A DNA stretch of 64,000 bases from Naegleria gruberi (lineage: Eukaryota), in NCBI GenBank assembly GCA_000004985.1, contig GG738857.1. One strand, written 5' to 3'. The notes beneath the pieces are model-generated. The model did no database searches, was not told the DNA's origin, and worked only from the letters and a program-made list of their open reading frames with translations. How positions within the stretch are numbered: the first letter of the stretch is position 1; each line of letters opens with the position of its first letter. Of the stretch, positions 1 through 64,000 are shown piece by piece. The position numbers were made by a program, and so were the translations under genes.

Positions 1-711
1 CTTTTCATTAGATAACAAGGAAATAAATGAAAAGATATCAAAACCAAGCAAGAGTTGAAGGCACCTCTTTCTATTCTTTTCTAAAAGGAATTTGTTAATA
101 CCAATCACAAATCTCTCATAGTGATAATTGATATAATATGTGTCAATAACAAATGTTGGATGTTCTGTAAAGAAAACCCTCAAAAAGTATTCCGTATGTT
201 GATCCAAACATTCTGATTTCAACCTAATTGACTTGAAAGAATACAATTCATCTAATTCCTTCTTAACAGCTTGTTTCCAACCTTCCATCTGCAAATAATC
301 AAAGAAATTATAAGCAATTACCAAATCTAATCCTCTACAGATCGAAGTACGTTTCGATCCATATAAACATGGAATAATTATCTTCTCAAAAACAGCCAGT
401 TCATTCGGAATCATCAAACCAATGGTTGTAGATTTTTCCATCACATCAGAAAATTCAAAAGCATTTCTAATCAAATCACCAAACAATTCACTATAATTTT
501 TCAAAGCCTCCTGATGAAGATGATAAGTTTTGATCTGCTCTCCTCCGTTCAATACAAAATTAATCTTCCAAAATTGATCAATTGCATCATCCGAAATATT
601 CAAATCACCATTATTAATAGAAAAGGCTTGTTTTAATAATTCGGCAAACTTTGGATCTGTCTCCTCTTGATAGGGATGTGTAAGATCAGCGAGAGGGAGT
701 GTTTCTGTCAT
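1..711 (-). CDS. Hypothetical protein, 3' end truncated by window edge (ATG at 711-709, frame open to position 1)
   Basis: Manual minus-strand translation from ATG at 711 (MTETLPLADLTHPYQEETDPKFAELLKQAF...) has no stop before the window start. Not in the ORF track because it is incomplete. No family recognised. Confidence 0.45.
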   Translation of the reverse strand, partial: MTETLPLADLTHPYQEETDPKFAELLKQAFSINNGDLNISDDAIDQFWKINFVLNGGEQIKTYHLHQEALKNYSELFGDLIRNAFEFSDVMEKSTTIGLMIPNELAVFEKIIIPCLYGSKRTSICRGLDLVIAYNFFDYLQMEGWKQAVKKELDELYSFKSIRLKSECLDQHTEYFLRVFFTEHPTFVIDTYYINYHYERFVIGINKFLLEKNRKRCLQLLLGFDIFSFISLLSNEK

Positions 712-982
712 GTGTTGTTAATTTTTTTTTTGTAAACTGAACTTGCGATAACTTTTAACTTGTAGAAAAACAGTTTTAGGTTCAGTTCAAGGAAGTGCAA
801 TCGGTAGTGTACCGAATTTTCCCTTGATTTTGAGGATTTTCAGAGACTGTGCAGGAAATTTTACAAATTTTGAATATTTGTAATCAATTTTCACTCGATA
901 CGCTAGGAAAGAAAAGGGAGTAAAAACTTGCCATGATTAAGACGAACTAGATCAAACAAAGGATTACAATAATTTATGAAAA

Positions 983-2743
983 ATGGCGCAACACCTTCCT
1001 GCAGAGATTCTGTTTCATATTTTTACTTCCTTCACATCACCCGATCAGTATTTAAATAATTTAATGCTCGTCTGTCGGGATTGGTATCAAACAACTAATT
1101 ATGAAATGTTTTGGTTGGCCTCTTTAAAGCGTATGATGAAACAACAAATACTTGATTGTGCCAGTGAAACATTAGAAAATTGTATTACTTATGCCTATCC
1201 GGAATATCTTGTTATCAAGAAAAATGATATTCTCAAGGAGAGGCAGCACTATGTGTCCAGTTTGAAAAATAGAGAGAAAATTCTGGTGGTGGACATGAAG
1301 CCATTCACAAAAAGGAAAGAAACTAATGATGACATTTATGGAGATTCATACAAGACGAAATGCATTCAGTTTATAAGGGAGAGAAGAAAGAGATTGATTG
1401 CTTTGGAAATGGCAAAATTGGCCATCACTTTTGAACAACCTTCTTTATTTCAAGACAAATCCGAATGGACGCAAATCATGAAACTTATTGAAAATAATCA
1501 ATTTTTCGATAAGAAGGTGGTTGCAAATTTGGGAATTTTCAATACTTCAACAACAATATTTCACATTTTTATCAAACAAGCACTAATTCATCAAGTTATT
1601 GGAGAGGAAGAGTTTTTTGACACAGTTGCGTCATTCTTTATATGTGATTGTGGACTAAATGTCTCCACATATATTGAACCATTAATTGAGTCTAGGAAAA
1701 TAAGATCTTTCTTGAAAGAGCGGAATAATTCTGAGACATTCTTTGAAAAATATAAGAATGAAGTGAAATCTACTGCTAAGTCAGGAGTACCTGCTTATTT
1801 GTTAAAATTAATAGTTTCAAGAGTATCAATGAATAATGAATCACATATTGAATTTGTAGGAAAATGTGTTGAGCTATTCAAGAGTAAGAAATTGATAAAA
1901 TTTAAGGAGAGTATGGTAGAGCCGTACACTAATATTTATATGAATGCTTTATATCCTAATTGGAAAAATATTGAATTATACCTAAAAGATATGAAACTGA
2001 TGGAGTGTAATGGATTTGATCATTATGAATTCATTGATAGTATTATCAGAAAGGGTGTATTTTTTATGAATGAGGATGAGCATGAGGATTTAATTATAGA
2101 ACTTTTACAACGAGCTCACCAAGAGTTTGGACTCAAATTAGACGTTCCTCTTCCCATGTCTCTCACTGATACTAGAACGACAAAAACCCTCAAATTTCTC
2201 GTAGAGAATGGAGTTGATATTAATTATTTATTGCCCAATGGCACATCTCCACTTGCACAATTCATAAGGCATAAATCAAATATTGATGCCATTTTGTACC
2301 TGATTGAGAGAGGAGCCACTATTCCACCAATTGAGACTGCAACTACGATCAACAAATTAGACAAGCTTTTTGATTACATTTCAGACATTGATGAGTCTAA
2401 ATTCATGTCAACATTGAAAATTCTTGTGGAAAAGTTTGGACCAAGATTTTCAGGAGTTGCAATTGAAAATCTCTCTGTTGTGCATTTAAGTATGGATAAT
2501 TTATTTGCATTGTTACTATTGTTGAAACAAAGTACACATTTCAATGAAGATGAATCCACCTCCCTAGCACTCACAAGGTTTTATTGTAAATGGTACAACT
2601 ATAATGGAATTAATTTTGATAAGAAGGAGGAATTCAGAAATTTTGTGGAAAATGAATTGGGTATTCAATTAATTCAAGCAATTATTGATGAGAGCAATAT
2701 TGGTGGCGAAATTGACGAAGAGGATGAAGAATTTTTGTTATGA
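983..2743 (+). CDS. F-box domain protein (586 aa), possible ankyrin-like repeats toward C-terminus
   Basis: N-terminal F-box-like motif LPAEILFHIFTSF...LMLVCRDWYQ. Long single ORF, ATG at 983, TGA stop. C-terminal LVENGVDINYLLPNGTSPLAQF resembles an ankyrin repeat. Confidence 0.6.
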   Translation: MAQHLPAEILFHIFTSFTSPDQYLNNLMLVCRDWYQTTNYEMFWLASLKRMMKQQILDCASETLENCITYAYPEYLVIKKNDILKERQHYVSSLKNREKILVVDMKPFTKRKETNDDIYGDSYKTKCIQFIRERRKRLIALEMAKLAITFEQPSLFQDKSEWTQIMKLIENNQFFDKKVVANLGIFNTSTTIFHIFIKQALIHQVIGEEEFFDTVASFFICDCGLNVSTYIEPLIESRKIRSFLKERNNSETFFEKYKNEVKSTAKSGVPAYLLKLIVSRVSMNNESHIEFVGKCVELFKSKKLIKFKESMVEPYTNIYMNALYPNWKNIELYLKDMKLMECNGFDHYEFIDSIIRKGVFFMNEDEHEDLIIELLQRAHQEFGLKLDVPLPMSLTDTRTTKTLKFLVENGVDINYLLPNGTSPLAQFIRHKSNIDAILYLIERGATIPPIETATTINKLDKLFDYISDIDESKFMSTLKILVEKFGPRFSGVAIENLSVVHLSMDNLFALLLLLKQSTHFNEDESTSLALTRFYCKWYNYNGINFDKKEEFRNFVENELGIQLIQAIIDESNIGGEIDEEDEEFLL

Positions 2744-3607
2744 GCAAGAGAATGAAGAGAACTTAATTGAAGTGTTGAATAGGTGAGATTGTAATATTTG
2801 GATTGGACAATAACTGTATATTAAGAAACAGTGAAACAGGCGGCAATTACACTGCCACAAATACATTGCTTCCACAACTTTGTTGAAACTCTTTTACATC
2901 ACATATTAGGCCAGCTGTTGATAAAATAAATCATGTCCAGGGGTTACAACGACCCACCATTCTTTCTCAAATATGGAAATTTTGAATGGATTAGGATGGT
3001 GCACACAATCCTCCAAATCATTCAACACTTTCCAAGTTGATAATAAAAAACTAGCAAGGAAGGAAAATCTTGAAAAAAATTGAATTGTTTATCAGTCCAA
3101 TCAATTCATTCAAAATTGAGTACCCATGTTTCATCTACTGTTTAGTTTCAATTCATCAACATTGTTCGAAACATAAGAATGACAAGAATCGCCTGCTCTT
3201 CACATTCATGATTGGAGGATCATTGTAAATGTAGAACACTGTTTGATTCTCAATTAAGAATCACGGCATCATGGGTTGTTAGTCGTTACAAATTTGAAAA
3301 TATTTTTGACCCAGACGAATGTGGACGATAACATTTATGTGTTAGAATCTCACATTTCATTGTGATAGCTTCCCCAACAAGGCGATTTTTTTCAAAAACA
3401 AGACACACCACTAAAGAGTGCTCATAATACCATTGTCGAATAATAAATTGCAATCCGAAACTCTCAAAATCTTCTCCGCACACATCCATCTGGAAAATTC
3501 AACACAAAAAATTGAACACACAACACAATATCCAATATCTACTAATATTTCATTCAACTCCACCTTCAAAACTATTCGAAACACAAACAAGAACAAACAA
3601 TAACAAT

Positions 3608-4756
3608 ATGGGCAATCATCATAGCACCAGAAATAACCCGCCAAATTTTCATTCTTCGAAGAATCCAAAAAAACAAAACAACAAACAGCAGCGACACTCT
3701 ACCGGCGATTGTAGTGCAACAATAACAACAAATTCTTGCAAGAATGTAAAAGTTCAAGCAACATCATTATCGGCTGCTTCTGTTGGACAACATCATCCAC
3801 TGGTGAAACCTTTGGCTTTGAATTTACTTCAACAACAACAACAACAAAATGTTGGTTCGGGAGATTGTAAGCAGTCGAGTAGTTGGCAATATCAGCACTT
3901 GATGAGGGAAGATTCGAGAAGATCGACCGTAACAGAGAATGAAGGAAGTTTTTCTCTTGGTAATAATGGTCGTCAATTGTTGGTCGATTTTCATGCTAGT
4001 GCCAAGACTCCACGTCACGTAAGAACTATTATTGATGATGAAGAGGATGATAACATTGAAGAATCGTTTGTAATGATGAGATCTGGAATGATTTATTCAC
4101 ATGATGCTGATAATGGAGAACAATGTGAGAATCCGCAGGCTTCTCCTTCCTCAGTAAGAACTGCCAACATACCAATTCATTCACACATCCACACACAATT
4201 ACCGACCTCTCCTGTTTCACCTCATTCTGATAAGAAAGCTTCCTCCATGCCAAACCTTGGTGTTAATTCTCCATCTCCTAAGAAAAAGCAAGCTCTCAAA
4301 TTGCTTGCCAAAATCAAGAACAAATTCCATCACACCAATAGTGAACGAACAAGTCCTACTGCCTTACAACCTTCCTTGTCAGACAGTGCTCTTTCTTCTC
4401 GTTCTGCTGCCTCTTGTAATAACATTCAACAACAATTATCGAGTTCTTCCCTTTTAAAGATTGATTCCCATCGTTCTATACAATCCTATGCTACAACTAA
4501 TTCCAACAATAATTCATCTGCCACCTTGGTTACTAATGGTCAACCAAACCATAAACCATTGAAAATGAACGAAGATGGTGAGTATGTTGATGAAGATACA
4601 TACTCTAATAGTAGCAGTGAGAGCTTGGACGTCTCTGATAGCGAGCATGGAGACGACGAGGATTACATTGAACAATTTATTCAAGGTACTATGGTACAAA
4701 CCATTGATGATTCCATTTCCTACCTTAAAAATTCAATGAGAAATCAATTGGCTTAA
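3608..4756 (+). CDS. Low-complexity Ser/Asn/Gln-rich protein with acidic C-terminus; N-terminal MGNHHS (possible N-myristoylation)
   Basis: The track ORF 3512-4756 starts on TTG. The first in-frame ATG is 3608 (MGNHHSTRNN...), preceded by an A/C-rich leader. TAA stop at 4754-4756. Function unknown. Confidence 0.4.
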   Translation: MGNHHSTRNNPPNFHSSKNPKKQNNKQQRHSTGDCSATITTNSCKNVKVQATSLSAASVGQHHPLVKPLALNLLQQQQQQNVGSGDCKQSSSWQYQHLMREDSRRSTVTENEGSFSLGNNGRQLLVDFHASAKTPRHVRTIIDDEEDDNIEESFVMMRSGMIYSHDADNGEQCENPQASPSSVRTANIPIHSHIHTQLPTSPVSPHSDKKASSMPNLGVNSPSPKKKQALKLLAKIKNKFHHTNSERTSPTALQPSLSDSALSSRSAASCNNIQQQLSSSSLLKIDSHRSIQSYATTNSNNNSSATLVTNGQPNHKPLKMNEDGEYVDEDTYSNSSSESLDVSDSEHGDDEDYIEQFIQGTMVQTIDDSISYLKNSMRNQLA

Positions 4757-5045
4757 TTTTTTGACTAATTTCCCTAACGTTATAGTTTATCGAGCTAAGC
4801 TGGCGTGAGTAGTGTCAGCGATTTTGAATAAAAACACAATAAAGAGTTATAATTCCATTCTACATCACAACTATTTCAACTGAAGGCTTCTTAACTGCTT
4901 AAGCATGTGATTTACATGATTTAGATCATTAAATCTTGTAATGGACATTATTAAAGTCTGGAAAACTTTCCTTTTATTTTTTTGGGAAAGGTATTGAGGA
5001 ACGAGGATCATTAAAGCCATTCAAAATCTGAAGATTATTAAATTC

Positions 5046-6212
5046 TTAGTAATACGTTCTTGATTCCTCTCTGACGAGTTTAACAATCCTTCCATCCTCC
5101 TCAATGTTGAACATAACATTTACAATATCGTATGAACCTCCTCCAGCATTGTAATAGAGTGGAAAGACATAGTGATCCAAATGTTTCATTTCAGCACTGT
5201 GGTCATCTAGTAATTGCAGTTTGTTCTTGATTGTTTCGATATCTGACAGAGACAACCACCGCAAGTCTACAATCTCAATGTTTGGACATAATTGAATATT
5301 TGATGAGAGTCCATCTCTTCTAATGCTTTCCATGAGAAGAGATGGTGTTACTTGAGATGGAACAGGATGAGGACTCGACTTGACATAAATCACATCAGAT
5401 AGCTTTATCTTGAGTAAGATATCATTCTTGAACCACCTTTCCAAAATTTCATCTCCATTCTCTTGTAATGTACACAACAGAACAGCTGCAATTGATTCTT
5501 CCAAGGTGAAATTATCCAAGCATAGTTCATCAAACGTGTCCGAAGAAGGTATCACTCGTATTATATCATTGTACAAGTTTGGAACGTAATCACCAACAGA
5601 CAATAATTCATAGACAAGGCAAGTAACATAAATTCCTGTCAATTTCTTCCTCACTGTTTCACTATCGTTGTACTTTTCAATAATTTCACTTCTCAAATCG
5701 AATGGAAATTCATAAAACGAGACACTGTGAGGTAATCTCACATCACCAATTTCCATTGAGATTGGATCTGAATCAAATGGAGAATTCCAATCCTTAACCA
5801 AATCAACATTTCCATAATTCTCTCTAGAAAGACTCTTAATTGAAAATTCCTCCTCATTAATTTCTTTAATTCCAGTCTTTATCTTTTTAGGAAGTTTTGC
5901 AAATTGTAATTGGAGAATTCTGAGCCAATCCACTTCTTCCCTCTGTTCTCCCACTCGTAAATATTCATCACTATTGGTACTACTATTATTACTAAACTCT
6001 AGCTCGGTGATAATTGTATTCATCCCGAATATTTGATCAATTTTTAAAAAATCAATCAAGGCTTGTTTGAACAAAAATTGCATAGATTGAATGGCACGGA
6101 ACCAATCGGAACAAACTCTGAGTGATCTTAATTGTTCATCCAGTGGAAGATAACCCATGATCACTGTGATGATATCACCACAGAGTATGTGAGAGGAATT
6201 GCTTTGCTTCAT
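5046..6212 (-). CDS. F-box-like protein (388 aa)
   Basis: N-terminal ILCGDIITVIMGYLPLDEQLRSLRVCSDWFRAI matches the F-box consensus. ATG at 6212-6210, TAA stop. Confidence 0.5.
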   Translation of the reverse strand: MKQSNSSHILCGDIITVIMGYLPLDEQLRSLRVCSDWFRAIQSMQFLFKQALIDFLKIDQIFGMNTIITELEFSNNSSTNSDEYLRVGEQREEVDWLRILQLQFAKLPKKIKTGIKEINEEEFSIKSLSRENYGNVDLVKDWNSPFDSDPISMEIGDVRLPHSVSFYEFPFDLRSEIIEKYNDSETVRKKLTGIYVTCLVYELLSVGDYVPNLYNDIIRVIPSSDTFDELCLDNFTLEESIAAVLLCTLQENGDEILERWFKNDILLKIKLSDVIYVKSSPHPVPSQVTPSLLMESIRRDGLSSNIQLCPNIEIVDLRWLSLSDIETIKNKLQLLDDHSAEMKHLDHYVFPLYYNAGGGSYDIVNVMFNIEEDGRIVKLVREESRTYY

Positions 6213-6278
6213 TTTTTTTGAACTTGTTTTGTAAACAGAATTGACAACTTGCTGAAATAGATTGGTATTGAGAATTGT

Positions 6279-8534
6279 TTATTCAAGATGAGCAATGGAA
6301 TCTGAAATAATCTTTCTTGTCTTTTCCAATTCTTCATCACTCACCTTACAGTTAGTCAACTTGGATCTCTGCAAGAGAATATTTACCAACTTGTTACTCT
6401 CTTTATCATATTCGAACAAGTAAAAATACTTGTTAAAATCTAGCAATGTAATCTGGTGGCAGATATATGGAATGTTTGCTTCCTTAGAGTAGGGTGAGTT
6501 AATCTGACTTGCCAAATATCTCAATAACTGCTGCTTTGGATTGTTCAGTCTTTCTTCGCTAATTGGAACACCATTTCTTTCATCTTCATCTTGATAAATG
6601 GCATCCAACATTGATACATAGTACTCATAAATTGTTCCTTCCTTTCTTCCATAGCAAACTTGTAATGGAATTATATTTTCACTTGGAGGGGTGTATTCTG
6701 GCAATGTAGCATCTCCCTCATCATTCCACATATGTCCAATAGATATTTCATTTGTTTGGGTCTTCAGTCTTTGCCAAACTTCAAAATCATCAAATGGATA
6801 TGCAAAGCACTTTAAAAACTTGTCCTTCAAATCACAAACAAATCCATTGGCCTGCAAATGGAAGTAATTCACACGATCAATCTTTTTCAATTCCTCTCTG
6901 TTCAGATAGAGAACATTTACAAAGGACTGTCTCTCTGAGTCAACACATGAAATGCTCTCCACAAAAATCTTCTTGTACTTTTCCAAAATTTCCAACTTTT
7001 CTGCATAGCTCACATTCTCGTCTCTGTACAAGTGAGCCTTCAATTCTGGATAAAATTCACTAATTTCACTCTTGGAATATAATTCACAACCATATAACAC
7101 TAGGGCAAGTGTTTGACCCAATCTGAAAGCCATAAATTTTAAATCATCTGGATGCAGTTTGCTGGTGAGCTTTGTAAAGTCCATCTCAGCCAAGGATAAT
7201 CGCTTCAATTTGAATGAAGGAACATTGAGTGCCTTGATGCAAAAGCTTCTCACCTCCTTACATCTTCTTACCTTACCAATTAAATTGACAAGTGTCATGC
7301 AAACCTTTAGTGGAACCAATCTTCTGACACGTCCTCTGATTTGACATGGATACTTTTGTTCATGGAGAGGATAAGTTGTGAAAAGAGCATTATTGGCCTC
7401 ATCAACCAATCCCTTAAACACATCAACCAAATATCCCTTATCAGTGTCACTTTTCAATTCGCTATAATCTTCTGATCGAATCAAAACTAAATTTCTATCC
7501 TCAGTTCCAGATGCTCTAATAAACAAATTACAATCATTTTCAGGAGGTAACTTATCCTTGAAAATATAAATGATGTCAACATCAGAGGAATCCTTTGAGC
7601 CATGATGGTAAAATGGCACCTCAACAGCTGTTGGTTGAGCAGAAGAGTTGATAACTTCCTGAGCTGTACTTGTTCCTTCAAACTTGGTAAGAAAATCATT
7701 CAATGAAAATTCCAAATTCCAGCTCTTCTTCCAATCCTTCCATCCCTTCATGACAGAGAAGGTTCTATCTGTATTTCTTGAACTCTCAACTAGTTTGTTC
7801 CATTCCCCAGTCTTGAATAAATCCTGATTGTCAGTTGTCTTGATAATTATAATTTCCTGATTCTTATCTGTAGCATTCAATTCTGAAACAAGTGGATAAC
7901 CCAAAATCAGCAAGTCAGCACAATTCAGAACTGAACTCGTCTCATTGGTTAAATCTTCCTCCAGAAACATAATCTTATTCAACCAATTCTTCTTATGACC
8001 CAATAATTTACAAACCCAATTTATCTTTGTGGTCATTATTCTAATACATTCATCCCTATCAATACTGAGCGAGTACTTTCCATCATCATTTCCACTAACC
8101 TCATCATTAAAGAATGAAATCTGTGGAATTCTCTTAAAATACACTGAACTATTCACAGGATTCAAAGTTGTGAATAATTTAAAATCAATGGTCTTGTACT
8201 TTTCCTCATACTGATAAACTTCCAACAAAATCCCCTTTGTGTTATCCACTGTCAAATCCTCCTTCGAAAAGAAGTCCCGATCCATCAAAATTTGACTCAA
8301 TTTATACTGATCACCCTTTTCCAAATGAAAACCAGCAGGCTTCCTCATCATTTCAAGTGGTGATGGAATTTTCTTTCCGAATTTTTCGCAATATCTTTCA
8401 TAAAGCACCTGATCCAGCCTATATAAACAATTATCCATGTTGATAAATATTTTTCTTCTTTTTGTATTCTTTGTTGTGGAGCCTGATGAGCTGCACGAGT
8501 GGGTGTGATTGCTGTCAGAGGCCATGTTGAGCAT
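6279..8534 (-). CDS. Large hypothetical protein (about 751 aa from first in-frame ATG); contains a GS...DxD motif suggestive of a nucleotidyltransferase fold
   Basis: The track ORF 6279-8732 starts on TTG. The first in-frame ATG is 8534 (MLNMASDSNHTH...), with a poly-A leader just upstream on the coding strand. Motif FYHHGSKDSSDVDIIYIF. No confident family call. Confidence 0.5.
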   Translation of the reverse strand: MLNMASDSNHTHSCSSSGSTTKNTKRRKIFINMDNCLYRLDQVLYERYCEKFGKKIPSPLEMMRKPAGFHLEKGDQYKLSQILMDRDFFSKEDLTVDNTKGILLEVYQYEEKYKTIDFKLFTTLNPVNSSVYFKRIPQISFFNDEVSGNDDGKYSLSIDRDECIRIMTTKINWVCKLLGHKKNWLNKIMFLEEDLTNETSSVLNCADLLILGYPLVSELNATDKNQEIIIIKTTDNQDLFKTGEWNKLVESSRNTDRTFSVMKGWKDWKKSWNLEFSLNDFLTKFEGTSTAQEVINSSAQPTAVEVPFYHHGSKDSSDVDIIYIFKDKLPPENDCNLFIRASGTEDRNLVLIRSEDYSELKSDTDKGYLVDVFKGLVDEANNALFTTYPLHEQKYPCQIRGRVRRLVPLKVCMTLVNLIGKVRRCKEVRSFCIKALNVPSFKLKRLSLAEMDFTKLTSKLHPDDLKFMAFRLGQTLALVLYGCELYSKSEISEFYPELKAHLYRDENVSYAEKLEILEKYKKIFVESISCVDSERQSFVNVLYLNREELKKIDRVNYFHLQANGFVCDLKDKFLKCFAYPFDDFEVWQRLKTQTNEISIGHMWNDEGDATLPEYTPPSENIIPLQVCYGRKEGTIYEYYVSMLDAIYQDEDERNGVPISEERLNNPKQQLLRYLASQINSPYSKEANIPYICHQITLLDFNKYFYLFEYDKESNKLVNILLQRSKLTNCKVSDEELEKTRKIISDSIAHLE

Positions 8535-8760
8535 TTTTTTTTGTAAGGAAATGGTAAAGTTGACAAACGAATGTAATAGATTCGAACTTAACGAGAGATT
8601 GGAAATTGCACTTGATAAAGATAGTTTCAATTGATAATAGCATATCACTAATATAATGAGTGCAACATCAAATAAAAAATGAACTACTGTGGGGAAAAAG
8701 CAAATAATTTGGCGCCAAAAACAATCGACCAAAAATTGGAATTTTTCAAAAACAAAAAAA

Positions 8761-10464
8761 ATGCTTAAAAGGTAGGTTCATAATGTTCGGAACCAACAAG
8801 AACACATTTGTTTTAGAAAATCATGTTTTGACTTTACAGGCGTTTCTGATATTTCCAATTTATTGCCACATTATGTGGTTGCGATCGATAATTTTGAACA
8901 GAGTAAATTGCTTTCATCATCACCAAAACAAAAAGAAAATCACATGAACAATCAATTGCAGCAACATCAATTTAAATATTATCAATATTACTTTTTGAGC
9001 CATTGTCATAGTGATCACTTTAAAGGGCTTGATGATAGATTCTTTCAGAATGCATCGGCAAGTGATGAGACATGCATTGTTTGTCATCCGATAACTAGAA
9101 ATTTGCTTCTTGCACTTTATCCAAAATTAGATAAGGATAGAATATTGGCTATCGATTTATTGCAACCTACTTTATTGACTGTGAGAGGTGCATCTTCTAA
9201 GGAACCAAAACATTTCATGTGCACATTATTAAGCTCTAATCATTGCCCTGGTTCCTGTATGTTTCTATTTGAAATTGCCAAGCCAGGTTCTCCAAATGAA
9301 GTGGAAAGTATATTGTATTGTGGTGACTTTAGGGATCCACCATCAGACACTATACAATATTTGAAATCAAAGAAAATTTCAAAGGTTTATATTGATGACA
9401 CTTTTTGTGACCCTTCTAATTTCCTTAATTTACCAAAGCGATCTGATAGTATCAAGGAGCTTATCAAATTAATAGAAAAGGAAAGAGCAAAACAAAGAGC
9501 TGTTTATATTGCACTTGATTTATTGGGAACGGAAAGAGTTTTATTCGAATTAGTAAGCCATTTCAAGACTAAATTATTTTGTGATTATGAGAATTTGAAT
9601 CCTAAAAGAAGAAAGGAAATTGATTGTATGAAATCACTCAAAGAAAATATTTTCACACGAGATAAGGAGAAAACTTTCATTAGAGTTGTTTCCAAAACCA
9701 CCATCAAATCACTAGCTGAATTACTGAAAAAGGAAGATGACTGCCCACTTTTGATATGTATCTCTACAATGTTTCTCAAATATTTGAATAAGGATACTCG
9801 TGGAATGTCCTCTAGTTTTGATAGAGGATCTAGCACTTATTTCCAGGATGGTATTTTTAAAATATTGTATTCATTCCATTCATCTCACAAGGAAATTCTC
9901 AAATTCTTAGAACAAGTATTTGGATCGAATGTGAAGGAGTATCCTTCCATCATTTCTCTCAATCCTCACCAAACATCCTCTAAAAACAATAAGAATCTTC
10001 TCGATGACATTCGTAAAGGAACCTCTTCCACTAAGGTTGAAGATGATTCCAAAGATTATGGATTCTTTTCAGACACTGAAACCCTTTTCAAGGAGGAACA
10101 TGTTGTCATTAAGGACAACTTTCTTGAGACCCTCATTGAAAAGAGGAGAAGCAGTTCACAGAGAGATGACGAAGAATTATTCTCTTCTCTTGAAACAGAA
10201 CCATACACAGCCATACCAGAGGAAGATCTGGATGCAGAAAAACTCTTCGAAGAATTCAACTCTCAACAGGACGAGCTCGTCACACCAACCACTTCTCATC
10301 CAATAACCTTCTCGCTGATGAGTCCCTTCACTCCTCAGCCACCATCATCACAAAAGAAGAGACTCAACTCATCATCAAACGATGAGTCTTTCAACATGTT
10401 AAATCTCAGTGAAGATGACAATACACCAAAACAATCGGAAAAGAAGAAGAAAAAATTGGAGTGA
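8761..10464 (+). CDS. DNA cross-link repair nuclease, SNM1/PSO2/Artemis family (metallo-beta-lactamase plus beta-CASP); join(8761..8771,8817..10464)
   Basis: YFLSHCHSDHFKGL is the MBL HxHxDH motif characteristic of SNM1. The track ORF begins on TTG at 8863. Proposed 11-nt first exon ATGCTTAAAAG, then a 45-nt GTAGGT...TTTTAG intron (8772-8816), giving a phase-consistent join (MLKRKSCFDFTGVSDISNLLPHYVVAIDNF...). TGA stop. Confidence 0.65.
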
Positions 10465-10550
10465 GCCAAGAAACGATTTTTAGGTCTTGACCGCCAAATT
10501 TTGGAAAGATAACCGTTGCAGGTATGATTGAAAATTTTGAAATTCAAAAA

Positions 10551-11265
10551 ATGGCTTCAAAACTTGCCCTTCTTGAAACACTTCTTATTGAACACATTCC
10601 AGAGGAAAAACTTCTTTCACTTGCCAGCAAATTGGACAAACAGGCCACCACGGTCATGACAAAGGAGCAATGTTGTAAATTATTATTGGCAGGTTGAGTG
10701 TAAAAAAGAAGGAAGCTATTGTTGTTCCGAAGCCAGTGCCAGAACCACAACAGGATGACACAGAAGATGAGGGTTATGAATCTAGAAAGTATCCCATTGT
10801 GAGAGTGATGCCTCCAGAAGTGCACATTAGGTTATCAAGACTTCATGGGTAAGTAATTTATACTTGGAATACAATTTGATGATAATTAACTTCTCAGTAT
10901 GAAATTAATCAAGAGACAACAGATAAGTACATGGTAAATATTGGTACAACCCCTAGCTGTAACTGTCCAGTTTTCACCCATTCATCATTGATTCATATCA
11001 ACATGTTAAAAAGCTCTTTGTCTATCTTAATGTACTGAACATTCCAAAAACCTCCTACATTATCTATCAAGAAGCTCTCTTAAAAAGAGAATGGAAGGGC
11101 ATATTCATGGAAAAATACCTTCCAATGAAGGTGGTGAAATGGATGATGAGTCTGGAGAGTTTGTTTCATACGATCCTGTTGATAACTATCAGGAGGAGTT
11201 AATGAGAGGAAAGAGAAAGAATTATGGAAGATCTGGTTTTTCCTCTTCTAAGAAAAGAAGATAGA
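10551..11265 (+). other. Region with coding potential: possible small multi-exon gene (SWIM-like CNCP motif segment), structure unresolved
   Basis: Plus-strand open segments (MASKLALLETLLIEH...; ...VVPKPVPEPQQDDTEDEGYESRKYPIVRVMPPEVHIRLSRLHG followed by GTAAGT; ...TPSCNCPVFTHSSLIHINML...; MEGHIHGKIPSNEGGEMDDESGEF...). I could not find a phase-consistent join. Confidence 0.2.
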
Positions 11266-11382
11266 GAAATTGAGGCAAACTTTTGAGAGAAGATTTCAAA
11301 AAACCATATTTGTTCTATTATTGGTCAATTTTCATCAACTTTCAGACTAATCCAGTTACACCATCGAATAGTCAAGAAAAAA

Positions 11383-13071
11383 ATGTCTCTTCACTTTCCA
11401 TCTGCTTTGCCTGATAACTTTTCATCACAACACAAAGCATCAACGCCAGACTATCACACTCTCTCGTGGTATCAACAAGAAATACAATCCGAAACTGTTC
11501 GACAACAGAATAAAACAATTCCTACTCTTCCACCAAAAACCTCACCTAGAAGAGTCAACAAACATCCAGTCACTAATCATGGTTGCATAGTATTGGACAA
11601 TGGAACAGAAAATATTAAAATTGGTTTATCAGGAACTGATTTTCCACAATTTATTATACCAACCATCATTGGTAAACATCAGAAATATGCACATTACAAT
11701 ACCTATGGAGAAGATGCACTCCATGCTCAGAGAGAAGCTAGTAGCACCTCTCAGAAACGTAGATCTGAAACCAACCCTTCACCAAATTATCAATTCATTT
11801 GTCCAATTGAGAAGGGAGTTGTAATTTCAATTGAAGAGATGGAAAACTTTTGGAATCACCTTTTTAAAGATAAGATGAGAGTGAATTTGAGAGAAAATGG
11901 GGTGGTCATGAATGAGAATATATCCATTTATCATTCTTTGGAATCTATTGGAGCTGTAGAAAAGTATAGAGAAGATTTGACTCAATTAATGTTTGAGAAA
12001 TTTGAAATTCCATTTTTGTATATGGCCATTCCTCAAGTCATGTCTCTGTATTCGAAAGGAAAAACAAGTGGATTTTGTGTGGATATGGGTCATTCATTGA
12101 CGAGTGGTATTTCTGTGTTGGATGGTATTGCATATTTTCAAGAAAATCAATCGAATAGTTATCCTACCTCTCTGACTCTTTCTCCATCAGAAAAGACCTA
12201 TTTCAATATTAATATAGGAGGCAGGGAACTATCAGAACACTTCTCCAAACTCATTCAAGACAATCCTCTCAACAATAATTTAAGAATTAGCACAAGTGCT
12301 GAAAGAGAATTCATTGAAGGATTGAAGAAACGTTCATGTTACTTGGCCACTGATTTTTCAAAGGAAGTTGCTAAATATCCGTCACCATACGATGACCAAG
12401 CAGCTATCTCTCCCAGAGGTCAATTATTGGAAGATGATGCCTTTCAACTTCCTGATGGAAAAACAATTTGGATTGGAAAGGAAAAATTTGTCTGTTGTGA
12501 AATGTTCTTCCAACCATCTCTGTACAATTTATCAAATGTTCACTCCTCGAGTACAACCTGTGCTCCAATGACAAGGAGAGGCAGATCCAGTTCAATCAAG
12601 AGGAGACTCACTTTAACAAACAGTTCTAAGGAAATGATAACCAAAGGCATGCATGAAATGATTCATGAATCCATATCTAATTTCTCCTCTCCAGATAAGA
12701 ATGAAGAAGATTACATACCTATTCAAGAAACATTATTGGGAAATATTCATGTATTTGGTGGAACCAGTTTGATGAAAGGTCTGGAGAATCGTTTATTGAG
12801 AGATGTCAAGAGAGAGTTAGCTCTTAGAAAGAGAATTTCAGTTTCTCAAACCAAAGTCAAAGTATTTTCACCTGATTCTTCATCAACTTGTGCTTCGACT
12901 TGTGATTTGGAGAATAGTGCATGGATTGGATCATCGATTTTATCAAGCTTTAATGATTTTCTTAATATGGATCAAGATTCAAGTCAATTTTCACATAATT
13001 TTGCCATGACAAGACGAGTTTATGAAGAAGAAGGCGCTCAAGCCATTCACAAGTATTACAATACTTGTTAA
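11383..13071 (+). CDS. Actin-related protein (divergent ARP with long insertions, 562 aa)
   Basis: Actin-fold motifs align with actin: [31 protein letters not shown] vs [50 protein letters not shown] vs [21 protein letters not shown]; C-terminal [13 protein letters not shown]. ATG at 11383, TAA stop. Confidence 0.75.
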   Translation: [562 protein letters not shown]

Positions 13072-13281
13072 ATTATAAGTGATATTCTCATTACAATCAA
13101 TTTTGTAAATATATTTGTACATTTTTCACATGAAACGAGTTCTTTTAAACAATTCATAACATTAAACAATTTGCATTATCATTGTAATGCATCCACTGAG
13201 AATCTTTGAAAATCATGAAAATTCCACAAACAATTTCCATTCAAAATAAAAAAATTAAAATTTCACAACAATTAAAAAAAA

Positions 13282-14796
13282 ATGCAACAAGCTGGAAAGG
13301 GAATTTTTCATCAAATTTTAAAAAAACAATTTGCCTCTCATCATCTCGATCAAATCATCATCGGAGGAGAAGGAGGCCTGAGATGTTTTTCATCATGTCT
13401 CAACAAAACATCAGCAAAGGCTAAAATTTCCAAAAGAGCCACAGCCTTGGAAGAATCCATCTGGTCAACATACACTCCACTAGCTATTCAAACACAAAGT
13501 ATTAATTTGGCTCAAGGTTTTCCTGATTGGCCAGTTGATGATTTTGTTACACAAGCTTTTGCTAATCAAGCTTCTCAACCTTGTCATCAATATGCCAAAG
13601 CTCATGGTGATCCAGTGTTGATTAATGCTTTGCAAAGATTGTACAATGATAGATCATTGTCTGGATTTGAATATGGAAAGTATAGTCCTGATGAAATTTT
13701 GGTTACAAATGGTGCTTCCGATGCTCTTTATATTGCAATCATGTCAATTACAAATCCAGGAGATGAGGTTATTATTATTGAACCATTCTATGATGCTTAC
13801 AAGGTGAGTTTTTTGTGTTTTACATGATTGTGACTTGAATTTGTCAAGTCTGCTGTTGAATTGGCTGGTGCTAAACCAGTTTATATTCCATTGAGAGCTC
13901 CAGAAAAGGTAGGTGAAATAGTGTGGAAATTTAATTGACCATTAATAATATTTAACATGTAATAATTATCATCATCATGACATAAATAGTATTCGGATGA
14001 AAAAAGAAGTTCTCAAGAGTGGAAATTGGATTTGGATGAATTACGTTCCAAGATTACAAAGAAGACAAGAGCTATCATTCTCAATACTCCACACAATCCA
14101 ACTGGTAAAGTTTTTGATAGAAAGGAATTGGAAGAACTCTCACAAGTTGTTCTCCAACATAAGAATCTCTATGTTCTCAGTGATGAAGTTTATGAATTTT
14201 TGACATTTAACAGACCATATTGTGAAAGAATTTCTAATATTGACGGAATGTTTGATAGAACTCTTACCATTAGTTCAGTTGGTAAGACATTCTCAGTTAC
14301 TGGTTGGAAGATTGGTTGGATTTTGGGTAGTAAAAAACTCATGGATGCTTGTTACCTTGTCAACCAATATATCAAGTTCTGTATTTCAACACCACTCCAA
14401 AGATCCACAGCTGAATGTATTAATCATGCCATTGATAATGATTATTTCAATGTTGTTAGAAATAGATTGAGAGAAAGACGTGACTTGCTTTCAAACATGT
14501 TAATTGCCAACAATCTCAAACCACTCACACCTGAAGGAGGTTATTTCTTAATGACTGATGTTTCGAATGTTAAATTCCCATACGATCCAAATAATACTGA
14601 TACTAAGGATGTCCAATTCTGTAAATGGTTGCCCCAATCTGATGTTAGATTGGCTGCTATTCCACCATCTGCTTTCTATGGACCTGAAGACAAGCACTTG
14701 GCTAAGGAATATGCTAGATTCTGTTTCTGTAAGAAGGAAGATACTATTTTGTCTGCTGAAAAGCGTTTTGAAGTTCTCAAGAATTATACTTTATAA
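13282..14796 (+). CDS. Class I aminotransferase, kynurenine aminotransferase / glutamine transaminase K type; join(13282..13803,13849..13908,13990..14796)
   Basis: NLAQGFPDWPVDDF and the PLP-lysine motif SVGKTFSVTGWKIGW match the KAT/CCBL family. Two GT-AG introns (13804-13848, 45 nt, GTGAGT; 13909-13989, 81 nt, GTAGGT) keep the frame and restore conserved sequence. Confidence 0.8.
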
Positions 14797-14839
14797 ATCC
14801 TTGTCAAATATATTTGTTAATTCATTAAAGAATCGAATA

Positions 14840-15800
14840 TTAATCTTCATTCTTTAAATTTGATTCATCTTGTGGTTGTTTCAAATCTGCCACCAACAGA
14901 GAATTATCTGCTTCCTCTCCAATAGTGTCTCCATTGAAACTCTTCATTGCAATTCTATAATGTTCCTTAGCCCACTGAGATACATTCCAAAACACTCCAA
15001 CCAAATTGAAATATAATCCTCTATACAATGGAGGAACCACTTTACAATTTTCATAGAATTTTCAGAATTTCCTCCAAATCAATAATTCACTTACCCAAGA
15101 AATTAATAAAATTTGCAACTGGAACATATTTCATTCCATTCTGATGCACATCTCTAAATTCATTCTCAATTCGTTCCCTTAATTCTTTGGGAAAATTGTC
15201 AAATTTTTGATGGAATGCCTTTCCCTCCTCTTGTTCCTTCTCAAAATCATCAAATAATAAATCCAATGCACTCGTGGCAACAAAGAACATGAACGTAACC
15301 AATACTGAATAAGTAAATTGTTCCAGAACAACTCGTTTGGCACTCCATTTAAGGTGATCTTTTGAAAATTTGTTCATCCAATCCAAATGCAAGACTTTCA
15401 TCCACTTTTTAGAGTTTCCACTATTACCATTCAATGTTTCAGATGCAATATACTTGTTTAGGAAGGGAATTTTTCTGAATGGCAAAGTAATTGTCTGATG
15501 ATTCGTTGTTGAGTTTATCACAATTCTTGGTAGCATTCTATCCAGAGCTCGAAACCAAAAATGCAGAGAAGGACCAAGTAATATCGTCCCATAGGTAAAT
15601 AATTTTATGGAACGCAGTATTTCATGTGTATGGGAATCGACTTGTTTCGTCTCTCTATCCGAAATAAATTGTTTATGTTGAGTGAAAGCATCGGAAGTGG
15701 TAATGCAAACACCACAAGTGAGTCCTTTCGTTGTGATTGGATACTTGATGAGCATTTGTGAGTAGAAATCCCAAGATTTACGAAAGAAAGAGGTGGACAT
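14840..15800 (-). CDS. Mpv17/PMP22 family membrane protein; join(complement(15095..15800),complement(14840..15039))
   Basis: The pattern (W..Y...L...P...T, GPSLHFWF) and C-terminal VGVFWNVSQWAKEH are typical of Mpv17/PMP22. A 55-nt GTAAGT...AAG intron (15040-15094) joins the 237-aa ORF to the downstream 66-aa ORF in phase. Confidence 0.7.
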
Positions 15801-16080
15801 GCTTGTGTGAATTTTTTCTTCTGATTCTTTCGAACCATTTCGTTAACATTCAACTGATTTTCCTCCAATTTTCTCTAAAATGGAAATTTTAAAAAGGAGG
15901 GTCTATTGAAGGAGCAATGGATTAATGTAGCTTTGTTTCCATTACATGTATTTGCAAACATTAGTTTAATTTCCAATAATTTTAAAAAATTAAAAATGAA
16001 TTGATTCGAACTTTAGTTTAATTTCCAATAATTTTTAAATTAATTTATTAATGTCCAATGAATTCATTAAAATTGTGTAC

Positions 16081-16629
16081 TTAATTAGCAAAAGACAAGG
16101 CACAAACTTGATTCCTCATCACATAGTACACCTTTTGATCAACCAAAACTCTATACGAATAATCATCCTTAGCCGAAACATAAATTGGTTCACTCAAAAC
16201 CAAAGCAACTTGTCCAGCACTCAACAAACCTTGAGAAACTTGCACTGCAGCACTTGAAAACAAACTAGCTCCACCATTATTACATGATTTTACAACATCT
16301 CCACTTCTATAAATTCTGTCATATGCATTACAGGCATATTTGACAGATAAATATCCACTGACACCGAATGCATCGACATGATAATAACTCTCTCCACAGG
16401 AACCTTTGATTGGTAAGCTGGTTACATTGACACGAGTGAGAGGAGCTACGGAAATGTGAAAATCTTGGGAGCATGGTGTGTCGAGAATTGGAATGAAATT
16501 GTCCTTGGTTTCGTGTGGACACACTTCAAGGAATGAGAATGGGAGTTGGGCAGTGATGAAGGTAGTGGTGATGAGCAATGTAATGGCCAATAGAATGGAG
16601 AGTTTCATGTTAATGGTGAAGGAATGCAT
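16081..16629 (-). CDS. Secreted cysteine-containing protein (signal peptide MKLSILLAITLLITTTFITAQ)
   Basis: N-terminal hydrophobic signal sequence (second Met at 16608). 182-aa ORF, TAA stop. No family recognised. Confidence 0.45.
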   Translation of the reverse strand: MHSFTINMKLSILLAITLLITTTFITAQLPFSFLEVCPHETKDNFIPILDTPCSQDFHISVAPLTRVNVTSLPIKGSCGESYYHVDAFGVSGYLSVKYACNAYDRIYRSGDVVKSCNNGGASLFSSAAVQVSQGLLSAGQVALVLSEPIYVSAKDDYSYRVLVDQKVYYVMRNQVCALSFAN

Positions 16630-17021
16630 TTTGTGTTGTTTCTTTTTTGTTGTGTGAAAAATTCGAGTTGGGTTTTTGTTGCATCTTTCGAGTTTACTGT
16701 GAGAAAACGATGCTATCGAAGTGGGTACCAGATAAAGATGCGACCTTGAAAGTGGTTTACGGTTGTGTTGTAAGCTAAATGAGTTGCTAAATATGGAAGA
16801 GTGAATAGTTCAGAGATAATTGATGAAGGCGTGCAATATTTAAATGTTGGGTATTTGATTGATATTATGTGTTAAGCATGTTGTAATGCAATAGATTTTT
16901 CATTGATATTTTCACAACCATCTAAAAAGGAAAGAATGAGAGCTGAAGTGCAACTCTGCAACTTTGATATTCTCCGTATTACATATTACAGGTGTATTTG
17001 TAGATGTTAAAACTGTACAAT

Positions 17022-18554
17022 TTATAAACCTAAGAGTTTCTTGACTTCTGTAATCAATTTTGGATCACTGGATTGCAGAGCTTGCATACCTGGTCCAGAA
17101 GTAAATGTCTTGGCATCAGAGATGAGAGCTTGGGCAATTTCCTTAATTTCAGAGGAGCCAGATGTTGATGATTTGGCAATTCTGTACATGCTCAGAAGCA
17201 TCTTGTGGGCGACATCCTTACTCTTCTCTGCTGTAATGTATTCCAACATGGAGGAGAGTAATTGAATTTCTTCATCTGAGTTTTGGTGAGATAAATAGAG
17301 AGTGAGATTGCATGATAAACTGGCAGCAGTTAATCTGACACCTTCCAATTCTGAGCCCAACGATGTCGAAATGATATCAACAACTTTGGCTAATCTTGTT
17401 GAATCCTTGGTAATATATTTTACAGTGTCTGGTGTTAATGATTGTGCACTATAGTACTTGTCAAAAATGTTACAATACAATCTGAGAACCATCAATTGGG
17501 TTGGCATTGAACAGGAAGACCATTTAGAAACAAATCTCTCCTCAATAATATCCATCAATGCCTTGTGTTCACCAATAGTAATGGCCTTGGAAAACTTGCT
17601 TGTCAATACCAACAATCTGACCAAATCCAAAATTGGGAAGACTTCATTTTCCTTAGCTCCTCCAATTAATTTCTTCAACAATTCAAATGTTTCATTATTT
17701 ACAAGTGTGCTCTTGGTATCATCTTGTTGTGGTAATTGCAAGTATTGTTCCAATTGGTTCAAAACTCTAATATCTCCCTTCAATTCATCCAAAAGACTGG
17801 CCTGTGTTGTCTTTAACTTGGCAACAACTTGTGGCACATTGGATTTGTTATATTTGTAAATTTCAGCTGGATCATTATAGGTATCAATAGGTGGTGGAGT
17901 TGCTTGTGGAGTAGAATTAGAACCACCATAAGGATTATAATTTCCAGTATTCATTCCTCCCATGAATTGATTCATCATTTGTGACACCATTGGATTATTC
18001 ATCATTTGAGATAAAAATTGTGGATCCATCATATTGCCCATATTTCCCATATTTCCCAAACCACCAGGTAAACCTCCTTGTTGTTGTTGAGGGCTGGATG
18101 AACCACCCATCATGTTATCAATCATTGGTCTAACCATTTGTCCCAAAGGTGTTTCAAAGAATTCTCTTGGCAATCCTAAAATATCATCTGGAATATTCTT
18201 GCCCAAAAGGAAGTTTGAGCATTCATTGGAGAAATTATTACAATTATTTTCAAATAAATTATATTGATCCATTCTAAATCTCTCTGATCCGATAGCTTGA
18301 ACATATTCTTCAAAAAGTGGTTTTTGAATTTGAGTATCACCCAAATGAATTCTTCTCACAGGTTGTCCATACGGAGTAGTAAGAGGTTGCATCACTTGAA
18401 CACCTCCTCCGAAGAAGTACTCGCTACCATACACGACAATACTTGTATGCCAAATACCTGGAAAATGTTTACCAGTAAATTGTTGAGAAAATGTTGCTGC
18501 AAGACCCATGGAAAGATCATAGACATACAACTCGACTCGGAATGTTTGACTCAT
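17022..18554 (-). CDS. PPPDE (DeSI-type) thiol peptidase domain protein with Q/G/M-rich linker and C-terminal PUL/armadillo-like domain
   Basis: N-terminal PPPDE signature (VELYVYDLS..., HTSIVVYGSEYFFGGG, NNCNNFSN). C-terminal helical-repeat region resembles a PUL domain. ATG at 18554, TAA stop. Confidence 0.7.
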   Translation of the reverse strand: MSQTFRVELYVYDLSMGLAATFSQQFTGKHFPGIWHTSIVVYGSEYFFGGGVQVMQPLTTPYGQPVRRIHLGDTQIQKPLFEEYVQAIGSERFRMDQYNLFENNCNNFSNECSNFLLGKNIPDDILGLPREFFETPLGQMVRPMIDNMMGGSSSPQQQQGGLPGGLGNMGNMGNMMDPQFLSQMMNNPMVSQMMNQFMGGMNTGNYNPYGGSNSTPQATPPPIDTYNDPAEIYKYNKSNVPQVVAKLKTTQASLLDELKGDIRVLNQLEQYLQLPQQDDTKSTLVNNETFELLKKLIGGAKENEVFPILDLVRLLVLTSKFSKAITIGEHKALMDIIEERFVSKWSSCSMPTQLMVLRLYCNIFDKYYSAQSLTPDTVKYITKDSTRLAKVVDIISTSLGSELEGVRLTAASLSCNLTLYLSHQNSDEEIQLLSSMLEYITAEKSKDVAHKMLLSMYRIAKSSTSGSSEIKEIAQALISDAKTFTSGPGMQALQSSDPKLITEVKKLLGL

Positions 18555-18934
18555 TGTTTAACCTTCAATTAATAATAATATACTGTTATTTGATTAAATT
18601 TGAAAAACAAAAATTCGTCGTCGGTAAGATTCGAAGATGTTTTTGCTTTTTTTTTAAAATTTAAATTTAGAAAAGAAATCCGAGTCAAGTTTTGAGGTAA
18701 CAAAGTTTATGCGCTTAATTGTACGCTAGTGAATTTGAAAGAAAGTGGAATGGTTCAAGTCAATTGAATGGTTTTCAATCAAAAACATGGACATTTTGTT
18801 AAGGATTTAAATTTGGTTGTTCCTTTAATCATTAGAAATTTGAAAAACTGTAAATACTCATTTTGTGAGTTTCCTCTCTTGAGTGCCCTATTGATGAGTA
18901 ACCTTCTTAAACTCATACAAGTGATTTCATCATC

Positions 18935-18992
18935 CTCTATATGTACTGGATAGAAATCACTGCTTAGATTCTCTATATGTACTGGACAGGAA
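18935..18992. repeat. 22-bp imperfect direct repeat (ctctatatgtactggaYagRaa) with 36-bp period, in the divergent intergenic region between the PPPDE gene and the 19307 gene
   Basis: Seen directly in the sequence at 18935-18956 and 18971-18992. Confidence 0.5.
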
Positions 18993-19306
18993 TGAAGAAC
19001 TAACACTCAATACATTGTAATTGTCAGTAATATTGTCCTTGCTTTTGTTCGATTTTTGTTCGGGTTGCTTCACATCGATTAAGGACCAACCAACTAACGC
19101 CACTTCCAATTAATTAACCTTCTTAATATCAACGGTCATATAACCTCATAATCATGCGATGTTATTTTTCACCGCGTTTCATTCTTGCTTGTTTTTCAAT
19201 TTGTAAACTCACGTTAAAAAAAATACAATAACATCAACAACACCACATATCAACAACAACAACATGAGCAACAACAAAATCAAAACAAAACAAACAAGTA
19301 TTTTCT

Positions 19307-20068
19307 ATGGTCACCAACAAAACAGAAGTAACGTTTGAAGTATACAGGTTGAGCAAAAGTAAGAGGGTAGCTATGAATAAATCGTTGGAGAAGAATAACA
19401 ATACAAACAAAATACGTTTTGTTGTAGAGAAGGTTGATGATTTGAAAACAGCTAAACGCCAAGTAACAAACATTCTTGAAGGCAGTGAAGAGAGTAAGAA
19501 AGTGAACATACCATTAGAGAAAAGACAACAACTTGAATACTTTTTTGATACTTCCCTACCAACAATAACACTGCGTGAGATAATGGATGAAAAATATTCT
19601 GATGAATATTATGCAACAAGATACCTAAAGGTACTTCCGAGAACTATTGAGGAGGTAGTTATTAGAAATGCTCAGCCAGATACAACCCATAATGTCAAGT
19701 GGCATCATCAACATTATGTTTCTGTAACAGATGATCACGAAGCAAAGCTATTCTTTGATTATCAAATACAAAAGGCGAAACCATATAGCATTTTAAAAGA
19801 AGAGATGTTGATTGAGGGTGGCATTGCAAGGGAAGGAAGAATAGTTCCAAAGATAACATATCATTGGTTGTTTGCTGGAAATTATAGCCTTCCTCCTTTG
19901 TTTAGTGATAAGTGGTATGCATTTAAATGGAAGCATGATGGTATTTTATGGAAATTTGGAATTAATCAATTTAAATTAATTTACAAACCTGAAGAGAAGA
20001 TGATTAGAATTGAATTTGATTATTTCTGCTCTATGCTTGATGAATCTGTTAAATGGAATAAATATTAA
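19307..20068 (+). CDS. Hypothetical protein (253 aa)
   Basis: ATG at 19307, TAA stop. An upstream ATG at 19264 is in another frame and terminates quickly. No family recognised. Confidence 0.4.
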   Translation: MVTNKTEVTFEVYRLSKSKRVAMNKSLEKNNNTNKIRFVVEKVDDLKTAKRQVTNILEGSEESKKVNIPLEKRQQLEYFFDTSLPTITLREIMDEKYSDEYYATRYLKVLPRTIEEVVIRNAQPDTTHNVKWHHQHYVSVTDDHEAKLFFDYQIQKAKPYSILKEEMLIEGGIAREGRIVPKITYHWLFAGNYSLPPLFSDKWYAFKWKHDGILWKFGINQFKLIYKPEEKMIRIEFDYFCSMLDESVKWNKY

Positions 20069-20206
20069 ACAATTATTATAATTTAAATTATTCCTTTTAT
20101 TGTATAAAAAGGAGTTTGGTGATGGATTGGAGGATGAAAAGAATGAAAATGGAGATGTTGGTTGGTTATTGGAATTTTGGGAAGGATTGAATTGTTAAAT
20201 TATTTG

Positions 20207-20608
20207 TTAGTGGAGGTTGAGTTGAAGAGGATGAATATATATAGGAGGTGAGGAGTGTTGATTGTGTAATGCAAGTGAATTAAAATTATCTGGAAGTGGA
20301 GGTTGTAATAGGGAACTTGTAATAATATTAGAAGTCTCAGCAAGGATCTTCAATTCATTAAGAATTCTTTTGCTGTCATAAAGCAAAGAATCATAAGGAT
20401 GTCTTAAGCCACCATTAAATCCAAATGAAACATGACACTTCCTTCTTAAAGAATTTTTAGATTCAGATCCAATGTTTGACGTTGTTATGAATGATTCTTC
20501 TACTTCATCGAACACAATATCTGCATGTTGATGAATATGTAAATGTTCTGATATTCTTCCTAAAATATCTTTTATCCAAACCTTATTTAAATTCTTAAAT
20601 ATTAACAA
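20207..20608 (-). CDS. 3' exon of an unresolved multi-exon minus-strand gene extending toward about 21.5 kb
   Basis: The open frame has no in-frame ATG. It is immediately preceded (in transcript orientation) by the acceptor-like sequence ttttaatggttag. Upstream coding-like segments (for example SLFNGLLYVPLKMKTFFPMTIDVWYPHWF) lie in other frames. Confidence 0.25.
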   Translation of the reverse strand: MLIFKNLNKVWIKDILGRISEHLHIHQHADIVFDEVEESFITTSNIGSESKNSLRRKCHVSFGFNGGLRHPYDSLLYDSKRILNELKILAETSNIITSSLLQPPLPDNFNSLALHNQHSSPPIYIHPLQLNLH

Positions 20609-22499
20609 TGGCTCTTGATATCCAGTTTTCTTCCATTCTAACCATTAAAAGGATTGACAAACTTGTAATTGTTTGTTTTCTCGATGTGAACCAATGAGGA
20701 TACCAAACATCTATTGTCATTGGGAAGAATGTCTTCATCTTCAATGGTACATATAGTAGTCCATTAAACAAACTCTGATGTTTTTTTTAAAATGTTTGAA
20801 GTAGCTCTTTTCTTTTGTTCAATCAGCCAAAGTGTTTGTTAAGCCAATCAACATGAATGTGAAGTTATTAATATTAATACAAAACTGAAAACCAGTTGCC
20901 AAAATGCCCATCCATTGTTGTTTAACCACTATTCAAGCACTAAATCTCTGCCCCAAACGCAAGACATATGCCTCTGCGTTGAAATGGAAAGCATAGTTGT
21001 TTAGCACCTTGTTAGTGATGTTGTTTTAGTACAACTTGGAATAATTAAGCACTGATATAGTGAATGTTGATTGAAATTGTCTTTGTTTGAGTAATTGGAA
21101 CAGTTGATGAAGTAGTATACACTACAACACCTAAGGTAATGTTACTATTACCCCACAAAGATTACCCGCAGAAGCTTTGGACTACAATTTTGCACTCAGC
21201 AGCAATAAGAGTTACAAATGTCCTCCTTGCATCATATTTACGTGAATACTGAAACATAACATCTTAAACCAAATAAGCCCATGATTCTTGAAACGTAAAC
21301 CTAGAAGTTGAATAATAGGGTGGTAGTGTGACAACAAACAAAAAGTATATCTGAAATATCATTAGCCAGCTCAGCACTAGTGAACTTGGCATCTCGTATT
21401 GGATCGAACAAGTAGATTTCACTACTAGTAGCCAACTCTACATAGTAATAATACCCAGTGTCCTCTTTGGAGATATGATTCAATCATGATTGGAATGAAA
21501 ACACTGGTGTTGAATTGCACTCGAAACATTACAGCCTGAACAAAAGCATACAACATATTATTATTAAAAGTGGACAAAAACAACAGATATATGACTCATG
21601 CTACTTGTATAGATGAATTCTTTTTGATAGGGTTTTGGTTAAGGTTTGGTATTGAGAGTGGAATCACCAGCAGCATCTTTTGTTTGGTTATTGGAAATAT
21701 TAAAAAAGCCTCCACATATGCAATTACTGGAGCAACCAATACAAGTAGCCAGAAAAAGATCTATCACATTCAATGTGAAACATCACTGATTTCTAAATGT
21801 GCATTCTTTCAACATTGAATAGGGTGGGTTTGATTGTGGAGAAAGAATTTAATGTTGAGAAATATTTTGAACCCAACAATTACAATGCATGTTAACTTCT
21901 GAATAATTTCCTAATGATTTTTCAATATTGATATAAGTTGATTGCTGTCATGGCATCCTCTTTTTTTGCAAGATGGATAAGAATTATGTTAGTCGTTGAA
22001 AACCATCTGAATCATCAAAGTAAAACAATTACTTTACAATAGCTCCGAATACCTGATGTTGTTGAAAATCAACAGCCTGATCATTAGATATATTCTTCTT
22101 GGGTGAGAGATTGATTATATGAACATTGCCATCAATTATCAAACATTCAAGATAATGAAAAGAATAAATTGTCAATGCATAGTAGTTGAATGATCTTTCC
22201 TGTTGATTAATATGATGTACGGAAGAACAGAGTAAACAGAAAAACTTTGGACAGAAGGAAAAGGAATTAAAATAACGTCATCAACTCACAACAACAACAC
22301 TAATTATACTCCTACAAGAGGATGTATAAGTGTGTTATTATCAAATCAAGCCCACCGAGAGTGCTTTCATCTATTACTGTTGTGCTTCTCGAATAAAATT
22401 CGAGGTTAAAGTGTGGAGACATTTTTTTAATACAATTAAATTATTTATAAAAATTATTTAAAATTTAATGATTTTATTCTTAATACTTTTCTCTCCTCT

Positions 22500-23157
22500 A
22501 TATCATGGTTTTACCCCAAGTCTGCTCTATGAGTAAAGAATACAACGGAATATCTAAGATCATCTTTACCATGAGGTGATTCAACAGCATGTAAATTGTT
22601 CTTACCATCAAACAATAAAACATCTGCTGATTGAAACAATTAAACAATAGTATTGGTAATTGTTTTATTGTTTAATATTTTGTTGTTGGGCAGAATCAAC
22701 ACTGGTAGAATGAAATTCCGTCAAACAAAGTTTTATATCATACTATTGTCCATTTCCACAACAATGCCACATTGACAGTTTTCCAACTTTTCCATTAAAT
22801 CCAACGGTGAAAATTTGACTTGTCCTAATTTAATATATTAATTTCCACAAATAAAATTATTATATTGATATGGAAAACAACAATAATGTTGGTTGGTGAA
22901 ATGTTCTGATGATGATTCATCAACTTGTGATTTTTCATCACGAAAAATAAATTCCAAAATAATGATGAAAATACTCCAATAAAAATTACTATTATTACTA
23001 CTAAATTGATGTCTAGATGATGTGAAAGTTTGGTACTTTCTTGCTGAGAAACCACTTCGAAAATCAGCAAGGTGGCAAAGAGCCATTTTCTCAATTTTTT
23101 TACGAATATTTTGGTGGGGAATAACCTAACTTGAATCTTTCTACAATTCCTTGGCAA
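22500..23157 (-). CDS. Putative 2OG-Fe(II) oxygenase, AlkB-like, multi-exon; exon structure only partly resolved
   Basis: Minus-strand exons encode ...KLSHHLD (an HxD motif), ...PLDLMEKLENCQCGIVVEMDN, then after a GTATGA...CAATCAG intron ...DVLLFDGKNNLHAVESPHGKDDLRYSVVFFTHRADLG* (second His plus R-x-S-x-x-F-x-x-R, typical of AlkB-type dioxygenases). Confidence 0.3.
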
Positions 23158-23314
23158 ACTTGTGAAACATCAATAGTAAAGAAGGCAAAATCATATGCAA
23201 CCTTTTTGATATCTCTACTCATTTCCCTACCATCGACAAGAGCATTGAAATTATAATCCAAACGATTACTGAAACACTATTCACAATTCTCAAAAACACT
23301 GTCTTTGACCAATA

Positions 23315-24470
23315 TTATCCAGTATTAGCCATGACAGAAATTGTACAGGTTGCACTTGTTAACATTTTGAGGGTGTGTGTTACTTCTCCATCCTCACCAA
23401 CTGCAATACTTGTTGGGGCAATAGTTGCATTGAAGTAGGAACAGGAGTTGCAATTATTGCAAGACCATTGACAATCTTGATGTAAAACTTGTAGGCAATG
23501 TATCTGGAATGGTGTTAATTGAAGCATGTTCAGAATTCTGAAAAAAGCAAGTCCTGTTGGTTGAGTAAGAAGAGTATCAGTAATATTGATACCATTTCCA
23601 AAGTTCCTTCTTGTCCACCAATAAGTAATGATAGTCTTATTGGTAATTGATAGCTTTCTAATTCTAAAGTTATGAGTATCTACTATATAGATAAACTCAT
23701 CCATACCTTCCACTGAGTAGACAATTTGACTTGAGTAAAAACTCAAGAGTTGAAAGAACATCATCAGTGCAAACAGAGTCCAAATTGTTGATAGCAAATG
23801 TTGGAAAGTGTAAATCTTTTTGATAAATCAATTGCTTTCTATTGCCTCTTTCTCCTCTGTATGTGTAAGAGAACCATCTATTGTAAATGTCTACACTCAA
23901 ATCAAACGGTAAAATCAGCTTTTAATCAGTGAGAATGAACATAGTTTCCCTTGGAGGATCATATTTCAAAATGAATTCACCTTCAGAGTTGTAAGGATTT
24001 AGATGGCAACAGTTGCTGTTGTGTAGACAACCTTAATACTTGCTAAATCTTCTAAAACAGTTCCATCAACAACAGTTACTATTTCTTGCATCACAGTTTC
24101 TAATTAATGGCAGGACTTTAAGTCTTGATAGAATGTATAGCACCAACCAAATTGAAATGTGAAGAGATTACACTCATAAACATCAAATTCTCTGACATCA
24201 TTTTCCAAAACTGATTATTTCAAATTATTATTTTGGTGAAGATTTCACCTTAAATGTTCCATGGTGTCAATTATGAAATGGAATTAAGGTAAAATTTCAA
24301 ATAAATCGTAGGTACTTACATTTATTACCCTGTTGCTGCTCCCACTCCAACTTATTAATTAAACACATCACAATCATATATAATACCCAACAAGATAGCA
24401 ACGTATTCAGGAGTAAATAACAAAAAGCAACAGCAAGTGATGAGGTAGGAGCCAAACAAGCAGCATACTT
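23315..24470 (-). CDS. Putative NHL-repeat protein, multi-exon, N-terminal hydrophobic leader; structure unresolved
   Basis: ORF 23315-23797 contains FIYIVDTHNFRIRKLS (NHL-repeat-like, compare YVADTGNHRIRKI). A GTAAGT...TTTAAG intron lies near 24243-24313. MLLVWLLPHHLLLLFVIYS-like start near 24470. Confidence 0.25.
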
Positions 24471-25232
24471 TTTCTCCTTTTCAGTACCAGTTGATCTAAA
24501 CTAATACTTCATTCAAATGCGTGCGGAATCATCGTAAAAGCCTGCTGTTGGTTGTTATTTCACAATCCTCCGATATACTTGAAAATAGTCATGATGATTC
24601 ATCAATAGAATTTAGTGATGAAAAAAAGGAGACCCTCTTTGATGAAGTTTTCCATAGACGATTACTTGCTGTTGGTGTTGAAGTGGTGTGTTTGTATGTT
24701 GCAGTATTAAATCATTTTTTGTTTGATCTCTCTAAATTATTGTTGAAAATCATAGGTTCTTCTTCTAAATAAATCATTCCTTACTAGATGTTTTCTGACA
24801 TAATAAGAAACATTACATCCCAAAACACAACATCATCTCCTTGAGAATTTGTTGTGAGTTTACCTCGTAGTAAAACAATTACTTCAATTTTGGAATAATT
24901 ATAAAACACCTCTACATGAAAAGAACTTTCTTATAAAAGAACTCAACCTAAGAGACGAGGTAGGATGTGATGTTACTAATTATTGTTGGGAGGTAATAAT
25001 TTTTGGTCGTTGGTTTGTCAGTTGGTGATGGTATTTTTTTCGATAAAGCTATCCAACGTCATAACTTTACAACTTTTATTACAAAAAGCAAAATGAAACG
25101 CGGTGCTTATTATGTAACGTACTACCGGTTGCTCAACTCTAGAAATAGAGTGTTGCACTTATCTTTAATTTAAAAAAACTACTAGGTCATAACCACACGG
25201 AGCACAAAAAAAACAGCAAGAGTGGAAAACAG

Positions 25233-28200
25233 ATGAAACACCACAACAAGGTCCTATTCACCACGATTTTATTGTGTTGCTTCTACTTTTATTGGAAATC
25301 ATCATTTGTTTCATCATCAATATTATCAACTGTATCACCTTCTTCTGGTTTTAATCCTCATCACCAAACACCCATTAACAGTAAAATACTAATACCAGAT
25401 ATTTATCGAGAATTTAGTGATGCACATAGAGAAGCTGCTGTAGCGGATTCACAATTTCCTTCTACTTTTGAATATTATCAAGAAGAACAACATTATGTAA
25501 ATAGTACCCTTGTAGATAACTTAAAGAAACGTTATGAACAGTTGGCACATGATCATGGCAGAAGAAGATCTTTGGAAGGTTCTAATGATGAAAGTAATTA
25601 TCTGGCATCAGAAGAATTGTGGACAGAATATATCAAGACGACTATTTATTTGAATTATACCTTCTACATGTCAGCGAATGGGGGTGGTAGTGCCGATCAA
25701 CCAAATTGTACAATGGAATTTCCTTGTGCAAGCATTGCTGATTTAATGAAAGGAATTGATAAGAGAGTGTTTGTCAAGTCGAATGAATACTTTCTCTACT
25801 TGTTCTCAATGAAGAGATTTATCATTGTTAATGTAGTTTTCATGGATGACATGCTGCAGTTGGAATGTGATTCTCCAAAAAACTCATTCCTTCGATTGCC
25901 AATTATGAATGTCATGTTCATGTTTAGATTTAGTAGTTTTAGTAATTTAGAGAGGAGGACAATTTCATGTGGTGAGAAACAGGGACTTTTATTCGATAGT
26001 ACTAGAAGAGACATTTTAATGATCTTGGTTTCAAACCTTAATTTACGATTTGTCTATTTTAGAAATGATTACTTTCTCAATTTTGGAATTCATCATAGCT
26101 CAAGTTTTGTACTTTTTGTTGTCAACGTGGATATACAAAACCCAAAACATCTAATTGTGGAATATTGTGATCTTGAGCAGTCAGCATTTGCTTACAGAAA
26201 ATCAGATCTTGCAGTATTTTCCTTTTCCAAATTCACATACTACAATACTATTAGTCTGTATGCAGCAGCAGATATTCAGATGGCTGTTTTGGAAGTGAGT
26301 GGTATTTTGAAAACTGACTTTTTGAATGTGCAACAATTCTTGCTTTATAGATCCAATTTCAAACGTCATTCAATCATTTTCTTTATTACAGGTAGTGGAA
26401 TTATTCATGTTGAAGATTGCCGTTTTGAAGATCAATCAGTTCAGAGTGTCATGTTTGATGTCACTAAAGGGCAAACTTTCCAATTTTTCAATAACTATGT
26501 GAAAGGAAATATTGTTGTCTTGGATGTTAAGGCTCAGACTCTTATATCAATTATTAATTCTACCTTCATTGAGAATGATATACCAACACTAAATAATTCA
26601 AAACGGTTCCAACTGTATCAGTCTTACAATTCTCCTGTAAATTTTAAAAGTAGTTTAATTCTTTCCATTCAAAATTCAACATTTGACAATAATTTTGGAG
26701 AGAAAGGAGCACATGCTTATGTACAAGATGTAATAGAAATACGTGTTGAAGGATCCAAGTTCTTGAATGGAAGAGGCAGTGCTTTGGTAATTGACACAAT
26801 GCCATCTTCTGACTTGTATAGATATTTAATCTTTGTTTCCAACTCTTTATTCGAAAATAATGAATCACCAGATTATGGTGGTGCTTTTAGAATCTTATAC
26901 TCAATTCAAGCAAACTTCATGAATTGTATCTTTAGAAATAATGTGGCTTATTATGCTGGTGGTGCTCTCAATTTTTTGTTGGCAAATGTGATTACTCTTA
27001 ATGGAACAATATTTGAAAGAAATAGGGCCTTATTTGGAGAAGAAACACCTGACAATGAGCTTTTTTATCGAGGTTCTGGTGGCGCAATTTCTATCTCTCG
27101 ATCACCTCAACCACTTAATATTAATGGTGCAACTTTCATTGAAAATGAAGCATATGCAGGAGGTGCCTTATTTTTCACTGGTGTTGGAGTTGATACTGTC
27201 TCAAATTGTTTATTCAGAAAGAATAGAGCTACGAATACAGGAGGGGCAATTTTCCATTTTGCACAACTCAATATGACACAGCCCAAGTTCAGTAATGTGA
27301 TATTTGATCAAAACAGTGCTGCAGTTTATGGTAATGACTTTTTCGCATCAGTCAATGAAATGATGAAGGAAGAAACTTACCTTTCCATCTATCCAGGACA
27401 AACAATTTTCATACCAATGACCACTTTTACAAATAATGTACAGGTGCCTTGCAATGTAGATCGTTTCGTTGTTGCTTCTGCAGAGTATCCAGATCTTTAT
27501 TTCCATGTTAAGGAATTGGCTGAGGGTTTAAATATTACCCTTTTAATTTTAAATGGTACACTGCCAGAGTATGCTGGAATAGCTTTGAATACCACAGTTA
27601 AAGTGGAACAAACCTATGAAAGTGGATGGTTTTCAGAGTTTACCATTCTTCCTTGTCCAGATGGATACGAGTACAAGTTCAGTAACAATTTTGGAGTTGC
27701 TGCCTATATGTGTGTATCTGGTAATGCCCTAACTTGGAAGGAAATTGTTGCTATTACTGTTCCAGCAGGTTTTGCATTCTTTATTATGGGAACTTTTTCT
27801 GGAATTTTTGTTCTTTTTATGTTTATGAAAATTGTGAGACGATTGAGAATTTTGTCAAGCAAAGAAAAAGCAGAAAAGGCAGTAGCTCAAAGAATTATTG
27901 ACAAGAGAATTGTTTTTGGAAGTGATTATGAGCCATCCAAATCTAATGACACCAATTATTTTGATACTCTTTCTGCACCATTGTTGGCTTCAAATGAAGT
28001 TGAACTGAAAATCAGCAGACGAGTACGAGATTTCCTTATTCCTATCGAAGCCATAGAAATCATCTCAAAGGTTGCTGAAGGTGGACAAGGTGTAGTTTAT
28101 GTTGCCCTCTTGTATGGAAAGACAAAGGTTGCTGTGAAATCTTTGAAAAAACTAATGAGTGATGGAAATGATGTTAATGATACAGATGACGAGTTTGAGA

Positions 28201-29018
28201 AGGAAGTCTCAATTTTATACAGTCTTAGACATCAAAATATTTTAAAGTTTTTTGGAATTGCATTGACAGAGGATAGCAAATACATGATTACTGAATATTT
28301 GGAGAATGGTTCACTGGAAAGAATGATTTATAAATTAAGAATTGGAAAGGCATCTCTCACATTAAAGCAAAAGCTAATCATCTTGCAAGATATTTGCTCT
28401 GGATTGGAATATTTACACTCTCTTGAACCACCAATAGTTCACAGAGATTTGAAACCAGGCAATGTCCTTTTTGATTCAGATTATAGATGTAAGATTTGTG
28501 ATTTTGGATTGAGTAGAGCTGTTGGTAATTTAAACACTAACAATTCAATGACCAGAGGAATAGGTACATTACTTTATTCAAGTCCAGAGAGTTGGACCTC
28601 TTCGACGAGTGATATTGGAAATTCACAGGACAAGATACTGAAAGCTACCAAGGGAGATGTCTACAGCTTTGGAATAATGATGCACGAGCTATTCTTTGAA
28701 TTATCTCCCTATTCACAATCTTCAAAAATTGGTAGCAATCTTACGGATGACCAAAACATGATTAATGTCCTAGCTCATGTTGCTAGAGGAAACAGACCTC
28801 TCATTCCATTCAAAAACGCAGATCAAGTTAGAGAATGGTTACAACTCTATCCTTTACAACCGTACACAGTGAGTATGAGTCTTTGTCAAATAGTATTGGA
28901 CTATTTCAAATTGACTGCTCAATGTTGGGATGAAAAGCCAGAAATGAGACCTTCAATCAAGGAAGTGGGTGATGAACTTAAAAGACTTTTATTTGAATTA
29001 TCAGCAAATTGTGAATAA
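25233..29018 (+). CDS. Receptor-like protein kinase: signal peptide, extracellular parallel beta-helix (Pmp-type GGA[ILV]/FxxN repeats), one TM helix, cytoplasmic Ser/Thr (TKL-like) kinase domain
   Basis: Repeated GGAFRI/GGALNF/GGAISI/GGALFF/GGAIFHF with FENN/FRNN/FERN/FIEN/FRKN/FDQN motifs. TM helix ITVPAGFAFFIMGTFSGIFVLFMFM. Kinase motifs VAVK, HRDLKPGNVLF, DFGLSR, SPE. 1261-aa intronless ORF, TAA stop. Confidence 0.8.
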   Translation: MKHHNKVLFTTILLCCFYFYWKSSFVSSSILSTVSPSSGFNPHHQTPINSKILIPDIYREFSDAHREAAVADSQFPSTFEYYQEEQHYVNSTLVDNLKKRYEQLAHDHGRRRSLEGSNDESNYLASEELWTEYIKTTIYLNYTFYMSANGGGSADQPNCTMEFPCASIADLMKGIDKRVFVKSNEYFLYLFSMKRFIIVNVVFMDDMLQLECDSPKNSFLRLPIMNVMFMFRFSSFSNLERRTISCGEKQGLLFDSTRRDILMILVSNLNLRFVYFRNDYFLNFGIHHSSSFVLFVVNVDIQNPKHLIVEYCDLEQSAFAYRKSDLAVFSFSKFTYYNTISLYAAADIQMAVLEVSGILKTDFLNVQQFLLYRSNFKRHSIIFFITGSGIIHVEDCRFEDQSVQSVMFDVTKGQTFQFFNNYVKGNIVVLDVKAQTLISIINSTFIENDIPTLNNSKRFQLYQSYNSPVNFKSSLILSIQNSTFDNNFGEKGAHAYVQDVIEIRVEGSKFLNGRGSALVIDTMPSSDLYRYLIFVSNSLFENNESPDYGGAFRILYSIQANFMNCIFRNNVAYYAGGALNFLLANVITLNGTIFERNRALFGEETPDNELFYRGSGGAISISRSPQPLNINGATFIENEAYAGGALFFTGVGVDTVSNCLFRKNRATNTGGAIFHFAQLNMTQPKFSNVIFDQNSAAVYGNDFFASVNEMMKEETYLSIYPGQTIFIPMTTFTNNVQVPCNVDRFVVASAEYPDLYFHVKELAEGLNITLLILNGTLPEYAGIALNTTVKVEQTYESGWFSEFTILPCPDGYEYKFSNNFGVAAYMCVSGNALTWKEIVAITVPAGFAFFIMGTFSGIFVLFMFMKIVRRLRILSSKEKAEKAVAQRIIDKRIVFGSDYEPSKSNDTNYFDTLSAPLLASNEVELKISRRVRDFLIPIEAIEIISKVAEGGQGVVYVALLYGKTKVAVKSLKKLMSDGNDVNDTDDEFEKEVSILYSLRHQNILKFFGIALTEDSKYMITEYLENGSLERMIYKLRIGKASLTLKQKLIILQDICSGLEYLHSLEPPIVHRDLKPGNVLFDSDYRCKICDFGLSRAVGNLNTNNSMTRGIGTLLYSSPESWTSSTSDIGNSQDKILKATKGDVYSFGIMMHELFFELSPYSQSSKIGSNLTDDQNMINVLAHVARGNRPLIPFKNADQVREWLQLYPLQPYTVSMSLCQIVLDYFKLTAQCWDEKPEMRPSIKEVGDELKRLLFELSANCE

Positions 29019-29096
29019 GGTCATTACGTATTTCTAATGGAATCAATACAATTAAACAATTTAATTGATAAAAACAAGATTCAATTATTTCTTGAA

Positions 29097-30782
29097 TTAT
29101 TTTGAGGTTAGTTTGCCCATTAGATATTCTAATGTGTGAGGAGAGAAGGTTTCTTCGTGAGAGTTTGGTTCAATGTACTCTGAATACATATTCTCTAGAA
29201 GATTGTAAATTTTTTGAACTGTTACATTATGCTTTTCACAAAATTCCAAAAAGTCTTTGAATTTTCTTGCCAGTTCAGTATTTTTGAAGGTATAATAATA
29301 CATTGGTTTTTCGCAATGGCAAGTGACAATTAATTGAATGATAAACTTGAGTTCGTGATCACTATTGAATGCTCCACCTCCCCAGTTACCTGTAGAAATA
29401 TTCGAATAGAAATTCAATCCATAATTCTTTCTAATAGAACAGAATGCAGAATAGGCCTTGATAATTTCTCTATCTATACAATCAATCTTCCACTGTTTCA
29501 ATTTTTCATTCGTATAGTAATATTTAGAATCGAATGCAACAATTTGTGATTTGAAGCAAAATAGATGTTCGCTTTCCTTCTCATAATTTCCATCAATAAA
29601 GTCTCCCTTATAGAGGAGTGATTTGGCATATCCTTGATGTGAACTAAACTGCTCTGTTCCACAAATTAATAATGACTCATTATTCGAAAGCTTTTCAACA
29701 ATCAACCTAGAGATGATACATTCAGGACTGAGTGCAAATCTAATTTCCTCCTGAACGGCTCCTCCTCTTAAAACTCCTCCTCCAATGTACTTGTTTGCAA
29801 AGTCACTGTGAATGGCATTTTCACAATCCTCAATTGATCCTTCTGGAAGAACAATCACTTGATTGTTTGATATTTCAACAGTTGATTGTTGAATTTGACA
29901 AATGACTTGATATGGCTCTACTTTCTTTCTAATAAATGTCACATAGCCAAATCTTTTAATTTCCTCAATTCCTCTCTCACATAATCTCTCAAAATAATGG
30001 ATAATCATCAAGAGTTTGGAGCTACTTGCAATGTATGGATTGATAAACAGAGTATCCATGTTAATACTTGTAATTTTCAAGGTTCCTTCCTTTACATCTC
30101 CCAATCTTGAAAATGTACAAAAGAAACTATTTGCCAATATACAAGCACATTCCAATTTAGTCAATTTCACAGCTCTTGATTCATTATTAATTGATGACTT
30201 GTTCAATTCCTCCAATATTGGCAGTAATCCTTCATTCAACACTATAGTTGACTGTCTCTGACATTCATGTTCATACAAATCACCAGCATACGATCCAAGA
30301 ATGCTCTCAGATTTCAAAACCAACTCAATGATGAATGGCAATGTTTCAGTAAAAAACTTTGGACGTCCTTCCCACTTTGCACTACTCTTCTCATCCAATA
30401 ACATACTCAATAGATTAATATCTTGAACTAGAACTGATTCCACTTGTTTCTTATCATGTGATTGATAGGAAATTTTCTGAATTTTCCTCACAATTGCAGC
30501 AAATTCAGCACTTGATGAAATTTCGCTCTCTTTCAAAATATTTGCAATTTCCGTCCATGAATTCTTCATCATGAAGGGAAATACAACATGTGCTGAAGAG
30601 GAAAAATTGTATTTCCCTTCCGAATTTGTAAATTTTTGTTTGGTAAATTGTGAATTATATTTCCTAGAATTTGCTTTGAATTTTTCTGATTTTTCTTCAT
30701 GTTCTTCTTGCTGTGTTGTGATCAAATCTGACAAATCGCGTTTCTTCTCCGAAGCATGATGCAACGACCTGAATAACGGCAT
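29097..30782 (-). CDS. Poly(ADP-ribose) glycohydrolase (PARG)
   Basis: PARG catalytic signature GGGVLRGGAVQEEIRF and TGNWGGGAFNSDHELKFIIQ. The track start at 30818 is GTG; the first ATG is 30782 (MPLFRSLHH...). TAA stop. Confidence 0.8.
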   Translation of the reverse strand: MPLFRSLHHASEKKRDLSDLITTQQEEHEEKSEKFKANSRKYNSQFTKQKFTNSEGKYNFSSSAHVVFPFMMKNSWTEIANILKESEISSSAEFAAIVRKIQKISYQSHDKKQVESVLVQDINLLSMLLDEKSSAKWEGRPKFFTETLPFIIELVLKSESILGSYAGDLYEHECQRQSTIVLNEGLLPILEELNKSSINNESRAVKLTKLECACILANSFFCTFSRLGDVKEGTLKITSINMDTLFINPYIASSSKLLMIIHYFERLCERGIEEIKRFGYVTFIRKKVEPYQVICQIQQSTVEISNNQVIVLPEGSIEDCENAIHSDFANKYIGGGVLRGGAVQEEIRFALSPECIISRLIVEKLSNNESLLICGTEQFSSHQGYAKSLLYKGDFIDGNYEKESEHLFCFKSQIVAFDSKYYYTNEKLKQWKIDCIDREIIKAYSAFCSIRKNYGLNFYSNISTGNWGGGAFNSDHELKFIIQLIVTCHCEKPMYYYTFKNTELARKFKDFLEFCEKHNVTVQKIYNLLENMYSEYIEPNSHEETFSPHTLEYLMGKLTSK

Positions 30783-30872
30783 TTTTTTTATATAGAGTTT
30801 ACAATCAAATTTACACACAACCTAGTTCAATATTTGTTTCCTCCTTAAATACATGATAAAAATTGATTCTCT

Positions 30873-32891
30873 TTATTTATCCCTATTCAATTTCAACAAT
30901 TCCAACTCTTTCAACTCAGAATCAATTTCCTCTCTCTTTGTATCAATCACTTTTTGCCTCATGAGAATTCTTCCCTTCTCATAATGTTGATCGTCACATC
31001 TTTTCAATTCATAGGTCCAACCAAACAATGACAATGAATAGATAATCCATTTGCCAGGATCGAAATGATACCAACGAACTCCATTTCTATAATCGTATGC
31101 AAATGTGTGATGGAAATTGTGATATCCCTCACCAAATGTTAACAAGCTCACAAAATATGAGTCACGAGCTGTGTGATCGTCGTTGAATGTGGCATCTCCC
31201 CATGAGTGAGCTAAACTATTGATAAAGAAGGTACAATGTTGGAGAATGGTTTTGGATAAAACTCCGGCAATGAGGAAACCACCTTTCCAATCTCCCCAAA
31301 AGTATCCTGCAACGAAAGTTGGACAAACGTAGCCAAAGAAGATGGCCAAATAGGGATAGTATTTGTGTTGGAAGACACAGTATGGATCACTTGTTAAATC
31401 GGGAATATTTGAGTGGTCAACTGGACGATTTTTCATTAACCAACCCATGTGAGCATGAAAGAATGAATTCTTGATATTGTAAGGATCTCTTTCAGTATCA
31501 ATGAACTTGTGATGTCTTCTGTGATCACTATATGAAATTTAGAAATAGTTTCGAATAGAATAAACTTACCTAGACCAACTAATGGCACTTCCTTGAAAGG
31601 CAGCACTTCCAATCAAGAGAAACGCCAAGCGAACAGGAAGATTAGCCTTACACGACAAGTGAGCAAAGAATCTATGATAACCAGTTGAAATTCCAATACC
31701 AGACGAATACATGGAAACAAAGCTCAATAAATATGTTTTCCAATTGAATGGACATGTGAAAATTCCATAAATGGAAACAATGATAGAGCCAATCAAGTAG
31801 ATGGAAATGATATAGTCAATATTACGTAAATCTAAATAATCGACAATATCTGAATAATCGTATTCATGTTGGTTTCCATTAAATGAGACGAAATCTAACC
31901 ATGTAATAGAATCAGATTTTCTACCACCAATCAATTCCAATTGCTTTCCAAACTTTTCTTCCAAAACCTTAACGCTTTCTCTCCATTTAGTTTGTGGAAC
32001 AGCAGCTGAGAGTTTACAAAGCAATTGATCTTTAACTTCAATTGTTTTGTAAAAGTGTCCATACCATTTAAAGGCAATTTTGTAATTATTCAAAGAATAA
32101 CTAGTCAAGAATTCGATAATCAAAGGAAGAGAAACAACACCAGTGAATTCTTCACCCTTCTTCTTATTGGCCTCGTTCATCTTCATCATGATTGAGTTGA
32201 TCAAATGGAAAGCCATCAATGGAGCCAAGTAATATTTAAACAAAGTCCAGAATCCACCAAACCAAACCATGAAATAGGTAAAGAAAGATGCGAATAGAAT
32301 CAAGACAATGGAATTGGTAATCTTATTGAAAGTATTTCCTTTTGTGTCAAAGTAAATATTGGTAACAATGCATTCCCAAATTGAGGTAAAGAACCAGAGA
32401 GGACTCTTTGCTAATTTGAGCATGGCACCAAACATGAAGTGTGGTTGTGAACTTTCTTGTGGATAGGTCTTGAGATATTTCACATTTTCGAATGGATACA
32501 ACAATGGCAACATGCAAACTAAACCAACCAATTGGTTAAGCCATTCAGGAAGTGTCTTGACATTGAAGAATTGATTAGTGGAACAACCATACGCAACAGA
32601 AACCAATCGACAAGCACAAAATCCCAAGAAAATCCAACAAATTGGAAGTAAATACCAAGGAATGTTTACAACAAACAAAACACCAATGAGAATTAAGAGT
32701 AAAGTCATGGACAATTGGATGGCAGCTTTGAAATTTGAAGGGGTAAAGCTACCTTCTACATGTTTCAGAGCTTCATTATGAAGAATGGAATCTTCACTAT
32801 TGGCAGCAAACTCAGTTTTTACACTGGCAGCTGTCAGAGAGGTAACAGATGACATTTTTTTGGGATGATATTGAGGATAATAATCACTCAT
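30873..32891 (-). CDS. Acyl-CoA delta-9 desaturase (stearoyl-CoA desaturase family) fused to a ~330-aa multi-TM N-terminal domain of unknown family; join(complement(31570..32891),complement(30873..31527))
   Basis: Three histidine boxes in SCD order: GYHRFFAH, WSSDHRRHHKF (restored by removing a 42-nt GTAAGT...TATAG intron at 31528-31569), HNFHHTFAYDY. The N-terminal ~330 aa upstream of desaturase TM1/TM2 form one continuous frame from ATG 32891. Confidence 0.75.
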
Positions 32892-33356
32892 TGATGTTAT
32901 AACAGCAAGATATGCCTTTTCAATTGCAAATTGCTCTTATTCTTCAACATTGTGTTTGGAAGTTTGAAGATTGTTGAATGTTTTTTGTGCGATAAAGTGT
33001 CCACAAAATTTTGTAAAGTTTTGAGACATCAATTTTATTGTAATGCGTGTATTTACAGTCTGTAGAAATTATTTGGGTAAATATTGAATGAGTCATTGAG
33101 GGTTTATTACAATTATGAATTGGTTCTAAAAAGGACACATGTTAAATTTCATTAAAGCTAAAGTTTATTCTGATTCAGAATTATAAAACTGAAAACAATG
33201 AGTATGGATATATTAGTTCGTGATCAAGGTTACTGGAAAGATCCTTCATCATTACTGAATAACAGTCGTTTCATTTCTGTTTACGAAATTCTCAATGAAA
33301 CAGTTTCGAATGACGATTTGAATAATTACAATAACGATAGACACATTCTAATTTCC

Positions 33357-33406
33357 NNNNNNNNNNNNNNNNNNNNNNNNNNNNNNNNNNNNNNNNNNNN
33401 NNNNNN
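33357..33406. other. Assembly gap (50 N)
   Basis: Run of N in the sequence. Confidence 0.99.
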
Positions 33407-33478
33407 CGTTATTTTATATGAACATGTTAAACTCAATTATTTCACTCTTCTGAAAAATGTAAAGATTTTACATTTAGA

Positions 33479-34531
33479 ATGGAAAGACCCCAATGTGGAG
33501 GGTTTATAAATTTTGAAAATGTAAGCAATTTAACAAAACTAGAAGCAAAGAGTATTCCCAAATATATATATGCAAAATTCAACTCTTCTCTAAGGGAATT
33601 GCACCTGTCAATGTCATCTTTCAATCTAGACAATAATTTTGATAATTTGAAAAAATTGGAACTCATCAATGTTGGAAATTTATTAAGAGCCACCAGCACT
33701 ACATTTCCCTCCTTGGAATATGCCTATTGTACGAATTGTAATTTTTCCTTTAATGGAATTGAGTTTTTTTCCCAAAGCAAAAATTTGAAGAATTTGATTT
33801 TGAGGTGGTGTGATCTAGGAAAGGTGGAAACAGCCGAATTTCATTGTAGAGAATTGGAAGAATTGGATCTGACTACTGAGAATCCAATTAATCTTGATCT
33901 TTCGACATTGAGAGGACTAAACTTGAAGAAGCTCACAATTTATCCGAAATATATCAATAACCAAATAGATCTTTCCGTAATTGAGCAAATGGCAAGTTTG
34001 GAATATCTGAATTTAGGCGAATATTATGAAAATCTATCATTTTCCCAATTGACCAAATTGAATTATTTAGAATTTCGAAAAATTCGCATTTCAAAAAAGA
34101 ATCTAAAGGTAGAAAATTTGCTTTATGAAAATTTACTAAGAAATTGCGTCATTTACTTTAATAGTATAACCATTGAAGAGCATTGCATGCCATTTCCAAT
34201 TTTATTCGAAAGTGGAACTTTGGAAGGATCATTATTCGAATTAATTGCTTTGAAATTGAGAGAGCTCTGTATTGGTGTGAAAGGTGTGAAATTTGCCTTA
34301 ATGTCAGAGAAATTTATCTATGTTTCGTTTAATAGACAATCAAAGAATAAGCTATATTCGTATCCAAGTTTTATTCTATTCGAAACTGAAAGTCCGAACA
34401 GAATTTTGGAGCACAGAAGAAGTTTGGAAAAGAAACAAGAATTTTTTAATTTTACATCAAGTATCGAATATTTAATGCAACTGAAAAATTATTCTACTGT
34501 ACGAAATGGACGAAAGTGTGAAATTCAGTGA
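33479..34531 (+). CDS. LRR-like protein, paralog of the 35361-36497 gene
   Basis: Shares LELINVGN...FPSLEYAYCTNCNFSFNGIEFFSQSKNLKNLILRWCDL and the C-terminal ...RKCEIQ* with its paralog. Leucine-rich periodicity. The 5' end may be affected by the upstream gap. Confidence 0.5.
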   Translation: MERPQCGGFINFENVSNLTKLEAKSIPKYIYAKFNSSLRELHLSMSSFNLDNNFDNLKKLELINVGNLLRATSTTFPSLEYAYCTNCNFSFNGIEFFSQSKNLKNLILRWCDLGKVETAEFHCRELEELDLTTENPINLDLSTLRGLNLKKLTIYPKYINNQIDLSVIEQMASLEYLNLGEYYENLSFSQLTKLNYLEFRKIRISKKNLKVENLLYENLLRNCVIYFNSITIEEHCMPFPILFESGTLEGSLFELIALKLRELCIGVKGVKFALMSEKFIYVSFNRQSKNKLYSYPSFILFETESPNRILEHRRSLEKKQEFFNFTSSIEYLMQLKNYSTVRNGRKCEIQ

Positions 34532-34597
34532 ACTAGTGAACATTCGAATATAATTTTCATTTAATATTTAAAATAATTAAAAACTAAACTAAAAAAA

Positions 34598-35302
34598 ATG
34601 TCCCTTCTCGATCTTCCCAGAGAAATTTTCGTTCTCATCCATTCATATACCGATTTTCAAACTATTCTAAACCTCCGAACCATTTGTAAATATTTATCCC
34701 TCACTTCCAAATATTATCAATCAGAAGTTGTGGATTTTACAAAAGATTATTCTGATTATTATTCATTGGGCGAAACTATATTCGATTTTAAAGGAAAGGA
34801 AAATTTGAATAGTTACATTGAGCCGACAGTTTTGTTTCTCGGTGAAAATATTGGAAAAATTGAATCGGTTCAGGTTCAGATGGACGAATGTGGAGAACCA
34901 AGTTTCGGATTTATTGAAAATATATTCGAAAGTTGTTTACAGTCAATTTCAGAGCTGAAATTTGATTTGTGGTTTCCTAGAAAAAGTAGCAAAGCACAAG
35001 TCAACACAGAACATGGATTAGAATCAAGTCAGTCAAGATTCCTGTCAAAATTCATGAGATTGAGAGCACTGTCATTGATTTTAACACATACAAGTCATGA
35101 ATATTTTAATTTGATTTTAGATGAAATAGAAAGAGGAAATTTCAAAGAATTGAAGAAATTTGAATTGTGCATTCGATGTACAACTCTTTCAGATTCGAAT
35201 ATTCAACAACTGGAGAGAATAATCAATCGAATGAAGACATTGACGCATTTGACATTGGAAATATATCACACTCATGAGCAACAAGAGTTGGTGAATCAAT
35301 AA
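34598..35302 (+). CDS. F-box protein (234 aa)
   Basis: LLDLPREIFVLIHSYTDFQTILNLRTICKYL is an F-box motif. ATG at 34598, TAA stop. Confidence 0.5.
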   Translation: MSLLDLPREIFVLIHSYTDFQTILNLRTICKYLSLTSKYYQSEVVDFTKDYSDYYSLGETIFDFKGKENLNSYIEPTVLFLGENIGKIESVQVQMDECGEPSFGFIENIFESCLQSISELKFDLWFPRKSSKAQVNTEHGLESSQSRFLSKFMRLRALSLILTHTSHEYFNLILDEIERGNFKELKKFELCIRCTTLSDSNIQQLERIINRMKTLTHLTLEIYHTHEQQELVNQ

Positions 35303-35360
35303 AGAAATCAATGTCATATATTCCATTCCTTAAATTGAGTTTAAATTGAATAGTAATCTT

Positions 35361-36497
35361 ATGATGGATTGTTTGGAAAGTATTTCCCAAAATTCGAAGG
35401 ATTTATCTTTGATATTGGAAGATGGAAATCTCATGTCCGATCAATTGAAATTGGATCAATTGAGGAATTTGTCAAAGTTAGAGATTGATTACCTGCCTTC
35501 CTTTGTTACCGTGATGAATCCGCATCTAGTTGAGTTGCAAGTTGGAAGTCTTTTGAACAACAATTTCTTTAACAGAACATTGACCAATACGTTGCTTTTG
35601 AAAAGTACATTTTATAATTTGAAAAGATTGGAACTAACCAACGTTGGAAATATGTCAGAAGCTCCTACCTATGTATTTCCCTCTTTAGAATATGTCTATT
35701 GTTTGGATTGTGATTTTGGTAGTGGAATTGATTTCTTTTCGAATAGTACAAAATTGAAGAGTTTAATTTTGATATGGTGTAAATTTAAGATTCTATCAAA
35801 AACTAAATTTCAATGTCAAGGATTGGAAGAATTGAATATTTCCACAACTAGTCCACACAAATTCTTCGATGTTTCCACATTGAAAGGACTACAACTAAGG
35901 AAACTAAATATTTATCCTGTAGGTATCACTGGCGTTAGTCCAGTAACAACAGCTGATCTTTCAGCAATCGAAGAAATGACGAGTTTGGAACATTTAACAT
36001 TTGGAGAATATATTGAGAAATTTTCATTTGCCAAATTGACCAATTTGAAATACCTACAGTTTCGTAAAAGTTTTGCATTTGTAGGAATTCTATCATTAAG
36101 CTCATATGAACACTTACTTCATAATTGTGTCATTTACTTTGACGTTGCAGCATCTGATGTTCCTGTACCTGCTTTTTCAGAAAATGGAAGAGTTATTGTT
36201 AATTCATCCACTTGTCGATTAATTGCTTCCAAATTGAAAGAGCTCAATATTAGTGTGAATGGTGTGAAATTTGTAATAATGACACCAACGTACATTTACG
36301 TTACTTTCAATATGCAATCAAGGAAACAATCTCATTATTCCTATCCTAGTTTTATTCTATTCGAAAGCAAACAACCACACACAATTGTAGCCAGCGGAAG
36401 AAGTTTGGAAAAGAAGATGGAAGTACCAAAAATCACCATTGATTATTTAATGAATTTAAAGTTTGAAACTAATGAAAAAAAATGTGAAATTCAATAA
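35361..36497 (+). CDS. LRR-like protein, paralog of 33479-34531
   Basis: The track ORF starts on TTG at 35346; the first ATG is 35361 (MMDCLESISQ...). Conserved blocks LELTNVGN...FPSLEYVYCLDCDFGSGIDFFSNSTKLKSLILIWCKF and C-terminal KKCEIQ*. Confidence 0.5.
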   Translation: MMDCLESISQNSKDLSLILEDGNLMSDQLKLDQLRNLSKLEIDYLPSFVTVMNPHLVELQVGSLLNNNFFNRTLTNTLLLKSTFYNLKRLELTNVGNMSEAPTYVFPSLEYVYCLDCDFGSGIDFFSNSTKLKSLILIWCKFKILSKTKFQCQGLEELNISTTSPHKFFDVSTLKGLQLRKLNIYPVGITGVSPVTTADLSAIEEMTSLEHLTFGEYIEKFSFAKLTNLKYLQFRKSFAFVGILSLSSYEHLLHNCVIYFDVAASDVPVPAFSENGRVIVNSSTCRLIASKLKELNISVNGVKFVIMTPTYIYVTFNMQSRKQSHYSYPSFILFESKQPHTIVASGRSLEKKMEVPKITIDYLMNLKFETNEKKCEIQ

Positions 36498-36510
36498 ATT
36501 ACAATGAATA

Positions 36511-38343
36511 TTAATTTTGGAATGGTTGTGGAACAAATCCTGGTTGTTGAGTTTGTACTGGTTGTAAAGTAGAAACTGGAATTGCTTGGAGATAACCACC
36601 TCTACCTCTTCCACCCCTAATAGATAAGCCACCTCTGCCACCCCTAATAGGTAATCCACCTCTTCCACCCCTAATAGGTAATCCACTACCTCTACCACTG
36701 TAAGAATAAGTGCTACAGGTTATTCCTCTTGGCATTGTTCCTTTCGGTTGTTTTGTCCTTTCTGTGTTGGGATCTTTAAATTTTCCATTCTTTCTAGATC
36801 GTGGTCGTGCTTCCTCCAACAAATCATCAACATGTTGTTCATTAAATTCGAATTGAGGAAACTCTGCCCTTACAGAATCAATAATCTTTGCTTTGAACAT
36901 TAGCAAGGCATTGGTGAAAGACTTTCTTGGACCATCACTAAGGAACATGTGAAAAATCTCCTCCTCTGTTAAGGTTGAGTTTGGAAATTTCCACATGTGA
37001 AATTCTTTCCACTTTTGAATCATGAATACTGTAAAATTGGTAAAGATCTCGAGATTTGGTTTGCTCAAATCCAATGCACGTCTCTTCATAATTCTTCCTA
37101 GAACATGTTGATACAAGCTCATAAAATCATTTGTTCTTGGTGTCATTAATTTTGGGTTATTTTTGGTCTGTTTCAGTAATCTGAATTCTCCATGAGCGTA
37201 ATTTCTTTCAAACAGATGGAAGAATAAATTCTTTTCGTCCATTTTGGTTGCCAATCGTATCATTTCTTCCAAAGGTTTGCAGTCAATTTGCAAAGATTTT
37301 TCACTATGCTTAGGGGAGGTCTCGTTGAGTAAATAAAACTTTGTCCATTTGAAAACTTGTTCTGTAAAATCAAGATGAAGACGTTTTTCCATTTGTTTTT
37401 CAAACATTAGTTTCCAGTTTCTAACTTTAGATTTGGAGAGTCTCAATCTGTTGGAATCAAATAATAGAGAGTTCAATTTCATATCTAAACTCTCGAAAAA
37501 TTCAAACTCTTCATCTCCAAATGAAACTACTGGAATTCCTACCTTCTTTACATTAAGCAATGTTTCGTATAATCTCTCAACATTTCTGTGTTGCTTAATG
37601 TAGGAATGCATTGAGGTAGTGTCACCAAATTCCTCCTTTGAAGATAACCAGTGAGGGAAATACTTATTAAGGTCTCTAATAGAATTCTCCAATCTAAAGA
37701 AAACTTTTGATGCAGTAAATTCTGACTTGGGGTTTCGAATTTGTTTCTTCATTTCGCTTTTTTTAGCATAATAGTAAAAATAAACTTGCTCCTTATATTG
37801 TAATTGATTCCATTTCGTTTTCAATTCCTTACTTGTAGATACCAAATCATTCTTCCTATTAACAAACTTTTCCTTTCCATTCGCGTAATTCGAAAACCTT
37901 TCAATTTCATTTCGAATAGCCAAGAAGGTCAACAATTCATAATAAGGACTCGATCTCACCTTCTCCACTTCCATCTCTTTCAAACTAGAAACACCCAACA
38001 TTTTACAACTAATCTCTGAACTGATCAACAATAATTTCTTCACCACTCGATCATTCAAATCCAAAAACAAACAAATGTGAAAATAAATTTCCCAAGGCAA
38101 ATGCGCAAAATCTTCATCATGATCTCCTCGTTTCATAGGAATACTTGTATTTCGTCTGCTCCTGTGTGTAGTTTCAACATTATTCGAATCTTGAAGACCA
38201 AAGAGAATGAAATCCTTCTCTTTCCATTGATTCTTTCTAATATTCTTTCTTTTTTGCTTGTTTTTAATGCCCTGTTCTGAAAGACCAACAAGCCTTCGTT
38301 TAACACCTTTGGGGAGTGAATGGGGAAGGAAGTTTTGAGACAT
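36511..38343 (-). CDS. F-box-like protein with C-terminal RGG/RG repeat tail (610 aa)
   Basis: LPWEIYFHICLFLDLNDRVVKKLLLISSEI is F-box-like. C-terminus GRGSGLPIRGGRGGLPIRGGRGGLSIRGGRGRGG. ATG at 38343, TAA stop. Confidence 0.55.
   Translation of the reverse strand: MSQNFLPHSLPKGVKRRLVGLSEQGIKNKQKRKNIRKNQWKEKDFILFGLQDSNNVETTHRSRRNTSIPMKRGDHDEDFAHLPWEIYFHICLFLDLNDRVVKKLLLISSEISCKMLGVSSLKEMEVEKVRSSPYYELLTFLAIRNEIERFSNYANGKEKFVNRKNDLVSTSKELKTKWNQLQYKEQVYFYYYAKKSEMKKQIRNPKSEFTASKVFFRLENSIRDLNKYFPHWLSSKEEFGDTTSMHSYIKQHRNVERLYETLLNVKKVGIPVVSFGDEEFEFFESLDMKLNSLLFDSNRLRLSKSKVRNWKLMFEKQMEKRLHLDFTEQVFKWTKFYLLNETSPKHSEKSLQIDCKPLEEMIRLATKMDEKNLFFHLFERNYAHGEFRLLKQTKNNPKLMTPRTNDFMSLYQHVLGRIMKRRALDLSKPNLEIFTNFTVFMIQKWKEFHMWKFPNSTLTEEEIFHMFLSDGPRKSFTNALLMFKAKIIDSVRAEFPQFEFNEQHVDDLLEEARPRSRKNGKFKDPNTERTKQPKGTMPRGITCSTYSYSGRGSGLPIRGGRGGLPIRGGRGGLSIRGGRGRGGYLQAIPVSTLQPVQTQQPGFVPQPFQN
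36596..36700. repeat. Tandem 27-bp coding repeat (about 3.5 units) encoding LPIRGGRGG
   Basis: Direct tandem copies cctaatag(g/a)taa(t/g)ccacctct(t/g)ccacc are visible in the sequence. The antisense track ORF 36456-36698 is an artefact of this repeat. Confidence 0.7.
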
Positions 38344-38508
38344 TTTTTTTTCTAGTATTTACGGTCAAATATTTCGGAACTACTTCCGTAAGAAATCATC
38401 TCAAAGGAAGGACAATGATTGAAGTTCTGTTCGTGTTCCGCTTTACAACAAGGAGTATCTCAAAATATATTGTTAAGGTGGTGGGTGTGTGTATTAATAA
38501 TAGTTAGT

Positions 38509-38940
38509 TTACAATTTATTCTTGTCGGCAGTTGCTGCAAGAATGTAAATTCTACAATTTGCATTTCTTTGTCTATTCTCTTTCAAAATATCAAAGTATG
38601 TACTGTTTCTACTTTGTAACAAGTTAATATTATTCACAATGATGGTATTAAAGTGATTAATTTTGGCTTGTCCTGGATAATCACCTAAAACATCATTAAA
38701 AGCATCCCAATTATTTCCAAAATAATCCACAAATTGTAAAGTTTCATTAAAAGTTGTGAATAATGCTTGAGCCGAGTCCAGTTTATCTCCTCTCACATTG
38801 ATAATGGCCACATTTTGATTGGTATTCAATTTGTCCTTGCAACCTTGTTCGATTTGAGCAAGTTTACTTCTCTCTAAAAAGATAATTTCATCTTGTTGGT
38901 TATTCAAGATATCTTGAATCAATGTATTAAAATCTGACAT
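38509..38940 (-). CDS. Barstar-like (barnase-inhibitor fold) protein, 143 aa
   Basis: Core aligns with the barstar family signature: AIINVRGDKLDSAQALFTTFNETLQFVDYFGNNWDAFNDVL vs barstar [39 protein letters not shown]; C-terminal RIYILAA vs ITIILS. ATG at 38940, TAA stop. Confidence 0.55.
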   Translation of the reverse strand: MSDFNTLIQDILNNQQDEIIFLERSKLAQIEQGCKDKLNTNQNVAIINVRGDKLDSAQALFTTFNETLQFVDYFGNNWDAFNDVLGDYPGQAKINHFNTIIVNNINLLQSRNSTYFDILKENRQRNANCRIYILAATADKNKL

Positions 38941-39112
38941 TTTTTTCTATTGTTTTTGACCTCACCAAAGCTATGCTTTTAATCATGCTTTTAATTAGCA
39001 AGCGGAGTCATGATTTTATAAAAATAGCAAGTAACCTTCTAAATTTTCGATTATCCTTATTCATATTGGTGACTTGATTTTCTTTGAATTATTGTAATAA
39101 TGAAGAATCAAA

Positions 39113-39493
39113 TTATTGTAAAATCATTTTCAATTCTTGTCTTCTCTCCTCAAATCTCTGCACAATTTCCAAATAATCATTCATAACACAATTCTGACAT
39201 CCATTTCCACAGCACACTATTGTATAACTCTCCATATCTGGATATAATTTTTCCAAATCTTTAATATTATCCACTCGATTAATCTTTTCCAAAACTTGAT
39301 CCTTTTGCTCAAAGGTAAAACTCTTCAGCGATTGATGAAATGATGATTTGGTCAAAGTAGTCCACCCAAAACTAATACTATTATTCGGATTAGAATTACT
39401 ATTTATCAGCAACATCTTCTTTATATTGTTGCTCTTTGGAAAATTAATTCTTCCTCTTCCGAATGAAAAAAGACTTCCTAGATGATGAAACAT
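39113..39493 (-). CDS. Oxidoreductase-like domain protein (OXLD1-like, CCxxGCxxCV motif), probably mitochondrial
   Basis: CCGNGCQNCVMNDY matches the oxidoreductase-like N-terminal domain motif. The basic N-terminus MFHHLGSLFSFGRGR looks like a presequence. Confidence 0.5.
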   Translation of the reverse strand: MFHHLGSLFSFGRGRINFPKSNNIKKMLLINSNSNPNNSISFGWTTLTKSSFHQSLKSFTFEQKDQVLEKINRVDNIKDLEKLYPDMESYTIVCCGNGCQNCVMNDYLEIVQRFEERRQELKMILQ

Positions 39494-39681
39494 TTTTTAT
39501 ATTTCAAAATTCAATCAAAATTAATCATTGCTTATTTAAATATTAAAACATTGATATCCAAGACATGCTGATGTTATCTTCTTTCAACATTCTAATTTCA
39601 ATTCTAGTTGATACCATACCAATTAGATGATGTTGATGAACATTATCTTTCAAAAGTTTTAACAGAAAAAATTGAGAGAAC

Positions 39682-41145
39682 ATGAAGCGGAGGTTATTGA
39701 GCATGATTCCTCAGCATCAGAGAGTGGTGGGATTGCTTGTGCTGATCGTGATGATGATGATAATAACATTAAATATTGTCGAGTCCGCATCAAACTCTAG
39801 AAATATTAAACTTGTTGATCAAAAAGGCTATATAGATAGCGATTGTACAAATTGTATAAAAAGTAATAAGGGTATGAAATCTTGATCAATTAATTGGATA
39901 TTCATTATAATTATATTATTAATTAATTAATTAATTAATTAATTGGAAATTTATTTCATTGTATTTGGAAAATATAGTTTGGTGTGCTTTGGAACATGTA
40001 TGCACCAATACTATCGCGGAATGCCAATCAAGACAGCCATTCAATGCTACATGGTTTGTTTCTCCATCTGTGAAGGATGGTTCATTAGAAAGTGTGGAAG
40101 CAATACCTCTTCATTGTCAGACAGGTATTATAACATCATTGGATCAATGTCCAAGTTTTAGATGTAAGTAATATTCCTCTAATACTATTGGAACTGATTA
40201 ACAAATATATTTACTATTGAATATTAAATATTATTAAATATTAATATGATGTAAATATTTTGGATTGAAATGTAAATAGTTGATGTTATACGTTCTTCGG
40301 AAAGTATTCTGAGAAACTTTGTGGTACCAATGACACAACAACCAATTCTTAGTTTACTATCAAAGAATTTGGAGCCATTCGAGTATCAATATGATCAAAC
40401 TAATGGAGAGAATAGGAATTTTGCTGTTGGAGCTTATTATGTATCGACACTTTCTTCATTAAAGGAAGGAAAACCAAAAGTCTCAGATAGACCTGGGCTC
40501 TACTTTTCATACAATTTTCACACAGATCATGTTTCACCAATTATTTATCAACCTGCTGTGAGTGTACAAGATTACAGACTTGTAAAGTTTGCTGATCTTT
40601 CTGTTGCAGTTCAACAACCTAATAATTATTATAGATTGGGATATTCTATCATTAGAAGAGTGGACATTGCTAATTCTTCATTCTCCTATCAATGTTCGTT
40701 CAATTCTACTAACTATGATGTTTGGATTGATCCGGATTACAAATTTACATACACTGGATTCCATGTTGTTGCTGGTATTCCATTGTTGGTTATTTCTGTT
40801 ACCTTACTCTCGGTTCTTTCCTTATGTTGTGTCAACAAGTTTGCCATCACCAAACACAACAGATCTCTCTTATTGAAGGATGAAGAGGAAGAACAATACT
40901 TTGATGAAATTCACACAGAAATGTGCATGACCTCAAAGGAAAAGGAAGGTTTCAAACAAAAAAAGAAGGATTATCAAGATTTTATCATTTACAAACACAG
41001 AAGAAACTTCTTTGGGGAGACACTATTCAAAAAACCAATACCTAACTCTGAAACTAATTCATTTGATCAAGCTGATGATGAGGAAAAGTTTACTGATCTC
41101 AAGAGCAAATTGAAGCATGTTTCAAGATTTTATAATCCATTTTAG
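39682..41145 (+). CDS. Type I membrane protein with signal peptide and Cys-rich ectodomain; join(39682..39871,39978..40163,40280..41145). May be the N-terminal part of the downstream OSCA-like gene
   Basis: Signal peptide MKRRLLSMIPQHQRVVGLLVLIVMMMIITLNIVESA. Two phase-consistent introns: 39872-39977 (GTATGA...ATATAG, contains the (TTAA)n run) and 40164-40279 (GTAAGT...AAATAG). TM helix VVAGIPLLVISVTLLSVLSLCCV, acidic cytoplasmic tail, TAG stop at 41143-41145. Confidence 0.5.
39917..39944. repeat. (TTAA)n / (AATT)n microsatellite, about 7 units, inside intron 1 of the 39682 gene
   Basis: attaattaattaattaattaattaatt, seen directly. Confidence 0.8.
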
Positions 41146-41214
41146 AATTTTACCATCTCTCTTCTTTTTGATACTCAATTGGTTAATCAATGTGGTACAG
41201 ATGTATACTATTAT

Positions 41215-43313
41215 ATGTGGTTCAGCAAGTATTTGATTGTTTATGTGGTTGTTTGTGGATTGGTTGCTTGTGGCTCTCTTTTGCCAACCTATTTGACCAC
41301 CACTGATTACAATGTCTCATTTGGTGACTTTTCTTCAACTAGTATTGCCAACATGAGTATCAAGACCAATGATAAGATTTACGTCTTTTTCCTTGTTACT
41401 ATTGCATTCCCAATCCTTGGTCTTGTCTTTATTTATGGTTTGAATAGATTGTCTAGACAGTTAATCAAGTCAAGAACCAACATTGGTTCCTTGTACACTG
41501 TCATGGTTAATGGAATTTCAAGAAGTGTAAGAGATAGGAAGAAATTATTGGAGGACTTTAAGCAAAGATATGGAGATTGTGTTGTTGATGCCCATTTAGC
41601 TCTTGATCTCAATAATTTGAGTGAATTGGATGAAAAGAGAGAGGATTTGGAGAGGATGTTGAGAGGAGCTGAACGTGAATATGAAAAGAGTGGCCGTAGA
41701 CCACAAATCAAAGTTAAGGGTCTGATGGGATTTTTCGGAAAGAAGGTTGATGCTATTGAAGAATACAGCAAGGCCTTGGAAAGTGTCAATAAGGAGATTA
41801 ACATTCTCAGACTCAATCCAAACAAGACTATTCACGGTACCGGATATGGATTTGTGACCTTCTCAACAATGGATGACGCACAAAGATGTCTCAATGAACA
41901 CAAGGATATCAATTGTTGTTGTGGTATTTCTATTCCTTGGTGGTTATGCTCTCCAAGTGGATGGGGATACGGAGGTATTGAAAGAGCTCCAGAACCAGAT
42001 GATGTTCTCTTTGAAAATTTGAGTATTGGATCAACCAATCGTTGGGTTAGATCATTGATCTCATCTGCTGTTATTACATCCTTCTTGCTTTTGATCTATG
42101 CCATCTCAACAACAGTTTCCTGGTACTATTGGTATAAGGGTCAAAACTATAGCTCTGTAAAAGATTACTTTATAGATACTGATGCTTCCGTTATTGGAGT
42201 TGATACTTTGGCCTTAGTTTTGATGGTTCTGGCCGAGTTGTTGCCTGAAGCCGTCTCACTCACCAATGAAATTGTTAAACCAGTCATTGAAGTTTTGAGT
42301 GACTATGAAAAGCATCCATCAAGAACATCCAGAAGAAAAACCATCCTCAGAAAGACAATTTTCTTTATTACCTTGTCTATTATGATCTTCCCATTCTTTA
42401 TCAGATGGATTAAGGCTGTGTGGGGTGTTAGTATGAATGCAGATTTTCCATTCAACAATTATGCCTATTTTTTCAACTTTATTGGCACTGAAGTGGCTAC
42501 ACTTATTATGGCTTTGTGTACAATTGCCAAATCTTTGGAATATACATTCATGTTTATCATTATAATGGTCAAGTATAGATTCAGTGACAATGGTAATGGA
42601 AATAGGGAATTAGAAAGACTTCCTTTCGATTATGAAGCCAACATTGGAGTCAAGATTGCAATTCTCATGCTAACCCTTCTTTACGGAAGTGCTGTCCCAT
42701 GCATGTTTGCATTCTCCTTAATTTACTATGTGGTTACTTATTATTTGGACAAGTATTTGATTTTATACTTTTTCGAGAAGGCCCCAGACAGTGATGGTAC
42801 TCTAATGAGAACTACTTCAGACACATTGGCTTACTATCTTTCCATCTATCCAATTTTGGTTATTTTCATGATTCCTTCATTGGCTAGCTTATGGTCAACT
42901 TGGCTTATTTACTTGCCAACTATTTTTGTTTTCTACATGGTTGTTCGTATTGTTAGAAATAGAATGTCAAGATCAGAGATGGACATGTTGGTAGTTTCCT
43001 TGAGTAGTATGCCTCATGATGATATTGAAAAACAAGAGGAAGTGGATATTAATGCAGGAGATAGTTTGGAAATGGAGGTTACCGATTCAGCTAGTCCATC
43101 TTCACCAATTTCCATTCCTCAAAGAATTCCAGTCAAGAATGGCATTGCCACATCCTCTATTAGGTCCTTGATGAGCTTTGTTGCTGGTGAGGAACAAGTA
43201 GTTTCCATCTATGATAAGGAAGTTGAGAAACGTCTTGATGTCGATCAAAGAGTATTGGCCTCTCGTTACAGACATCCATACTTGAAAAAGGATAAGAGAA
43301 GAGCTGCATCAGC
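41215..43313 (+). CDS. OSCA/TMEM63/CSC1-like stress-gated cation channel, 3' end lost in gap (partial)
   Basis: TM pair followed by the cytosolic RRM-like domain (TVMVNGISRSVRDRKKLLEDFKQRYG..., NPNKTIHGTGYGFVTFSTMDDAQRCL) and multiple C-terminal TM helices typical of the family. The track start at 41179 is TTG; the first in-frame ATG is 41215. The frame runs into the N-run at 43314. Confidence 0.7.
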
Positions 43314-44236
43314 NNNNNNNNNNNNNNNNNNNNNNNNNNNNNNNNNNNNNNNNNNNNNNNNNNNNNNNNNNNNNNNNNNNNNNNNNNNNNNNNNNNNNNN
43401 NNNNNNNNNNNNNNNNNNNNNNNNNNNNNNNNNNNNNNNNNNNNNNNNNNNNNNNNNNNNNNNNNNNNNNNNNNNNNNNNNNNNNNNNNNNNNNNNNNNN
43501 NNNNNNNNNNNNNNNNNNNNNNNNNNNNNNNNNNNNNNNNNNNNNNNNNNNNNNNNNNNNNNNNNNNNNNNNNNNNNNNNNNNNNNNNNNNNNNNNNNNN
43601 NNNNNNNNNNNNNNNNNNNNNNNNNNNNNNNNNNNNNNNNNNNNNNNNNNNNNNNNNNNNNNNNNNNNNNNNNNNNNNNNNNNNNNNNNNNNNNNNNNNN
43701 NNNNNNNNNNNNNNNNNNNNNNNNNNNNNNNNNNNNNNNNNNNNNNNNNNNNNNNNNNNNNNNNNNNNNNNNNNNNNNNNNNNNNNNNNNNNNNNNNNNN
43801 NNNNNNNNNNNNNNNNNNNNNNNNNNNNNNNNNNNNNNNNNNNNNNNNNNNNNNNNNNNNNNNNNNNNNNNNNNNNNNNNNNNNNNNNNNNNNNNNNNNN
43901 NNNNNNNNNNNNNNNNNNNNNNNNNNNNNNNNNNNNNNNNNNNNNNNNNNNNNNNNNNNNNNNNNNNNNNNNNNNNNNNNNNNNNNNNNNNNNNNNNNNN
44001 NNNNNNNNNNNNNNNNNNNNNNNNNNNNNNNNNNNNNNNNNNNNNNNNNNNNNNNNNNNNNNNNNNNNNNNNNNNNNNNNNNNNNNNNNNNNNNNNNNNN
44101 NNNNNNNNNNNNNNNNNNNNNNNNNNNNNNNNNNNNNNNNNNNNNNNNNNNNNNNNNNNNNNNNNNNNNNNNNNNNNNNNNNNNNNNNNNNNNNNNNNNN
44201 NNNNNNNNNNNNNNNNNNNNNNNNNNNNNNNNNNNN
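43314..44236. other. Assembly gap (923 N)
   Basis: Run of N. The track ORF 43309-44256 and the X-stretches are gap artefacts. Confidence 0.99.
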
Positions 44237-46174
44237 CTCATCATTATCCTCTCCATCTGAAGATCGATTCGTATTTTTCACAAATAAACAGCAATAAATT
44301 GAACAACTCGAGAAACAGAGCAAAACTAAAAAGGTCAACCCTAACACTCCAACCATTCCATATCCAACCTCAATTGGGAATGTGTTAAAAATTGGAATCT
44401 TTGGACTTCTACTATAAATAAGTGGGAAGAATAAACAAATGGCAGAGAAGAGTAGAAAGATGAGTACAATAATCAATGTGCATAGCCCTCCAAAAGCACA
44501 GCACAGAGAATACCAAATATTATCACCTGGTGTTGAAGTTTGCTCAATCACTGCTGCAGGAATATAAATCCCAGAATTGTTACTTGTTGAAAAGGATGAA
44601 AAGTAGCTCGGTATCTTCTTAATTTGAACAATATTCTGATTCAAATCTTGTTGGTGAACTGCTTGTTGCTGCTGCTGACCTTCTTGATTGCCGATTGCTG
44701 CTGCTGTTGCATTAGTGTTAGCTCCATTTCCCTCTTCAAGTTTGTGTTGTTGGTTTGGATTTTCCATTGTATTGACATTCTGGTGTTCATTCTCGTCCTT
44801 TGTGTGAAGTTTGAAAAGTGTTTTAATTCCCTCAAAGTTTTCAGCACTCGTTATATGCAAATAACACAGCAATTGTTCACTCGTATACTTGGACAGCAAT
44901 CTCTTACTTCTATAATAGTCATAGTAACGATAGTTTTGTCTGAGCTTTCTTCTCTTTGATTCCAATTCTTCAACTTCTTGATTATCTATGATATTGTGAT
45001 AATCAAATTCAATTTCAAAATTTGGGAAAAACTTGACTCCAATATCATAAATTGCTTCCTCAAATACCTCGTGATAATGTGCCAGAGTTGACTTTCTAAA
45101 TTTGTGTTTTGGTCTATTCTTAATATTAAATACTATACAAAGGAGAATGCATCCAACAAGTGTAATTGTGAAAATTGCACTCAAAACTATTGAAAAAGTT
45201 CCTTCAGCAACTGCATCTTTTAAAACTACAAAGTAAATGAGAGCTAGTGCCAAAGTACCGACAGCAGCTGCCAAAGTTGAAACACACAAAATGAAAAGGT
45301 AGACATTGACAGATTCGAATATTGAACATTTCATCAATTCATCTTGAGTAATTCGTTTCATCACATTTCCCAATAGCATTAATTCCTTTCTCTGTTTATC
45401 AGTCAAATTCAATGAATGAAGTGAATAAATTATTTGTTGTTGTTGCAAAATGGTCAATCGTGTTCTCAAATGTGCTGGAATTTGTGGAATTTCAGAAAGT
45501 AAATCAAACGAAATTGGTGGAGGATCTTGACTTTTCAACAATTCCAATTCATCAGGTGTAAAATCAAGATCATTATCTAACAAATCATTTTCTGTATCGT
45601 CATCATCATAATCTTCCTTTCGTTTCTTTTTCTTCTTTTTTCCTGAATTTTCTTGTTTTTGATCTACTGCACCTTGTTGCTCAACTGTTGTTGCTGTTGC
45701 TGTTGCCACTACTACACCTGCTAATTGTTGTTGTTGTTGTGGTTGTTGTGGTGATTGAGGCACAGTGGAAGGAGAGGCAACTCTATTTGGTTGTAAAGGA
45801 TGATCATTGGTTGTAATGGGTGGTGAACAGGCAATATTTCCATCATTGTGAATGTTATTGTTGTTGGTACTGCTGTTGTTCGGAATATTGTTCAATTGTA
45901 CTGTCATTTCCTGTTGTTGTTGTTGTTGTTGCAAATTCAAATTCAAATTCAAATTATTAATAGTATTATTATTAGTATTGGAATTAATTTGATTTGGTGG
46001 TAATGAGACAAGTGTTGGTTGATCGAAATTTCTAGTGATGGTTTTTTCGGGAGAGTTATTGTTTATATCTGGTAGGACAACAATAATTTGAGAAGCATCA
46101 TGGTTAGTCGTGGCCACCTCCTCCAATTTGGACTTGTCACTTGCTTGTTCGTTATTGGGATGGAGTTGTGACAT
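44237..46174 (-). CDS. Hypothetical multi-pass membrane protein with Q/N-rich N-terminal region (partial, C-terminus in gap)
   Basis: ATG at 46174 (MSQLHPNNEQASDKSKLEEV...). Several predicted TM segments (LFILCVSTLAAAVGTLALALIYFVVL, SIVLSAIFTITLVGCILLCIVFNI, WYSLCCAFGGLCTLIIVLIFLLFSAICLFF). The frame is open into the N-run. Confidence 0.5.
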
Positions 46175-46510
46175 TTTTTTACAGTTGTTGCGATGGCATT
46201 GATGAGTTTTCGTTGTTTATTTTGAAGCATTGTCTTCATTATCAGAAAAAGGAAGGTGGAGACTTTATGAATCAGGTGAGTATCACTTTCGGCGTTATCA
46301 TGTTTGTATTGTGGACGTCGTTGCTTGATATCATCATGTGTGCCTTGATTTTCAATGCAATTGATGAATGGGATTCTCTCTCTTTATGAAGGGAGGATGT
46401 TTTGTTGAGGAGAACAATAATTACAGTTCCTTATTAGCATTTGAAATATACGTACGAAATGAAGGAAGTTGGAAATGGAACTGCTTTAGAACAGTAGTAG
46501 TTCAGGATTT

Positions 46511-48721
46511 TTACATGACCAAACACTTGTCCTTATTATTTGGTCCTGTGGCTACGTGAAGTGTATCACCAAAGTTGAAGACATACTTGACGAAACTGTT
46601 CCAATCGATGGTTCTGGCTACTTTTCCAAATTTGTTGCACTTGTGGTACTGTTGGACAATGGCTTGTTCTAGTGCCTTATTATTGGTAATGTTTTCTCCA
46701 GTTTCACTGCTCACTTCAACATAGATTGGAGGAACAGAGCTGTAGATAAATTTGTTCTTGATGATATCTTCCACTTGTTCCTTAATATAAATGTGTTCAG
46801 CAACATCGTCCATAATATCTAACTTGTTACCACAAATAATGATAGGTATTTGTGAGAGTTCGAGAAAATGTTTCCTGTTGAGAATTTGATCAATAATCTT
46901 TTGAGTGTATGGGAGAGTTTGTTCTGAATTAGTCAAATCAAAAAGAAGGATGAATAAATCAAAATGACTAATATTGTAATCTAAAAGTATATCAGATACA
47001 TCTTGTCCAGGTGTATCAAAAATATCAATACTATAAGTTTCATTATCAATAGTTATCAAATCATCCTCTGGGTTATGCTCAAAGAATTCGTCATAGTTTC
47101 TGTGAGCAAATTTCATTGAGAGCATACTTTTACCTGTTGTCTTGTCTCCCATGATTGCTACCCTGATGATTCGAGATTGAGATTCTGTTGAGAACTTGTC
47201 ATTTTCCAAATATTCCTCTTCCTCAATTTGTTCCTCACTTTTTCTGAATGTTTTGTACATGGTTTCATAATCGAGAGTATTATTGGAGCTGTATGTACGT
47301 CTGTGAGATACTCGTGAAGGAGTGGCAGTTAAGCCGCCTGCACCACCTCTTTGTGGTGTAGTTGGAATGGAGCCCATTGATGTATTATGAGAGGGAGTTG
47401 GTGGAAAATTAAAGCTGTCATGAGGGAGCAATAGTAAATTTGAATTTGATGATGAATTGCTCAATCCTCGGTCTCTTGTAGTATCTGATAATTGATCAAG
47501 TGATACTCTGCCTGAATATTCTGTAAGTTCTTCGTTACTATTGCAATCGGTAGAAGTAAGGTTAGTGAGTGTGTTGGTATTATTATTTACAAAACTTCCA
47601 TTTCTTGATGGAGTTCTTGGAGAAGCTAAAGAACCAAAATTGGCACTACTTGGATAATCGAAACTATTCGTCACATTGAATGATTGAGATCTGCCGTGGC
47701 GTACTCTGGATGGATGTTTCCTCTTTCCTTTTTCAATTTCTGTATTTCTGTACAAATACCATGCGTGATTAATTTTTGAAAACAAACCCTTATAGTCTGT
47801 TGGATTGGATTGTGAAATATTGTCACTGATTGATTGTCTGTGGAAGTAATCAGTGTTTTTCAGAGCTGTCAGTGAGATTGCTTTATCAGGTTTCTTATCT
47901 GGCATTTGCTCACTTATGTGTTTCAGCTCGGTAACGTAATTTCTAATATCTCTGAGAATGAGCCTATTGGTATCCTCTGATGTCATCCACAAAAACTTTA
48001 AATGTAAAACATCTGCATAAAAGATTGGTGAAAAGTGCCTTCTCACAACAAAAAAGAAATCCTTATTGACAAGCTCCAAGCTATGAATGACATCTCTCAT
48101 AACAGTCACACAGTCAATCAATCCTATCATACCCTTTCCATATATTTTAGAAGGACGACGAGCTCTTCTACTGGAAGAATGCGACGTAGTATTTACACTA
48201 AGCAAATTCATTGCTGATTGAAAAATGTTATTCACCATACCCTTGCTTTCTGCAACATCCACTCTATCCGAAATGATTGGAATTAAAAACAAGAGAATGT
48301 GTTTAGTAATTTCTCTATTCCACATGATTTTTGTACTATGTCCAAATCCAAAATTAAATAAATTCTTCCTAACTGATCCTCCTTGAACATTTCCACGATC
48401 AATAGAAGTTCTTATATCGGATGAACGATCAATACTCGTTCTAGAAACTGCATTAGGTGGTGTTTTTAAAGGTGATGCTCCTTTTAAATTAGGTGTTGCT
48501 GGTGATATATTTTCATTAATATTATTGTTGGCCGTAGTGGCAAAAGTTATTGATGTTGTAGAAGGAAGAATTGATGATGATTTTGATGGTGTTTTACTCT
48601 CCTTTTCGGGTGGCGAAGCAATACTAACTGTTATCAGTGTATTAGAAGAATCGGATGTATTCTTGTTCTTATTTGTGTCCGACACTGATGATGATGAGGA
48701 TGTTGTTGATTGTTTACTCAT
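46511..48721 (-). CDS. Ras-superfamily small GTPase with about 500-aa S/T/N-rich N-terminal extension and C-terminal CAAX box (CLVM)
   Basis: G1 GDKTTGKS, G3 DTPGQD, G4 GNKLD in the C-terminal third. The protein ends ...KDKCLVM*. The track start at 48724 is GTG; the first ATG is 48721. Confidence 0.7.
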   Translation of the reverse strand: MSKQSTTSSSSSVSDTNKNKNTSDSSNTLITVSIASPPEKESKTPSKSSSILPSTTSITFATTANNNINENISPATPNLKGASPLKTPPNAVSRTSIDRSSDIRTSIDRGNVQGGSVRKNLFNFGFGHSTKIMWNREITKHILLFLIPIISDRVDVAESKGMVNNIFQSAMNLLSVNTTSHSSSRRARRPSKIYGKGMIGLIDCVTVMRDVIHSLELVNKDFFFVVRRHFSPIFYADVLHLKFLWMTSEDTNRLILRDIRNYVTELKHISEQMPDKKPDKAISLTALKNTDYFHRQSISDNISQSNPTDYKGLFSKINHAWYLYRNTEIEKGKRKHPSRVRHGRSQSFNVTNSFDYPSSANFGSLASPRTPSRNGSFVNNNTNTLTNLTSTDCNSNEELTEYSGRVSLDQLSDTTRDRGLSNSSSNSNLLLLPHDSFNFPPTPSHNTSMGSIPTTPQRGGAGGLTATPSRVSHRRTYSSNNTLDYETMYKTFRKSEEQIEEEEYLENDKFSTESQSRIIRVAIMGDKTTGKSMLSMKFAHRNYDEFFEHNPEDDLITIDNETYSIDIFDTPGQDVSDILLDYNISHFDLFILLFDLTNSEQTLPYTQKIIDQILNRKHFLELSQIPIIICGNKLDIMDDVAEHIYIKEQVEDIIKNKFIYSSVPPIYVEVSSETGENITNNKALEQAIVQQYHKCNKFGKVARTIDWNSFVKYVFNFGDTLHVATGPNNKDKCLVM

Positions 48722-48955
48722 CACGAATTTTTTTTTTAATTTAATTCAAAAAGACCATTTTTACTTTTAGTTAACGGTACAATTTTTGCGAGACAGGCAA
48801 CGTTTGCTTGCTTGAAAAAACAATATTAAGGGCGGGAAATCTTGAATAACTTTGCAAAACCAATTCATTTATTTAAAATTAAGGAATAGGCAAGCTTTTA
48901 AAAAAAAATCAACAATATCCCCGTGCGGATTTTTTCATTTTCGTTGAACGAGGAT

Positions 48956-49878
48956 ATGAAGAACGTTAATACAGCAATTGTGTTACGAGGACTCCTTCAT
49001 AATAATTGTTTCGGAGTGCTGAAGGGAAGGAATAGAATGGGAATCACGAGGAGAGGAGGATATAATCCCTTCGGAATTCAATTTTTGGTAGTATTCTTAA
49101 TAATTACGATTTATGTTACCTCGACTTGGAAGGAAACAGTTTTCTGCAGAGAACAAGTTAATTACCCTGCCCAGCAACATCAAAAGCTTGTGGAAAGTTT
49201 GTTGAATATTGTAACCTCTCCCAGAGAGAGAAACATATCGGAGACATTTTCCCTCTTGTCTCACAATTATTATTTAAAGGTTTACGGTTCTGTGAAGGAT
49301 TCATCAATTAGCTTTTCAGGCTCGTACAAAGGACCAAAAGCTTGGGAATTGTTTTACAAACAGTTGAGTAAGGTTTTCAATTTGAATAAGTATGAATTTA
49401 AGGAATACACATTCATGGCTGGTCCTACTGGTCAAGTGAATCAATCGAGCGTTGTTCAGTTATACGATATTCATCATACAATTTATCAGAGCCTTAAGGT
49501 TTCAATAAGTGAGATGATTTATTTCGAAAGTGATCCTCTCAATAATGTAATCACTGAAACTCATTTGTTTTGTGACACCAATCACTTGGCAAACGTTCTT
49601 TCAGTTGACAGTGGAAAGACAGACACTGAAACTTTCTTTGTTGTTGGAGCTGGATTAATTGGCATGCTAATCGGATCAGGTAGGTCAATTTCACGTATTT
49701 TATTTCCTAACTGGATCTATTATTGCTTTAAATGATCTTGTCAAAAGCCATTGCAACAACTGCCATTCTTCTTTGTCAAGATTTGAGAAGGAGAATAAAA
49801 CAAGCGGAAAAGGATAGGATGAGAAAGGTTACCCTCATGAACAATTCATTTACCGAGCCGCCAATGTTATTGAGATGA
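48956..49878 (+). CDS. Hypothetical membrane protein; join(48956..49679,49748..49878)
   Basis: The track start at 48923 is GTG; the first ATG is 48956. A 68-nt GTAGGT...AAAAG intron (49680-49747) joins ...VVGAGLIGMLIGS to AIATTAILLCQDLRRRIKQAEKDRMRK..., completing a TM helix in phase. Confidence 0.45.
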
Positions 49879-50316
49879 AGCTCAAGTAATTTGATTTACA
49901 GTTTCGTTTTCAAAAGAGGATCTTGAAAAAACGGACTTATTTCTTCTGTGTTAGAATACAACTTGGAAATCGTCTCATATTGCTTTGGTAAATTGGAAAC
50001 AAACCAAGAAGACCGTTATTTTTAAAACGGCCGTACATTTACATAAGGTCCGCTAATGATTTTTTTAACAAGACGGTCAACCAGCAAGTCTCAATCAATT
50101 TGCTTCAACTCCAACTCAAATATTAGCGCACGATTAATTATAGCTTCCTACGCAGTATTGTGCACGTGTTGAAAATGTTGTTTTCCTTGATAACGCAATT
50201 ACGTAATGAAATGCATTACTCTCAACCAAAAAAAACAAATTGACAGCTCTCGACAGCAATCATTACAGCATAAAACATTCTCTAAACAACCATTTTACTA
50301 ACAGACTCAAATAAAA

Positions 50317-50828
50317 ATGGTTTCCGATAGTCACTTCCACTCCTCATCCTCCCAGCAGGATTTCCAACAAGTTGTGCAACAATACAAGTTTACCATAGAA
50401 GCAATTTTCGATAACCAAGAAGCAAGAGCTTTGTTTAGAAGCTTTTTGAAGAAGGATTTGAATGAAGGTATGTTGTGATGTTTAGTTTTATTGTTTATTA
50501 ATTACAAATTCTTTACAAATAGAACCATTCCTTTTCTATGAATCTGTTGAAAAGTATAACAAGACAAGACTTGATAAGAATAGATTCGAATTGGCTAGTG
50601 AAATAATAGACAAGTTTATGGTTGTGGGAGCTCAACACGAATTGAATTTGTCAACTACACTGAGGAATGACATTTTGAAATCATGGAAACAAATATACGA
50701 AAAGAATAAGGATTTACCTGACTCTGATTTGATAACGTGTCCAAAAGATTTATTCACTAAGGCCCAAGACATAATTTTCATTGAACTCAAACAAGATAAT
50801 TTCCCAAGATTTGTAAATTCAGAAACTT
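50317..50828 (+). CDS. RGS (regulator of G-protein signalling) domain protein, 3' end in gap (partial); join(50317..50467,50523..50828)
   Basis: FRSFLKKDLNEEPFLFYESVEKY (RGS N-terminal core, restored across a 55-nt GTATGT...AATAG intron at 50468-50522) and IFIELKQDNFPRFVNSE (RGS C-terminal helix). The frame runs into the N-run at 50829. Confidence 0.65.
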
Positions 50829-51993
50829 NNNNNNNNNNNNNNNNNNNNNNNNNNNNNNNNNNNNNNNNNNNNNNNNNNNNNNNNNNNNNNNNNNNNNNNN
50901 NNNNNNNNNNNNNNNNNNNNNNNNNNNNNNNNNNNNNNNNNNNNNNNNNNNNNNNNNNNNNNNNNNNNNNNNNNNNNNNNNNNNNNNNNNNNNNNNNNNN
51001 NNNNNNNNNNNNNNNNNNNNNNNNNNNNNNNNNNNNNNNNNNNNNNNNNNNNNNNNNNNNNNNNNNNNNNNNNNNNNNNNNNNNNNNNNNNNNNNNNNNN
51101 NNNNNNNNNNNNNNNNNNNNNNNNNNNNNNNNNNNNNNNNNNNNNNNNNNNNNNNNNNNNNNNNNNNNNNNNNNNNNNNNNNNNNNNNNNNNNNNNNNNN
51201 NNNNNNNNNNNNNNNNNNNNNNNNNNNNNNNNNNNNNNNNNNNNNNNNNNNNNNNNNNNNNNNNNNNNNNNNNNNNNNNNNNNNNNNNNNNNNNNNNNNN
51301 NNNNNNNNNNNNNNNNNNNNNNNNNNNNNNNNNNNNNNNNNNNNNNNNNNNNNNNNNNNNNNNNNNNNNNNNNNNNNNNNNNNNNNNNNNNNNNNNNNNN
51401 NNNNNNNNNNNNNNNNNNNNNNNNNNNNNNNNNNNNNNNNNNNNNNNNNNNNNNNNNNNNNNNNNNNNNNNNNNNNNNNNNNNNNNNNNNNNNNNNNNNN
51501 NNNNNNNNNNNNNNNNNNNNNNNNNNNNNNNNNNNNNNNNNNNNNNNNNNNNNNNNNNNNNNNNNNNNNNNNNNNNNNNNNNNNNNNNNNNNNNNNNNNN
51601 NNNNNNNNNNNNNNNNNNNNNNNNNNNNNNNNNNNNNNNNNNNNNNNNNNNNNNNNNNNNNNNNNNNNNNNNNNNNNNNNNNNNNNNNNNNNNNNNNNNN
51701 NNNNNNNNNNNNNNNNNNNNNNNNNNNNNNNNNNNNNNNNNNNNNNNNNNNNNNNNNNNNNNNNNNNNNNNNNNNNNNNNNNNNNNNNNNNNNNNNNNNN
51801 NNNNNNNNNNNNNNNNNNNNNNNNNNNNNNNNNNNNNNNNNNNNNNNNNNNNNNNNNNNNNNNNNNNNNNNNNNNNNNNNNNNNNNNNNNNNNNNNNNNN
51901 NNNNNNNNNNNNNNNNNNNNNNNNNNNNNNNNNNNNNNNNNNNNNNNNNNNNNNNNNNNNNNNNNNNNNNNNNNNNNNNNNNNNNNNNNNNNN
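50829..51993. other. Assembly gap (1165 N)
   Basis: Run of N. Track ORFs 50591-51997 and 50819-52015 are extended through N and are artefactual beyond the gap edges. Confidence 0.99.
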
Positions 51994-52008
51994 TTGAATT
52001 ATTGTAAT

Positions 52009-52908
52009 TTACCACATTTCAGCCAGTCTGAAATTGCTTGCAAAGTAAGTTGTAATAAGACCTCCCCAAACATGTGGACCATAATAAGTAGATTGAATGT
52101 ACCACCTATCTGGATTCTTATAAGCAGCAGGAATATTATTTGCAGTGTCAGCAACAACTTGACGAAGTCTTGGCTTGACATCCTTAGAAAAGACAAGAGT
52201 TTGTCCCACAGTTGGATAGGTCAATTCATAGGAAGCAATCACATCATCATAACCCCATGTATTTGTAGTATTAGTGGCAGCTCCATTGAAAAACCAATTC
52301 TTATTTGGAACACGTGATGGACTAACTGAGGCATAATGCAAATTGAGTTGATAGAAAAGTGTCAAACTTGGAGCATCATAATTCTTCAACACAAATGAGG
52401 TAATGAAAGTAGCTTGAGTAATACATGAAGAAGCAACTTGTTGAATGTAATAGGGTCTTACATTTATGGTATGTAATAATTGCTTTCCATTATTGGCAAG
52501 TGGACCTTCAATTGCTGGAACGAAAGGGGCAGTATCATACGTATTGGAAGTGGTTGGTTCAGCAAATAAATTGGCTTCCACACCACAACCTAACAAATTA
52601 CCATTCAGGGCTAGCTCAATAGTATCATTTCCTGGAGTGAAAACAACACGAGAGCTTGGATTAGCTACAGAATATTGATTATTGAAAGCATTGAGTTCGT
52701 AAGCATTTTCCCATTGAGCAACATGCCAATTTGAAACACCAGGGGTTCCAGGAGTTTTCAAATTTCTATTGTAAACTTTGGCGCCCATCTTGTAACCTGT
52801 GGCTTTAGGTACAAGGTCATTGTAAGTGACAGCCAAAACCAAGACAACTTGATAGAGGAACACTGTTGTAAAGATTAAGAGAAATCTTGATGAATATTTG
52901 GATAACAT
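52009..52908 (-). CDS. Secreted protein (signal peptide MLSKYSSRFLLIFTTVFLYQVVLVLA), family unknown
   Basis: The 326-aa track ORF starts at 52989, but the hydrophobic signal follows the second Met (ATG 52908), which is preceded by an A-run leader on the coding strand. TAA stop at 52009-52011. Confidence 0.5.
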   Translation of the reverse strand: MLSKYSSRFLLIFTTVFLYQVVLVLAVTYNDLVPKATGYKMGAKVYNRNLKTPGTPGVSNWHVAQWENAYELNAFNNQYSVANPSSRVVFTPGNDTIELALNGNLLGCGVEANLFAEPTTSNTYDTAPFVPAIEGPLANNGKQLLHTINVRPYYIQQVASSCITQATFITSFVLKNYDAPSLTLFYQLNLHYASVSPSRVPNKNWFFNGAATNTTNTWGYDDVIASYELTYPTVGQTLVFSKDVKPRLRQVVADTANNIPAAYKNPDRWYIQSTYYGPHVWGGLITTYFASNFRLAEMW

Positions 52909-53216
52909 TTTTTTTTTGAATGGAAATTTAGAGATCTTTAAAGCTGATGTTAAATAGCTTTTCGAAACTTGCCGAATCGTTCGTGTCATTTGTTTACAAT
53001 GTGGAAATGTGATATTAATGAACGAGCTAGAAGTTCGATAGAGAACTCGTTATTTCTTTCTTATAAGGAAATGGAATATTAACATCTTCTAATAAAATAC
53101 CCTCCAATTTCAACTACAATTTGTTTATTAGAAACCTTTCTAACTTATTTTACAACCATATAAATTTCATTGTTATTCATCAATGAAAACAGTTGAAATT
53201 ATTCATTGCCAGTAAA

Positions 53217-53458
53217 TTAGATTGTTCTATTGGAAATAGAACAGAAGAGATTTGTAAAATAAGGAATTATTTGATTGGTTAAATGATTAATTTCTATTGG
53301 TTGAACATGTTGTAAATATTGTGATGGAGCAATTCAATTTAGTATAAATTGAACGTTGACAACACTCAATAACACTCAAGAGCTCCAAAGAAAATGTCTC
53401 AACAACAACAATCACAACAAAATCAACAAACTCTACAATCCTACCAACCAACCAACAG
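53217..53458 (+). repeat. Left terminal direct repeat A1 (242 bp) of the DIRS/Ngaro-like element; contains the start codon of ORF1 and a 19-bp palindrome
   Basis: Identical to 57141-57374 except for an 8-bp insertion (taaaataa). Palindrome gttctattggaaatagaac at 53224-53242. Confidence 0.85.
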
Positions 53459-54122
53459 TTTTGATGCTTTCTCTACTAGAGATATGAATATTCCACAACA
53501 AAATCAACAACCTACTCAACAAACAACCCCACAAACAACTCAACAACCTAATCTCCAACCAAATCTTCAACCTAATCTCCAACCTCCTCAAGATGAAGAG
53601 GATGAAGAAGATGTTATCTTCAATGATAAAGAAGAAATTGATAATTTAACAGACCAACTCATGGAATTGTTTTACAAAGCAAAGCATAACAATATCAAGT
53701 TTGGTTCATTGCAAGATTTAGTTCTAATGACTTCATTTGAAAAACCAGTCATCAGTAAAGAGAAGGGTAAAGAATTACAACAGGAACTCAATTCCATTAC
53801 TGCTGGTCATTCAGTTCTGTTTGGTAATAATAGATCCAACGAGTTGACCAATGAGAAGTTGAGAAATGATTATAACTTTGTACTCATGGTTGGTAAAATG
53901 AGCGAAAGAATGTTCAAAGTTAGTTCTGCCCAAGAAATGTCTAACATTATGAACCTATTAATTAATGTTGCTACCTTTAGAAAGACAATTTATGATGTAG
54001 CATTATCCACCAATTCTGTAGATAAGATTGCAAATGTCGAAAATACGATGTCAGTTTCTGCTAATCCCTACACTAATGAGGTTATGAAGGAATTAAAAAA
54101 AAGAAAAGAAGAAAGAAACTGA
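53394..54122 (+). CDS. ORF1, Gag-like Q-rich protein of the DIRS/Ngaro-like element (242 aa)
   Basis: ATG lies inside repeat A1 (MSQQQQSQQNQQTLQSYQPTNS...). The same start is present in A2, where it terminates after 25 codons. TGA stop. Confidence 0.6.
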   Translation: MSQQQQSQQNQQTLQSYQPTNSFDAFSTRDMNIPQQNQQPTQQTTPQTTQQPNLQPNLQPNLQPPQDEEDEEDVIFNDKEEIDNLTDQLMELFYKAKHNNIKFGSLQDLVLMTSFEKPVISKEKGKELQQELNSITAGHSVLFGNNRSNELTNEKLRNDYNFVLMVGKMSERMFKVSSAQEMSNIMNLLINVATFRKTIYDVALSTNSVDKIANVENTMSVSANPYTNEVMKELKKRKEERN

Positions 54123-54220
54123 AACTAACATTTTCCAAATGGTAAAGAATAGAAATAATAATTACAGACACGACTATAACAAAAGGAAAAGAGACAGTAG
54201 TAGTTACAACCAAAAACAAT

Positions 54221-56176
54221 ATGATTACCAAAACAGAAGAGGTGGTAAACGGTATGACTATAATAACTCCAACAAAAATGGAGGAAAAAATGGAACCTCA
54301 AATTCCAAGTGACCCCATAATAGGGGGAAGGTTATCCAAATTTTCAAAGGAGTGGGAAAAGATAACCTCCAACAAAACAATATTAGATTGGGTAAAGAAT
54401 GGTCTAACAATCAACCACAACCCCCAACTAATCCATCCACTTCCACAGAGAGAACCAACGAAAGAGAAAGAGAAAATTTGGTTCCAAGAACACATAGAAC
54501 AACTGAAACAACAAGAAATGATTATAGAAGTTTCCAACAAAGAAGAAGTATTAATTCACCCAATCTACCTCATACCAAAGCGAAATTCAACAGAGCCATT
54601 CAGACCAATTTTAGATATGAGAGGGGCAAACTCTGGAATAGAAACGCTTCACTTCAAACAAGAAACGTTGAAGACAATAATGAAATTGTTAAAAAGAGGT
54701 CAATGGTGTGGAAAAATAGATCTGAAATCTGGTTACAATCACCTAAAAATAGAACGCAATTCACAGCATCTTCTAGCCTTCCAATTCAACAACAAAAGGT
54801 ACAAATACACAACTCTTCCATTTGGGCTAAATATCGCACCAAGAACATTTCACAAGATTATGAAAACAGCAATCACTCAATTAAGAAAAGAAAGTATAGT
54901 CATATTCTTCTATCTGGACGATATTTTAATAATAGGAAATTCCTTTCAAGAATGTCAGAAAAACATAGAAAGAACGAGACAATTATTAGAAAGTCTTGGC
55001 TTTGTAATTCAGATGAAAAAGTCAGTACTGTCTCCTGTTCAAGAAATAGATTTTTTAGGATCAACAATCAACACAAAACTAGGAACACTTTGTCTTCAGA
55101 AAGAAAAAATCAACACAGCCCAAAAGATCCTCAAGAAACTAGAATTGAAACATTTAAGTCAACGAAGAATCAAGATCAGAAAGTTCCAATCAATAATAGG
55201 GAAATTGATGTTCCTAAGTACAATAGACAAGAACTTAAGACCTTTTCTAATTCGACCTCAACATCACATTTCAAATATGGTAACAAAGAAAGGATGGTTA
55301 GGAGAAATGCATATCTTACGAAGCGATTTTCAAGATTTAAAGACAATCTCTGCAATCCTAAAACAATCAAAAGGAACAACGTTCGAACTAGAAACAACAT
55401 TACAAATCCTAACAACGGACTCATCGACGACAGGTTTTGGTGGAGTATCCAAAAACCTAATAATGCATGGCAGATGGAGCCATCAAATTCAAGAATACCA
55501 TATCAATTTAAAAGAATTACTAGCAGTCGAACAAATGATATTGGCAATTCAAAAGAACAAGTCTTTTTCAAAAGGAACACAATTTCACGTACGAACAGAC
55601 AATCAAGTAATCATGACTTACCTCAAGAATGGAGGAGGAAAAGTAGATTACTTAGCAACAGTAGCAAGAAGAATATGGAAAATATGTATCAACAACAATT
55701 GGCTAATCAGAAAAGTAACGTACCTTCCTTCCAAAGAAAATTTCTTTGCAGACAAGCTCTCAAGATTGGGAGAATGGGAAATAATCAATTCAACTTTCAA
55801 TCAACTCCAGCAAAAATTTGGTCCTTTCAGCATAGACCAATTTGCAAGCCAAACAAATTGCAAAGTAAGAAGGTTCGGTCAAAGAAACTTCTATCAGGAT
55901 GCTTTTTTGAACAATTGGGAACAGGAGAACAATTATTTGGTTCCTCCCTTAGGCTTAATCCTCCCAACAGTAACACACTTACTAAAAAGCAAAGCAAAGG
56001 CTCTTCTAATCGTTCCAAAATGGGAAAGCGCAGTTTGGTGGCCAGTTCTAATGAAGATAACACAAGAAACATTATTCTTAACGAAAGAGGACATGATCTT
56101 CAATCAAGACATGGAACTATCCAGAAACTCAGAATGGAACTTTGTAGCACTAAAGGTTCAAGCAACCACCTACTAA
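54221..56176 (+). CDS. ORF2, reverse transcriptase plus RNase H of the DIRS/Ngaro-like element (651 aa)
   Basis: RT motifs (IPKRNSTEPFRPILDMRGAN, FQFNNKRYKYTTLPFGLNIAPRTF, IFFYLDDILIIG). RNase H (TDNQVIMTYLKNGGGK...ENFFADKLSR). The DIRS-typical downstream block FSIDQFASQTNCKVRRF...LVPPLGLILPTV...ALLIVPKWESAVWWPVL. Confidence 0.8.
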   Translation: MITKTEEVVNGMTIITPTKMEEKMEPQIPSDPIIGGRLSKFSKEWEKITSNKTILDWVKNGLTINHNPQLIHPLPQREPTKEKEKIWFQEHIEQLKQQEMIIEVSNKEEVLIHPIYLIPKRNSTEPFRPILDMRGANSGIETLHFKQETLKTIMKLLKRGQWCGKIDLKSGYNHLKIERNSQHLLAFQFNNKRYKYTTLPFGLNIAPRTFHKIMKTAITQLRKESIVIFFYLDDILIIGNSFQECQKNIERTRQLLESLGFVIQMKKSVLSPVQEIDFLGSTINTKLGTLCLQKEKINTAQKILKKLELKHLSQRRIKIRKFQSIIGKLMFLSTIDKNLRPFLIRPQHHISNMVTKKGWLGEMHILRSDFQDLKTISAILKQSKGTTFELETTLQILTTDSSTTGFGGVSKNLIMHGRWSHQIQEYHINLKELLAVEQMILAIQKNKSFSKGTQFHVRTDNQVIMTYLKNGGGKVDYLATVARRIWKICINNNWLIRKVTYLPSKENFFADKLSRLGEWEIINSTFNQLQQKFGPFSIDQFASQTNCKVRRFGQRNFYQDAFLNNWEQENNYLVPPLGLILPTVTHLLKSKAKALLIVPKWESAVWWPVLMKITQETLFLTKEDMIFNQDMELSRNSEWNFVALKVQATTY

Positions 56177-57099
56177 CATTATTCAAAGCAAGAGATGTTA
56201 TCCTCAAATACAAGTTAGCTGATTCGACAATCAGAACATACAGAAACCACGTTAACAAATTTAAAGATTTTTGTTTCTGGTATAACATTGAAAGATGTTG
56301 GAATCTGAATTCCATTTCCCTTTATCTCACAAACATGTTATTGAAAGGCTCAGGTGGGTCAGTGAAACAAGCATGTGCCGCCCTTCAACATGAAACCAAA
56401 TGTTTGGGCATTGTGGTTGATTGGAAAAATTCAATAATTTCCGATATCAGATCATCTACAACAAAGATATGGTCTCTCTTTGATAGAGAAAAACTAATTA
56501 GAGAACCATTTGATTTAGCTAACCTAAAATATTGGTTAGAAAACCCACCAAACATTGACCCTTGGTCATTCAAACTCTATGCTGCAGTAATTGCTGTTGG
56601 TGTTCGTGCATTAATGAGACCTGGAGAGTTAGCGGATTTGTCATTCGGTGATGTGTCTTACAATAAGGATGGTCATTTAGTTTTCACTTTAGGACAAACA
56701 AAAACAGATCAACAAGGAAAAGGTGAAAAAATTACTATTGAACCTTCCTATTCCGAAATATGTCCTGTCAAAATATTCCAAACCTATTATGATCACTGTA
56801 AGCAATTTAAATCTCCTAAGTGCCCATTATTTAGCAACCCTAGATCCAACACATTCTTTAGAACTGCAGATATTTCTAATATAGTGAAATATGTATCACA
56901 ACATAATCCAAACAACACTTCAATTGTCTCTGGACATTCACTTAGAAAAAGAGGTGCTACACATCTTGCAAAATCTGGTTACACATCTTCTCAACTAAAA
57001 GTTGCTGGACGATGGAGATCTGATTGTTACTTAACATACATATCAGAAGAAATCTTACCTTCCTTAGGTACTTCAAATACTTTATTCTCGGGACAATAA
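56134..57099 (+). CDS. ORF3, tyrosine recombinase (YR) of the DIRS/Ngaro-like element; part of a 915-codon open frame (54352-57099) overlapping ORF2 in the +1 frame
   Basis: YR catalytic residues in order: VRALMRPGELADL (Arg), HSLRKRGATHLAKSGY (His-x-x-Arg), GRWRSDCYLTYI (Tyr). First ATG after the ORF2 stop region is at 56134. The stop at 57097-57099 abuts repeat B1. Confidence 0.75.
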   Translation: MELCSTKGSSNHLLTLFKARDVILKYKLADSTIRTYRNHVNKFKDFCFWYNIERCWNLNSISLYLTNMLLKGSGGSVKQACAALQHETKCLGIVVDWKNSIISDIRSSTTKIWSLFDREKLIREPFDLANLKYWLENPPNIDPWSFKLYAAVIAVGVRALMRPGELADLSFGDVSYNKDGHLVFTLGQTKTDQQGKGEKITIEPSYSEICPVKIFQTYYDHCKQFKSPKCPLFSNPRSNTFFRTADISNIVKYVSQHNPNNTSIVSGHSLRKRGATHLAKSGYTSSQLKVAGRWRSDCYLTYISEEILPSLGTSNTLFSGQ

Positions 57100-57140
57100 C
57101 CCAATTAGTATTTAAAATAATTTATTATTTGTAGAAATCT

Positions 57141-57374
57141 TTAGATTGTTCTATTGGAAATAGAACAGAAGAGATTTGGGAATTATTTGATTGGTTAAAT
57201 GATTAATTTCTATTGGTTGAACATGTTGTAAATATTGTGATGGAGCAATTCAATTTAGTATAAATTGAACGTTGACAACACTCAATAACACTCAAGAGCT
57301 CCAAAGAAAATGTCTCAACAACAACAATCACAACAAAATCAACAAACTCTACAATCCTACCAACCAACCAACAG
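57141..57374 (+). repeat. Right direct repeat A2 (234 bp) of the DIRS/Ngaro-like element
   Basis: Matches A1. Palindrome copy at 57148-57166. Confidence 0.85.
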
Positions 57375-57881
57375 CCCACCCATTTAACCAATTCCTTAAC
57401 GGAATTAGTTAAATTCCCACCCTTTATACATATTATTGTAAGCAGTAACAAATAAGCACATTTGTTCACTTACCTCAGTAAGCTAGAGTTAGCAGACTTC
57501 TCTACAACTGAGTACACATCATTCTTAATTATAAATAGAATGAGTGAGTTCTCTGGAACAATTGGCCATAACGGTTGAATTTCAACTTCTAGGTCAAATT
57601 TATTAGAAAACTGCATTGTAATTTTAGATTCTCCAAAAAGTCTGTACAAGAAGGGACAAGAGAAAAGATCTTTAGCACTAAAGAGACAGACCTTTGAAAT
57701 GTGTATCTTCAAAGTAATACTTGTGCTTTAGTTTATTAAATCTCGATTTCTCGGGACCAAAGCTAAAATCTATCTCAAATTCCACTTTACTTGTAAAGCA
57801 AAATTTTGTGAGACATCTTATAGGAGTAATAAAACCCAATTAGTATTTAAAATAATTTATTATTTGTAGAAATCTTAATAA

Positions 57882-58895
57882 ATGTTTAAAAGAAATTACA
57901 AAAAAATGCAAGAAATCAACGAGCACCCATTCGACGATTTGATCATTAGTAAAATATTAGAATATCTATCCTCATCCACATTAGAAATCATCAATTTAGG
58001 ACAAGTTTGCAAATCATTCCGAAGAATTTGTCTTCATCCTTCCACAAAATTATCATTTTCCAATTATTTATCCAAAAATCGTGATGAAAATTGTGATGAA
58101 TACAATGATCATGATACAGTGAAGGAATATTTACCATTTAATTGGGAAGCATGTTTCGATTTTTTACAATATTTCACAACGATTGATTTGGGATGTCAAT
58201 TTGGGATGCCAGATGCAATGGATTATATTGTTAATGTGGCACTTGCATCGACGAAAATTGAAGAATTATATTTGAAAAATTGTGAAATTTATGCATTGAC
58301 TAATGTAAATTGTAAAATATCGAGATTGGAATGTTGTCAAGTTGTCGTTCCATTACAATTTGAAAGTATTATTCAATATTTTCCTTATTTGAAACATTTA
58401 AAAGTTGAAGATTGTCATGTCCAGTTGGAATGTTCACCAAAATTGCAAATGATATGCGAATGCTTGGAAAGTTTAGTTGCAATTGATTCGTTGAAAGATT
58501 TATTTACAATTAATATTCAATTTGGTCAATTAACAGAATTGACATTTATTTCAACGTTTGAACAGGAAATGTATTTTGAGAAAATTGATTATTGTATGAA
58601 TTATGAAAATTTTCCAAAATTGAAAAAGTTAACTTTGAAAGTTCCATCGAAATGCATTCAATTAGATTTACCAATTTTGGAAGAATTAGTATTGGAAGCA
58701 GAAATAGATTATTATGATTTTCGATCAATGCACACAATGCTTAAATTAGAAAATTTAAAAAAATTGGAAACTACTTCTTTCGATGTATGCAAAGCCAATT
58801 TAATTGCTCCAAATTTGGAAACTTTGATCATTAGAGACGAATTTAACATTGTAAAATCGTGGAATATTAATCCGATTCCCCAAATCGATAAATAA
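57882..58895 (+). CDS. F-box protein (337 aa); start codon lies 5 bp downstream of transposon repeat B2
   Basis: DDLIISKILEYLSSSTLEIINLGQVCKSFRRI is an F-box motif. ATG at 57882, TAA stop. Confidence 0.55.
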   Translation: MFKRNYKKMQEINEHPFDDLIISKILEYLSSSTLEIINLGQVCKSFRRICLHPSTKLSFSNYLSKNRDENCDEYNDHDTVKEYLPFNWEACFDFLQYFTTIDLGCQFGMPDAMDYIVNVALASTKIEELYLKNCEIYALTNVNCKISRLECCQVVVPLQFESIIQYFPYLKHLKVEDCHVQLECSPKLQMICECLESLVAIDSLKDLFTINIQFGQLTELTFISTFEQEMYFEKIDYCMNYENFPKLKKLTLKVPSKCIQLDLPILEELVLEAEIDYYDFRSMHTMLKLENLKKLETTSFDVCKANLIAPNLETLIIRDEFNIVKSWNINPIPQIDK

Positions 58896-59181
58896 TTTTA
58901 TTGTAGTTTCTTTCCCTGGGGAACCCCTTTAATTTCTTAGAGTTCAACTATTACTAGAGCTAAACCTAATATCATACCAATGATTGATCTATTCGATTGT
59001 GTGTTTAATTGTTACATGTAAACTTGATCACTTTCCACTTTCTTTCCATTACAACATGCATTTTAGAAGAATATTTGATTTATCAATTTTCAATGAAACA
59101 TTGAGTTTTACGAGGTTTCACACATTCTGAGAAATAAATAGAGTGCCTCTTCCTAATTGGGAATGAGACAAGAGAAAAAAA

Positions 59182-62100
59182 ATGCAACAATTTGTAAAGC
59201 GAGCAAAGAGTAGGGAGAATGGAAGGGATGGCCAACTGTAAGTGTTTTGGTGTGTTTAGAATAATAATTATTGATGTTTCGAATAGTGGTCAAAGAGGTG
59301 AAAATGGTCATGTAAGTTAAAACTAAAGATATTCATCATACATTATTGATGTGCATAGACTGGAAGACACGGTGCTCACGGATATGGTCATGGAGGGAAT
59401 GGCTATCACGGAGAAAGGTAAATTAAACTAATATTTAACTAAAATATCTTCAAAAAGAGGAGGCAATGGATTTAACGCAACCAATGCTTGGCATGGTGAG
59501 AATGGTGAAGATGCAAAACACGGCAAAGATATTCACATTCTATTGGAAGGTGATGTCATGTCAACTGTTGTTGTGAGTGGTGACTTTAGTTATGGAGGAG
59601 GTGTTTGTGAGATGGTTTGTGTATCAGAGGGAGGAAAGTAAGTTTAGCTTTAAATGCACATGTATTGAAATTAATATTCGAAAGTGGTGGAAATGGTGGA
59701 AAGTAAGTTTGGTTTTGTGAATAATGTTATTAATTTACAAAAAAAATAGTGGTGGAAAGGGAGGCGAGTAAGTAGAAGAATTCCTATAGTTCTGTATTCT
59801 AATTTCGAATAGTGGTGGAGCTGGTGGTCAGTAAGTTTTACTTTAATTTCTATTCGAAATGAACATTTGAAAAAGAGGTGGAATAGGAGGTGCTGGTTCA
59901 CAAGGTAAAAGAGGTGCACCAGGTCAAAATGGAGAAAGGTAAGCAATTATTCTTAACATTAGATTCTAATATTAATATTCGAAATGTAGAGGTGGAAATG
60001 GTGGCAAGTAAGTTTTACATTTTGCAATTATACGAATCAATTCAGTGGTGGAGAGTAAGTTTTTCAAAATTTCATTAAAATTCACTTTTCAAGTGGTGGA
60101 GAGTAAGTAAGAAAGTCTTTTTTAAACTTTATTCGAAACTAATTAGTGGTGGCCATGGAGGAAAGTAAGTTGTTCCTTAATTTTGTAAACAATTTTTACA
60201 CAAACAAGTGGAGGAAATGGTGGCAGGTAAGTTGAAAAAAGGAAATTTCATATTCAAATAACCTTTCGAATAGAGGAGGAAATGGTGGAAATGGAGGATC
60301 AGTCTATATTGACACCACCAATCCATATTTATTGAATTATATTGAAGGAACGAGTATTTCAGGAAGAGGAGGATCTGGTGGTAGAGGTGGAAATGGAGGA
60401 ATTGGTGGCAGTGGTGGAAGGTAAGTGAACTTTCGAATATGTTGAAATTGCAACCTGTTTAAAAGTCCTGGAGAGGGTGGACATGCTGGAAAGGGAGGTG
60501 ATCCAGGTGATCCAATCACCATTACTAGAACTCTTCCAGATAATAGAGTTCACACAGAAATTAAGAGATTTCATCATGGACCAGATGGATCAAAAGGTTA
60601 CAGAGGAAAACAAGGAAAATCTGGAACTAATGGTCAATCAGGACAATCAGGACAACAAGGAACTGATGGAGTTTGTGGAGCTGTCATGTACAGAGTTCTT
60701 GATCCATTCACTAAAATGGTCATTGAACAATCAGCTAAAAAGTACAAACTCAAAGTTATTGATTTTTCATTTGTTCCATTAATTGATGATGGAATTTTGG
60801 AACCAGGAGAACAAGCCAAGATTACAAATTTTGTAATTAAGAATGAAGGTGGATTGACTGCTCCTGCAGGTGCTGAGGTTTCATTGACTGGTGATGGATT
60901 TACTGTTTGTAATATTCCAAAATTCATTCTTCCACAACCAATCGTGCCAGGTCAAGTAATTACTATCACTGATCAGGAATTTCTTGTCCGAGTTGAAGAA
61001 AGAATGAATAAGGAACCAAGAAATTTTGGATCTTTTGCTGCCAATGTCAGATTGAATACTCCAACTAAATATTATGATAAGAAACATGCTAAGGGATGTG
61101 AGAAGAATTTCACAGCAAGACTTCCATTGGCAATTGAATATGCCAACTGTACAAAGGCAATGGATAAACTTCAAAGAGGAATAATGAAGGTTGGTGTGAA
61201 GAATTTGGCAACATTACCTTATGGATCTATGAGTCAATCGATGGTTTGTCAAGTTGGATTGAAAATTGATTTTGATCCAAGAATGGTTGTTTTCCCAGAG
61301 TTGATTCCTAATGCAACAATGGTTGAACCAACCAGTCTCTATATTGAAATTCCAAATTTAATGGCTCTTTCATGTTTGGAACATAATATTGAGTTTGCAT
61401 TCACTGATAGAGTTAATTATTTCGACACCTTGTACTATTCCATTTCTCTTATTTATAAGGGAGAACAAATTGAAAAGCATCTGATGGATGTGAGAATGGC
61501 TCCTTCCTATATGCCTTCACCTCAAGGAGAAAATACATACGATGTCATTTTCTTTACTAATTCTCATATTAATAATGTGGAATTTATGAATTATATGAGA
61601 ATATTTGATGGATTAGCATTGAGAGTTAATTTCTGGGATATTCAAATTAATCAAGGATTGAGTTTCTTCAATAATGATGGAAGAACCAGACATCCAATTA
61701 CTTGGACCAATGATAATCAAGGAAAGGTAATTGTTTATCCAATGGCAAATGATATGGAATATCAACTCATGTTCTCCCATGATATTGTCAATATTGTAAA
61801 GCCAAATCCAGAAAACAAATTATTAGAAGGTGGAATAATTCTAGTTGGTAATGTAACCAATCAACAATTTATTGCCCATTTGAGAACTGCTTCAACAGAA
61901 GTCAAAATTCCAGACGATTCCATCTCTGACAGCTATGTCATTTCAAAGCCAGTTCGTGATCATTTAACTCAAAAATCCAATGAATACATTAAGAAGGTTG
62001 CAGTTACCAAACCAGCTCAGAATTTAGTACTTGGCAGAACTGTTTTCAATCCAAAGAAAATTGGTTCATTCAAAACGCTTTTAGGAGAAGCTTATTATTT

Positions 62101-62833
62101 GGAATTTGGTTTGTTGGCCAATGCCAATTGTTATGCCATCAATTCCAACTCTGCAAACTTCCTCTCACAACAAAGATCAGCCACTCTGTCCACACTCTCC
62201 GGTGTAGGTCAAATGACCATGTCAATCTTGTTGGCTCTTCCACTTCCAAAATTGTTGTACATTTTGAGAAATCCAACAGAATGGCTCAAGACAACAAGAT
62301 TTTACAATGAGTACAAATCTACTGAACAAGGATATTACGAATTGATTGCCTGTGCCTTGTATTGTAAGATTTATCATTCCATTATTTTGAATAGCAAATT
62401 GGAAGAGAATTTGAATTATATTTTACAAGAGTTTGAAAAGCAAACCTCCAATTATGAGAAGAATCCTGAAAAGATTGCCATTTGTGAAGCTCTCTTGTTG
62501 GCTTTCCATCATTTGGGTTCTCAAATCAAGTGGAAAGTTTCACTTTTTAAGAGCTTACCACAAAAAGATTCGTTTGACAAGTTTATGGAATCATTTTCAC
62601 AAGTTTTATCAAAGATTATTGGAGATCCTAATCATGTTAAGAATTTAAAGAAGAATCTTCCAACTATGATTAAGGATTTGGGAAGAGAAAATTATCTTCA
62701 CATTTTGGCAAGTATTCACAGACTTGTCTATGATCAATATCATAAGGCCATTGAGGATGAAATAAGATTGAAGGAAAAGACAGGTCTATTCGCATCAGTT
62801 TCGACTGATTCTCCTGTTAATTATTTAGATTAG
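59182..62833 (+). CDS. Collagen-like / glycine-rich protein with large C-terminal domain of unknown family; 15 exons including nine micro-exons of 9-18 nt; join(59182..59237,59287..59311,59359..59417,59458..59637,59695..59712,59750..59767,59813..59830,59876..59938,59990..60007,60046..60054,60094..60102,60147..60164,60209..60226,60274..60420,60466..62833)
   Basis: Every proposed exon is flanked by AG| and |GTAAGT (or GTAAGC/GTAAAT). All intron phases are mutually consistent across the array. The spliced frame enters the 715-aa ORF 60686-62833 in the correct phase. Exons encode GxGGxGG / G-X-Y units (GQRGENGH, GRHGAHGYGHGGNGYHGE, NGGNGGK, GGKGGE, GGAGGQ, GGIGGAGSQGKRGAPGQNGE, PGEGGHAGKGGDPGDP, GSKGYRGKQGKSGTNGQSGQSGQQGTDG). 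TAG stop at 62831-62833. Confidence 0.65.
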
Positions 62834-62886
62834 TTTTATAAATTCCCATTCCAATTTTATAGACGAAAGAATTTCATTGCATTATT

Positions 62887-63696
62887 TTACTTTCTCTTAT
62901 AAAGAATCATAAAGTTCTTTCTCAATTTAGCTTGTTCAACCTGTTTCTTAAACTCAACTCTTCTCTTTCTCCAATCAAATTCGTATTTGAGATTCTCTGA
63001 TTGCATATTGAGCTTGGCAGTTTCCAATTGAAGTAAATCTCTCTCGGAAAGAATGTACTTTAACTTGATGTTTCCACAAACTCTATCATGATATTTCATA
63101 TACTTGTTTTTAAAGTGTTTGTGGCATTTTGGACATTCTTCCAAACAATCGGCAGTTTTCTTCTTGTTTACACTCTTCTTTAGGAAGATTTTCTTTGGAA
63201 TGCACTCAGTTGAGTGAGATTTCTTGCAGGTTACTTGTTCTTCTCCTTTAGAATAGGCCTTCTTCAATTGCTCCTTGTAAAAGTTTCTTGATTCATAGTA
63301 CATTTCTTCCAATTGAGCAACTCTTCCTTTCATCATCATTAGTTCACTTTCTAATTGTTTCTTCTCCCTTAATAAAGCTTGAATAAACTCCATTTGCTTC
63401 ATTTCAGAGCTTTCACATTTTGTAACTGTTGGTTCTTGAATTTGAGGAACTTTTTCAACATTTTCATTAATTTCATTCTTGAAAATCTTTTTTTCTCTTT
63501 TCTTTTCGGAAGCTTTCAATGCCAAATCAACACGAATTGACTTTCTCTTCAAATAGGGTTGTTTCTTAACCCAAACCTTCTTTTGGATGACAACATTATC
63601 AAAATCATGACAATTTTCTTCATTAAAATGTTGACAATTGACTTGTTCTGGTTGACAAACTTCCAATTCTCCTTCCGTTGATTCAATAAAAGTCAT
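62887..63696 (-). CDS. Coiled-coil protein with C-terminal CCHC (UBZ-like) zinc finger (269 aa)
   Basis: Heptad-rich K/E-rich middle region. CPKCHKHFKNKYMKYHDRVC fits a C-x2-C...H...C zinc finger. ATG at 63696, TAA stop. Confidence 0.5.
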   Translation of the reverse strand: MTFIESTEGELEVCQPEQVNCQHFNEENCHDFDNVVIQKKVWVKKQPYLKRKSIRVDLALKASEKKREKKIFKNEINENVEKVPQIQEPTVTKCESSEMKQMEFIQALLREKKQLESELMMMKGRVAQLEEMYYESRNFYKEQLKKAYSKGEEQVTCKKSHSTECIPKKIFLKKSVNKKKTADCLEECPKCHKHFKNKYMKYHDRVCGNIKLKYILSERDLLQLETAKLNMQSENLKYEFDWRKRRVEFKKQVEQAKLRKNFMILYKRK

Positions 63697-64000
63697 TTTT
63701 CAAATATTATACAATTTTTCACGTTAATTTCCTGCTCGTTAGTTGTTGCAGATTGGCGGCAATTGTTTTTTTTGTTTTTTTCATCTCCTTAACAAAATAC
63801 TGCCTTAAATTGCTGCTCAGCAAGTGAAATGAGAACTCAGTAAATATCTCAGCAATGAATTGTTGTTGATGTTACTTGGCGCGCTTAATATTAAATTTGG
63901 TATTTGTTTTACTAAGAACAAAGGAAGTTGGAACTCTGGAGATGTACAGCGTAATACTGTTGTGTTGATATTATTTCGAGGAGAAAATTAAGGATTCAAA

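What the first reader, a model, noticed from the sequence alone, without database searches (positions are those of the whole stretch)
25233..29018. Receptor kinase with a Chlamydia-Pmp-type (GGA[ILV]/FxxN) beta-helix ectodomain
At least five GGA[IL] repeats, each paired with an upstream FxxN motif, sit in the roughly 800-aa extracellular part. A single TM helix and a Ser/Thr-type kinase domain (HRDLKPGN, DFG, SPE) follow. Pmp-like beta-helix repeats are best known from bacterial autotransporters and adhesins. Coupling them to a eukaryotic kinase suggests a ligand- or surface-sensing receptor family, probably part of a lineage-specific expansion, that may be poorly annotated.
Basis: partly seen in the sequence, partly recalled or inferred. 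Interest (0 to 1): 0.5.

Follow-up and report, generated by a model that had tools for sequence, protein, structure and literature searches.

The report
Naegleria receptor kinase with Pmp beta-helix
This is an intact gene of the amoeba Naegleria gruberi for a membrane-spanning protein kinase whose outer part is a beta-helix built from the repeats known from Chlamydia surface adhesins; the combination occurs in a few uncharacterised Naegleria proteins, and I found no paper describing it.

Summary
Window 25233..29018 (+) is one uninterrupted 1261-aa ORF in a Naegleria gruberi NEG-M scaffold. It encodes:
- a signal-peptide-like N-terminus
- an ectodomain of about 800 aa with five FxxN…GGA[F/L/I] rungs (0.04 GGA motifs expected by chance) plus degenerate rungs
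- one TM helix (aa 838-868)
- a complete kinase domain (Pfam E 4e-42), whose closest solved relatives are CTR1, SOBIR1 and TNNI3K

The family is small. I found two copies in N. gruberi, two each in N. fowleri and N. lovaniensis, and two unnamed sequences. All are named only "hypothetical" or "protein kinase domain-containing". No protein at least 50% identical to this ectodomain exists among about 15 billion proteins, so this locus appears to be unannotated.

The most likely function is a type I receptor-like Ser/Thr kinase that senses a surface or glycan ligand or mediates adhesion.

The parts
25233..29018 (+). Whole coding sequence (1261 aa plus stop), intronless
   Evidence: Single ORF. It aligns along its full length with N. 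lovaniensis C9374_010964: 33% identity over 1188 columns, E 3e-174.
25233..25316 (+). Signal-peptide-like N-terminus (aa 1-28: MKHHNK + VLFTTILLCCFYFYW + KSSFVSSS)
   Evidence: Read directly from the sequence; no signal-peptide predictor was available. N. fowleri FDP41_007973 also has a hydrophobic N-terminal stretch. In N. lovaniensis an upstream in-frame Met gives one too.
25317..25607 (+). Variable, poorly conserved N-terminal segment (aa 29-125)
   Evidence: This segment has no counterpart in most relatives in alignment A1.
25608..26828 (+). N-terminal part of the beta-helix with non-canonical or degenerate rungs (aa 126-532). Includes the conserved R258-x-D260, FIEN 445, FDNN 484 and FLNG..GSA 510-518.
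   Evidence: Alignments A1 and A2; repeat HMM. The AF2 model is all-beta here, with low-confidence stretches at aa 277-366.
26829..27368 (+). Canonical Pmp-type rungs (aa 533-712): five FxxN…GGA[F/L/I] units of 26-30 aa (one of 41 aa) plus a terminal degenerate unit (FDQN…YGND)
   Evidence: Pfam Beta_helix covers aa 563-698 and the Chlam_PMP match covers aa 658-674. This is the region matched by nearly all Pmp-repeat proteins. The F, N, G, G and A positions are invariant in the family. pLDDT is mostly 80-97.
27369..27737 (+). Membrane-proximal stalk (aa 713-835) with the conserved YPGQ (720-723), P739, C808 and C827; probably an Ig-like beta-sandwich
   Evidence: Invariant columns; beta strands in the model. 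Foldseek finds matches of 100-125 residues to SbsC, Big and Rib domains at probability 1.0. Assigning those matches to this segment is my inference.
27744..27836 (+). Single transmembrane helix (aa 838-868)
   Evidence: Kyte-Doolittle 19-residue windows score 1.8-2.2. Basic residues (KIVRRLR) follow it. The model shows a long helix.
27837..28055 (+). Cytoplasmic juxtamembrane segment (aa 869-941) with the family-specific motif L..L..KEKAEK....I.DK.I[IV]F and PLL
   Evidence: Invariant columns L871, L874, K877, E878, A880, E881, D890, K891, F895, P916 and L917.
28056..28976 (+). Protein kinase domain (aa 942-1248) with all catalytic motifs present
   Evidence: Pfam PF07714 E 3.9e-42 and PF00069 E 1.3e-41; motif positions. 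The nearest PDB chains are CTR1 (1e-30), SOBIR1 (8e-27) and TNNI3K (6e-26).

Best explanation
The gene encodes a type I, single-pass receptor-like protein kinase of Naegleria gruberi.

**Shown.** The domain order is:
1. a signal-peptide-like N-terminus
2. a long right-handed parallel beta-helix, whose C-terminal rungs are canonical Pmp repeats (FxxN…GGA[ILV]) and whose N-terminal rungs are degenerate
3. a short conserved stalk with two invariant cysteines
4. one TM helix
5. a conserved juxtamembrane motif
6. a kinase domain, Ser/Thr-type and TKL-like, with all catalytic residues

**Inferred.** The beta-helix is exposed on the cell surface, or in the lumen of phagosomes or endosomes. There it binds an extended ligand, most plausibly a polysaccharide or glycoconjugate on bacterial prey, on the substrate or on another cell, or it self-associates as chlamydial Pmps do. 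Ligand-driven clustering would bring the cytoplasmic kinase domains together. They would then trans-phosphorylate their activation loops (Ser/Thr-rich, aa 1093-1117) and signal to downstream targets such as the actin, adhesion or phagocytosis machinery.

It belongs to a small Naegleria-wide family, so this is a conserved function and not a one-off fusion.
For: **Source and gene.**
- Three neighbouring ORFs are exact matches to N. gruberi proteins EFC46754, EFC46865 and EFC46868 on a 573-kb contig.
- The ORF is intact at 1261 codons (chance about 1e-38).

**Kinase.** It is complete and resembles TKL kinases.

**Topology.**
- One TM helix with basic residues on its C-terminal side.
- 12 N-glycosylation sequons in aa 29-837 against 5 in the cytoplasmic part.

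**Pmp homology.** Supported by the motif count against shuffles, the exhaustive HMMER search, Pfam results for the hits and relatives and the family-profile search.

**Fold.**
- The AF2 model has mean pLDDT 70.6, and mostly 80-97 over the canonical rungs.
- Foldseek agrees weakly.

**Conservation.**
- Eight family members share the whole architecture or the parts that are present.
- The Pmp motif positions, the stalk cysteines, the juxtamembrane motif and the catalytic residues are all invariant.

**Adhesion role of Pmp motifs elsewhere.**
- Pmp tetrapeptide motifs mediate adhesion in Chlamydia.
- Trichomonas Pmp-like TM proteins increase adherence (PMC6701047, read).
Against: - There is no expression, localisation, ligand or activity data of any kind.
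- The protein's own Pfam Chlam_PMP score is below the curated cut-off.
- The alignment behind the AF2 model has only 7 sequences, and parts of the N-terminal helix are low-confidence.
- AF2 is reported to over-predict beta-solenoids for repeat sequences. I know this only from the title and abstract of bioRxiv 10.1101/2024.10.30.621056, listed.
- In Trichomonas, tagged Pmp-like proteins localised mainly to ER and Golgi, not to the surface (PMC6701047).
- Signal-peptide cleavage could not be predicted with a dedicated tool.
Confidence: 0.7

Rival explanations
1. The ectodomain is an enzyme, not a sensor. It would be a membrane-tethered polysaccharide lyase, hydrolase or epimerase of the pectin-lyase fold that digests prey or matrix glycans, with the kinase coupled to it.
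For: Many of the best structural matches are carbohydrate-active beta-helix enzymes: GH110, GH87 alpha-1,3-glucanase, AlgE4 epimerase, PL6 lyases and capsule depolymerases. The only PDB sequence match of the family profile is a weak one to a PL6 alginate lyase (E 0.033).
Against: Sequence similarity is to Pmp-type adhesin repeats. No CAZyme family appears among the Pfam hits at E<=1. Sequence identity to the enzyme structures is 8-16%. The invariant residues of the family are the structural FxxN/GGA positions, not an acidic catalytic cluster.
Confidence: 0.1
2. It is mainly an adhesin or endocytic/phagocytic receptor. The kinase would act inside-out, regulating adhesion, trafficking or turnover, and would not relay an extracellular signal. 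The protein may reside largely in ER, Golgi or phagosomes.
For: Pmp motifs are adhesion determinants in Chlamydia. Trichomonas Pmp-like TM proteins raise adherence yet localise mostly to the endomembrane system (PMC6701047). The prokaryotic relatives include autotransporter-type proteins (some hits carry a PF03797 barrel) and Methanobrevibacter Pmp-repeat proteins with Ig-like domains.
Against: A conserved, catalytically complete kinase with a conserved juxtamembrane motif is the hallmark of receptor kinases that signal outside-in. Nothing in the data distinguishes the two directions.
Confidence: 0.15
3. It is an unexpressed or decaying gene copy, which would explain why it is missing from the N. 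gruberi protein set. The annotated paralogue NAEGRDRAFT_74710 would be the functional one.
For: The exact product is not in the collection. No protein at least 50% identical to the ectodomain exists among the cluster representatives. The 5 kb upstream holds only broken ORFs.
Against: An open frame of 3.8 kb in 33% G+C DNA is not expected by chance (about 1e-38). All structural and catalytic invariant residues of the family are kept. G+C content matches the flanks.
Confidence: 0.03

Closest known systems
Uncharacterised Naegleria Pmp-repeat/TM/kinase proteins: N. lovaniensis C9374_010964 and C9374_009604, N. fowleri FDP41_007973 and FDP41_004237, N. gruberi NAEGRDRAFT_74710 (UniProt D2W030)
   Same: They share the same architecture along the whole length and are 28-37% identical overall, with a far better conserved kinase domain (phmmer E 1e-71 to 1e-110 against the window's kinase domain). 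The Pmp motif positions, stalk cysteines, juxtamembrane motif and catalytic residues are invariant.
   Different: This N. gruberi copy is intronless and has an extra N-terminal segment of about 100 aa. Its product is not in the protein collections. None of the relatives has a described function, and no paper in the library mentions their locus tags.
Chlamydial polymorphic membrane proteins (Pmps; Pfam PF02415 plus autotransporter PF03797)
   Same: Both have tandem FxxN/GGA[ILV] rungs that form a right-handed beta-helix exposed outside the cell (PMC10715098).
   Different: There is no autotransporter beta-barrel. The protein is anchored by a eukaryotic-type TM helix and continues into a cytoplasmic kinase. 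It has only about 5 canonical rungs. Its own Chlam_PMP score is below Pfam's cut-off.
Trichomonas vaginalis Pmp-like transmembrane proteins (48 genes; Handrich et al. 2019, PMC6701047)
   Same: Both are eukaryotic single-pass membrane proteins with a Pmp-repeat ectodomain; the Trichomonas proteins are implicated in adhesion.
   Different: The Trichomonas proteins have short cytoplasmic tails with endocytic motifs. The word 'kinase' does not occur in that paper.
Methanobrevibacter and bacterial Pmp-repeat proteins (for example P0002, P0069, P0168)
   Same: These are among the best non-Naegleria sequence matches that carry an organism name (E 1e-64 to 1e-97 with the family profile). They also follow the beta-helix with Ig-like domains (Pfam Big_1 and others), which parallels the beta-helix plus stalk arrangement here.
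   Different: They are prokaryotic, much more repetitive, and have no TM-kinase module.
Single-pass receptor-like kinases of plants and protists (plant RLK/Pelle such as SOBIR1, WAKs and CrRLK1L; Entamoeba and amoebozoan TMKs; PMC10463195)
   Same: They have the same logic of ectodomain, one TM helix and a TKL-like Ser/Thr kinase. The G-loop xEGGxGxVY and DVYSFG resemble the plant RLK/TKL motifs (the motif comparison is from my own knowledge). SOBIR1 is among the closest solved kinases.
   Different: Their ectodomains are LRR, EGF-like, malectin-like, Cys-rich and so on (from my own knowledge). The terms 'Naegleria', 'PMP', 'beta-helix' and 'pectin' do not occur in the cross-kingdom TMK survey. 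'PMP' and 'pectin lyase' do not occur in the Chlorophyta RLK survey.

Membership tests
Pmp-repeat proteins (Pfam PF02415 Chlam_PMP) | Tandem pairs of the FxxN and GGA[ILV] tetrapeptides | tested here: met
   Five pairs at aa 540-673 (one is GGAF), against 0.04 GGA[ILVF] expected.
Pmp-repeat proteins (Pfam PF02415 Chlam_PMP) | Whole-protein score above Pfam's gathering threshold (20.6 bits) | tested here: not met
   This protein scores 14.5 bits, E 0.042. Its relatives P0009, P0010, P0012, P0026 and P0057 score 32-48 bits.
Pmp-repeat proteins (Pfam PF02415 Chlam_PMP) | Significant sequence similarity to undisputed members | tested here: met
   phmmer against 1.84 billion representatives gives E 7.6e-66, 2.9e-63 and 3.4e-33 to P0007, P0008 and P0013. 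These carry 370, 307 and 222 bits of Chlam_PMP. The family profile reaches E 1e-97 to PF02415 proteins.
Pmp-repeat proteins (Pfam PF02415 Chlam_PMP) | Repeats form the rungs of a right-handed parallel beta-helix | tested here: met
Chlamydial-type Pmp autotransporters | C-terminal autotransporter beta-barrel (PF03797) and the Pmp middle region | tested here: not met
   Neither appears in the Pfam list at E<=1. The C-terminal part is a TM helix plus kinase.
Eukaryotic protein kinase superfamily | Kinase domain profile above threshold, with the catalytic residues present (beta3 Lys, alphaC Glu, HRD Asp, Asn, DFG) | tested here: met
   PF07714 scores 144.8 bits and PF00069 scores 143.1 bits. K969, E991, H1070-R-D1072, N1077 and D1090-F-G are present and invariant in the family.
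TKL group of protein kinases | Groups with TKL kinases in a kinome-wide classification | tested here: inconclusive
   The best six PDB sequences are all TKL: CTR1, SOBIR1 and TNNI3K, E 1e-30 to 7e-26. HRDLKPGN, DVYSFG and CW…RPS are TKL-like (my own knowledge). No phylogeny or kinase-group HMM library was run.
Type I single-pass receptor-like kinases | Cleavable signal peptide, one TM helix, ectodomain outside, kinase inside | tested here: inconclusive
   A single TM peak at aa 838-868 and an N-terminal hydrophobic stretch at aa 8-23. Positive charges follow the TM helix and sequons are enriched on the N-terminal side. No dedicated signal-peptide or topology predictor was available, and there is no experimental topology.

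The most novel reading that the evidence does not exclude
A prokaryotic adhesin cassette (Pmp beta-helix followed by an Ig-like stalk) was captured by an ancestor of Naegleria and fused to a TKL kinase. That would create a receptor-kinase class with no counterpart in animals, plants or Amoebozoa. The receptor would read bacterial or host surface glycans and drive adhesion or phagocytosis signalling. Because it is conserved in N. fowleri, it could be a surface-exposed, druggable determinant of host-cell contact in primary amoebic meningoencephalitis.
Probability: 0.2. Interest if true: 0.65.

Novelty: new variant of a known kind. Interest (0 to 1): 0.4.

Why it matters
Receptor-like kinases are defined by what their ectodomain recognises. 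I found no description of a Pmp-type beta-helix ectodomain in the receptor-kinase surveys or the Pmp literature I could search.

The family is conserved across Naegleria, including the pathogen N. fowleri. That offers a concrete and testable candidate for how these amoebae couple surface contact (prey, substrate or host cell) to intracellular phosphorylation.

In practical terms, the locus appears to be missing from the N. gruberi protein set, so kinome and surface-protein counts for this model organism would be incomplete.

The result remains a domain-architecture finding without functional data. Related sequences already sit, unnamed, in public databases.

Tried and rejected
1. **Exact look-up.** The product and its neighbour PARG (with its GTG start) are not in the collection.
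2. **Word-indexed homology searches.** These returned only the N. lovaniensis orthologue from the family. They missed proteins that were in the query alignment itself. I therefore do not use them as evidence of absence; the exhaustive search is used for that.
3. **The look-up of encoding contigs.** Two N. gruberi neighbours gave nothing on record, so the N. gruberi gene calls at this locus could not be inspected. Whether a kinase-only model exists is unresolved.
4. **PDB sequence searches.** Neither the ectodomain alone nor the family profile has a meaningful solved relative.
5. **afdb50 fold library.** It was not available, so other eukaryotes could not be screened by fold.
6. **Metagenome scan with the full-length family alignment.**
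   - The patterns chosen were generic kinase motifs.
   - All 80 loci match the kinase region only, at no more than 37% identity.
   - None has a Pmp-type ectodomain in any frame.
7. **Tandem paralogue or other kinase in the window.** tblastn found none.
8. **Synteny.** The N. lovaniensis orthologue has different neighbours, with no PARG next to it, so the PARG adjacency carries no meaning.
9. **Literature.** I found nothing on Naegleria Pmp-like proteins, Pmp-kinase fusions or the locus tags.
10. **Accession order as a clue to annotation status.** Only three UniProt accession slots lie between D2V8V4 and D2V8V8, although this interval holds at least seven ORFs of 200 aa or more. This fits under-annotation of 18.5-36.5 kb, but it is circumstantial and I do not rely on it.
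Full report
**Source and gene**

The window is a piece of the Naegleria gruberi NEG-M nuclear genome. Three of its ORFs translate exactly to EFC46754, EFC46865 and EFC46868, all on one 573-kb contig. G+C content is about 33% throughout, including the gene in question.

At 25233..29018 (+) there is one uninterrupted ORF of 1261 codons starting at ATG. No other ORF of at least 100 aa overlaps it on either strand. From the window's base composition, the chance of 1261 stop-free codons is about 1e-38.

The gene is convergent with a poly(ADP-ribose) glycohydrolase gene at 29097..30818 (-). That adjacency is not conserved in N. lovaniensis.

**Check of the observation**

- GGAF is at aa 549, GGAL at 576, GGAI at 616, GGAL at 643 and GGAI at 670.
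- Each is preceded by FxxN at 540, 567, 594, 635 and 661 respectively.
- The spacing is 8-9 residues, or 22 at the third rung, which carries a 13-residue insertion.
- Strictly, this is four GGA[IL] plus one GGAF.

In 20000 shuffles of the ectodomain, GGA[ILVF] occurred 0.04 times on average (maximum 2), and tightly spaced FxxN-GGA pairs 0.001 times, against 5 and 4 observed.

A small HMM built from the six units shows a period of 26-30 residues. It also picks up half-units at aa 440-448 and 479-487. The family alignment shows further degenerate rungs (FDNN…GxxGSA, FxNG.GSAIY) upstream.

There is a single hydropathy peak at aa 838-868, followed by KIVRRLR.

The kinase domain (aa 942-1248) scores 145 and 143 bits against the two Pfam kinase models. 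It retains the following:
- the G-loop EGGQGVVY
- the beta3 lysine (K969)
- the alphaC glutamate
- HRDLKPGN
- DFG
- SPE
- DVYSFG
- CW…RPS

**What the ectodomain is**

On its own the protein is a borderline Pfam case. Beta_helix scores 26.4 bits against a cut-off of 25.9. Chlam_PMP scores 14.5 bits against a cut-off of 20.6.

The exhaustive phmmer search of the ectodomain against 1.84 billion cluster representatives settles the homology:
- There were 2804 hits at E<=1e-3 and 211 at E<=1e-10.
- Nearly all of the 150 listed hits align to aa ~470-720, the repeat region.
- The best non-kinase hits checked (P0007, P0008, P0013) reach E 1e-33 to 1e-66 and carry 220-370 bits of Chlam_PMP.

A profile of the family's ectodomains hits PF02415 proteins down to E 1e-97. 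These come from Methanobrevibacter, Methanosphaera, Phycisphaerales and other bacteria (several with the PF03797 autotransporter barrel), and from the green alga Bryopsis.

An AlphaFold2 model of aa 126-940, built on the 7-sequence family alignment, has these properties:
- It is all-beta up to the TM helix.
- Mean pLDDT is 70.6.
- pLDDT is mostly 80-97 over the canonical rungs.
- Confidence is low at aa 277-366 and in the juxtamembrane tail.

Foldseek agrees weakly. It additionally finds matches of 100-125 residues to Ig-like SbsC, Big and Rib domains at probability 1.0. I attribute these to the membrane-proximal stalk (aa 713-835), which carries the invariant YPGQ, C808 and C827. That assignment is an inference.

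Two caveats apply. The alignment is shallow. AF2 has also been reported to over-predict beta-solenoids for repeat sequences (bioRxiv 10.1101/2024.10.30.621056, known to me only from its title and abstract). Here the fold call is backed independently by sequence homology to Pmp repeats, which are themselves predicted beta-helix rungs (PMC10715098).

**The family**

Among the 150 best hits, only seven clusters also contain a kinase domain related to this one. They align to the query over the whole ectodomain, not just the repeats. The named members are:
- N. gruberi NAEGRDRAFT_74710 (D2W030)
- N. lovaniensis C9374_010964 and C9374_009604
- N. fowleri FDP41_007973 and FDP41_004237

Two more sequences are unnamed: P0026, whose cluster comes from JGI/IMG and ENA assemblies, and P0020, whose source I could not look up.

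C9374_010964 aligns with the window protein from aa 132 to 1257 at 33% identity, E 3e-174.

The following are invariant across the family:
- the F, N, G, G and A positions of the rungs
- an R-x-D near the N-terminal end of the helix
- the stalk cysteines
- a juxtamembrane motif (L..L..KEKAEK….DK.I[IV]F … PLL)
- the catalytic residues

A rough NJ tree suggests about three clades in the genus. The two N. gruberi copies do not pair with each other or with any single relative: both sit on long branches beside the N. fowleri FDP41_007973 / N. lovaniensis C9374_010964 pair and the P0020/C9374_009604 pair.

This is a small conserved family, not a large expansion. One limit on that statement is that I could not scan the N. 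gruberi genome itself. There is no second copy in the window.

The N. lovaniensis orthologue has intron sequence totalling 173 nt within the kinase domain. Its annotated start skips an upstream in-frame Met that would supply a signal-peptide-like segment. The N. gruberi gene is intronless.

**Annotation status**

The exact 1261-aa product is not among about 15 billion proteins. In the exhaustive search, no representative is more than 39% identical to the ectodomain. The library is clustered at 50% identity, so no deposited protein contains this ectodomain. The neighbours' products, by contrast, are deposited.

Whether a kinase-only fragment is annotated could not be determined. The word-indexed search tool missed even sequences that were in its own query alignment, and the N. 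gruberi gene calls were not retrievable.

**Mechanism**

Shown: the domain order and the completeness of the kinase.

Inferred from the positive-inside rule, the N-terminal hydrophobic segment and the enrichment of N-glycosylation sequons (12 in the ectodomain against 5 in the cytoplasmic part): a type I topology with the beta-helix outside.

Inferred from what Pmp repeats and beta-helix surface proteins do elsewhere: the helix binds an extended ligand or self-associates. The relevant precedents are:
- adhesion that depends on the FxxN/GGA motifs in Chlamydia, and increased adherence from Trichomonas Pmp-like proteins (PMC6701047)
- glycan binding by tailspikes and CAZymes

Clustering would then activate the TKL-like kinase by trans-phosphorylation, as in other single-pass receptor kinases.

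For a bacterivorous amoeba, prey or substrate glycans are the obvious candidate ligands. I put about 0.85 on the architecture and topology, and about 0.5 on ligand-induced outside-in signalling specifically.

The rivals are these:
- A catalytic ectodomain (0.1). No CAZyme family is matched, and the invariant residues are structural.
- An adhesin or endocytic receptor whose kinase works inside-out, or which resides in endomembranes (0.15). The Trichomonas proteins were seen mostly in ER and Golgi.
- An unexpressed relic (0.03). The intact ORF and full motif conservation argue against this.

**Comparison with what is known**

The protein works like a receptor-like kinase, and its ectodomain is a member of the Pmp-repeat beta-helix superfamily.

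It is not a chlamydial-type Pmp. It has no autotransporter barrel.

It differs from the only described eukaryotic Pmp-like proteins, those of trichomonads. These have short tails with endocytic motifs, and the word 'kinase' does not occur in that paper.

The terms I searched for were absent from these sources:
- the cross-kingdom survey of transmembrane kinases: 'Naegleria', 'PMP', 'beta-helix' and 'pectin'
- a Chlorophyta RLK survey: 'PMP' and 'pectin lyase'
- the Pmp structural paper: 'kinase'
- the whole paper library: any of the family's locus tags

A metagenome scan found only generic kinases without Pmp ectodomains.

I therefore rate this as a new variant of a known kind. It is a receptor-like kinase with an ectodomain class that I found described nowhere. 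Related sequences are already present, though unnamed, in public databases for Naegleria species, and this particular N. gruberi locus apparently escaped annotation.

**Verdict**

Interest is 0.4: this is a clean and somewhat unexpected domain combination in a model and pathogen genus, with a testable hypothesis but no functional evidence.

Noticed in passing
window 54221..57099 (+): A 915-aa ORF (54352..57099) has a C-terminal tyrosine-recombinase (Phage_integrase) domain at 33 bits. A 651-aa ORF in another frame (54221..56176) overlaps it. The region has a strong AT skew (0.30). It may be a Crypton- or DIRS-like mobile element.
   Followed up: partly
window 50001-52000 and 42001-44000: These are extremely AT-rich islands (G+C 0.139 and 0.242, against about 0.33 elsewhere). 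The long ORFs listed there overlap each other on opposite strands and are probably composition artefacts.
   Followed up: no
window 20100-25200, mainly the minus strand: The 5 kb directly upstream of the kinase gene contains only broken reading frames. One of them (23315..23797, -) starts with a signal-peptide-like stretch and an NHL-repeat-like 'YIVDTHNFRIRKL'. This is either a multi-intron gene or a decayed one. It has no Pfam hit.
   Followed up: partly
window 29097..30818 (-): A poly(ADP-ribose) glycohydrolase gene (PARG_cat_C 229 bits, PARG_cat_N 86 bits) lies convergent with the kinase gene. Only 78 bp separate the two stop codons. The listed GTG start is probably not the real one.
   Followed up: partly
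window 18554-36511: Only three UniProt accession slots (D2V8V5 to D2V8V7) lie between the exactly matched genes D2V8V4 and D2V8V8. This interval holds at least seven ORFs of 200 aa or more. In the preceding interval, seven ORFs match seven slots. That suggests this stretch of the N. gruberi scaffold is under-annotated. The evidence is circumstantial.
   Followed up: no
L001 9863-13674 (N. lovaniensis PYSW02000046.1): The annotated start of C9374_010964 (MAHVLL…) skips an upstream in-frame Met (MLRGRSLLESERAGRGVLLLVVLWCSILLLLP…) that would supply a signal-peptide-like segment. The deposited model is therefore probably N-terminally truncated.
   Followed up: partly
window 36604-36686: A 27-bp tandem repeat of 3.1 copies (92% matches) lies inside the ORF of the N. 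gruberi predicted protein EFC46868.
   Followed up: no
window 983..2743, 34598..35302, 57882..58895, 46511..48724, 11383..13071: Several F-box ORFs lie in the window. The N. lovaniensis orthologue of the kinase gene also has an F-box gene directly upstream, although overall synteny is not kept. The window also holds a 737-aa protein with a Ras/Roc GTPase domain and a 562-aa ORF with an actin-family domain.
   Followed up: no

What the first reader, a model, noticed from the sequence alone, without database searches (positions are those of the whole stretch)
30873..32891. Delta-9 acyl-CoA desaturase carried as the C-terminal half of a larger multi-TM fusion protein
The three histidine boxes of the stearoyl-CoA desaturase family are all present and in canonical order (GYHRFFAH; WSSDHRRHHKF after removing a 42-nt intron; HNFHHTFAYDY). 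Ahead of desaturase TM1/TM2 the reading frame continues uninterrupted for about 330 additional residues back to an ATG at 32891. That region contains at least four further hydrophobic helices and no motif I can assign, and it lacks the HPGG of a cytochrome b5. SCDs normally have only a short N-terminal tail. An N-terminal multi-pass domain fused to an SCD is therefore unusual and could represent a new regulatory or substrate-channelling module, or a gene fusion with an upstream membrane-protein gene.
Basis: partly seen in the sequence, partly recalled or inferred. Interest (0 to 1): 0.7.

Follow-up and report, generated by a model that had tools for sequence, protein, structure and literature searches.

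The report
Dead desaturase domain fused to Δ9 desaturase
This Naegleria gruberi gene encodes a normal-looking Δ9 fatty-acid desaturase whose long N-terminal extension is a second, ω6/FAD6-like desaturase domain that has lost all its iron-binding histidines; the fusion is conserved across amoebae, including Dictyostelium's annotated Δ9 desaturase, and I found no description of it in the literature.

Summary
A two-exon gene on the minus strand (30873-32891, with a 42-nt GT..AG intron at 31528-31569) encodes a 658-aa protein. It is identical to the Naegleria gruberi 'predicted protein' P0002.

The dead domain is under purifying selection (dN/dS ~0.16). A ~40-residue disordered linker joins it to the SCD domain.

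The architecture is not an artefact and is not unique. It occurs in N. fowleri, N. lovaniensis, Willaertia, Dictyostelium discoideum (Q54IE9), other dictyostelids, Physarum and Stenamoeba, mostly with an extra C-terminal cytochrome b5 that the N. gruberi orthogroup lacks.

My best reading is that catalysis sits in the SCD half, and the dead FAD6-like half is a retained lipid-binding structural or regulatory partner. That role is inferred, not shown. I found no literature on the fusion.

The parts
30873..32891 (-). Whole coding region of the fusion gene (658 codons plus stop). Exon 1 is 31570-32891 and exon 2 is 30873-31527.
   Evidence: ORFs and sequence. Splice and translation. Identical to N. 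gruberi P0002 from M13 onward.
31528..31569 (-). 42-nt intron (GTAAGT...TAG) that splits codon 441, just upstream of SCD His box 2.
   Evidence: Removing it restores the frame and the conserved WSSDHRRHH motif seen in N. fowleri and N. lovaniensis.
32757..32891 (-). N-terminal tail, residues 1-45. It is poorly conserved and has low pLDDT. The NCBI model starts at M13 (window 32855).
   Evidence: An in-frame stop lies 16 codons upstream of M1.
31950..32756 (-). Catalytically dead ω6/FAD6/DesA-like membrane desaturase domain, residues 46-314.
32577..32591 (-). Remnant of His box 1: H-D/E-C-G-H has become Y101-G-C103-S-T105. The cysteine is retained and both histidines are lost.
32457..32471 (-). 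Remnant of His box 2: H-N-x-H-H has become K141-T-Y-P144-Q145.
   Evidence: The alignment is less certain in this loop, but the segment contains no histidine at all.
32013..32087 (-). Remnant of His box 3. The H-x-x-H-H that precedes the conserved I-P-x-Y motif has become N269 ... C292-K293, with a Naegleria-specific insertion in between. The motif is followed by V-P299-Q-T-K.
31821..31949 (-). Inter-domain linker, residues 315-357. It is predicted disordered and evolves almost neutrally.
   Evidence: pLDDT is 33-42. dN/dS is ~0.92. Length and sequence vary between species.
30990..31820 (-). Intact SCD-type (Δ9 'first') desaturase domain, residues 358-620. The coordinates include the intron.
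31659..31676 (-). SCD His box 1, H406-R-F-F-A-H411.
31509..31523 (-). SCD His box 2, H443-R-R-H-H447.
31107..31121 (-). SCD His box 3, H577-N-F-H-H581.
30876..30989 (-). C-terminal long helix, residues 621-658. In paralogues and other species this helix leads into a fused cytochrome b5. Here the protein ends, with the stop codon at 30873-30875.
   Evidence: Alignment A1. AF2 helix 608-645 in P0002 numbering. No HPGG anywhere in the window.

Best explanation
SHOWN. The gene encodes a single polypeptide with two membrane-desaturase folds in tandem.
- The C-terminal fold (residues ~358-620) is a complete SCD-type di-iron desaturase with every metal ligand present. I take it to be the only catalytic unit. 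By family inference it makes the first (Δ9-type) double bond in saturated acyl chains.
- The N-terminal fold (residues 46-314) descends from an ω6/Δ12 (FAD6/DesA-type) three-His-box desaturase. None of the 8 ligand histidines remains, and no carboxylates replace them, so it cannot hold a di-iron centre. It is a pseudo-enzyme domain.
- Its helical framework is conserved and under purifying selection.

INFERRED (topology). Both folds have cytosolic N- and C-termini. The ~40-residue disordered cytosolic linker therefore lets the two four-helix membrane domains sit side by side.

INFERRED (mechanism, my best guess). The dead domain is retained as an intramolecular partner of the Δ9 domain, a covalent pseudo-heterodimer. 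It keeps the hydrophobic acyl-binding tunnel of its ancestors. It serves to stabilise or position the Δ9 domain and to bind or hand over lipid (substrate delivery, product removal, or sensing of membrane unsaturation), not to catalyse.

INFERRED (origin). The most economical origin is an ancestral tandem ω6-like/Δ9/cytochrome-b5 enzyme whose first domain decayed stepwise. Family members with 6/8, 3/8, 1/8 and 0/8 histidines all exist.

INFERRED (electrons). The N. gruberi orthogroup has lost the fused cytochrome b5, so electrons must come from a separate cytochrome b5 or reductase.
For: Gene structure and identity.

Active SCD half:
- PDB SCD1 matches at E 1.7e-46 and 2.6e-45.
- Ligand histidines invariant in 76 homologues.
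- dN/dS 0.091.

The N-terminal half is a desaturase homologue:
- An exhaustive phmmer search returns both fusion proteins and standalone HDCGH/HNxHH/HxPHH desaturases at E 1e-8 to 1e-4 against 1.8 billion sequences.
- Profile-profile comparison gives probability 100%, E 2.8e-46 across the whole desaturase length.
- The nearest live relatives are named ω6/Δ12 desaturase or chloroplastic FAD6 by their sources.
- The family profile hits 8xks_K by sequence at E 1e-26.

The N-terminal half is dead:
- The ligand table gives 8/8 histidines in 11 standalone enzymes and 0/8 in N. gruberi.
- Of the 11 columns conserved in live enzymes but lost in dead domains, 9 are histidines. The framework residues W79, P83, G90, C103, F108, N119, G123, G213, P224, P256 and P299 are kept.

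The dead half is retained for a reason:
- dN/dS is 0.157 in the domain against ~0.92 in the linker.
- It is conserved from Heterolobosea to Amoebozoa.
- Some positions are conserved only in dead domains: L130, E135, W166, Y198, F200.

One transcript:
- Fused family members come from Trinity or transcript assemblies of Stenamoeba and Physarum.
- There is no in-frame ATG between residues 239 and 393, so an SCD-only isoform by internal initiation would lack TM1.

Precedents:
- Chlamydomonas FAD6a has only partly conserved His boxes and no iron density. It shows fatty-acid density in its tunnel and acts as an auxiliary membrane subunit of a complex (bioRxiv 10.1101/2024.09.02.610899).
- FAD2-FAD3 heterodimers channel intermediates (PMC6314118, citing Lou et al. 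2014).
- The same dead domain is also fused in front of a cytochrome-b5 front-end desaturase (P0134). That fits a portable accessory module for desaturases.
Against: - No experiment or transcript data exist for N. gruberi itself.
- The functional role of the dead domain is inference only. I could not inspect the AF2 coordinates or PAE, so there is no evidence that the two domains actually contact each other (pTM only 0.65).
- No fused member with 8/8 histidines was found, so the 'ancestral bifunctional enzyme' scenario is unproven.
- In a crude NJ tree the fused N-domains group together with the 6-His forms basal, but bootstrap support for monophyly is only 26/100.
- dS between the two Naegleria species is saturated (~3.2), so the dN/dS values are rough.
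- Δ9 regiochemistry and the acyl-CoA versus acyl-lipid substrate are untested. The closest single-domain relatives of the SCD half in the database are bacterial.
Confidence: 0.6

Rival explanations
1. The N-terminal domain is an evolutionary relic with no function of its own. It is a decaying ω6-like desaturase half that is merely tolerated because it provides the promoter, the start codon and membrane insertion for the Δ9 half.
For: All catalytic histidines are gone. The N-domain is much less conserved than the SCD half: ~51% versus 81% identity between N. gruberi and N. lovaniensis. Naegleria-specific insertions occur in its loops.
Against: dN/dS is 0.157, against ~0.92 in the adjacent linker. 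The fold and many framework residues are retained across Heterolobosea and Amoebozoa. AF2 gives a confident desaturase fold. Some positions are conserved only in dead domains. The domain recurs in other fusion contexts.
Confidence: 0.12
2. The N-terminal domain is mainly a regulatory, turnover or targeting element. It would control ER retention or regulated degradation of the desaturase in response to lipid status, rather than taking part in substrate handling.
For: From general knowledge, not tested here: Δ9 desaturases are short-lived and tightly regulated, and the N-terminal segment of mammalian SCD1 carries a degradation signal. The domain sits N-terminal to different desaturase types. The linker is flexible.
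Against: A 270-residue conserved four-TM fold is far more than a degron or targeting signal needs. Nothing in the sequence points to ubiquitination or sorting motifs. This reading overlaps with, and does not exclude, the lipid-sensing version of the main explanation.
Confidence: 0.15
3. The N-terminal domain is still an enzyme, a desaturase, hydroxylase or other lipid-modifying activity that uses non-histidine ligands or no metal. The protein would then be bifunctional.
For: The fold, the probable tunnel and an invariant cysteine (C103, the C of HDCGH) are conserved. Relatives with 6/8 histidines exist, such as Stenamoeba, and might retain activity.
Against: In N. gruberi the eight ligand positions are Y, T, K, P, Q, N, C, K. 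There is no His, Asp or Glu set able to hold a di-iron site. A ninth conserved histidine is also lost. No known member of this superfamily works without the His-ligated di-metal centre (general knowledge).
Confidence: 0.04
4. Artefact: two neighbouring genes (a membrane protein and an SCD) are wrongly joined by assembly or by reading a chance open frame.
For: A 50-N assembly gap lies 466 bp upstream.
Against: A continuous 441-codon ORF spans the junction inside exon 1. The same junction is conserved in N. lovaniensis genomic DNA. It is also conserved in N. fowleri, Willaertia, dictyostelids, and Physarum and Stenamoeba transcripts. No in-frame ATG is available to start a separate SCD.
Confidence: 0.02

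Closest known systems
Dictyostelium discoideum 'delta 9 fatty acid desaturase' (Q54IE9 / XP_636528.1, 701 aa) and its dictyostelid, Physarum, Willaertia and N. fowleri homologues
   Same: The architecture is the same: a dead ω6-like domain (0/8 His, 'GYACG' in place of HDCGH), a linker, then an intact SCD domain. Identity to the window protein is 37-57% over more than 90% of its length.
   Different: Most of these carry an additional C-terminal cytochrome b5 (HPGG). The N. gruberi, N. fowleri P0003 and N. lovaniensis orthogroup lacks it. Pfam and the database names recognise only the SCD and b5 parts. I found no paper describing the N-terminal domain.
Mammalian stearoyl-CoA desaturase 1 (PDB 4YMK, 4ZYO)
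   Different: SCD1 has only a short N-terminal tail and no second desaturase fold. The closest single-domain sequence relatives of the window's SCD half are bacterial, at 41-48% identity.
Fungal Ole1-type Δ9 desaturase (SCD with a C-terminal cytochrome b5)
   Same: Most members of the fusion family also end in a fused cytochrome b5 after the SCD domain.
   Different: Ole1 has no N-terminal dead desaturase domain (general knowledge). The window protein itself has no b5.
Chlamydomonas FAD6a / 'FADL' subunit of the Orf2971-FtsHi chloroplast import motor (PDB 8XKS chain K)
   Different: It is a separate plastid protein inside a protein-import complex and is not fused to a Δ9 desaturase. It retains some histidines, whereas the N. 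gruberi domain retains none.
ω6/Δ12 acyl-lipid desaturases of the FAD6/DesA type (HDCGH ... HNxHH/HDRHH ... HxPHH)
   Same: The N-domain is homologous over its full length and shares the helical framework and several motifs: PW..LP, C of HDCGH, N..VG, P.LYP, IP.Y.
   Different: All eight di-iron ligands are substituted, so it is not a functional member.
FAD2-FAD3 desaturase heterodimers that channel linoleate (Lou et al. 2014, as cited in PMC6314118)
   Same: This is a conceptual parallel: two different membrane desaturase folds associate so that lipid passes between them. Here the association would be made permanent by fusion (for the citation; the parallel is my inference).
   Different: In plants both partners are active and non-covalently associated. 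Here one partner is catalytically dead, and channelling is unproven.

Membership tests
SCD-type ('first', Δ9) membrane acyl desaturase (C-terminal half) | Three His boxes HxxxxH / HxxHH / HxxHH in order, plus the additional TM4 histidine (N-S-x-x-H) | tested here: met
   H406/H411, H443/H446/H447, H577/H580/H581 and N544/H548 are present. These histidines are invariant or nearly invariant in 76 homologues.
SCD-type ('first', Δ9) membrane acyl desaturase (C-terminal half) | Significant sequence and fold similarity to solved SCD1 | tested here: met
   [not shown]
SCD-type ('first', Δ9) membrane acyl desaturase (C-terminal half) | Δ9 regioselectivity on saturated C16/C18 acyl-CoA | not testable with these tools
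   This needs heterologous expression and fatty-acid analysis. The family also contains Δ5 and Δ11 enzymes and acyl-lipid enzymes (general knowledge).
SCD-type ('first', Δ9) membrane acyl desaturase (C-terminal half) | Cytochrome b5 electron donor, either fused (Ole1-type) or free | tested here: not met
   A fused b5 is absent. There is no HPGG in any frame of the 64-kb window, and the protein ends after the post-SCD helix. A free b5 elsewhere in the genome could not be tested.
ω6/Δ12 FAD6/DesA-type three-His-box membrane desaturase (N-terminal half) | Full-length sequence homology to family members | tested here: met
   hhalign gives probability 100%, E 2.8e-46, query 46-314 against template 27-318. 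phmmer hits standalone HDCGH desaturases. For the N. gruberi sequence on its own, Pfam PF00487 scores only E 0.0055, below the Pfam cutoff. 12 of 18 family N-domains hit PF00487.
ω6/Δ12 FAD6/DesA-type three-His-box membrane desaturase (N-terminal half) | Desaturase fold (four TM helices plus a cytosolic helical cap) | tested here: met
   [not shown]
ω6/Δ12 FAD6/DesA-type three-His-box membrane desaturase (N-terminal half) | Eight conserved histidines in three boxes that ligate the di-iron centre | tested here: not met
   0/8 in N. gruberi (Y101, T105, K141, P144, Q145, N269, C292, K293), against 8/8 in 11 standalone relatives. It is therefore a homologue but not a functional member: a pseudo-desaturase.
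Tandem dead-desaturase/SCD fusion family of Amoebozoa and Heterolobosea (unnamed) | Collinear N-terminal degenerate ω6-like domain, variable linker and intact SCD domain in one polypeptide | tested here: met
   Alignment A1 covers 10 full-length homologues at 37-64% identity. The ligand table covers 23 fused members.
Tandem dead-desaturase/SCD fusion family of Amoebozoa and Heterolobosea (unnamed) | C-terminal fused cytochrome b5 (present in most members) | tested here: not met
   It is absent from N. gruberi, N. fowleri P0003 and N. lovaniensis P0001. It is present in N. fowleri P0004, Willaertia and the dictyostelids.

The most novel reading that the evidence does not exclude
The histidine-less FAD6-like domain is a portable pseudo-enzyme module that controls membrane desaturases. 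It would keep the acyl-binding tunnel and use it either to feed or extract lipid for the neighbouring catalytic domain, or to sense membrane unsaturation and allosterically tune Δ9 activity. The same module is found in front of an SCD (this gene, and Dictyostelium Q54IE9), in front of a cytochrome-b5 front-end desaturase (P0134) and in other contexts (P0153). Its nearest solved relative (Chlamydomonas FAD6a) is a lipid-binding, apparently iron-free subunit of a larger complex. If this reading is right, it defines a new class of regulatory or chaperone-like partners for lipid desaturation in protists.
Probability: 0.25. Interest if true: 0.75.

Novelty: new variant of a known kind. Interest (0 to 1): 0.55.

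Why it matters
Δ9 desaturation is the committed and tightly regulated step that sets membrane fluidity. How the enzyme obtains its substrate, and how it is tuned to membrane state, is still debated.

This family includes the protein annotated as 'delta 9 fatty acid desaturase' in the genetically tractable Dictyostelium discoideum, and two paralogues in the pathogen Naegleria fowleri. In it the enzyme is permanently coupled to a conserved, catalytically dead copy of a different desaturase class.

That makes it a natural experiment on desaturase-desaturase association, with one partner reduced to a non-catalytic role. The fusion can be dissected by simple deletion or complementation experiments.

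It also matters for annotation. Domain databases see only one desaturase domain in most members, and genome-based inference of PUFA capacity could miscount the dead ω6-like domain as a Δ12 desaturase.

Because animals and fungi lack this module, it could in principle be a selective feature of Naegleria lipid metabolism.

Tried and rejected
- **Word-indexed homologue search.** The search with the N-terminal 357 aa returned only one hit, which wrongly suggested extreme rarity. The exhaustive phmmer search and the full-length search showed a sizeable family. The profile version of the indexed search also under-recovered.
- **Exact-sequence look-ups.** The N. gruberi scaffold context and deposited exon structure therefore could not be fetched. 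Identity with P0002 was checked by sequence instead.
- **NCBIfam.** It gave no specific subfamily for the nearest live relatives, only weak sub-cutoff hits to DesA, DesB and GntB models, and nothing for the N-domain.
- **afdb50 fold library.** It was unavailable, so structural neighbours were taken from PDB only.
- **Phylogeny.** The first attempt timed out and the second crashed. The final crude NJ tree gives only weak support (26/100) for a single origin of the fused N-domains, so I do not claim one.
- **Cytochrome b5 elsewhere.** I looked for a b5 exon upstream, downstream or anywhere in the window, and for a second paralogue in the window. Neither was found.
- **Internal-start SCD isoform.** Rejected for lack of any in-frame ATG between residues 239 and 393.
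- **Literature.** Seven searches found no description of the fusion or of a dead desaturase domain fused to an SCD. The Aurantiochytrium 'non-canonical Δ9 desaturase' paper (PMC8390409) concerns a Δ12-like enzyme that became a Δ9 enzyme, not a fusion. The N. fowleri omics papers mention a 'fatty acid desaturase' but do not say which one.
Full report
**1. What is in the sequence**

On the minus strand a 441-codon ORF runs from the ATG at 32891 to 31566, and a second ORF ends at 30873. A 42-nt intron (GTAAGT...TAG, window 31528-31569) joins them in frame and gives a 658-aa product.

From M13 onward the product is identical to the 646-aa 'predicted protein [Naegleria gruberi]' P0002. The window is therefore N. 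gruberi DNA (GC 34%), and the deposited model uses the same splice.

An in-frame stop lies 16 codons upstream of M1. The N. fowleri orthologue starts at the equivalent place, so no further 5' coding exon is needed.

**2. The C-terminal half is an ordinary, intact SCD-type desaturase**

- Residues 361-618 match human and mouse SCD1 (PDB 4ZYO, 4YMK) at E 1.7e-46 and 2.6e-45.
- Pfam FA_desaturase covers 384-603 at E 1.9e-16.
- In an alignment of 76 homologues the eight box histidines are invariant, and H548 is nearly invariant.
- Against N. lovaniensis the domain is 81% identical, with dN/dS ~0.09.

Nothing suggests loss of function. Δ9 regiochemistry and the acyl-CoA substrate are family-level inferences that I could not test.

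**3. The N-terminal half is a dead ω6/FAD6-like desaturase domain**

Homology:
- On its own the N. gruberi segment gives only a sub-threshold Pfam FA_desaturase hit (E 0.0055, residues 78-238).
- An exhaustive phmmer search of 1.84 billion representatives with residues 1-357 found 62 proteins at E ≤ 1e-3. They fall into two groups. One group is long proteins that also carry an SCD domain and usually a C-terminal HPGG. The other is ~340-470-aa standalone desaturases with HDCGH / HNxHH or HDRHH / HxPHH boxes.
- Source databases call those standalone proteins 'omega-6 fatty acid desaturase (delta-12 desaturase)' or 'Omega-6 fatty acid desaturase, chloroplastic'.
- A profile of 16 histidine-poor N-domains aligned by hhalign to a profile of 11 standalone enzymes gives probability 100% and E 2.8e-46. 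The match covers 243 columns, query 46-314 against template 27-318, which is the whole desaturase length.

Loss of the metal site:
- At the eight ligand columns the standalone enzymes have 8/8 histidines. N. gruberi has Y101, T105, K141, P144, Q145, N269, C292 and K293, which is 0/8.
- A column-by-column comparison finds 11 columns that are at least 80% conserved in live enzymes but lost in the dead domains. Nine of the 11 are histidines.
- The framework residues W79, P83, G90, C103 (the Cys of HDCGH), F108, N119, G123, G213, P224, P256 and P299 are kept.
- L130, E135, W166, Y198 and F200 are conserved only in the dead domains.

Structure:
- An AF2 model of residues 1-357 has core pLDDT above 90 and pTM 0.71.
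- The family profile also hits 8xks_K by sequence at E 1e-26.
- 8xks_K is Chlamydomonas FAD6a, an ω6 FAD6-like protein. Its authors report only partly conserved His boxes, no iron density and a fatty-acid-shaped density in the tunnel. It is an auxiliary membrane subunit of the Orf2971-FtsHi import motor (bioRxiv 10.1101/2024.09.02.610899).

**4. Domain organisation and selection**

- Hydropathy and the AF2 helices place a TM hairpin at ~53-104 and a long hydrophobic helical segment at ~187-241 in the N-domain. The SCD helices start at ~360.
- Residues ~315-357 have pLDDT 33-42 and vary in length between species.
- Nei-Gojobori estimates against the N. lovaniensis genomic locus give dN/dS 0.157 for the N-domain, ~0.92 for the linker and 0.091 for the SCD domain. 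dS is saturated, so these values are approximate.
- The dead domain is therefore constrained, while the linker is not.
- Both fold types have cytosolic N- and C-termini (general knowledge of SCD1 and FAD2-type topology), so a tandem arrangement with a cytosolic linker is topologically consistent.

**5. It is a conserved family, not an artefact**

Full-length homologues at 37-64% identity over more than 90% of the length:
- N. fowleri P0003 (706 aa, no b5)
- N. fowleri P0004 (715 aa, with b5)
- N. lovaniensis P0001
- Willaertia magna P0005
- Heterostelium, Acytostelium, Synstelium and Polysphondylium
- Dictyostelium discoideum 'delta 9 fatty acid desaturase' Q54IE9 / XP_636528.1

Transcript-derived members include Stenamoeba stenopodia (Trinity) and Physarum polycephalum. 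In relatives, then, both halves lie on one mRNA.

The N. lovaniensis gene model omits part of the N-domain, but the genome encodes all of it, and the fusion junction lies in a continuous frame there.

In N. gruberi there is no in-frame ATG between residues 239 and 393. That argues against an SCD-only product by internal initiation.

Most members end in a fused cytochrome b5. The N. gruberi / N. fowleri P0003 / N. lovaniensis orthogroup does not, and HPGG occurs nowhere in the window.

**6. A decay series**

Fused N-domains retain different numbers of the eight histidines:
- 6/8 in Stenamoeba P0182, P0183 and P0170, where box 3 HxxHH has become L/QxxHY
- 3/8 in P0137
- 1/8 in Physarum, P0163 and three other members (N. 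fowleri P0003, P0008, P0123)
- 0/8 in N. gruberi, N. fowleri P0004, Willaertia and the dictyostelids

No fused member with 8/8 was seen.

In a crude NJ tree the fused N-domains group next to FAD6-like enzymes, with the 6-His forms basal. Bootstrap support for monophyly is only 26/100.

A single ancient fusion followed by stepwise loss of the metal site is the simplest reading, but it is not demonstrated.

**7. How it most likely works**

Shown: there is one intact di-iron desaturase fold and one iron-less desaturase fold in one chain, and the iron-less fold is conserved and constrained.

Inferred: the SCD half carries out the Δ9-type desaturation, with electrons from a separate cytochrome b5 in N. 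gruberi. The N-domain acts as a non-catalytic, probably lipid-binding partner. It would be a covalent analogue of desaturase heterodimers such as FAD2-FAD3 (PMC6314118 citing Lou et al. 2014). It would stabilise, position or gate the catalytic half, or sense membrane lipid.

Two observations support this by analogy:
- FAD6a is an apparently iron-free, fatty-acid-binding structural subunit.
- The same dead domain sits in front of a cytochrome-b5 front-end desaturase (P0134: HPGG, HDAMH, QIEHH) and in front of an unrelated C-terminal region (P0153).

I put ~0.9 on the anatomical statements and ~0.4-0.5 on the partner or lipid-handling role. The overall confidence is 0.6.

The rivals are a functionless relic, a pure turnover or targeting element, residual non-canonical catalysis, and an artefact. 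They are listed with their tests.

**8. Comparison with what is known, and novelty**

- The C-terminal half is a member of the SCD family. All testable defining features are met except a fused b5.
- The N-terminal half is a homologue of FAD6/DesA-type ω6 desaturases but fails their defining feature, the eight ligand histidines. It should not be filed as a desaturase.
- The protein and its relatives are already in public databases, where they are annotated only as a Δ9 desaturase or as 'fatty acid desaturase domain-containing'.
- Seven full-text searches found no description of the N-terminal pseudo-desaturase domain or of this tandem architecture. The library does not cover most subscription journals, so prior description cannot be excluded.
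- I rate it a new variant of a known kind, with moderate interest (0.55). It is a clear, conserved pseudo-enzyme domain attached to a central lipid enzyme in tractable organisms, but its function is unproven.

Noticed in passing
P0134 (682 aa; ENA and Tara/MERC metatranscriptome members) and P0160: The same histidine-less ω6-like domain is fused N-terminally to a cytochrome b5 (HPGG) plus a front-end-type desaturase (HDAMH ... QIEHH). This suggests the dead domain is a portable module that is not restricted to SCD partners.
   Followed up: partly
P0153 (644 aa) and P0180 (454 aa), from Logan assemblies: The dead domain (24% identity to window residues 47-237, E 1e-13) is followed by a C-terminal region with no Pfam hit and no SCD motifs. 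This is another context for the module.
   Followed up: partly
L001:10001-12337 (N. lovaniensis PYSW02000026.1): The deposited gene model P0001 (610 aa) is mis-spliced. It skips ~60 residues of the N-domain (NSIVLYVF...MKMNE) and 19 residues of the SCD domain (CAFQHKYYPWFAIFTGYIV) that the genome encodes in other frames.
   Followed up: yes
window 32855-32891: The NCBI N. gruberi model P0002 starts at the second ATG (M13), not at the first in-frame ATG at 32891. Which one is used is unknown, and the first 45 residues are poorly conserved.
   Followed up: partly
one search hit list (N. fowleri P0003 and P0004): N. fowleri has two paralogues of the fusion, one without and one with a C-terminal cytochrome b5. 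No N. gruberi orthologue of the b5-bearing paralogue appeared among the hits, and none is in this window. It may be lost or unannotated.
   Followed up: partly
[not shown]
   Followed up: no
P0176 (Pseudomonas protegens, 659 aa, 115 cluster members): This is a live 8-His ω6/Δ12-like desaturase fused to a C-terminal α/β-hydrolase domain, and it is widespread in P. protegens and P. piscis. It is an unrelated but curious desaturase-hydrolase fusion.
   Followed up: no
window 29097-30782 (-): A poly(ADP-ribose) glycohydrolase gene (PARG_cat_N plus PARG_cat_C, E 6.9e-68) starts only ~90 bp downstream of the desaturase stop codon on the same strand.
   Followed up: partly
window 25233-29018 (+): This is a 1261-aa ORF with a C-terminal protein kinase domain (E ~1e-42) and a weak right-handed beta-helix region. 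It looks like a receptor-like kinase.
   Followed up: no
window 33357-33406, 43314-44236, 50829-51993: There are three runs of N (50, 923 and 1165 bases), which are assembly gaps. The first lies 466 bp upstream of the desaturase start, in the intergenic region before a leucine-rich-repeat-like ORF (33479-34531, +) that has no Pfam hit.
   Followed up: partly
window 17022-18554 (-): This ORF has PPPDE peptidase (Peptidase_C97) and PUL domains. It is an ordinary eukaryotic deSUMOylase or deubiquitinase-like gene.
   Followed up: no

What the first reader, a model, noticed from the sequence alone, without database searches (positions are those of the whole stretch)
39682..43313. Signal-peptide ectodomain gene and OSCA/TMEM63-like channel are in the same frame, separated only by a TAG codon
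Counted by hand, the upstream gene's last exon (40280-41145, stop TAG at 41143-41145) and the OSCA-like ORF are in the same reading frame. The 33 nt between them contain no other stop. OSCA/TMEM63 channels have three TM helices (TM0-TM2) ahead of the cytosolic RRM-like domain, but the downstream ORF supplies only two. The upstream gene supplies exactly one TM helix in the right orientation (N-out, C-in) plus a cytosolic linker. Together they would form a complete OSCA-like topology with an unusually large Cys-rich extracellular N-terminal domain. Possible explanations are a single gene with a sequencing error or programmed read-through at TAG, a recent pseudogenising nonsense mutation, or two genes in frame by coincidence (a one-in-three chance).
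Basis: partly seen in the sequence, partly recalled or inferred. Interest (0 to 1): 0.5.

Follow-up and report, generated by a model that had tools for sequence, protein, structure and literature searches.

The report
One OSCA channel gene, locally frame-scrambled
The two reading frames are a single Naegleria gruberi gene for an OSCA/TMEM63-type stress-gated channel with an extra outer domain, and the TAG between them comes from a tiny one-base-gain plus four-base-loss patch in the reference sequence (probably an assembly error, possibly a very recent lesion), so the finding is ordinary.

Summary
With two introns removed, 39682-43313 is one 3411-nt frame with a single stop, TAG 41143-41145. 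The window is Naegleria gruberi. The locus is already annotated as one gene (NAEGRDRAFT_65302, XP_002679504.1), whose model skips the stop with a 27-nt pseudo-intron.

Orthologues in N. fowleri, N. lovaniensis and Willaertia magna are single ORFs. Homology to solved TMEM63B runs across the stop. The upstream helix is collinear with TM0 of Pfam RSN1_TM.

The TAG is not a plain nonsense codon. A closer relative (ENA metagenome contig L004, 88% identical) reads NPF-RILQSLFF-SS-DTQ without interruption. Against it, N. gruberi has one extra T at 41140-41143 and lacks 4 nt after 41168. The stretch 41144-41167 encodes RILPSLFF one base out of frame, and TAG is T plus AG of an Arg codon.

Downstream dN/dS is 0.06, with no acceleration on the N. 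gruberi branch. No recoding signal was found.

Most likely this is an intact gene with a consensus error in the draft assembly (about 0.6). A very recent real lesion is the main rival (about 0.3). Interest is low.

The parts
39682..39871 (+). Exon 1: start codon, signal-peptide-like helix (residues 15-33) and the start of the Cys-rich module
   Evidence: The exon is missing from the annotated model P0001 but is conserved in Willaertia and in N. lovaniensis.
39978..40163 (+). Exon 2: Cys-rich, PSI-like module (C66, C72, C79, C110, C121)
   Evidence: The Pfam PSI match is weak: E = 0.042, 14.6 bits, below the 23.1-bit cutoff. AF2 local pLDDT is 80-90 only for this module.
40280..43313 (+). Exon 3: rest of the ectodomain, TM0, cytosolic linker, the scrambled patch, TM1-TM10 and most of the C-terminal tail. 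It is cut off by the N gap at 43314-44236, about 10 codons before the stop expected from the orthologues.
40765..40833 (+). TM0 (residues 288-310, VVAGIPLLVISVTLLSVLSLCCV)
   Evidence: Hydropathy 2.57 and positive-inside flanks. Collinear with RSN1_TM profile positions 3-6 onward once the linker is trimmed.
41119..41145 (+). The 27-nt 'intron' of the GenBank/JGI model (GTTTCA...TTTTAG). It removes VSRFYNPF and the stop, and I judge it an annotation device rather than a real intron.
   Evidence: The removed residues are conserved in all relatives. The equivalent stretch in L004 is 26 nt, which is not a multiple of 3. The local HMM scores the intron version 107.8 bits against 130-139 bits for the unspliced versions.
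41140..41143 (+). T4 run that carries one extra base relative to the close relative (CCATTTTAGA against CCATTCAGA)
41143..41145 (+). The in-frame TAG: the extra T plus the first two bases (AG) of an out-of-frame AGA (Arg) codon
41144..41167 (+). Out-of-frame island. Read one base later it encodes RILPSLFF, which matches RILQSLFF in L004 and TILKSIFF in N. fowleri.
41168..41169 (+). Site of the 4-nt deficit (TTTT----TGAT against TTTTCATCTGAT), which returns the sequence to the original frame
41170..41436 (+). RSN1_TM match (profile 64-154), covering the pre-TM1 helix DTQLVNQCGTDVYYY, TM1 (41233-41289) and TM2 (41377-41433)
41494..42018 (+). PHM7_cyt cytosolic domain with an RRM-like core
   Evidence: 98.5-99.7 bits against a cutoff of 27.
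42223..42861 (+). RSN1_7TM pore-domain match
   Evidence: 40.9-42.5 bits against a cutoff of 28.7. Helices located by hydropathy.

Best explanation
Window 39682-43313 is one three-exon N. gruberi gene (NAEGRDRAFT_65302). It encodes, in order:
- a signal peptide;
- a Cys-rich PSI-like module;
- a roughly 170-residue strand-rich ectodomain;
- TM0;
- a roughly 110-residue cytosolic linker;
- a standard OSCA/TMEM63 core: pre-TM1 helix, TM1-TM2, RRM-like cytosolic domain, TM3-TM10.

By homology the product would be a membrane-tension or hyperosmolarity-gated cation channel. This function is inferred, not shown.

The TAG is a by-product of a local scramble in the reference sequence. There is one extra T in the run 41140-41143, and 4 nt are missing after 41168. 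The 8 codons in between are therefore read one base out of register. The intended reading is ...SRFYNPF-RILPSLFF-(F/L/S)-DTQLVNQCG...

Shown: this is a single gene, the double indel exists, and the downstream part has been under strong purifying selection.

Inferred: the scramble is most likely a consensus error of the draft Sanger assembly. That could be two clustered base-calling slips in T/C-rich low-complexity sequence, or a chimeric consensus of two haplotypes that differ by a 3-nt indel. On this reading the real gene is intact and makes the full-length channel.
For: Single gene:
- Orthologues P0002, P0003 and P0004 cover 95-97% of the concatenated protein as single ORFs.
- The profile alignment to TMEM63B (8ehx) spans profile positions 383-1009 across the stop, E = 5.7e-22.
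- With the linker trimmed, RSN1_TM aligns from TM0 (profile 3-6) to TM2.
- Relatives P0014 and P0016 have the same layout in one ORF, with RSN1_TM covering TM0.

Double indel:
- L004/P0022 is 88% identical at the protein level and reads NPFRILQSLFFSSDTQ.
- The DNA alignment places a 1-nt gap and a 4-nt gap 28 nt apart, and 22 of 24 island bases are identical.
- The +1-frame peptide scores 24 (BLOSUM62, 8-mer) against N. fowleri. The maximum was 18 in 7,880 off-frame control tests along the gene.
- An HMM built from six relatives, without N. gruberi, gives 138-139 bits for the frame-corrected junction. It gives 129.8-131.7 bits for frame 1 with any residue at the stop, and 107.8 bits for the annotated intron.
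- Pfam RSN1_TM scores 41.1 bits for the corrected junction against 35.4 bits for frame 1.

Intact or very recent:
- No other stop or frameshift occurs in 3.4 kb.
- N. gruberi against L004 downstream: dN 0.057, dS 0.96, dN/dS 0.06.
- Amino-acid changes are 8 on the N. gruberi branch and 8 on the L004 branch.
- The 18 codons just upstream of the stop show 7 synonymous and 0 non-synonymous differences.

Favouring an artefact (inference): two frame-breaking differences that cancel exactly, 28 nt apart, both at T-runs, in an otherwise flawless gene. That pattern is expected for clustered consensus errors or a haplotype-chimeric consensus. Naegleria is described as a mainly heterozygous diploid (PMC9928731). 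It is improbable for independent mutations in a dead gene.
Against: - No read-level or independent N. gruberi sequence could be reached. The collection holds only the reference proteins, and two metagenome scans found nothing. Artefact versus real lesion is therefore not decided by data.
- A 4-nt deficit is larger than a typical base-calling slip. It can be split into a genuine codon loss plus a 1-nt slip, but that split is an assumption.
- The site lies 2.2 kb from the nearest assembly gap, so poor coverage there is not evident.
- A single complex real mutation could also create both indels at once.
- The key comparator, L004, is a single 807-bp low-coverage metagenome contig. It has its own in-frame TAA about 8 nt from its 5' end.
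Confidence: 0.6

Rival explanations
1. The double indel is real in strain NEG-M, or in one of its haplotypes. It would be a very recent null allele or nascent pseudogene of the channel gene. Translation would stop at TAG and yield only a 413-residue signal peptide-ectodomain-TM0-linker protein.
For: The sequence as deposited says so. The JGI annotators had to bridge the stop. N. gruberi has at least one paralogue (P0018) that could cover loss of this copy. T-runs are also hotspots for replication slippage in vivo. NEG-M is a long-cultured axenic laboratory strain (my own knowledge).
Against: There is no relaxation of constraint on the N. gruberi branch: 8 against 8 amino-acid changes, dN/dS 0.06. 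There is no second lesion in 3.4 kb. For independent mutations, two indels 28 nt apart that also restore the frame would be a coincidence of roughly 1-2% for the clustering times 1/3 for the frame (my estimate). Restoring the frame has no selective value once a TAG lies between the indels.
Confidence: 0.3
2. The lesion is real, but full-length channel is still made by UAG read-through. Nine residues of the pre-TM1 helix would be replaced by x-NFTISLLF. This might act as a switch between a truncated ectodomain-TM0 protein and the channel.
For: Frame 1 is open on both sides and the downstream part is under strong purifying selection. The replacement peptide is still hydrophobic, and SLLF also occurs in P0016. 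The close relative L004 carries a different in-frame stop in the same linker.
Against: - The stop is absent from every relative at this position.
- The base after the stop is A, a termination-favouring context by general knowledge.
- There is no stable downstream structure: z = +0.35.
- There is no Rfam element and no tRNA in the window.
- TAA, TGA and TAG all close long ORFs in the window, so there is no sign of codon reassignment.
- No literature on read-through in Naegleria was found.
Confidence: 0.04
3. A plain single-base nonsense change or miscall at 41143-41145. On this reading the frame-1 peptide NFTISLLF is the genuine N. gruberi sequence.
For: MAFFT alignment of the DNA to the distant orthologues prefers a single 3-nt gap and keeps frame 1. 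SLLF matches P0016.
Against: The alignment to the 88%-identical relative shows 1-nt and 4-nt gaps with 22 of 24 island bases identical. The frame-corrected junction scores 7-9 bits better on the local HMM than frame 1 with any residue at the stop, and 5.7 bits better on Pfam. The off-frame score exceeds all 7,880 control tests.
Confidence: 0.03
4. The annotated 27-nt intron (41119-41145) is genuine, and the mRNA lacks VSRFYNPF and the stop.
For: It has GT...AG ends and a length that is a multiple of 3. It is part of the GenBank model XP_002679504.1.
Against: - It removes residues conserved in all relatives (SRFYNP[LF]). All 7 codon differences from L004 in the 18-codon stretch FTDLKSKLKHVSRFYNPF that contains them are synonymous.
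- The equivalent stretch in L004 is 26 nt and lies inside an uninterrupted ORF.
- The donor GTTTCA is unlike the gene's two real donors, and the real introns are 106 and 116 nt long.
- The HMM score drops by 22-31 bits.
- An excess of introns whose length is a multiple of 3 is a known sign of annotation error (PMC1950532, abstract seen).
Confidence: 0.02
5. Two independent genes that happen to share a frame.
For: Such pairs occur by chance in this compact genome, for example at 6279-6281.
Against: A single Pfam domain (RSN1_TM) and the TMEM63B homology are split by the stop. Every relative that spans the junction reads through it without a stop. There are only 33 nt between the ORFs. The first ATG (41215) is Leu in every relative and lies after the conserved pre-TM1 helix.
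Confidence: 0.01

Closest known systems
OSCA/TMEM63/CSC1 family of mechanically or hyperosmolarity-gated cation channels (solved examples: TMEM63B 8ehx, TMEM63A 8ehw, OSCA1.2 6mgv, OSCA1.1 6jpf, OSCA3.1 5z1f)
   Same: All three family domains are above Pfam's curated cutoffs (RSN1_TM, PHM7_cyt, RSN1_7TM). The profile hit to TMEM63B has E = 5.7e-22 over about 620 residues. The layout is TM0, then a cytosolic linker, a pre-TM1 helix, TM1-TM2, an RRM-like cytosolic domain and eight more helices.
   Different: A roughly 250-residue extracellular extension (after the signal peptide) precedes TM0: a Cys-rich PSI-like module plus a strand-rich domain. It has no sequence relative among solved structures. 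The TM0-TM1 linker is long. Identity to characterised members is only about 20-23%. Channel function is untested.
Heterolobosean orthologues: N. fowleri FDP41_001190, N. lovaniensis C9374_013884, Willaertia magna ABK040_011050
   Same: They are 46-67% identical and collinear from the Cys-rich module to the C-terminal RYRHPYL[KR]KDKR motif.
   Different: They have no stop or frameshift at the junction. The N. lovaniensis model is fused to an upstream LRR gene, and the N. fowleri model lacks the signal peptide. Immediate gene neighbours are not shared with N. gruberi.
Gene-model 'pseudo-introns' that bridge stops or frameshifts in draft genomes (3n-intron artefacts, Roy and Penny 2007, PMC1950532)
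   Same: A 27-nt GT-AG segment, a multiple of 3 in length, removes conserved coding residues together with the stop.
   Different: Nothing notable; this is a textbook case.
Programmed +1 frameshift sites with a slippery P-site codon followed by a stop (bacterial prfB CUU-UGA-C, Euplotes AAA-UAA/UAG, antizyme UCC-UGA-U; from my own knowledge)
   Same: UUU-UAG-A would allow tRNA-Phe to re-pair one base downstream, and the +1 frame then gives the ancestral RILPSLFF.
   Different: A +1 shift alone does not rescue the protein. Because of the 4-nt deficit, the +1 frame leaves the conserved frame at 41168 and, by my reading of the sequence, runs into a TGA at 41234. No canonical -1 slippery heptamer is present there, there is no stimulatory structure, and no relative has the site.

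Membership tests
OSCA/TMEM63/CSC1 channel family | RSN1_TM (PF13967) N-terminal three-helix module | tested here: met
   31.5-32.1 bits against a cutoff of 27 for TM1-TM2. With the linker trimmed the match extends to TM0: profile 6-154 at 35.4 bits, or 3-154 at 41.1 bits with the corrected junction.
OSCA/TMEM63/CSC1 channel family | PHM7_cyt (PF14703) cytosolic domain between TM2 and TM3 | tested here: met
   98.5-99.7 bits against a cutoff of 27, covering profile 2-174 of 174.
OSCA/TMEM63/CSC1 channel family | RSN1_7TM (PF02714) pore-forming region | tested here: met
   40.9-42.5 bits against a cutoff of 28.7, covering profile 51-270 of 274.
OSCA/TMEM63/CSC1 channel family | Sequence homology to solved family members over the whole core | tested here: met
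   24 distinct PDB sequences matched. The best is TMEM63B 8ehx, E = 5.7e-22, profile 383-1009 against chain 102-717.
OSCA/TMEM63/CSC1 channel family | Eleven-helix fold with a peripheral TM0 | tested here: inconclusive
   Hydropathy gives TM0, TM1, TM2 and about eight further hydrophobic stretches. The AF2 model from a 4-sequence alignment was unusable (mean pLDDT 42.4), so no fold search was run.
OSCA/TMEM63/CSC1 channel family | Mechanically or osmotically gated cation conductance | not testable with these tools
   Requires electrophysiology.
Programmed stop-codon read-through or other recoding | Stop codon conserved at the site in relatives | tested here: not met
   All seven relatives that span the junction have sense codons there.
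Programmed stop-codon read-through or other recoding | Stimulatory context or downstream RNA structure | tested here: not met
   The base after the stop is A. The fold of 41146-41245 has z = +0.35. No Rfam hit was found in 40900-41500.
Spliceosomal intron (the annotated 41119-41145) | Not coding: no codon-level constraint, and absent from or variable in relatives' ORFs | tested here: not met
   The segment encodes VSRFYNPF, which is conserved in all relatives. All codon differences from L004 in the 18-codon stretch that contains it are synonymous. It lies inside uninterrupted ORFs in four other genomes.
Spliceosomal intron (the annotated 41119-41145) | Length and splice signals like the organism's real introns | tested here: not met
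   It is 27 nt with donor GTTTCA. The gene's two verified introns are 106 and 116 nt with GTATGA and GTAAGT donors.
Established (old) pseudogene | Relaxed constraint and multiple disabling lesions | tested here: not met
   dN/dS is 0.06 against L004. Branch changes are 8 against 8. There is a single lesion cluster in 3411 nt.

The most novel reading that the evidence does not exclude
The scramble is real in N. gruberi, and the in-frame TAA in the same cytosolic linker of the related environmental amoeba (L004) is real too. In this clade the gene would then normally terminate after TM0, giving a secreted-pathway ectodomain-TM0 protein. The full channel would be made only by occasional stop-codon read-through. 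That would be a translational switch on an OSCA/TMEM63 mechanosensor.
Probability: 0.03. Interest if true: 0.6.

Novelty: already known. Interest (0 to 1): 0.15.

Why it matters
The main value is curation.

- The reference model XP_002679504.1 / D2V8W1 is wrong in three places. It lacks the signal peptide and Cys-rich exons. It has a fake 27-nt intron. Its C-terminus is spliced across an assembly gap.
- The corrected protein is about 1,145 residues long.
- In-frame stops in draft protist genomes should be checked for flanking compensating indels before anyone proposes read-through or a split gene.

One secondary point may interest channel biologists. Naegleria, Willaertia and some uncultured eukaryotes have an OSCA/TMEM63 subfamily with a large extracellular Cys-rich and strand-rich domain fused ahead of TM0. 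I found no description of it in the searched literature. It has no relative among solved structures.

Tried and rejected
- **AF2 models.** The model of TM0 to the C-terminus came from a 4-sequence alignment and had mean pLDDT 42.4. The ectodomain model had mean pLDDT 43.4, with only the Cys-rich module confident. Both were too poor for fold searches, so none were run.
- **Deeper alignments.** The word-indexed protein search returned only 4-6 relatives. Proteins from the exhaustive search cannot be passed to the structure tool, so the alignments could not be deepened.
- **Independent N. gruberi sequence.** The exact look-up found only the reference proteins. A protein-pattern scan and a degenerate DNA-pattern scan of JGI metagenomes found nothing.
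- **DNA alignment to distant orthologues.** MAFFT placed one 3-nt gap and did not reveal the frameshift. Only the 88%-identical relative resolved it.
- **dN/dS against N. fowleri and N. lovaniensis.** dS was saturated, so this was uninformative about how recent the lesion is.
- **Alternative genetic code or suppressor tRNA.** TAA, TGA and TAG all end long ORFs (21, 6 and 2 respectively). There is no tRNA in the window.
- **Programmed +1 frameshift at UUU-UAG.** Rejected because the 4-nt deficit downstream means a single shift cannot restore the conserved frame.
- **Fixed compensated frameshift followed by CAG to TAG.** Considered, because a T inserted into an L004-like TTC-AGA gives TTT-CAG. 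Judged too unparsimonious at three events.
- **Synteny with N. fowleri and N. lovaniensis.** Not conserved at the immediate neighbours.
- **Ectodomain against the PDB by sequence.** No hit up to E = 5.
Full report
**Observation.** The region was read directly and the frames were computed. TAG 41143-41145, the preceding open frame and the following open frame are all in the same phase. The 33 nt between the TAG and the tool's nominal TTG 'start' at 41179 contain no stop. I removed two short AT-rich introns: 39872-39977 and 40164-40279, with GTATGA and GTAAGT donors and ATAG acceptors. Joining exons 39682-39871, 39978-40163 and 40280-43313 then gives 3411 nt with one stop, at codon 414. The ORF runs into an assembly gap (N run 43314-44236).

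The frame coincidence is weak evidence on its own. The same window holds another pair of long open segments in one frame across a single TAA (6279-6281, minus strand); the downstream one has its own ATG 66 nt further on, so they read as two separate genes.

**Identity.** The concatenated protein is 99% identical to 'predicted protein [Naegleria gruberi]', a 999-residue model. Its accessions are EFC46760.1 / XP_002679504.1, locus NAEGRDRAFT_65302, UniProt D2V8W1. It has full-length collinear relatives in three other genomes: N. fowleri (1138 aa, 66% identical), N. lovaniensis (1681 aa, a model fused to an upstream LRR gene) and Willaertia magna (1128 aa, 46% identical, intronless gene). All three read straight through the junction.

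The GenBank model for N. gruberi already joins the two ORFs. It does so by deleting 27 nt (41119-41145, GTTTCA...TTTTAG), which encode VSRFYNPF plus the stop. The same model also drops exons 1-2 by starting at Met143. It replaces the conserved C-terminus (...ASRYRHPYLKKDKR...) with sequence spliced in from beyond the gap.

**Family and topology.**
- Pfam finds RSN1_TM, PHM7_cyt and RSN1_7TM above their curated cutoffs. RSN1_TM starts only at profile position 64 of 156 in the downstream ORF, so TM0 is missing there.
- Hydropathy gives a signal-peptide-like helix (15-33), TM0 (288-310, positive-inside), TM1 (444-462), TM2 (492-510) and about eight further helices.
- When the long TM0-TM1 linker is trimmed, the RSN1_TM alignment extends back to profile positions 3-6 through the upstream helix.
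- A profile of the clade aligns to solved TMEM63B (8ehx) from about 25 residues before the stop to the end of the pore domain, E = 5.7e-22.
- An exhaustive profile search with the ectodomain found more distant proteins with the same layout: P0014 in one ORF, and P0016 with its Cys-rich exon P0019 on the same contig. In them RSN1_TM covers TM0.
- It also found a N. gruberi paralogue hidden in a 'polyubiquitin' fusion model (P0018).

**Nature of the stop.** The nine codons after NPF are anomalously unlike the orthologues in frame 1 (F*NFTISLLF against LTILKSIFFAS). One base later they read RILPSLFF.

I tested this in four ways.
1. Eight-residue off-frame translations along the whole exon never scored above 18 (BLOSUM62) against N. 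fowleri in 7,880 tests. The junction island scores 24.
2. An HMM built from six relatives, without N. gruberi, scores the frame-corrected junction at 138-139 bits. Frame 1 with any residue at the stop scores 129.8-131.7 bits, and the annotated intron version scores 107.8 bits.
3. Pfam RSN1_TM prefers the corrected junction by 5.7 bits.
4. Most decisively, a short junction query recovered P0022, a 251-residue ORF on an 807-bp ENA metagenome contig (L004). It is 88% identical to N. gruberi and reads ...KSKLKHVSRFYNPFRILQSLFFSSDTQTVNQCGTDVYYY....

The DNA alignment between the two is unambiguous:
- N. gruberi: CCA TTTT AGA ATT TTA CCA TCT CTC TTC TTT T----TGAT
- L004: CCA -TTC AGA ATT TTA CAA TCC CTC TTC TTT TCATCTGAT

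So the reference has one extra base in the T-run 41140-41143 and lacks four bases after 41168. The net change is -3. TAG is the extra T plus AG of an Arg codon.

**Age and reality of the lesion.**
- Against N. fowleri, dS is saturated.
- Against L004, the 226 downstream codons give dN 0.057, dS 0.96 and dN/dS 0.06. With the three orthologues as outgroups, amino-acid changes fall 8 on the N. gruberi branch and 8 on the L004 branch.
- The 18 codons just upstream of the stop differ at 7 codons, all synonymous.
- There is no other defect in 3.4 kb.

The part after the TAG has therefore been translated for essentially all of the time since the two lineages split. Either the lesion is extremely recent or it is not in the genome at all.

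Two frame-breaking differences 28 nt apart, both at T-runs and exactly cancelling, are what clustered consensus errors would give. A consensus stitched from two haplotypes that differ by a 3-nt indel would give the same pattern. Naegleria is described as a mainly heterozygous diploid (PMC9928731). For independent real mutations the clustering and the frame restoration would both be coincidences, and restoring the frame has no selective value with a TAG in between.

I put the artefact at about 0.6 and a real, very recent lesion at about 0.3. I could not reach reads or any independent N. gruberi sequence, so this split is inference.

**Recoding, intron and two-gene alternatives.**
- *Recoding.* No relative has a stop at this site. 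The base after the stop is A. The downstream 100 nt fold no better than shuffles (z = +0.35). No Rfam family matches and there is no tRNA in the window. All three stop codons close long ORFs, with TAA at 21, TGA at 6 and TAG at 2. UUU-UAG-A resembles known +1 shift sites, but a single +1 shift cannot help, because the 4-nt deficit takes the +1 frame out of the conserved frame again.
- *Intron.* The 27-nt segment removes residues under codon-level constraint. Its L004 counterpart is 26 nt inside an open ORF. Its donor and length are unlike the gene's two real introns.
- *Two genes.* This is excluded because a single domain and the structural homology are split by the stop. In addition, the first downstream ATG (41215) is Leu in every relative.

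**Caveat.** L004 has its own in-frame TAA about 8 nt from its 5' end, where N. gruberi has TCA. That is probably a contig-end error or a population variant. It is the only observation that keeps a 'biological stop in the linker' reading alive, so I list that reading as the low-probability novel case.

**Comparison with what is known, and verdict.** This is a database-annotated member of the OSCA/TMEM63/CSC1 family. All sequence-defined family features are met. Fold and conductance were not testable (AF2 models too poor). The unusual part is the N-terminal ectodomain. It consists of a signal peptide, a Cys-rich module with only a sub-threshold PSI match and a strand-rich domain with no relative among solved structures. 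It is shared by heterolobosean and some environmental sequences, and I found no paper that describes it.

The finding as posed, a TAG between two in-frame ORFs, resolves to one gene with a small local defect in a draft reference, plus an annotation work-around. That is ordinary and of low interest.

Noticed in passing
window 54221-57099 (+): Two long overlapping ORFs in different frames. The first has RVT_1 (88.9 bits) and a Dam-like methyltransferase domain. The second has a Phage_integrase (tyrosine recombinase) domain. This is the domain set of a DIRS-like retrotransposon.
   Followed up: partly
window 5046-8777 (-), TAA at 6279-6281: Open segments of 832 and 410 codons share a frame across a single TAA. 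The second has its own ATG at 6212, and neither has a Pfam hit. They look like two separate genes and serve as a chance control for the finding.
   Followed up: partly
window 39682-40329 and 43250-44400: The GenBank model XP_002679504.1 starts at Met143, so it omits the signal peptide and Cys-rich exons. It also replaces the conserved C-terminus with sequence spliced from beyond the N gap.
   Followed up: yes
window 43314-44236 (also 33357-33406 and 50829-51993): Assembly gaps (N runs). The first truncates both the channel gene and a convergent minus-strand ORF (43160-46174) that is Q/N-rich and has hydrophobic helices.
   Followed up: no
L004 nt 9-11 (aligned to window 41059-41061): The metagenome contig of the close relative has an in-frame TAA where N. 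gruberi has TCA (Ser), about 8 nt from the contig end. The sequence downstream of it is under purifying selection.
   Followed up: partly
P0018 = XP_002669208.1 (another N. gruberi scaffold): A 1700-residue 'polyubiquitin' model contains a divergent copy of the same ectodomain plus a PHM7_cyt domain ahead of a ubiquitin unit. This is a paralogue of the channel gene fused to a neighbouring gene by the annotation.
   Followed up: partly
P0014; P0016 and P0019 (both from contigs of 9,333 bp); P0017/P0023; P0020; P0012: Environmental or unnamed sequences carry the same layout of signal peptide, Cys-rich module, strand-rich domain and OSCA core. The ectodomain-bearing subfamily is therefore wider than Naegleria and Willaertia.
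   Followed up: partly
L003 6001-11600 and L001 6001-9719: The N. lovaniensis model fuses about 560 residues of an LRR protein to the orthologue and skips part of the Cys-rich exon. The N. fowleri model starts after the signal peptide.
   Followed up: no
window 38509-38940 (-): A 143-residue ORF just upstream of the channel gene has a Barstar (barnase inhibitor) domain at 47.8 bits, an unusual domain for a eukaryote.
   Followed up: no

What the first reader, a model, noticed from the sequence alone, without database searches (positions are those of the whole stretch)
53217..57877. Intact, apparently young DIRS/Ngaro-like tyrosine-recombinase retrotransposon with split direct repeats
The 242-bp and 234-bp repeats flanking the RT/RNase H/YR cassette are identical except for one 8-bp indel, which implies recent insertion or gene conversion. 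The element has direct, not inverted, terminal repeats. A 43-bp B sequence abuts A2 on its 5' side and recurs 460 bp downstream. This is the A1-internal-B1-A2-B2 arrangement of Ngaro/PAT-type elements, except that B2 is displaced by about 460 bp. ORF1 starts inside the A repeat, as in DIRS elements. I saw no methyltransferase-like region between RNase H and YR, which favours an Ngaro-like over a DIRS-1-like assignment. All three ORFs are open, so this may be an active copy of a family not yet described for this organism.
Basis: partly seen in the sequence, partly recalled or inferred. Interest (0 to 1): 0.7.

Follow-up and report, generated by a model that had tools for sequence, protein, structure and literature searches.

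The report
Intact PAT-like tyrosine-recombinase retrotransposon in Naegleria
This is a complete, apparently recently inserted tyrosine-recombinase retrotransposon in the Naegleria gruberi genome; it is the PAT-like type (it does carry a methyltransferase-like domain), not the Ngaro type, so it is a new member of a known group, not a new kind of element.

Summary
The repeats and ORFs are real and lie at the stated coordinates. A1 (53217-53458) and A2 (57141-57374) are identical apart from one 8-bp indel. B1 (57098-57141) and B2 (57833-57876) are identical over 44 bp, and B1 abuts A2. A unique 458-bp spacer (X) separates A2 from B2.

The host is Naegleria gruberi.

ORF2 encodes RT, RNase H and a Dam-like methyltransferase domain that scores above Pfam's cut-off, so the element is not Ngaro-like. 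It has no inverted terminal repeats or internal complementary region, so it is not DIRS1-like in the strict sense. Methyltransferase domain plus split direct repeats fits the structural definition of PAT-like.

The recombinase has the full Cre-type R-K-H-R-W-Y set and resembles Ngaro and PAT recombinases most. The RT domain resembles DIRS-like references most.

The recombinase ORF stays open across the whole pol ORF in the -1 frame: 1 stop against about 30 expected. This is a known DIRS trait.

DIRS-order elements, including a PAT-like Repbase entry (DIRS-1_NGr, only 34% RT identity to this copy), are already catalogued for N. gruberi.

Verdict: new member of a known kind, with modest interest. 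The spacer X is unexplained. VIPER/SIRE offers a precedent, with a spacer of about 30 bp.

The parts
53217..53458 (+). A1, the left terminal direct repeat (242 bp). It holds a 9-bp-stem hairpin (53223-53243), a TATA-like TATAAAT (53343-53349) inside a second hairpin (53333-53353), and the first 21 codons of ORF1.
   Evidence: identical to A2 except an 8-bp indel; hairpins, z -6.3 and -4.5, chosen after seeing them; sequence.
53394..54122 (+). ORF1, 242 aa. Gag-like by position only. Q/P-rich N-terminus, no Cys, no zinc finger, no Pfam match.
   Evidence: no similarity to the ORF1 of relatives.
54221..56176 (+). ORF2 (pol), 651 aa. RT at aa 118-283 (nt 54572-55069, YLDD at aa 231). RNase H at aa ~396-515 (D400, E432, D460, D511). 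Dam-like methyltransferase domain at aa 519-627 (nt 55775-56101), with VPPL in place of DPPY.
   Evidence: RVT_1 4.7e-25; Dam 2.1e-8, above cut-off; RT_RNaseH 0.002; invariant columns in 30 homologues; motif positions.
54313..57099 (+). ORF3, an open frame of 928 codons in the -1 frame relative to ORF2. The first ~607 codons overlap pol and give a basic (pI 11.1), low-complexity product. The 321-aa YR proper starts at ATG 56134. The catalytic domain spans nt 56581-57021, with R (MRPGE), K (TKTDQ), HxxR (GHSLRKRG), W (GRWRS) and Y (YLTYI).
   Evidence: (1 stop against 30.5 +/- 3.9 expected under synonymous shuffling; 0 of 20,000 shuffles below 17).
57098..57141 (+). B1, the internal copy of the right end (44 bp). 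It starts within the ORF3 stop codon. With the start of A2 it forms the internal circle-junction copy ...GAAATCTT|TAGATTG..., which contains the palindrome AATCT-TT-AGATT.
   Evidence: sequence.
57141..57374 (+). A2, the internal copy of A (234 bp). It carries the same TATA-like box and the ORF1 ATG (57310), followed here by a stop after 25 codons.
57375..57832 (+). X, a unique non-coding 458-bp spacer between A2 and B2. It starts with a 13-bp-stem hairpin (57382-57414) flanked by CCCACCC on both sides.
   Evidence: no similarity to the rest of the element or the window; no Rfam family, no tRNA; no Pfam match in its small ORFs; RNA fold of X+B2, z -4.07.
57833..57876 (+). B2, the right terminal repeat (44 bp). 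The host sequence resumes with AATAA, then the ATG (57882) of an F-box/LRR gene.
   Evidence: (F-box-like, 25.2 bits against a cut-off of 24.3).

Best explanation
This is a 4.66-kb autonomous retrotransposon of the DIRS order in Naegleria gruberi, with PAT-like architecture: A1-[ORF1, pol = RT/RNase H/MT-like, YR]-B1A2-X-B2.

**Shown here:**
- All three ORFs are intact.
- The RT (YLDD), the RNase H (DEDD) and the Cre-type recombinase (R-K-HxxR-W-Y) keep their catalytic residues.
- The MT-like domain is present but lacks the DPPY-type motif.
- The recombinase ORF is kept open in the -1 frame across the whole of pol.
- The terminal sequences A(start) and B(end) are repeated side by side internally as B1|A2.
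- There is no target-site duplication.

**Inferred from the published models for split-direct-repeat elements and from the DIRS-1 experiments:**
1. Transcription starts in A1, downstream of its TATA-like box, and ends in or near B2, so the RNA lacks the outermost ends.
2. During or after reverse transcription, the internal B1|A2 junction serves as the template that restores and joins the two ends into a circle.
3. The YR inserts the circle by site-specific recombination at the B|A junction.
4. X is carried along as a structured 3' untranslated segment.
5. The near-identity of A1/A2 and B1/B2 means this copy inserted recently. It landed in a 232-bp divergent promoter region, 5 bp upstream of a host start codon.
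For: **Repeats and layout.**

**Domains.**: RVT_1 4.7e-25; Dam 34.5 bits against a 28.1 cut-off; Phage_integrase 33.3 bits against 27.1. One search gives the conserved catalytic columns.

**YR catalytic residues.** Aligned with Cre and with Ngaro, PAT and DIRS references.

**YR affinity.** The best matches are Ngaro (45.7 bits) and PAT-like (31-37 bits) recombinases. DIRS-like recombinases score 25 or less. That matches the split-direct-repeat termini.

**RT affinity.** The RT is outside the Ngaro clade (100% bootstrap) and is most similar to DIRS-like references (135 bits).

**ORF overlap.** The frame is kept open: 1 stop against 30.5 +/- 3.9 expected. The same all-or-none pattern appears in relatives. 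In 35 of 36 relatives the YR is in the -1 frame.

**Termini.** No inverted terminal repeat was found.

**Host.**

**Literature.** Definitions are in PMC4157794, PMC6681497 and PMC9210276. The internal junction copy is essential for DIRS-1 retrotransposition (PMC7192593). Split repeats are expected to be identical at insertion (PMC6681497).
Against: - Only one copy could be examined, so the termini rest on the repeat boundaries alone.
- The ends and the internal junction disagree by one T: TT at each end, TTT at B1|A2.
- A1 and A2 differ by an 8-bp indel in the part that the model says is copied from A2.
- The canonical arrangement has A2 directly followed by B2. Here 458 bp of unexplained sequence intervene.
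- By RT similarity the nearest relatives are DIRS-like elements with inverted repeats (22 of 25 loci with enough flank). The RT tree does not resolve DIRS-like from PAT-like (23% bootstrap).
- There is no evidence of transcription, circles or mobility.
- ORF1 has no detectable homologue.
Confidence: 0.8

Rival explanations
1. Composite origin of the 3' end. The family's basic unit is A-I-B. This locus is a tandem of an autonomous unit (53217-57141) and a short non-autonomous A-X-B unit (57141-57876, 736 bp). It arose when a circle recombined at the left end of a resident A-X-B element, or with its A. A-X-B would then be a SIRE-like hitch-hiker, not part of the autonomous element.
For: Recombining a B|A circle at the left border of a resident A-X-B gives exactly A1-I-B1-A2-X-B2 (inference). 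In T. cruzi the short element SIRE equals A2 + ~30-bp private spacer + B2 of VIPER (PMC6681497). Isolated AB units occur for Cafeteria Ngaros (PMC8547959). The 8-bp indel between A1 and A2 is easier to explain if the two A copies have different histories. X is unrelated to the rest of the element.
Against: No free A-X-B unit was seen in the window. Apart from the indel, A1/A2 and B1/B2 have zero substitutions, as expected if they were templated from one another in a single event. An A-I-B unit alone would lack the internal junction copy that the replication model needs. X+B2 folds better than shuffles, which fits a functional 3' UTR.
Confidence: 0.2
2. Ngaro-like element: split direct repeats, RT/RNase H and YR, with no methyltransferase domain.
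For: The A1...B1A2...B2 arrangement. The YR catalytic domain scores best against Ngaro recombinases (LvNgaro2 45.7 bits).
Against: A Dam-like MT domain is present above the Pfam cut-off. The RT scores 52-61 bits against Ngaro references but 100-135 bits against DIRS-like references. The Ngaro references form a 100%-bootstrap clade that excludes it. Long pol/YR overlaps are not usual in Ngaro (PMC3266345).
Confidence: 0.04
3. DIRS1-like element in the strict sense: inverted terminal repeats plus an internal complementary region.
For: The RT domain is most similar to DIRS-like references. Nearly all of the 80 nearest metagenomic relatives are of the inverted-repeat type with DIRS-type YRs. It has an MT domain and a long ORF overlap. 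N. gruberi families were assigned to DIRS1-like by similarity in PMC3266345.
Against: There are no inverted terminal repeats and no complementary internal region. The internal junction copy is in direct orientation. The YR is of the PAT/Ngaro type (HSLR..GAT, GRWRS), not the DIRS type.
Confidence: 0.08
4. A conventional LTR retrotransposon, or an assembly artefact that creates false repeats.
For: Two ~240-bp direct repeats flank RT/RNase H ORFs. The window contains assembly gaps.
Against: No DDE integrase is present; a tyrosine recombinase is present instead. There is no target-site duplication and no TG...CA ends. A2 is not terminal, because B recurs 458 bp downstream. No N run lies inside the element; the gaps are at 33357-33406, 43314-44236 and 50829-51993.
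Confidence: 0.02

Closest known systems
PAT-like superfamily of the DIRS order (PAT of Panagrellus, Toc3, Kangaroo, SkowPat; Repbase DIRS-1_NGr of N. gruberi is listed as PAT-like in PMC6681497)
   Same: Gag-position ORF, pol with RT/RNase H/MT-like domain, and a tyrosine recombinase. [quoted passage not shown] No zinc finger in ORF1, as in Toc3-type and non-metazoan PAT elements. The YR is of the HS[LF]R..GAT / GRW.S type shared with PAT-like references (31-37 bits).
   Different: A2 and B2 are separated by 458 bp, not adjacent. The RT domain scores higher against DIRS-like references than against PAT references. RT identity to DIRS-1_NGr from the same genome is only 34%, and the YR match is about 37 bits, so it is a different family. 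There is a long pol/YR ORF overlap.
DIRS1-like elements (Dictyostelium DIRS-1 and relatives)
   Same: The same ORF set, including the MT-like domain. The YR ORF is in the -1 frame, with a long overlap over pol in which stops are purged (PMC3266345). Highest RT similarity. An internal copy of the circle junction. No target-site duplication.
   Different: The terminal repeats are direct, not inverted. The internal junction copy is direct, not complementary. The YR sequence type differs.
Ngaro-like elements
   Same: A1-[ORFs]-B1A2B2 logic. Closest YR catalytic domain.
   Different: Ngaro elements lack the MT domain and usually lack ORF overlaps. The RT here is outside the Ngaro clade.
VIPER and its short derivative SIRE in Trypanosoma cruzi
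   Same: Split direct repeats in which A2 and B2 are separated by a private spacer. The A2-spacer-B2 block equals an independent short element (PMC6681497).
   Different: The spacer there is ~30 bp, against 458 bp here. VIPER lacks MT, and its RT and YR are only remotely similar (23-25 bits for RT; under 4 bits for YR). No free A-X-B unit has been shown here.

Membership tests
DIRS order (tyrosine-recombinase retrotransposons) | Encodes RT/RNase H together with a tyrosine recombinase, and no DDE integrase | tested here: met
   Pfam RVT_1 4.7e-25 and Phage_integrase 5.1e-8, both above their cut-offs; no integrase domain. RNase H DEDD columns are conserved.
DIRS order (tyrosine-recombinase retrotransposons) | YR with the catalytic R-H-R-Y residues | tested here: met
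   R in MRPGE, K in TKTDQ, H and R in GHSLRKRG, W in GRWRS and Y in YLTYI align with Cre R173/K201/H289/R292/W315/Y324 (the Cre numbering is from my own knowledge) and with reference YRs.
DIRS order (tyrosine-recombinase retrotransposons) | Internal copy of the joined termini (circle junction), and no target-site duplication | tested here: met
   B1|A2 at 57098-57374 repeats the right and left ends. The flanks ...CAGTAAA and AATAAATG... share no duplication. One T is ambiguous at the junction.
Ngaro-like | No methyltransferase-like domain in pol | tested here: not met
   PF05869 (Dam) at ORF2 aa 519-627, 34.5 bits against a cut-off of 28.1. The region is conserved in homologues.
Ngaro-like | RT groups with Ngaro references | tested here: not met
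   The Ngaro references form a clade with 100% bootstrap that excludes it. Scores are 52-61 bits against Ngaro and up to 135 bits against DIRS-like references. The tree is neighbour-joining on 179 columns only.
DIRS1-like (sensu stricto) | Inverted terminal repeats plus an internal complementary region | tested here: not met
   No terminal inverted repeat. The internal junction copy is in direct orientation.
DIRS1-like (sensu stricto) | MT-like domain downstream of RT/RNase H | tested here: met
PAT-like | MT-like domain present | tested here: met
PAT-like | Split direct repeats A1 ... B1-A2-B2 | tested here: met
   A1/A2 and B1/B2 are direct and nearly identical, and B1 abuts A2. Deviation: a 458-bp spacer lies between A2 and B2.
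PAT-like | Phylogenetic grouping of RT/RH with PAT references | tested here: inconclusive
   The RT domain scores higher with DIRS-like references. The neighbour-joining tree places it basal to the DIRS-like references with 23% bootstrap. The literature also fails to recover PAT-like or DIRS-like as clades (PMC6681497, PMC4157794). The YR groups by score with Ngaro and PAT references.
Pat1-like subgroup of PAT | [quoted passage not shown] | tested here: not met
   ORF1 has no cysteine. This matches Toc3-type and non-metazoan PAT elements (PMC4157794).
Repbase DIRS-1_NGr (N. gruberi) | Same family, meaning high sequence identity | tested here: not met
   33.6% identity over 119 aa of RT. YR 37 bits. 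Only the partial sequences in the PMC6681497 supplements were available.

The most novel reading that the evidence does not exclude
The 458-bp structured spacer is not incidental. One possibility is that A2-X-B2 is the prototype of an undescribed SIRE-like non-autonomous element that parasitises this family in Naegleria. The other is that X is an obligatory cis-acting module (primer, packaging or 3'-end signal) that defines a heterolobosean PAT-like lineage combining a DIRS-type pol with a Ngaro/PAT-type recombinase and termini, that is, a modular recombinant between superfamilies. In addition, the 607-codon stop-free -1 frame over pol could encode a functional basic, disordered N-terminal extension of the recombinase.
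Probability: 0.15. Interest if true: 0.5.

Novelty: new member of a known kind. Interest (0 to 1): 0.3.

Why it matters
Intact, apparently young split-direct-repeat elements are rare. The replication model for this class has never been tested; only the inverted-repeat DIRS-1 has been studied experimentally.

A complete copy in a culturable protist, with a clean internal junction copy, gives a defined substrate for such tests. It also corrects the earlier impression that N. gruberi holds only degenerate DIRS-type copies.

The combination of a DIRS-like RT with a PAT/Ngaro-like recombinase and termini adds a data point to the debate on modular evolution of these elements.

The insertion 5 bp upstream of a host start codon could affect that gene.

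None of this changes the known picture of the DIRS order.

Tried and rejected
- **Other copies in public assemblies.** I looked up the exact products of ORF1, ORF2, the YR and both flanking genes. None is on record, so copy number and alternative boundaries could not be assessed.
- **Copies in the window.** No second copy or fragment is present.
- **Nature of X.** It has no similarity in either orientation to the rest of the element or the window, no Rfam family above threshold, no tRNA, and no Pfam match for its small antisense ORFs or for the truncated ORF1 in A2.
- **Hidden inverted repeats.** None were found.
- **Homology of the overlap-frame product.** It has no Pfam match. Against relatives it scores 30, 23 and 18 bits at best, and two of these three matches carry heavy composition bias. 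The background from non-coding frames reaches 15 bits. The result is inconclusive and I did not count it as evidence.
- **ORF1 homology.** None was found.
- **Close YR relatives.** The word-indexed search returned only bacterial-type recombinases at about 26% identity, which is uninformative. I used the reference alignment from PMC6681497 instead.
- **First tree attempts.** One timed out and one had invalid distances. Only one search is used.
- **Frameshift sites.** Five canonical slippery heptamers lie in the ORF2 frame within the overlap. I did not test them against chance, so they are not evidence.
- **Conventional LTR reading.** Rejected: no integrase, no target-site duplication, and A2 is not terminal.
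Full report
**Observation**

- A1 (53217-53458, 242 bp) and A2 (57141-57374, 234 bp) align without a single substitution. The only difference is an 8-bp stretch (TAAAATAA) present in A1 alone.
- B is 44 bp. It occurs at 57098-57141, sharing one T with the start of A2, and again at 57833-57876, 100% identical.
- The blastn E-values within the window are 1e-113 for A and 1.6e-16 for B, so chance is excluded.
- A unique 458-bp stretch, which I call X (57375-57832), lies between A2 and B2.
- All repeats are direct. No terminal inverted repeat appears with 9-nt seeds or with a sensitive local alignment of X in both orientations against the rest of the element.
- No other copy or fragment is present in the 64-kb window.
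- The three assembly gaps all lie outside the element.

**Coding content**

- **ORF1 (53394-54122)** starts inside A1. It has no Pfam match and no cysteine.
- **ORF2 (54221-56176)** matches RVT_1 (4.7e-25), RT_RNaseH (0.002) and PF05869, the Dam methyltransferase. The Dam match covers residues 519-627 at 34.5 bits, above the curated cut-off of 28.1.
- An alignment with 29 homologues shows invariant YxDD, RNase H D/E/D/D and MT-region columns: D539, A542, P575, P576, P599 and W601.
- Motif IV of the MT-like domain reads VPPL where an active enzyme has DPPY. This fits the published view that DIRS-type MT domains are inactive (PMC4738411).
Its argument for Ngaro rested on that statement.

**The recombinase**

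The third frame is open from 54313 to 57099. Its last 321 codons, from ATG 56134, match Phage_integrase (33.3 bits against a cut-off of 27.1).

Aligned with Cre and with reference recombinases taken from the supplement of PMC6681497, every catalytic position is occupied: R (ALMRPGE), K (TKTDQ), H and R (GHSLRKRG), W (GRWRS) and Y (YLTYI).

**The long overlap**

The recombinase frame is the -1 frame of pol, and it has no stop anywhere in the overlap.

- Shuffling synonymous codons within ORF2 keeps the protein and the codon usage. It gives 30.5 +/- 3.9 stops in that frame. None of 20,000 shuffles had fewer than 17. The observed count is 1, and that stop lies before the frame opens.
- The +1 frame has 87 stops against 75 expected.
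- Third-position T is 18% in pol, against 35-36% in ORF1 and in the non-overlapping part of the YR ORF.
- Relatives show the same all-or-none behaviour. Five have 0-1 stops against 16-34 expected; four have 42-61 against 48-65 expected.
- 23 of 80 relatives have three or fewer stops in that frame.
- In 35 of 36 relatives the YR ORF is in the -1 frame.
- The overlap product is basic (pI 11.1) and low-complexity and has no Pfam match. Its sequence is not clearly conserved: the best matches to relatives score 30, 23 and 18 bits, two of them with heavy composition bias, against a background of up to 15 bits from non-coding frames.
- Long pol/YR overlaps are a described trait of DIRS1-like elements and are unusual in Ngaro and VIPER (PMC3266345).

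I infer that selection keeps the frame traversable, or keeps a disordered basic extension. How ribosomes enter the frame is not shown.

**Host and prior knowledge**

A neighbouring gene product is 100% identical to a Naegleria gruberi protein on a 573-kb contig.

- Piednoel et al. detected 7 copies in 6 families of DIRS-type elements in N. gruberi. They found them too damaged to characterise or place in a tree (PMC3266345).
- Ribeiro et al. list Repbase DIRS-1_NGr as PAT-like (PMC6681497, supplements 14 and 15).
- The present RT is 33.6% identical to the DIRS-1_NGr RT fragment, and the YR match scores 37 bits. It is a different family in the same genome.
- None of its proteins, and no close relative, is in the 5.8-billion-cluster protein collection. 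The best RT hit has 32% identity.

**Classification**

PMC4157794, PMC6681497 and PMC9210276 give the definitions:

| Group | Defining features |
|---|---|
| Ngaro and VIPER | no MT domain |
| DIRS1-like | MT domain, inverted terminal repeats, internal complementary region |
| PAT-like | MT domain, split direct repeats |

This element has an MT domain and split direct repeats, so by structure it is PAT-like. It is of the type without a zinc finger, with a forward YR and with the internal repeats downstream of the YR.

The sequence evidence is mixed in an informative way.

- **RT.** The RT domain scores 100-135 bits against DIRS-like references, 54-108 bits against PAT-like references and 52-61 bits against Ngaro.
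- **Tree.** A neighbour-joining tree on 179 columns excludes it from the Ngaro clade, which has 100% bootstrap. It leaves DIRS-like against PAT-like unresolved (23% bootstrap), as in the literature.
- **YR.** The recombinase scores best against Ngaro (up to 45.7 bits) and PAT-like (31-37 bits) references, and 25 bits or less against DIRS-like ones.
- **Metagenomic relatives.** Among the 80 nearest RT relatives, 22 of the 25 with enough flanking sequence have inverted repeats spanning pol, and one has only a direct repeat. In 66 of 68, the YR best matches DIRS-type references.

So the recombinase type goes with the terminal-repeat type, and the pol goes with DIRS-like elements. This is what the proposed modular evolution of these elements would predict (PMC6681497).

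**The displaced B2**

The canonical order is A1-[ORFs]-B1A2B2 (PMC8547959, PMC9210276). Here X intervenes.

- X is unique.
- It has no Rfam family or tRNA and no credible ORF.
- Together with B2 it folds better than all 100 shuffles (z -4.07).
- It opens with a 13-bp-stem hairpin flanked by CCCACCC. I picked this hairpin after seeing it, so its z-score is biased.

One precedent exists. In T. cruzi, SIRE consists of the VIPER 5' part, a private spacer of about 30 bp and the VIPER 3' part. It corresponds to the A2-B2 block of VIPER (PMC6681497).

Two readings remain.

1. X is a 3' untranslated module that travels with the element. In the replication model it sits between A2 and B2 in the RNA and is retained.
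2. The locus is a tandem of an A-I-B unit and a resident short A-X-B unit, joined by recombination at A.

Only other copies can decide.

**Mechanism**

The section 'best explanation' separates what is shown from what is inferred.

- A carries TATAAAT at 53343-53349, 45 nt before the ORF1 ATG. A therefore plausibly combines a promoter part with a transcribed part.
- A2 holds the same signals. It could drive transcripts through X and B2 into the F-box/LRR gene, whose ATG (57882) lies 5 bp beyond the element.
- The junction B1|A2 reads GAAATCTT|TAGATTG and contains the palindrome AATCT-TT-AGATT.
- The two ends carry TT where the junction has TTT, so the exact crossover point is uncertain by one base.
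- There is no target-site duplication.

**Verdict**

This is a real, intact and probably young DIRS-order retrotransposon. It is correctly recognised as such but assigned to the wrong superfamily. It is a new member of a known kind in a genome where such elements were already reported. Its interest is modest.

Noticed in passing
window 52990-53216 and 57877-57884: The element sits in what would otherwise be a 232-bp divergent intergenic region. It lies 227 bp upstream of the ATG of a minus-strand gene (52009-52989) and 5 bp upstream of the ATG of an F-box/LRR gene (57882-58895). The F-box gene is thus cut off from its former upstream region and might be transcribed from A2 through X and B2.
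   Followed up: partly
window 59200-60450: A run of very short exons encoding Gly-rich, collagen-like units (for example GGTCAAAGAGGTGAAAATGGTCAT and GGTGGAAATGGTGGAAAG). They are separated by ~40-60-nt introns with GTAAGT...TAG borders, repeated at spacings of roughly 63-128 nt. This looks like a micro-exon gene.
   Followed up: partly
window 33479-34531 and 35346-36497; also 983-2743, 5046-6212, 36511-38343: Two neighbouring ORFs are clear paralogues: both are leucine-rich-repeat-like and both end in ...KCEIQ. Several further ORFs have F-box-like N-termini. This is a local cluster of an expanded gene family.
   Followed up: no
window 33357-33406, 43314-44236, 50829-51993: Three runs of N (assembly gaps). 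Two of them interrupt long ORFs (41179-44388 and 43160-46174; 50591-51997).
   Followed up: no
window 53223-53243 (= 57147-57167) and 53333-53353 (= 57249-57269): Two perfect 9-bp-stem, 3-nt-loop palindromes lie inside the A repeat. One is 6 nt from the left end. The other encloses the TATA-like box. They could be recombinase or priming sites; this is untested.
   Followed up: partly
related loci L003, L011, L049, L060 and L043 (metagenome contigs): Some DIRS-like relatives combine inverted terminal repeats with an additional direct repeat spanning pol. L043 has a direct, not inverted, copy of the right extension. These are possible intermediates between the inverted-repeat and split-direct-repeat architectures.
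   Followed up: no
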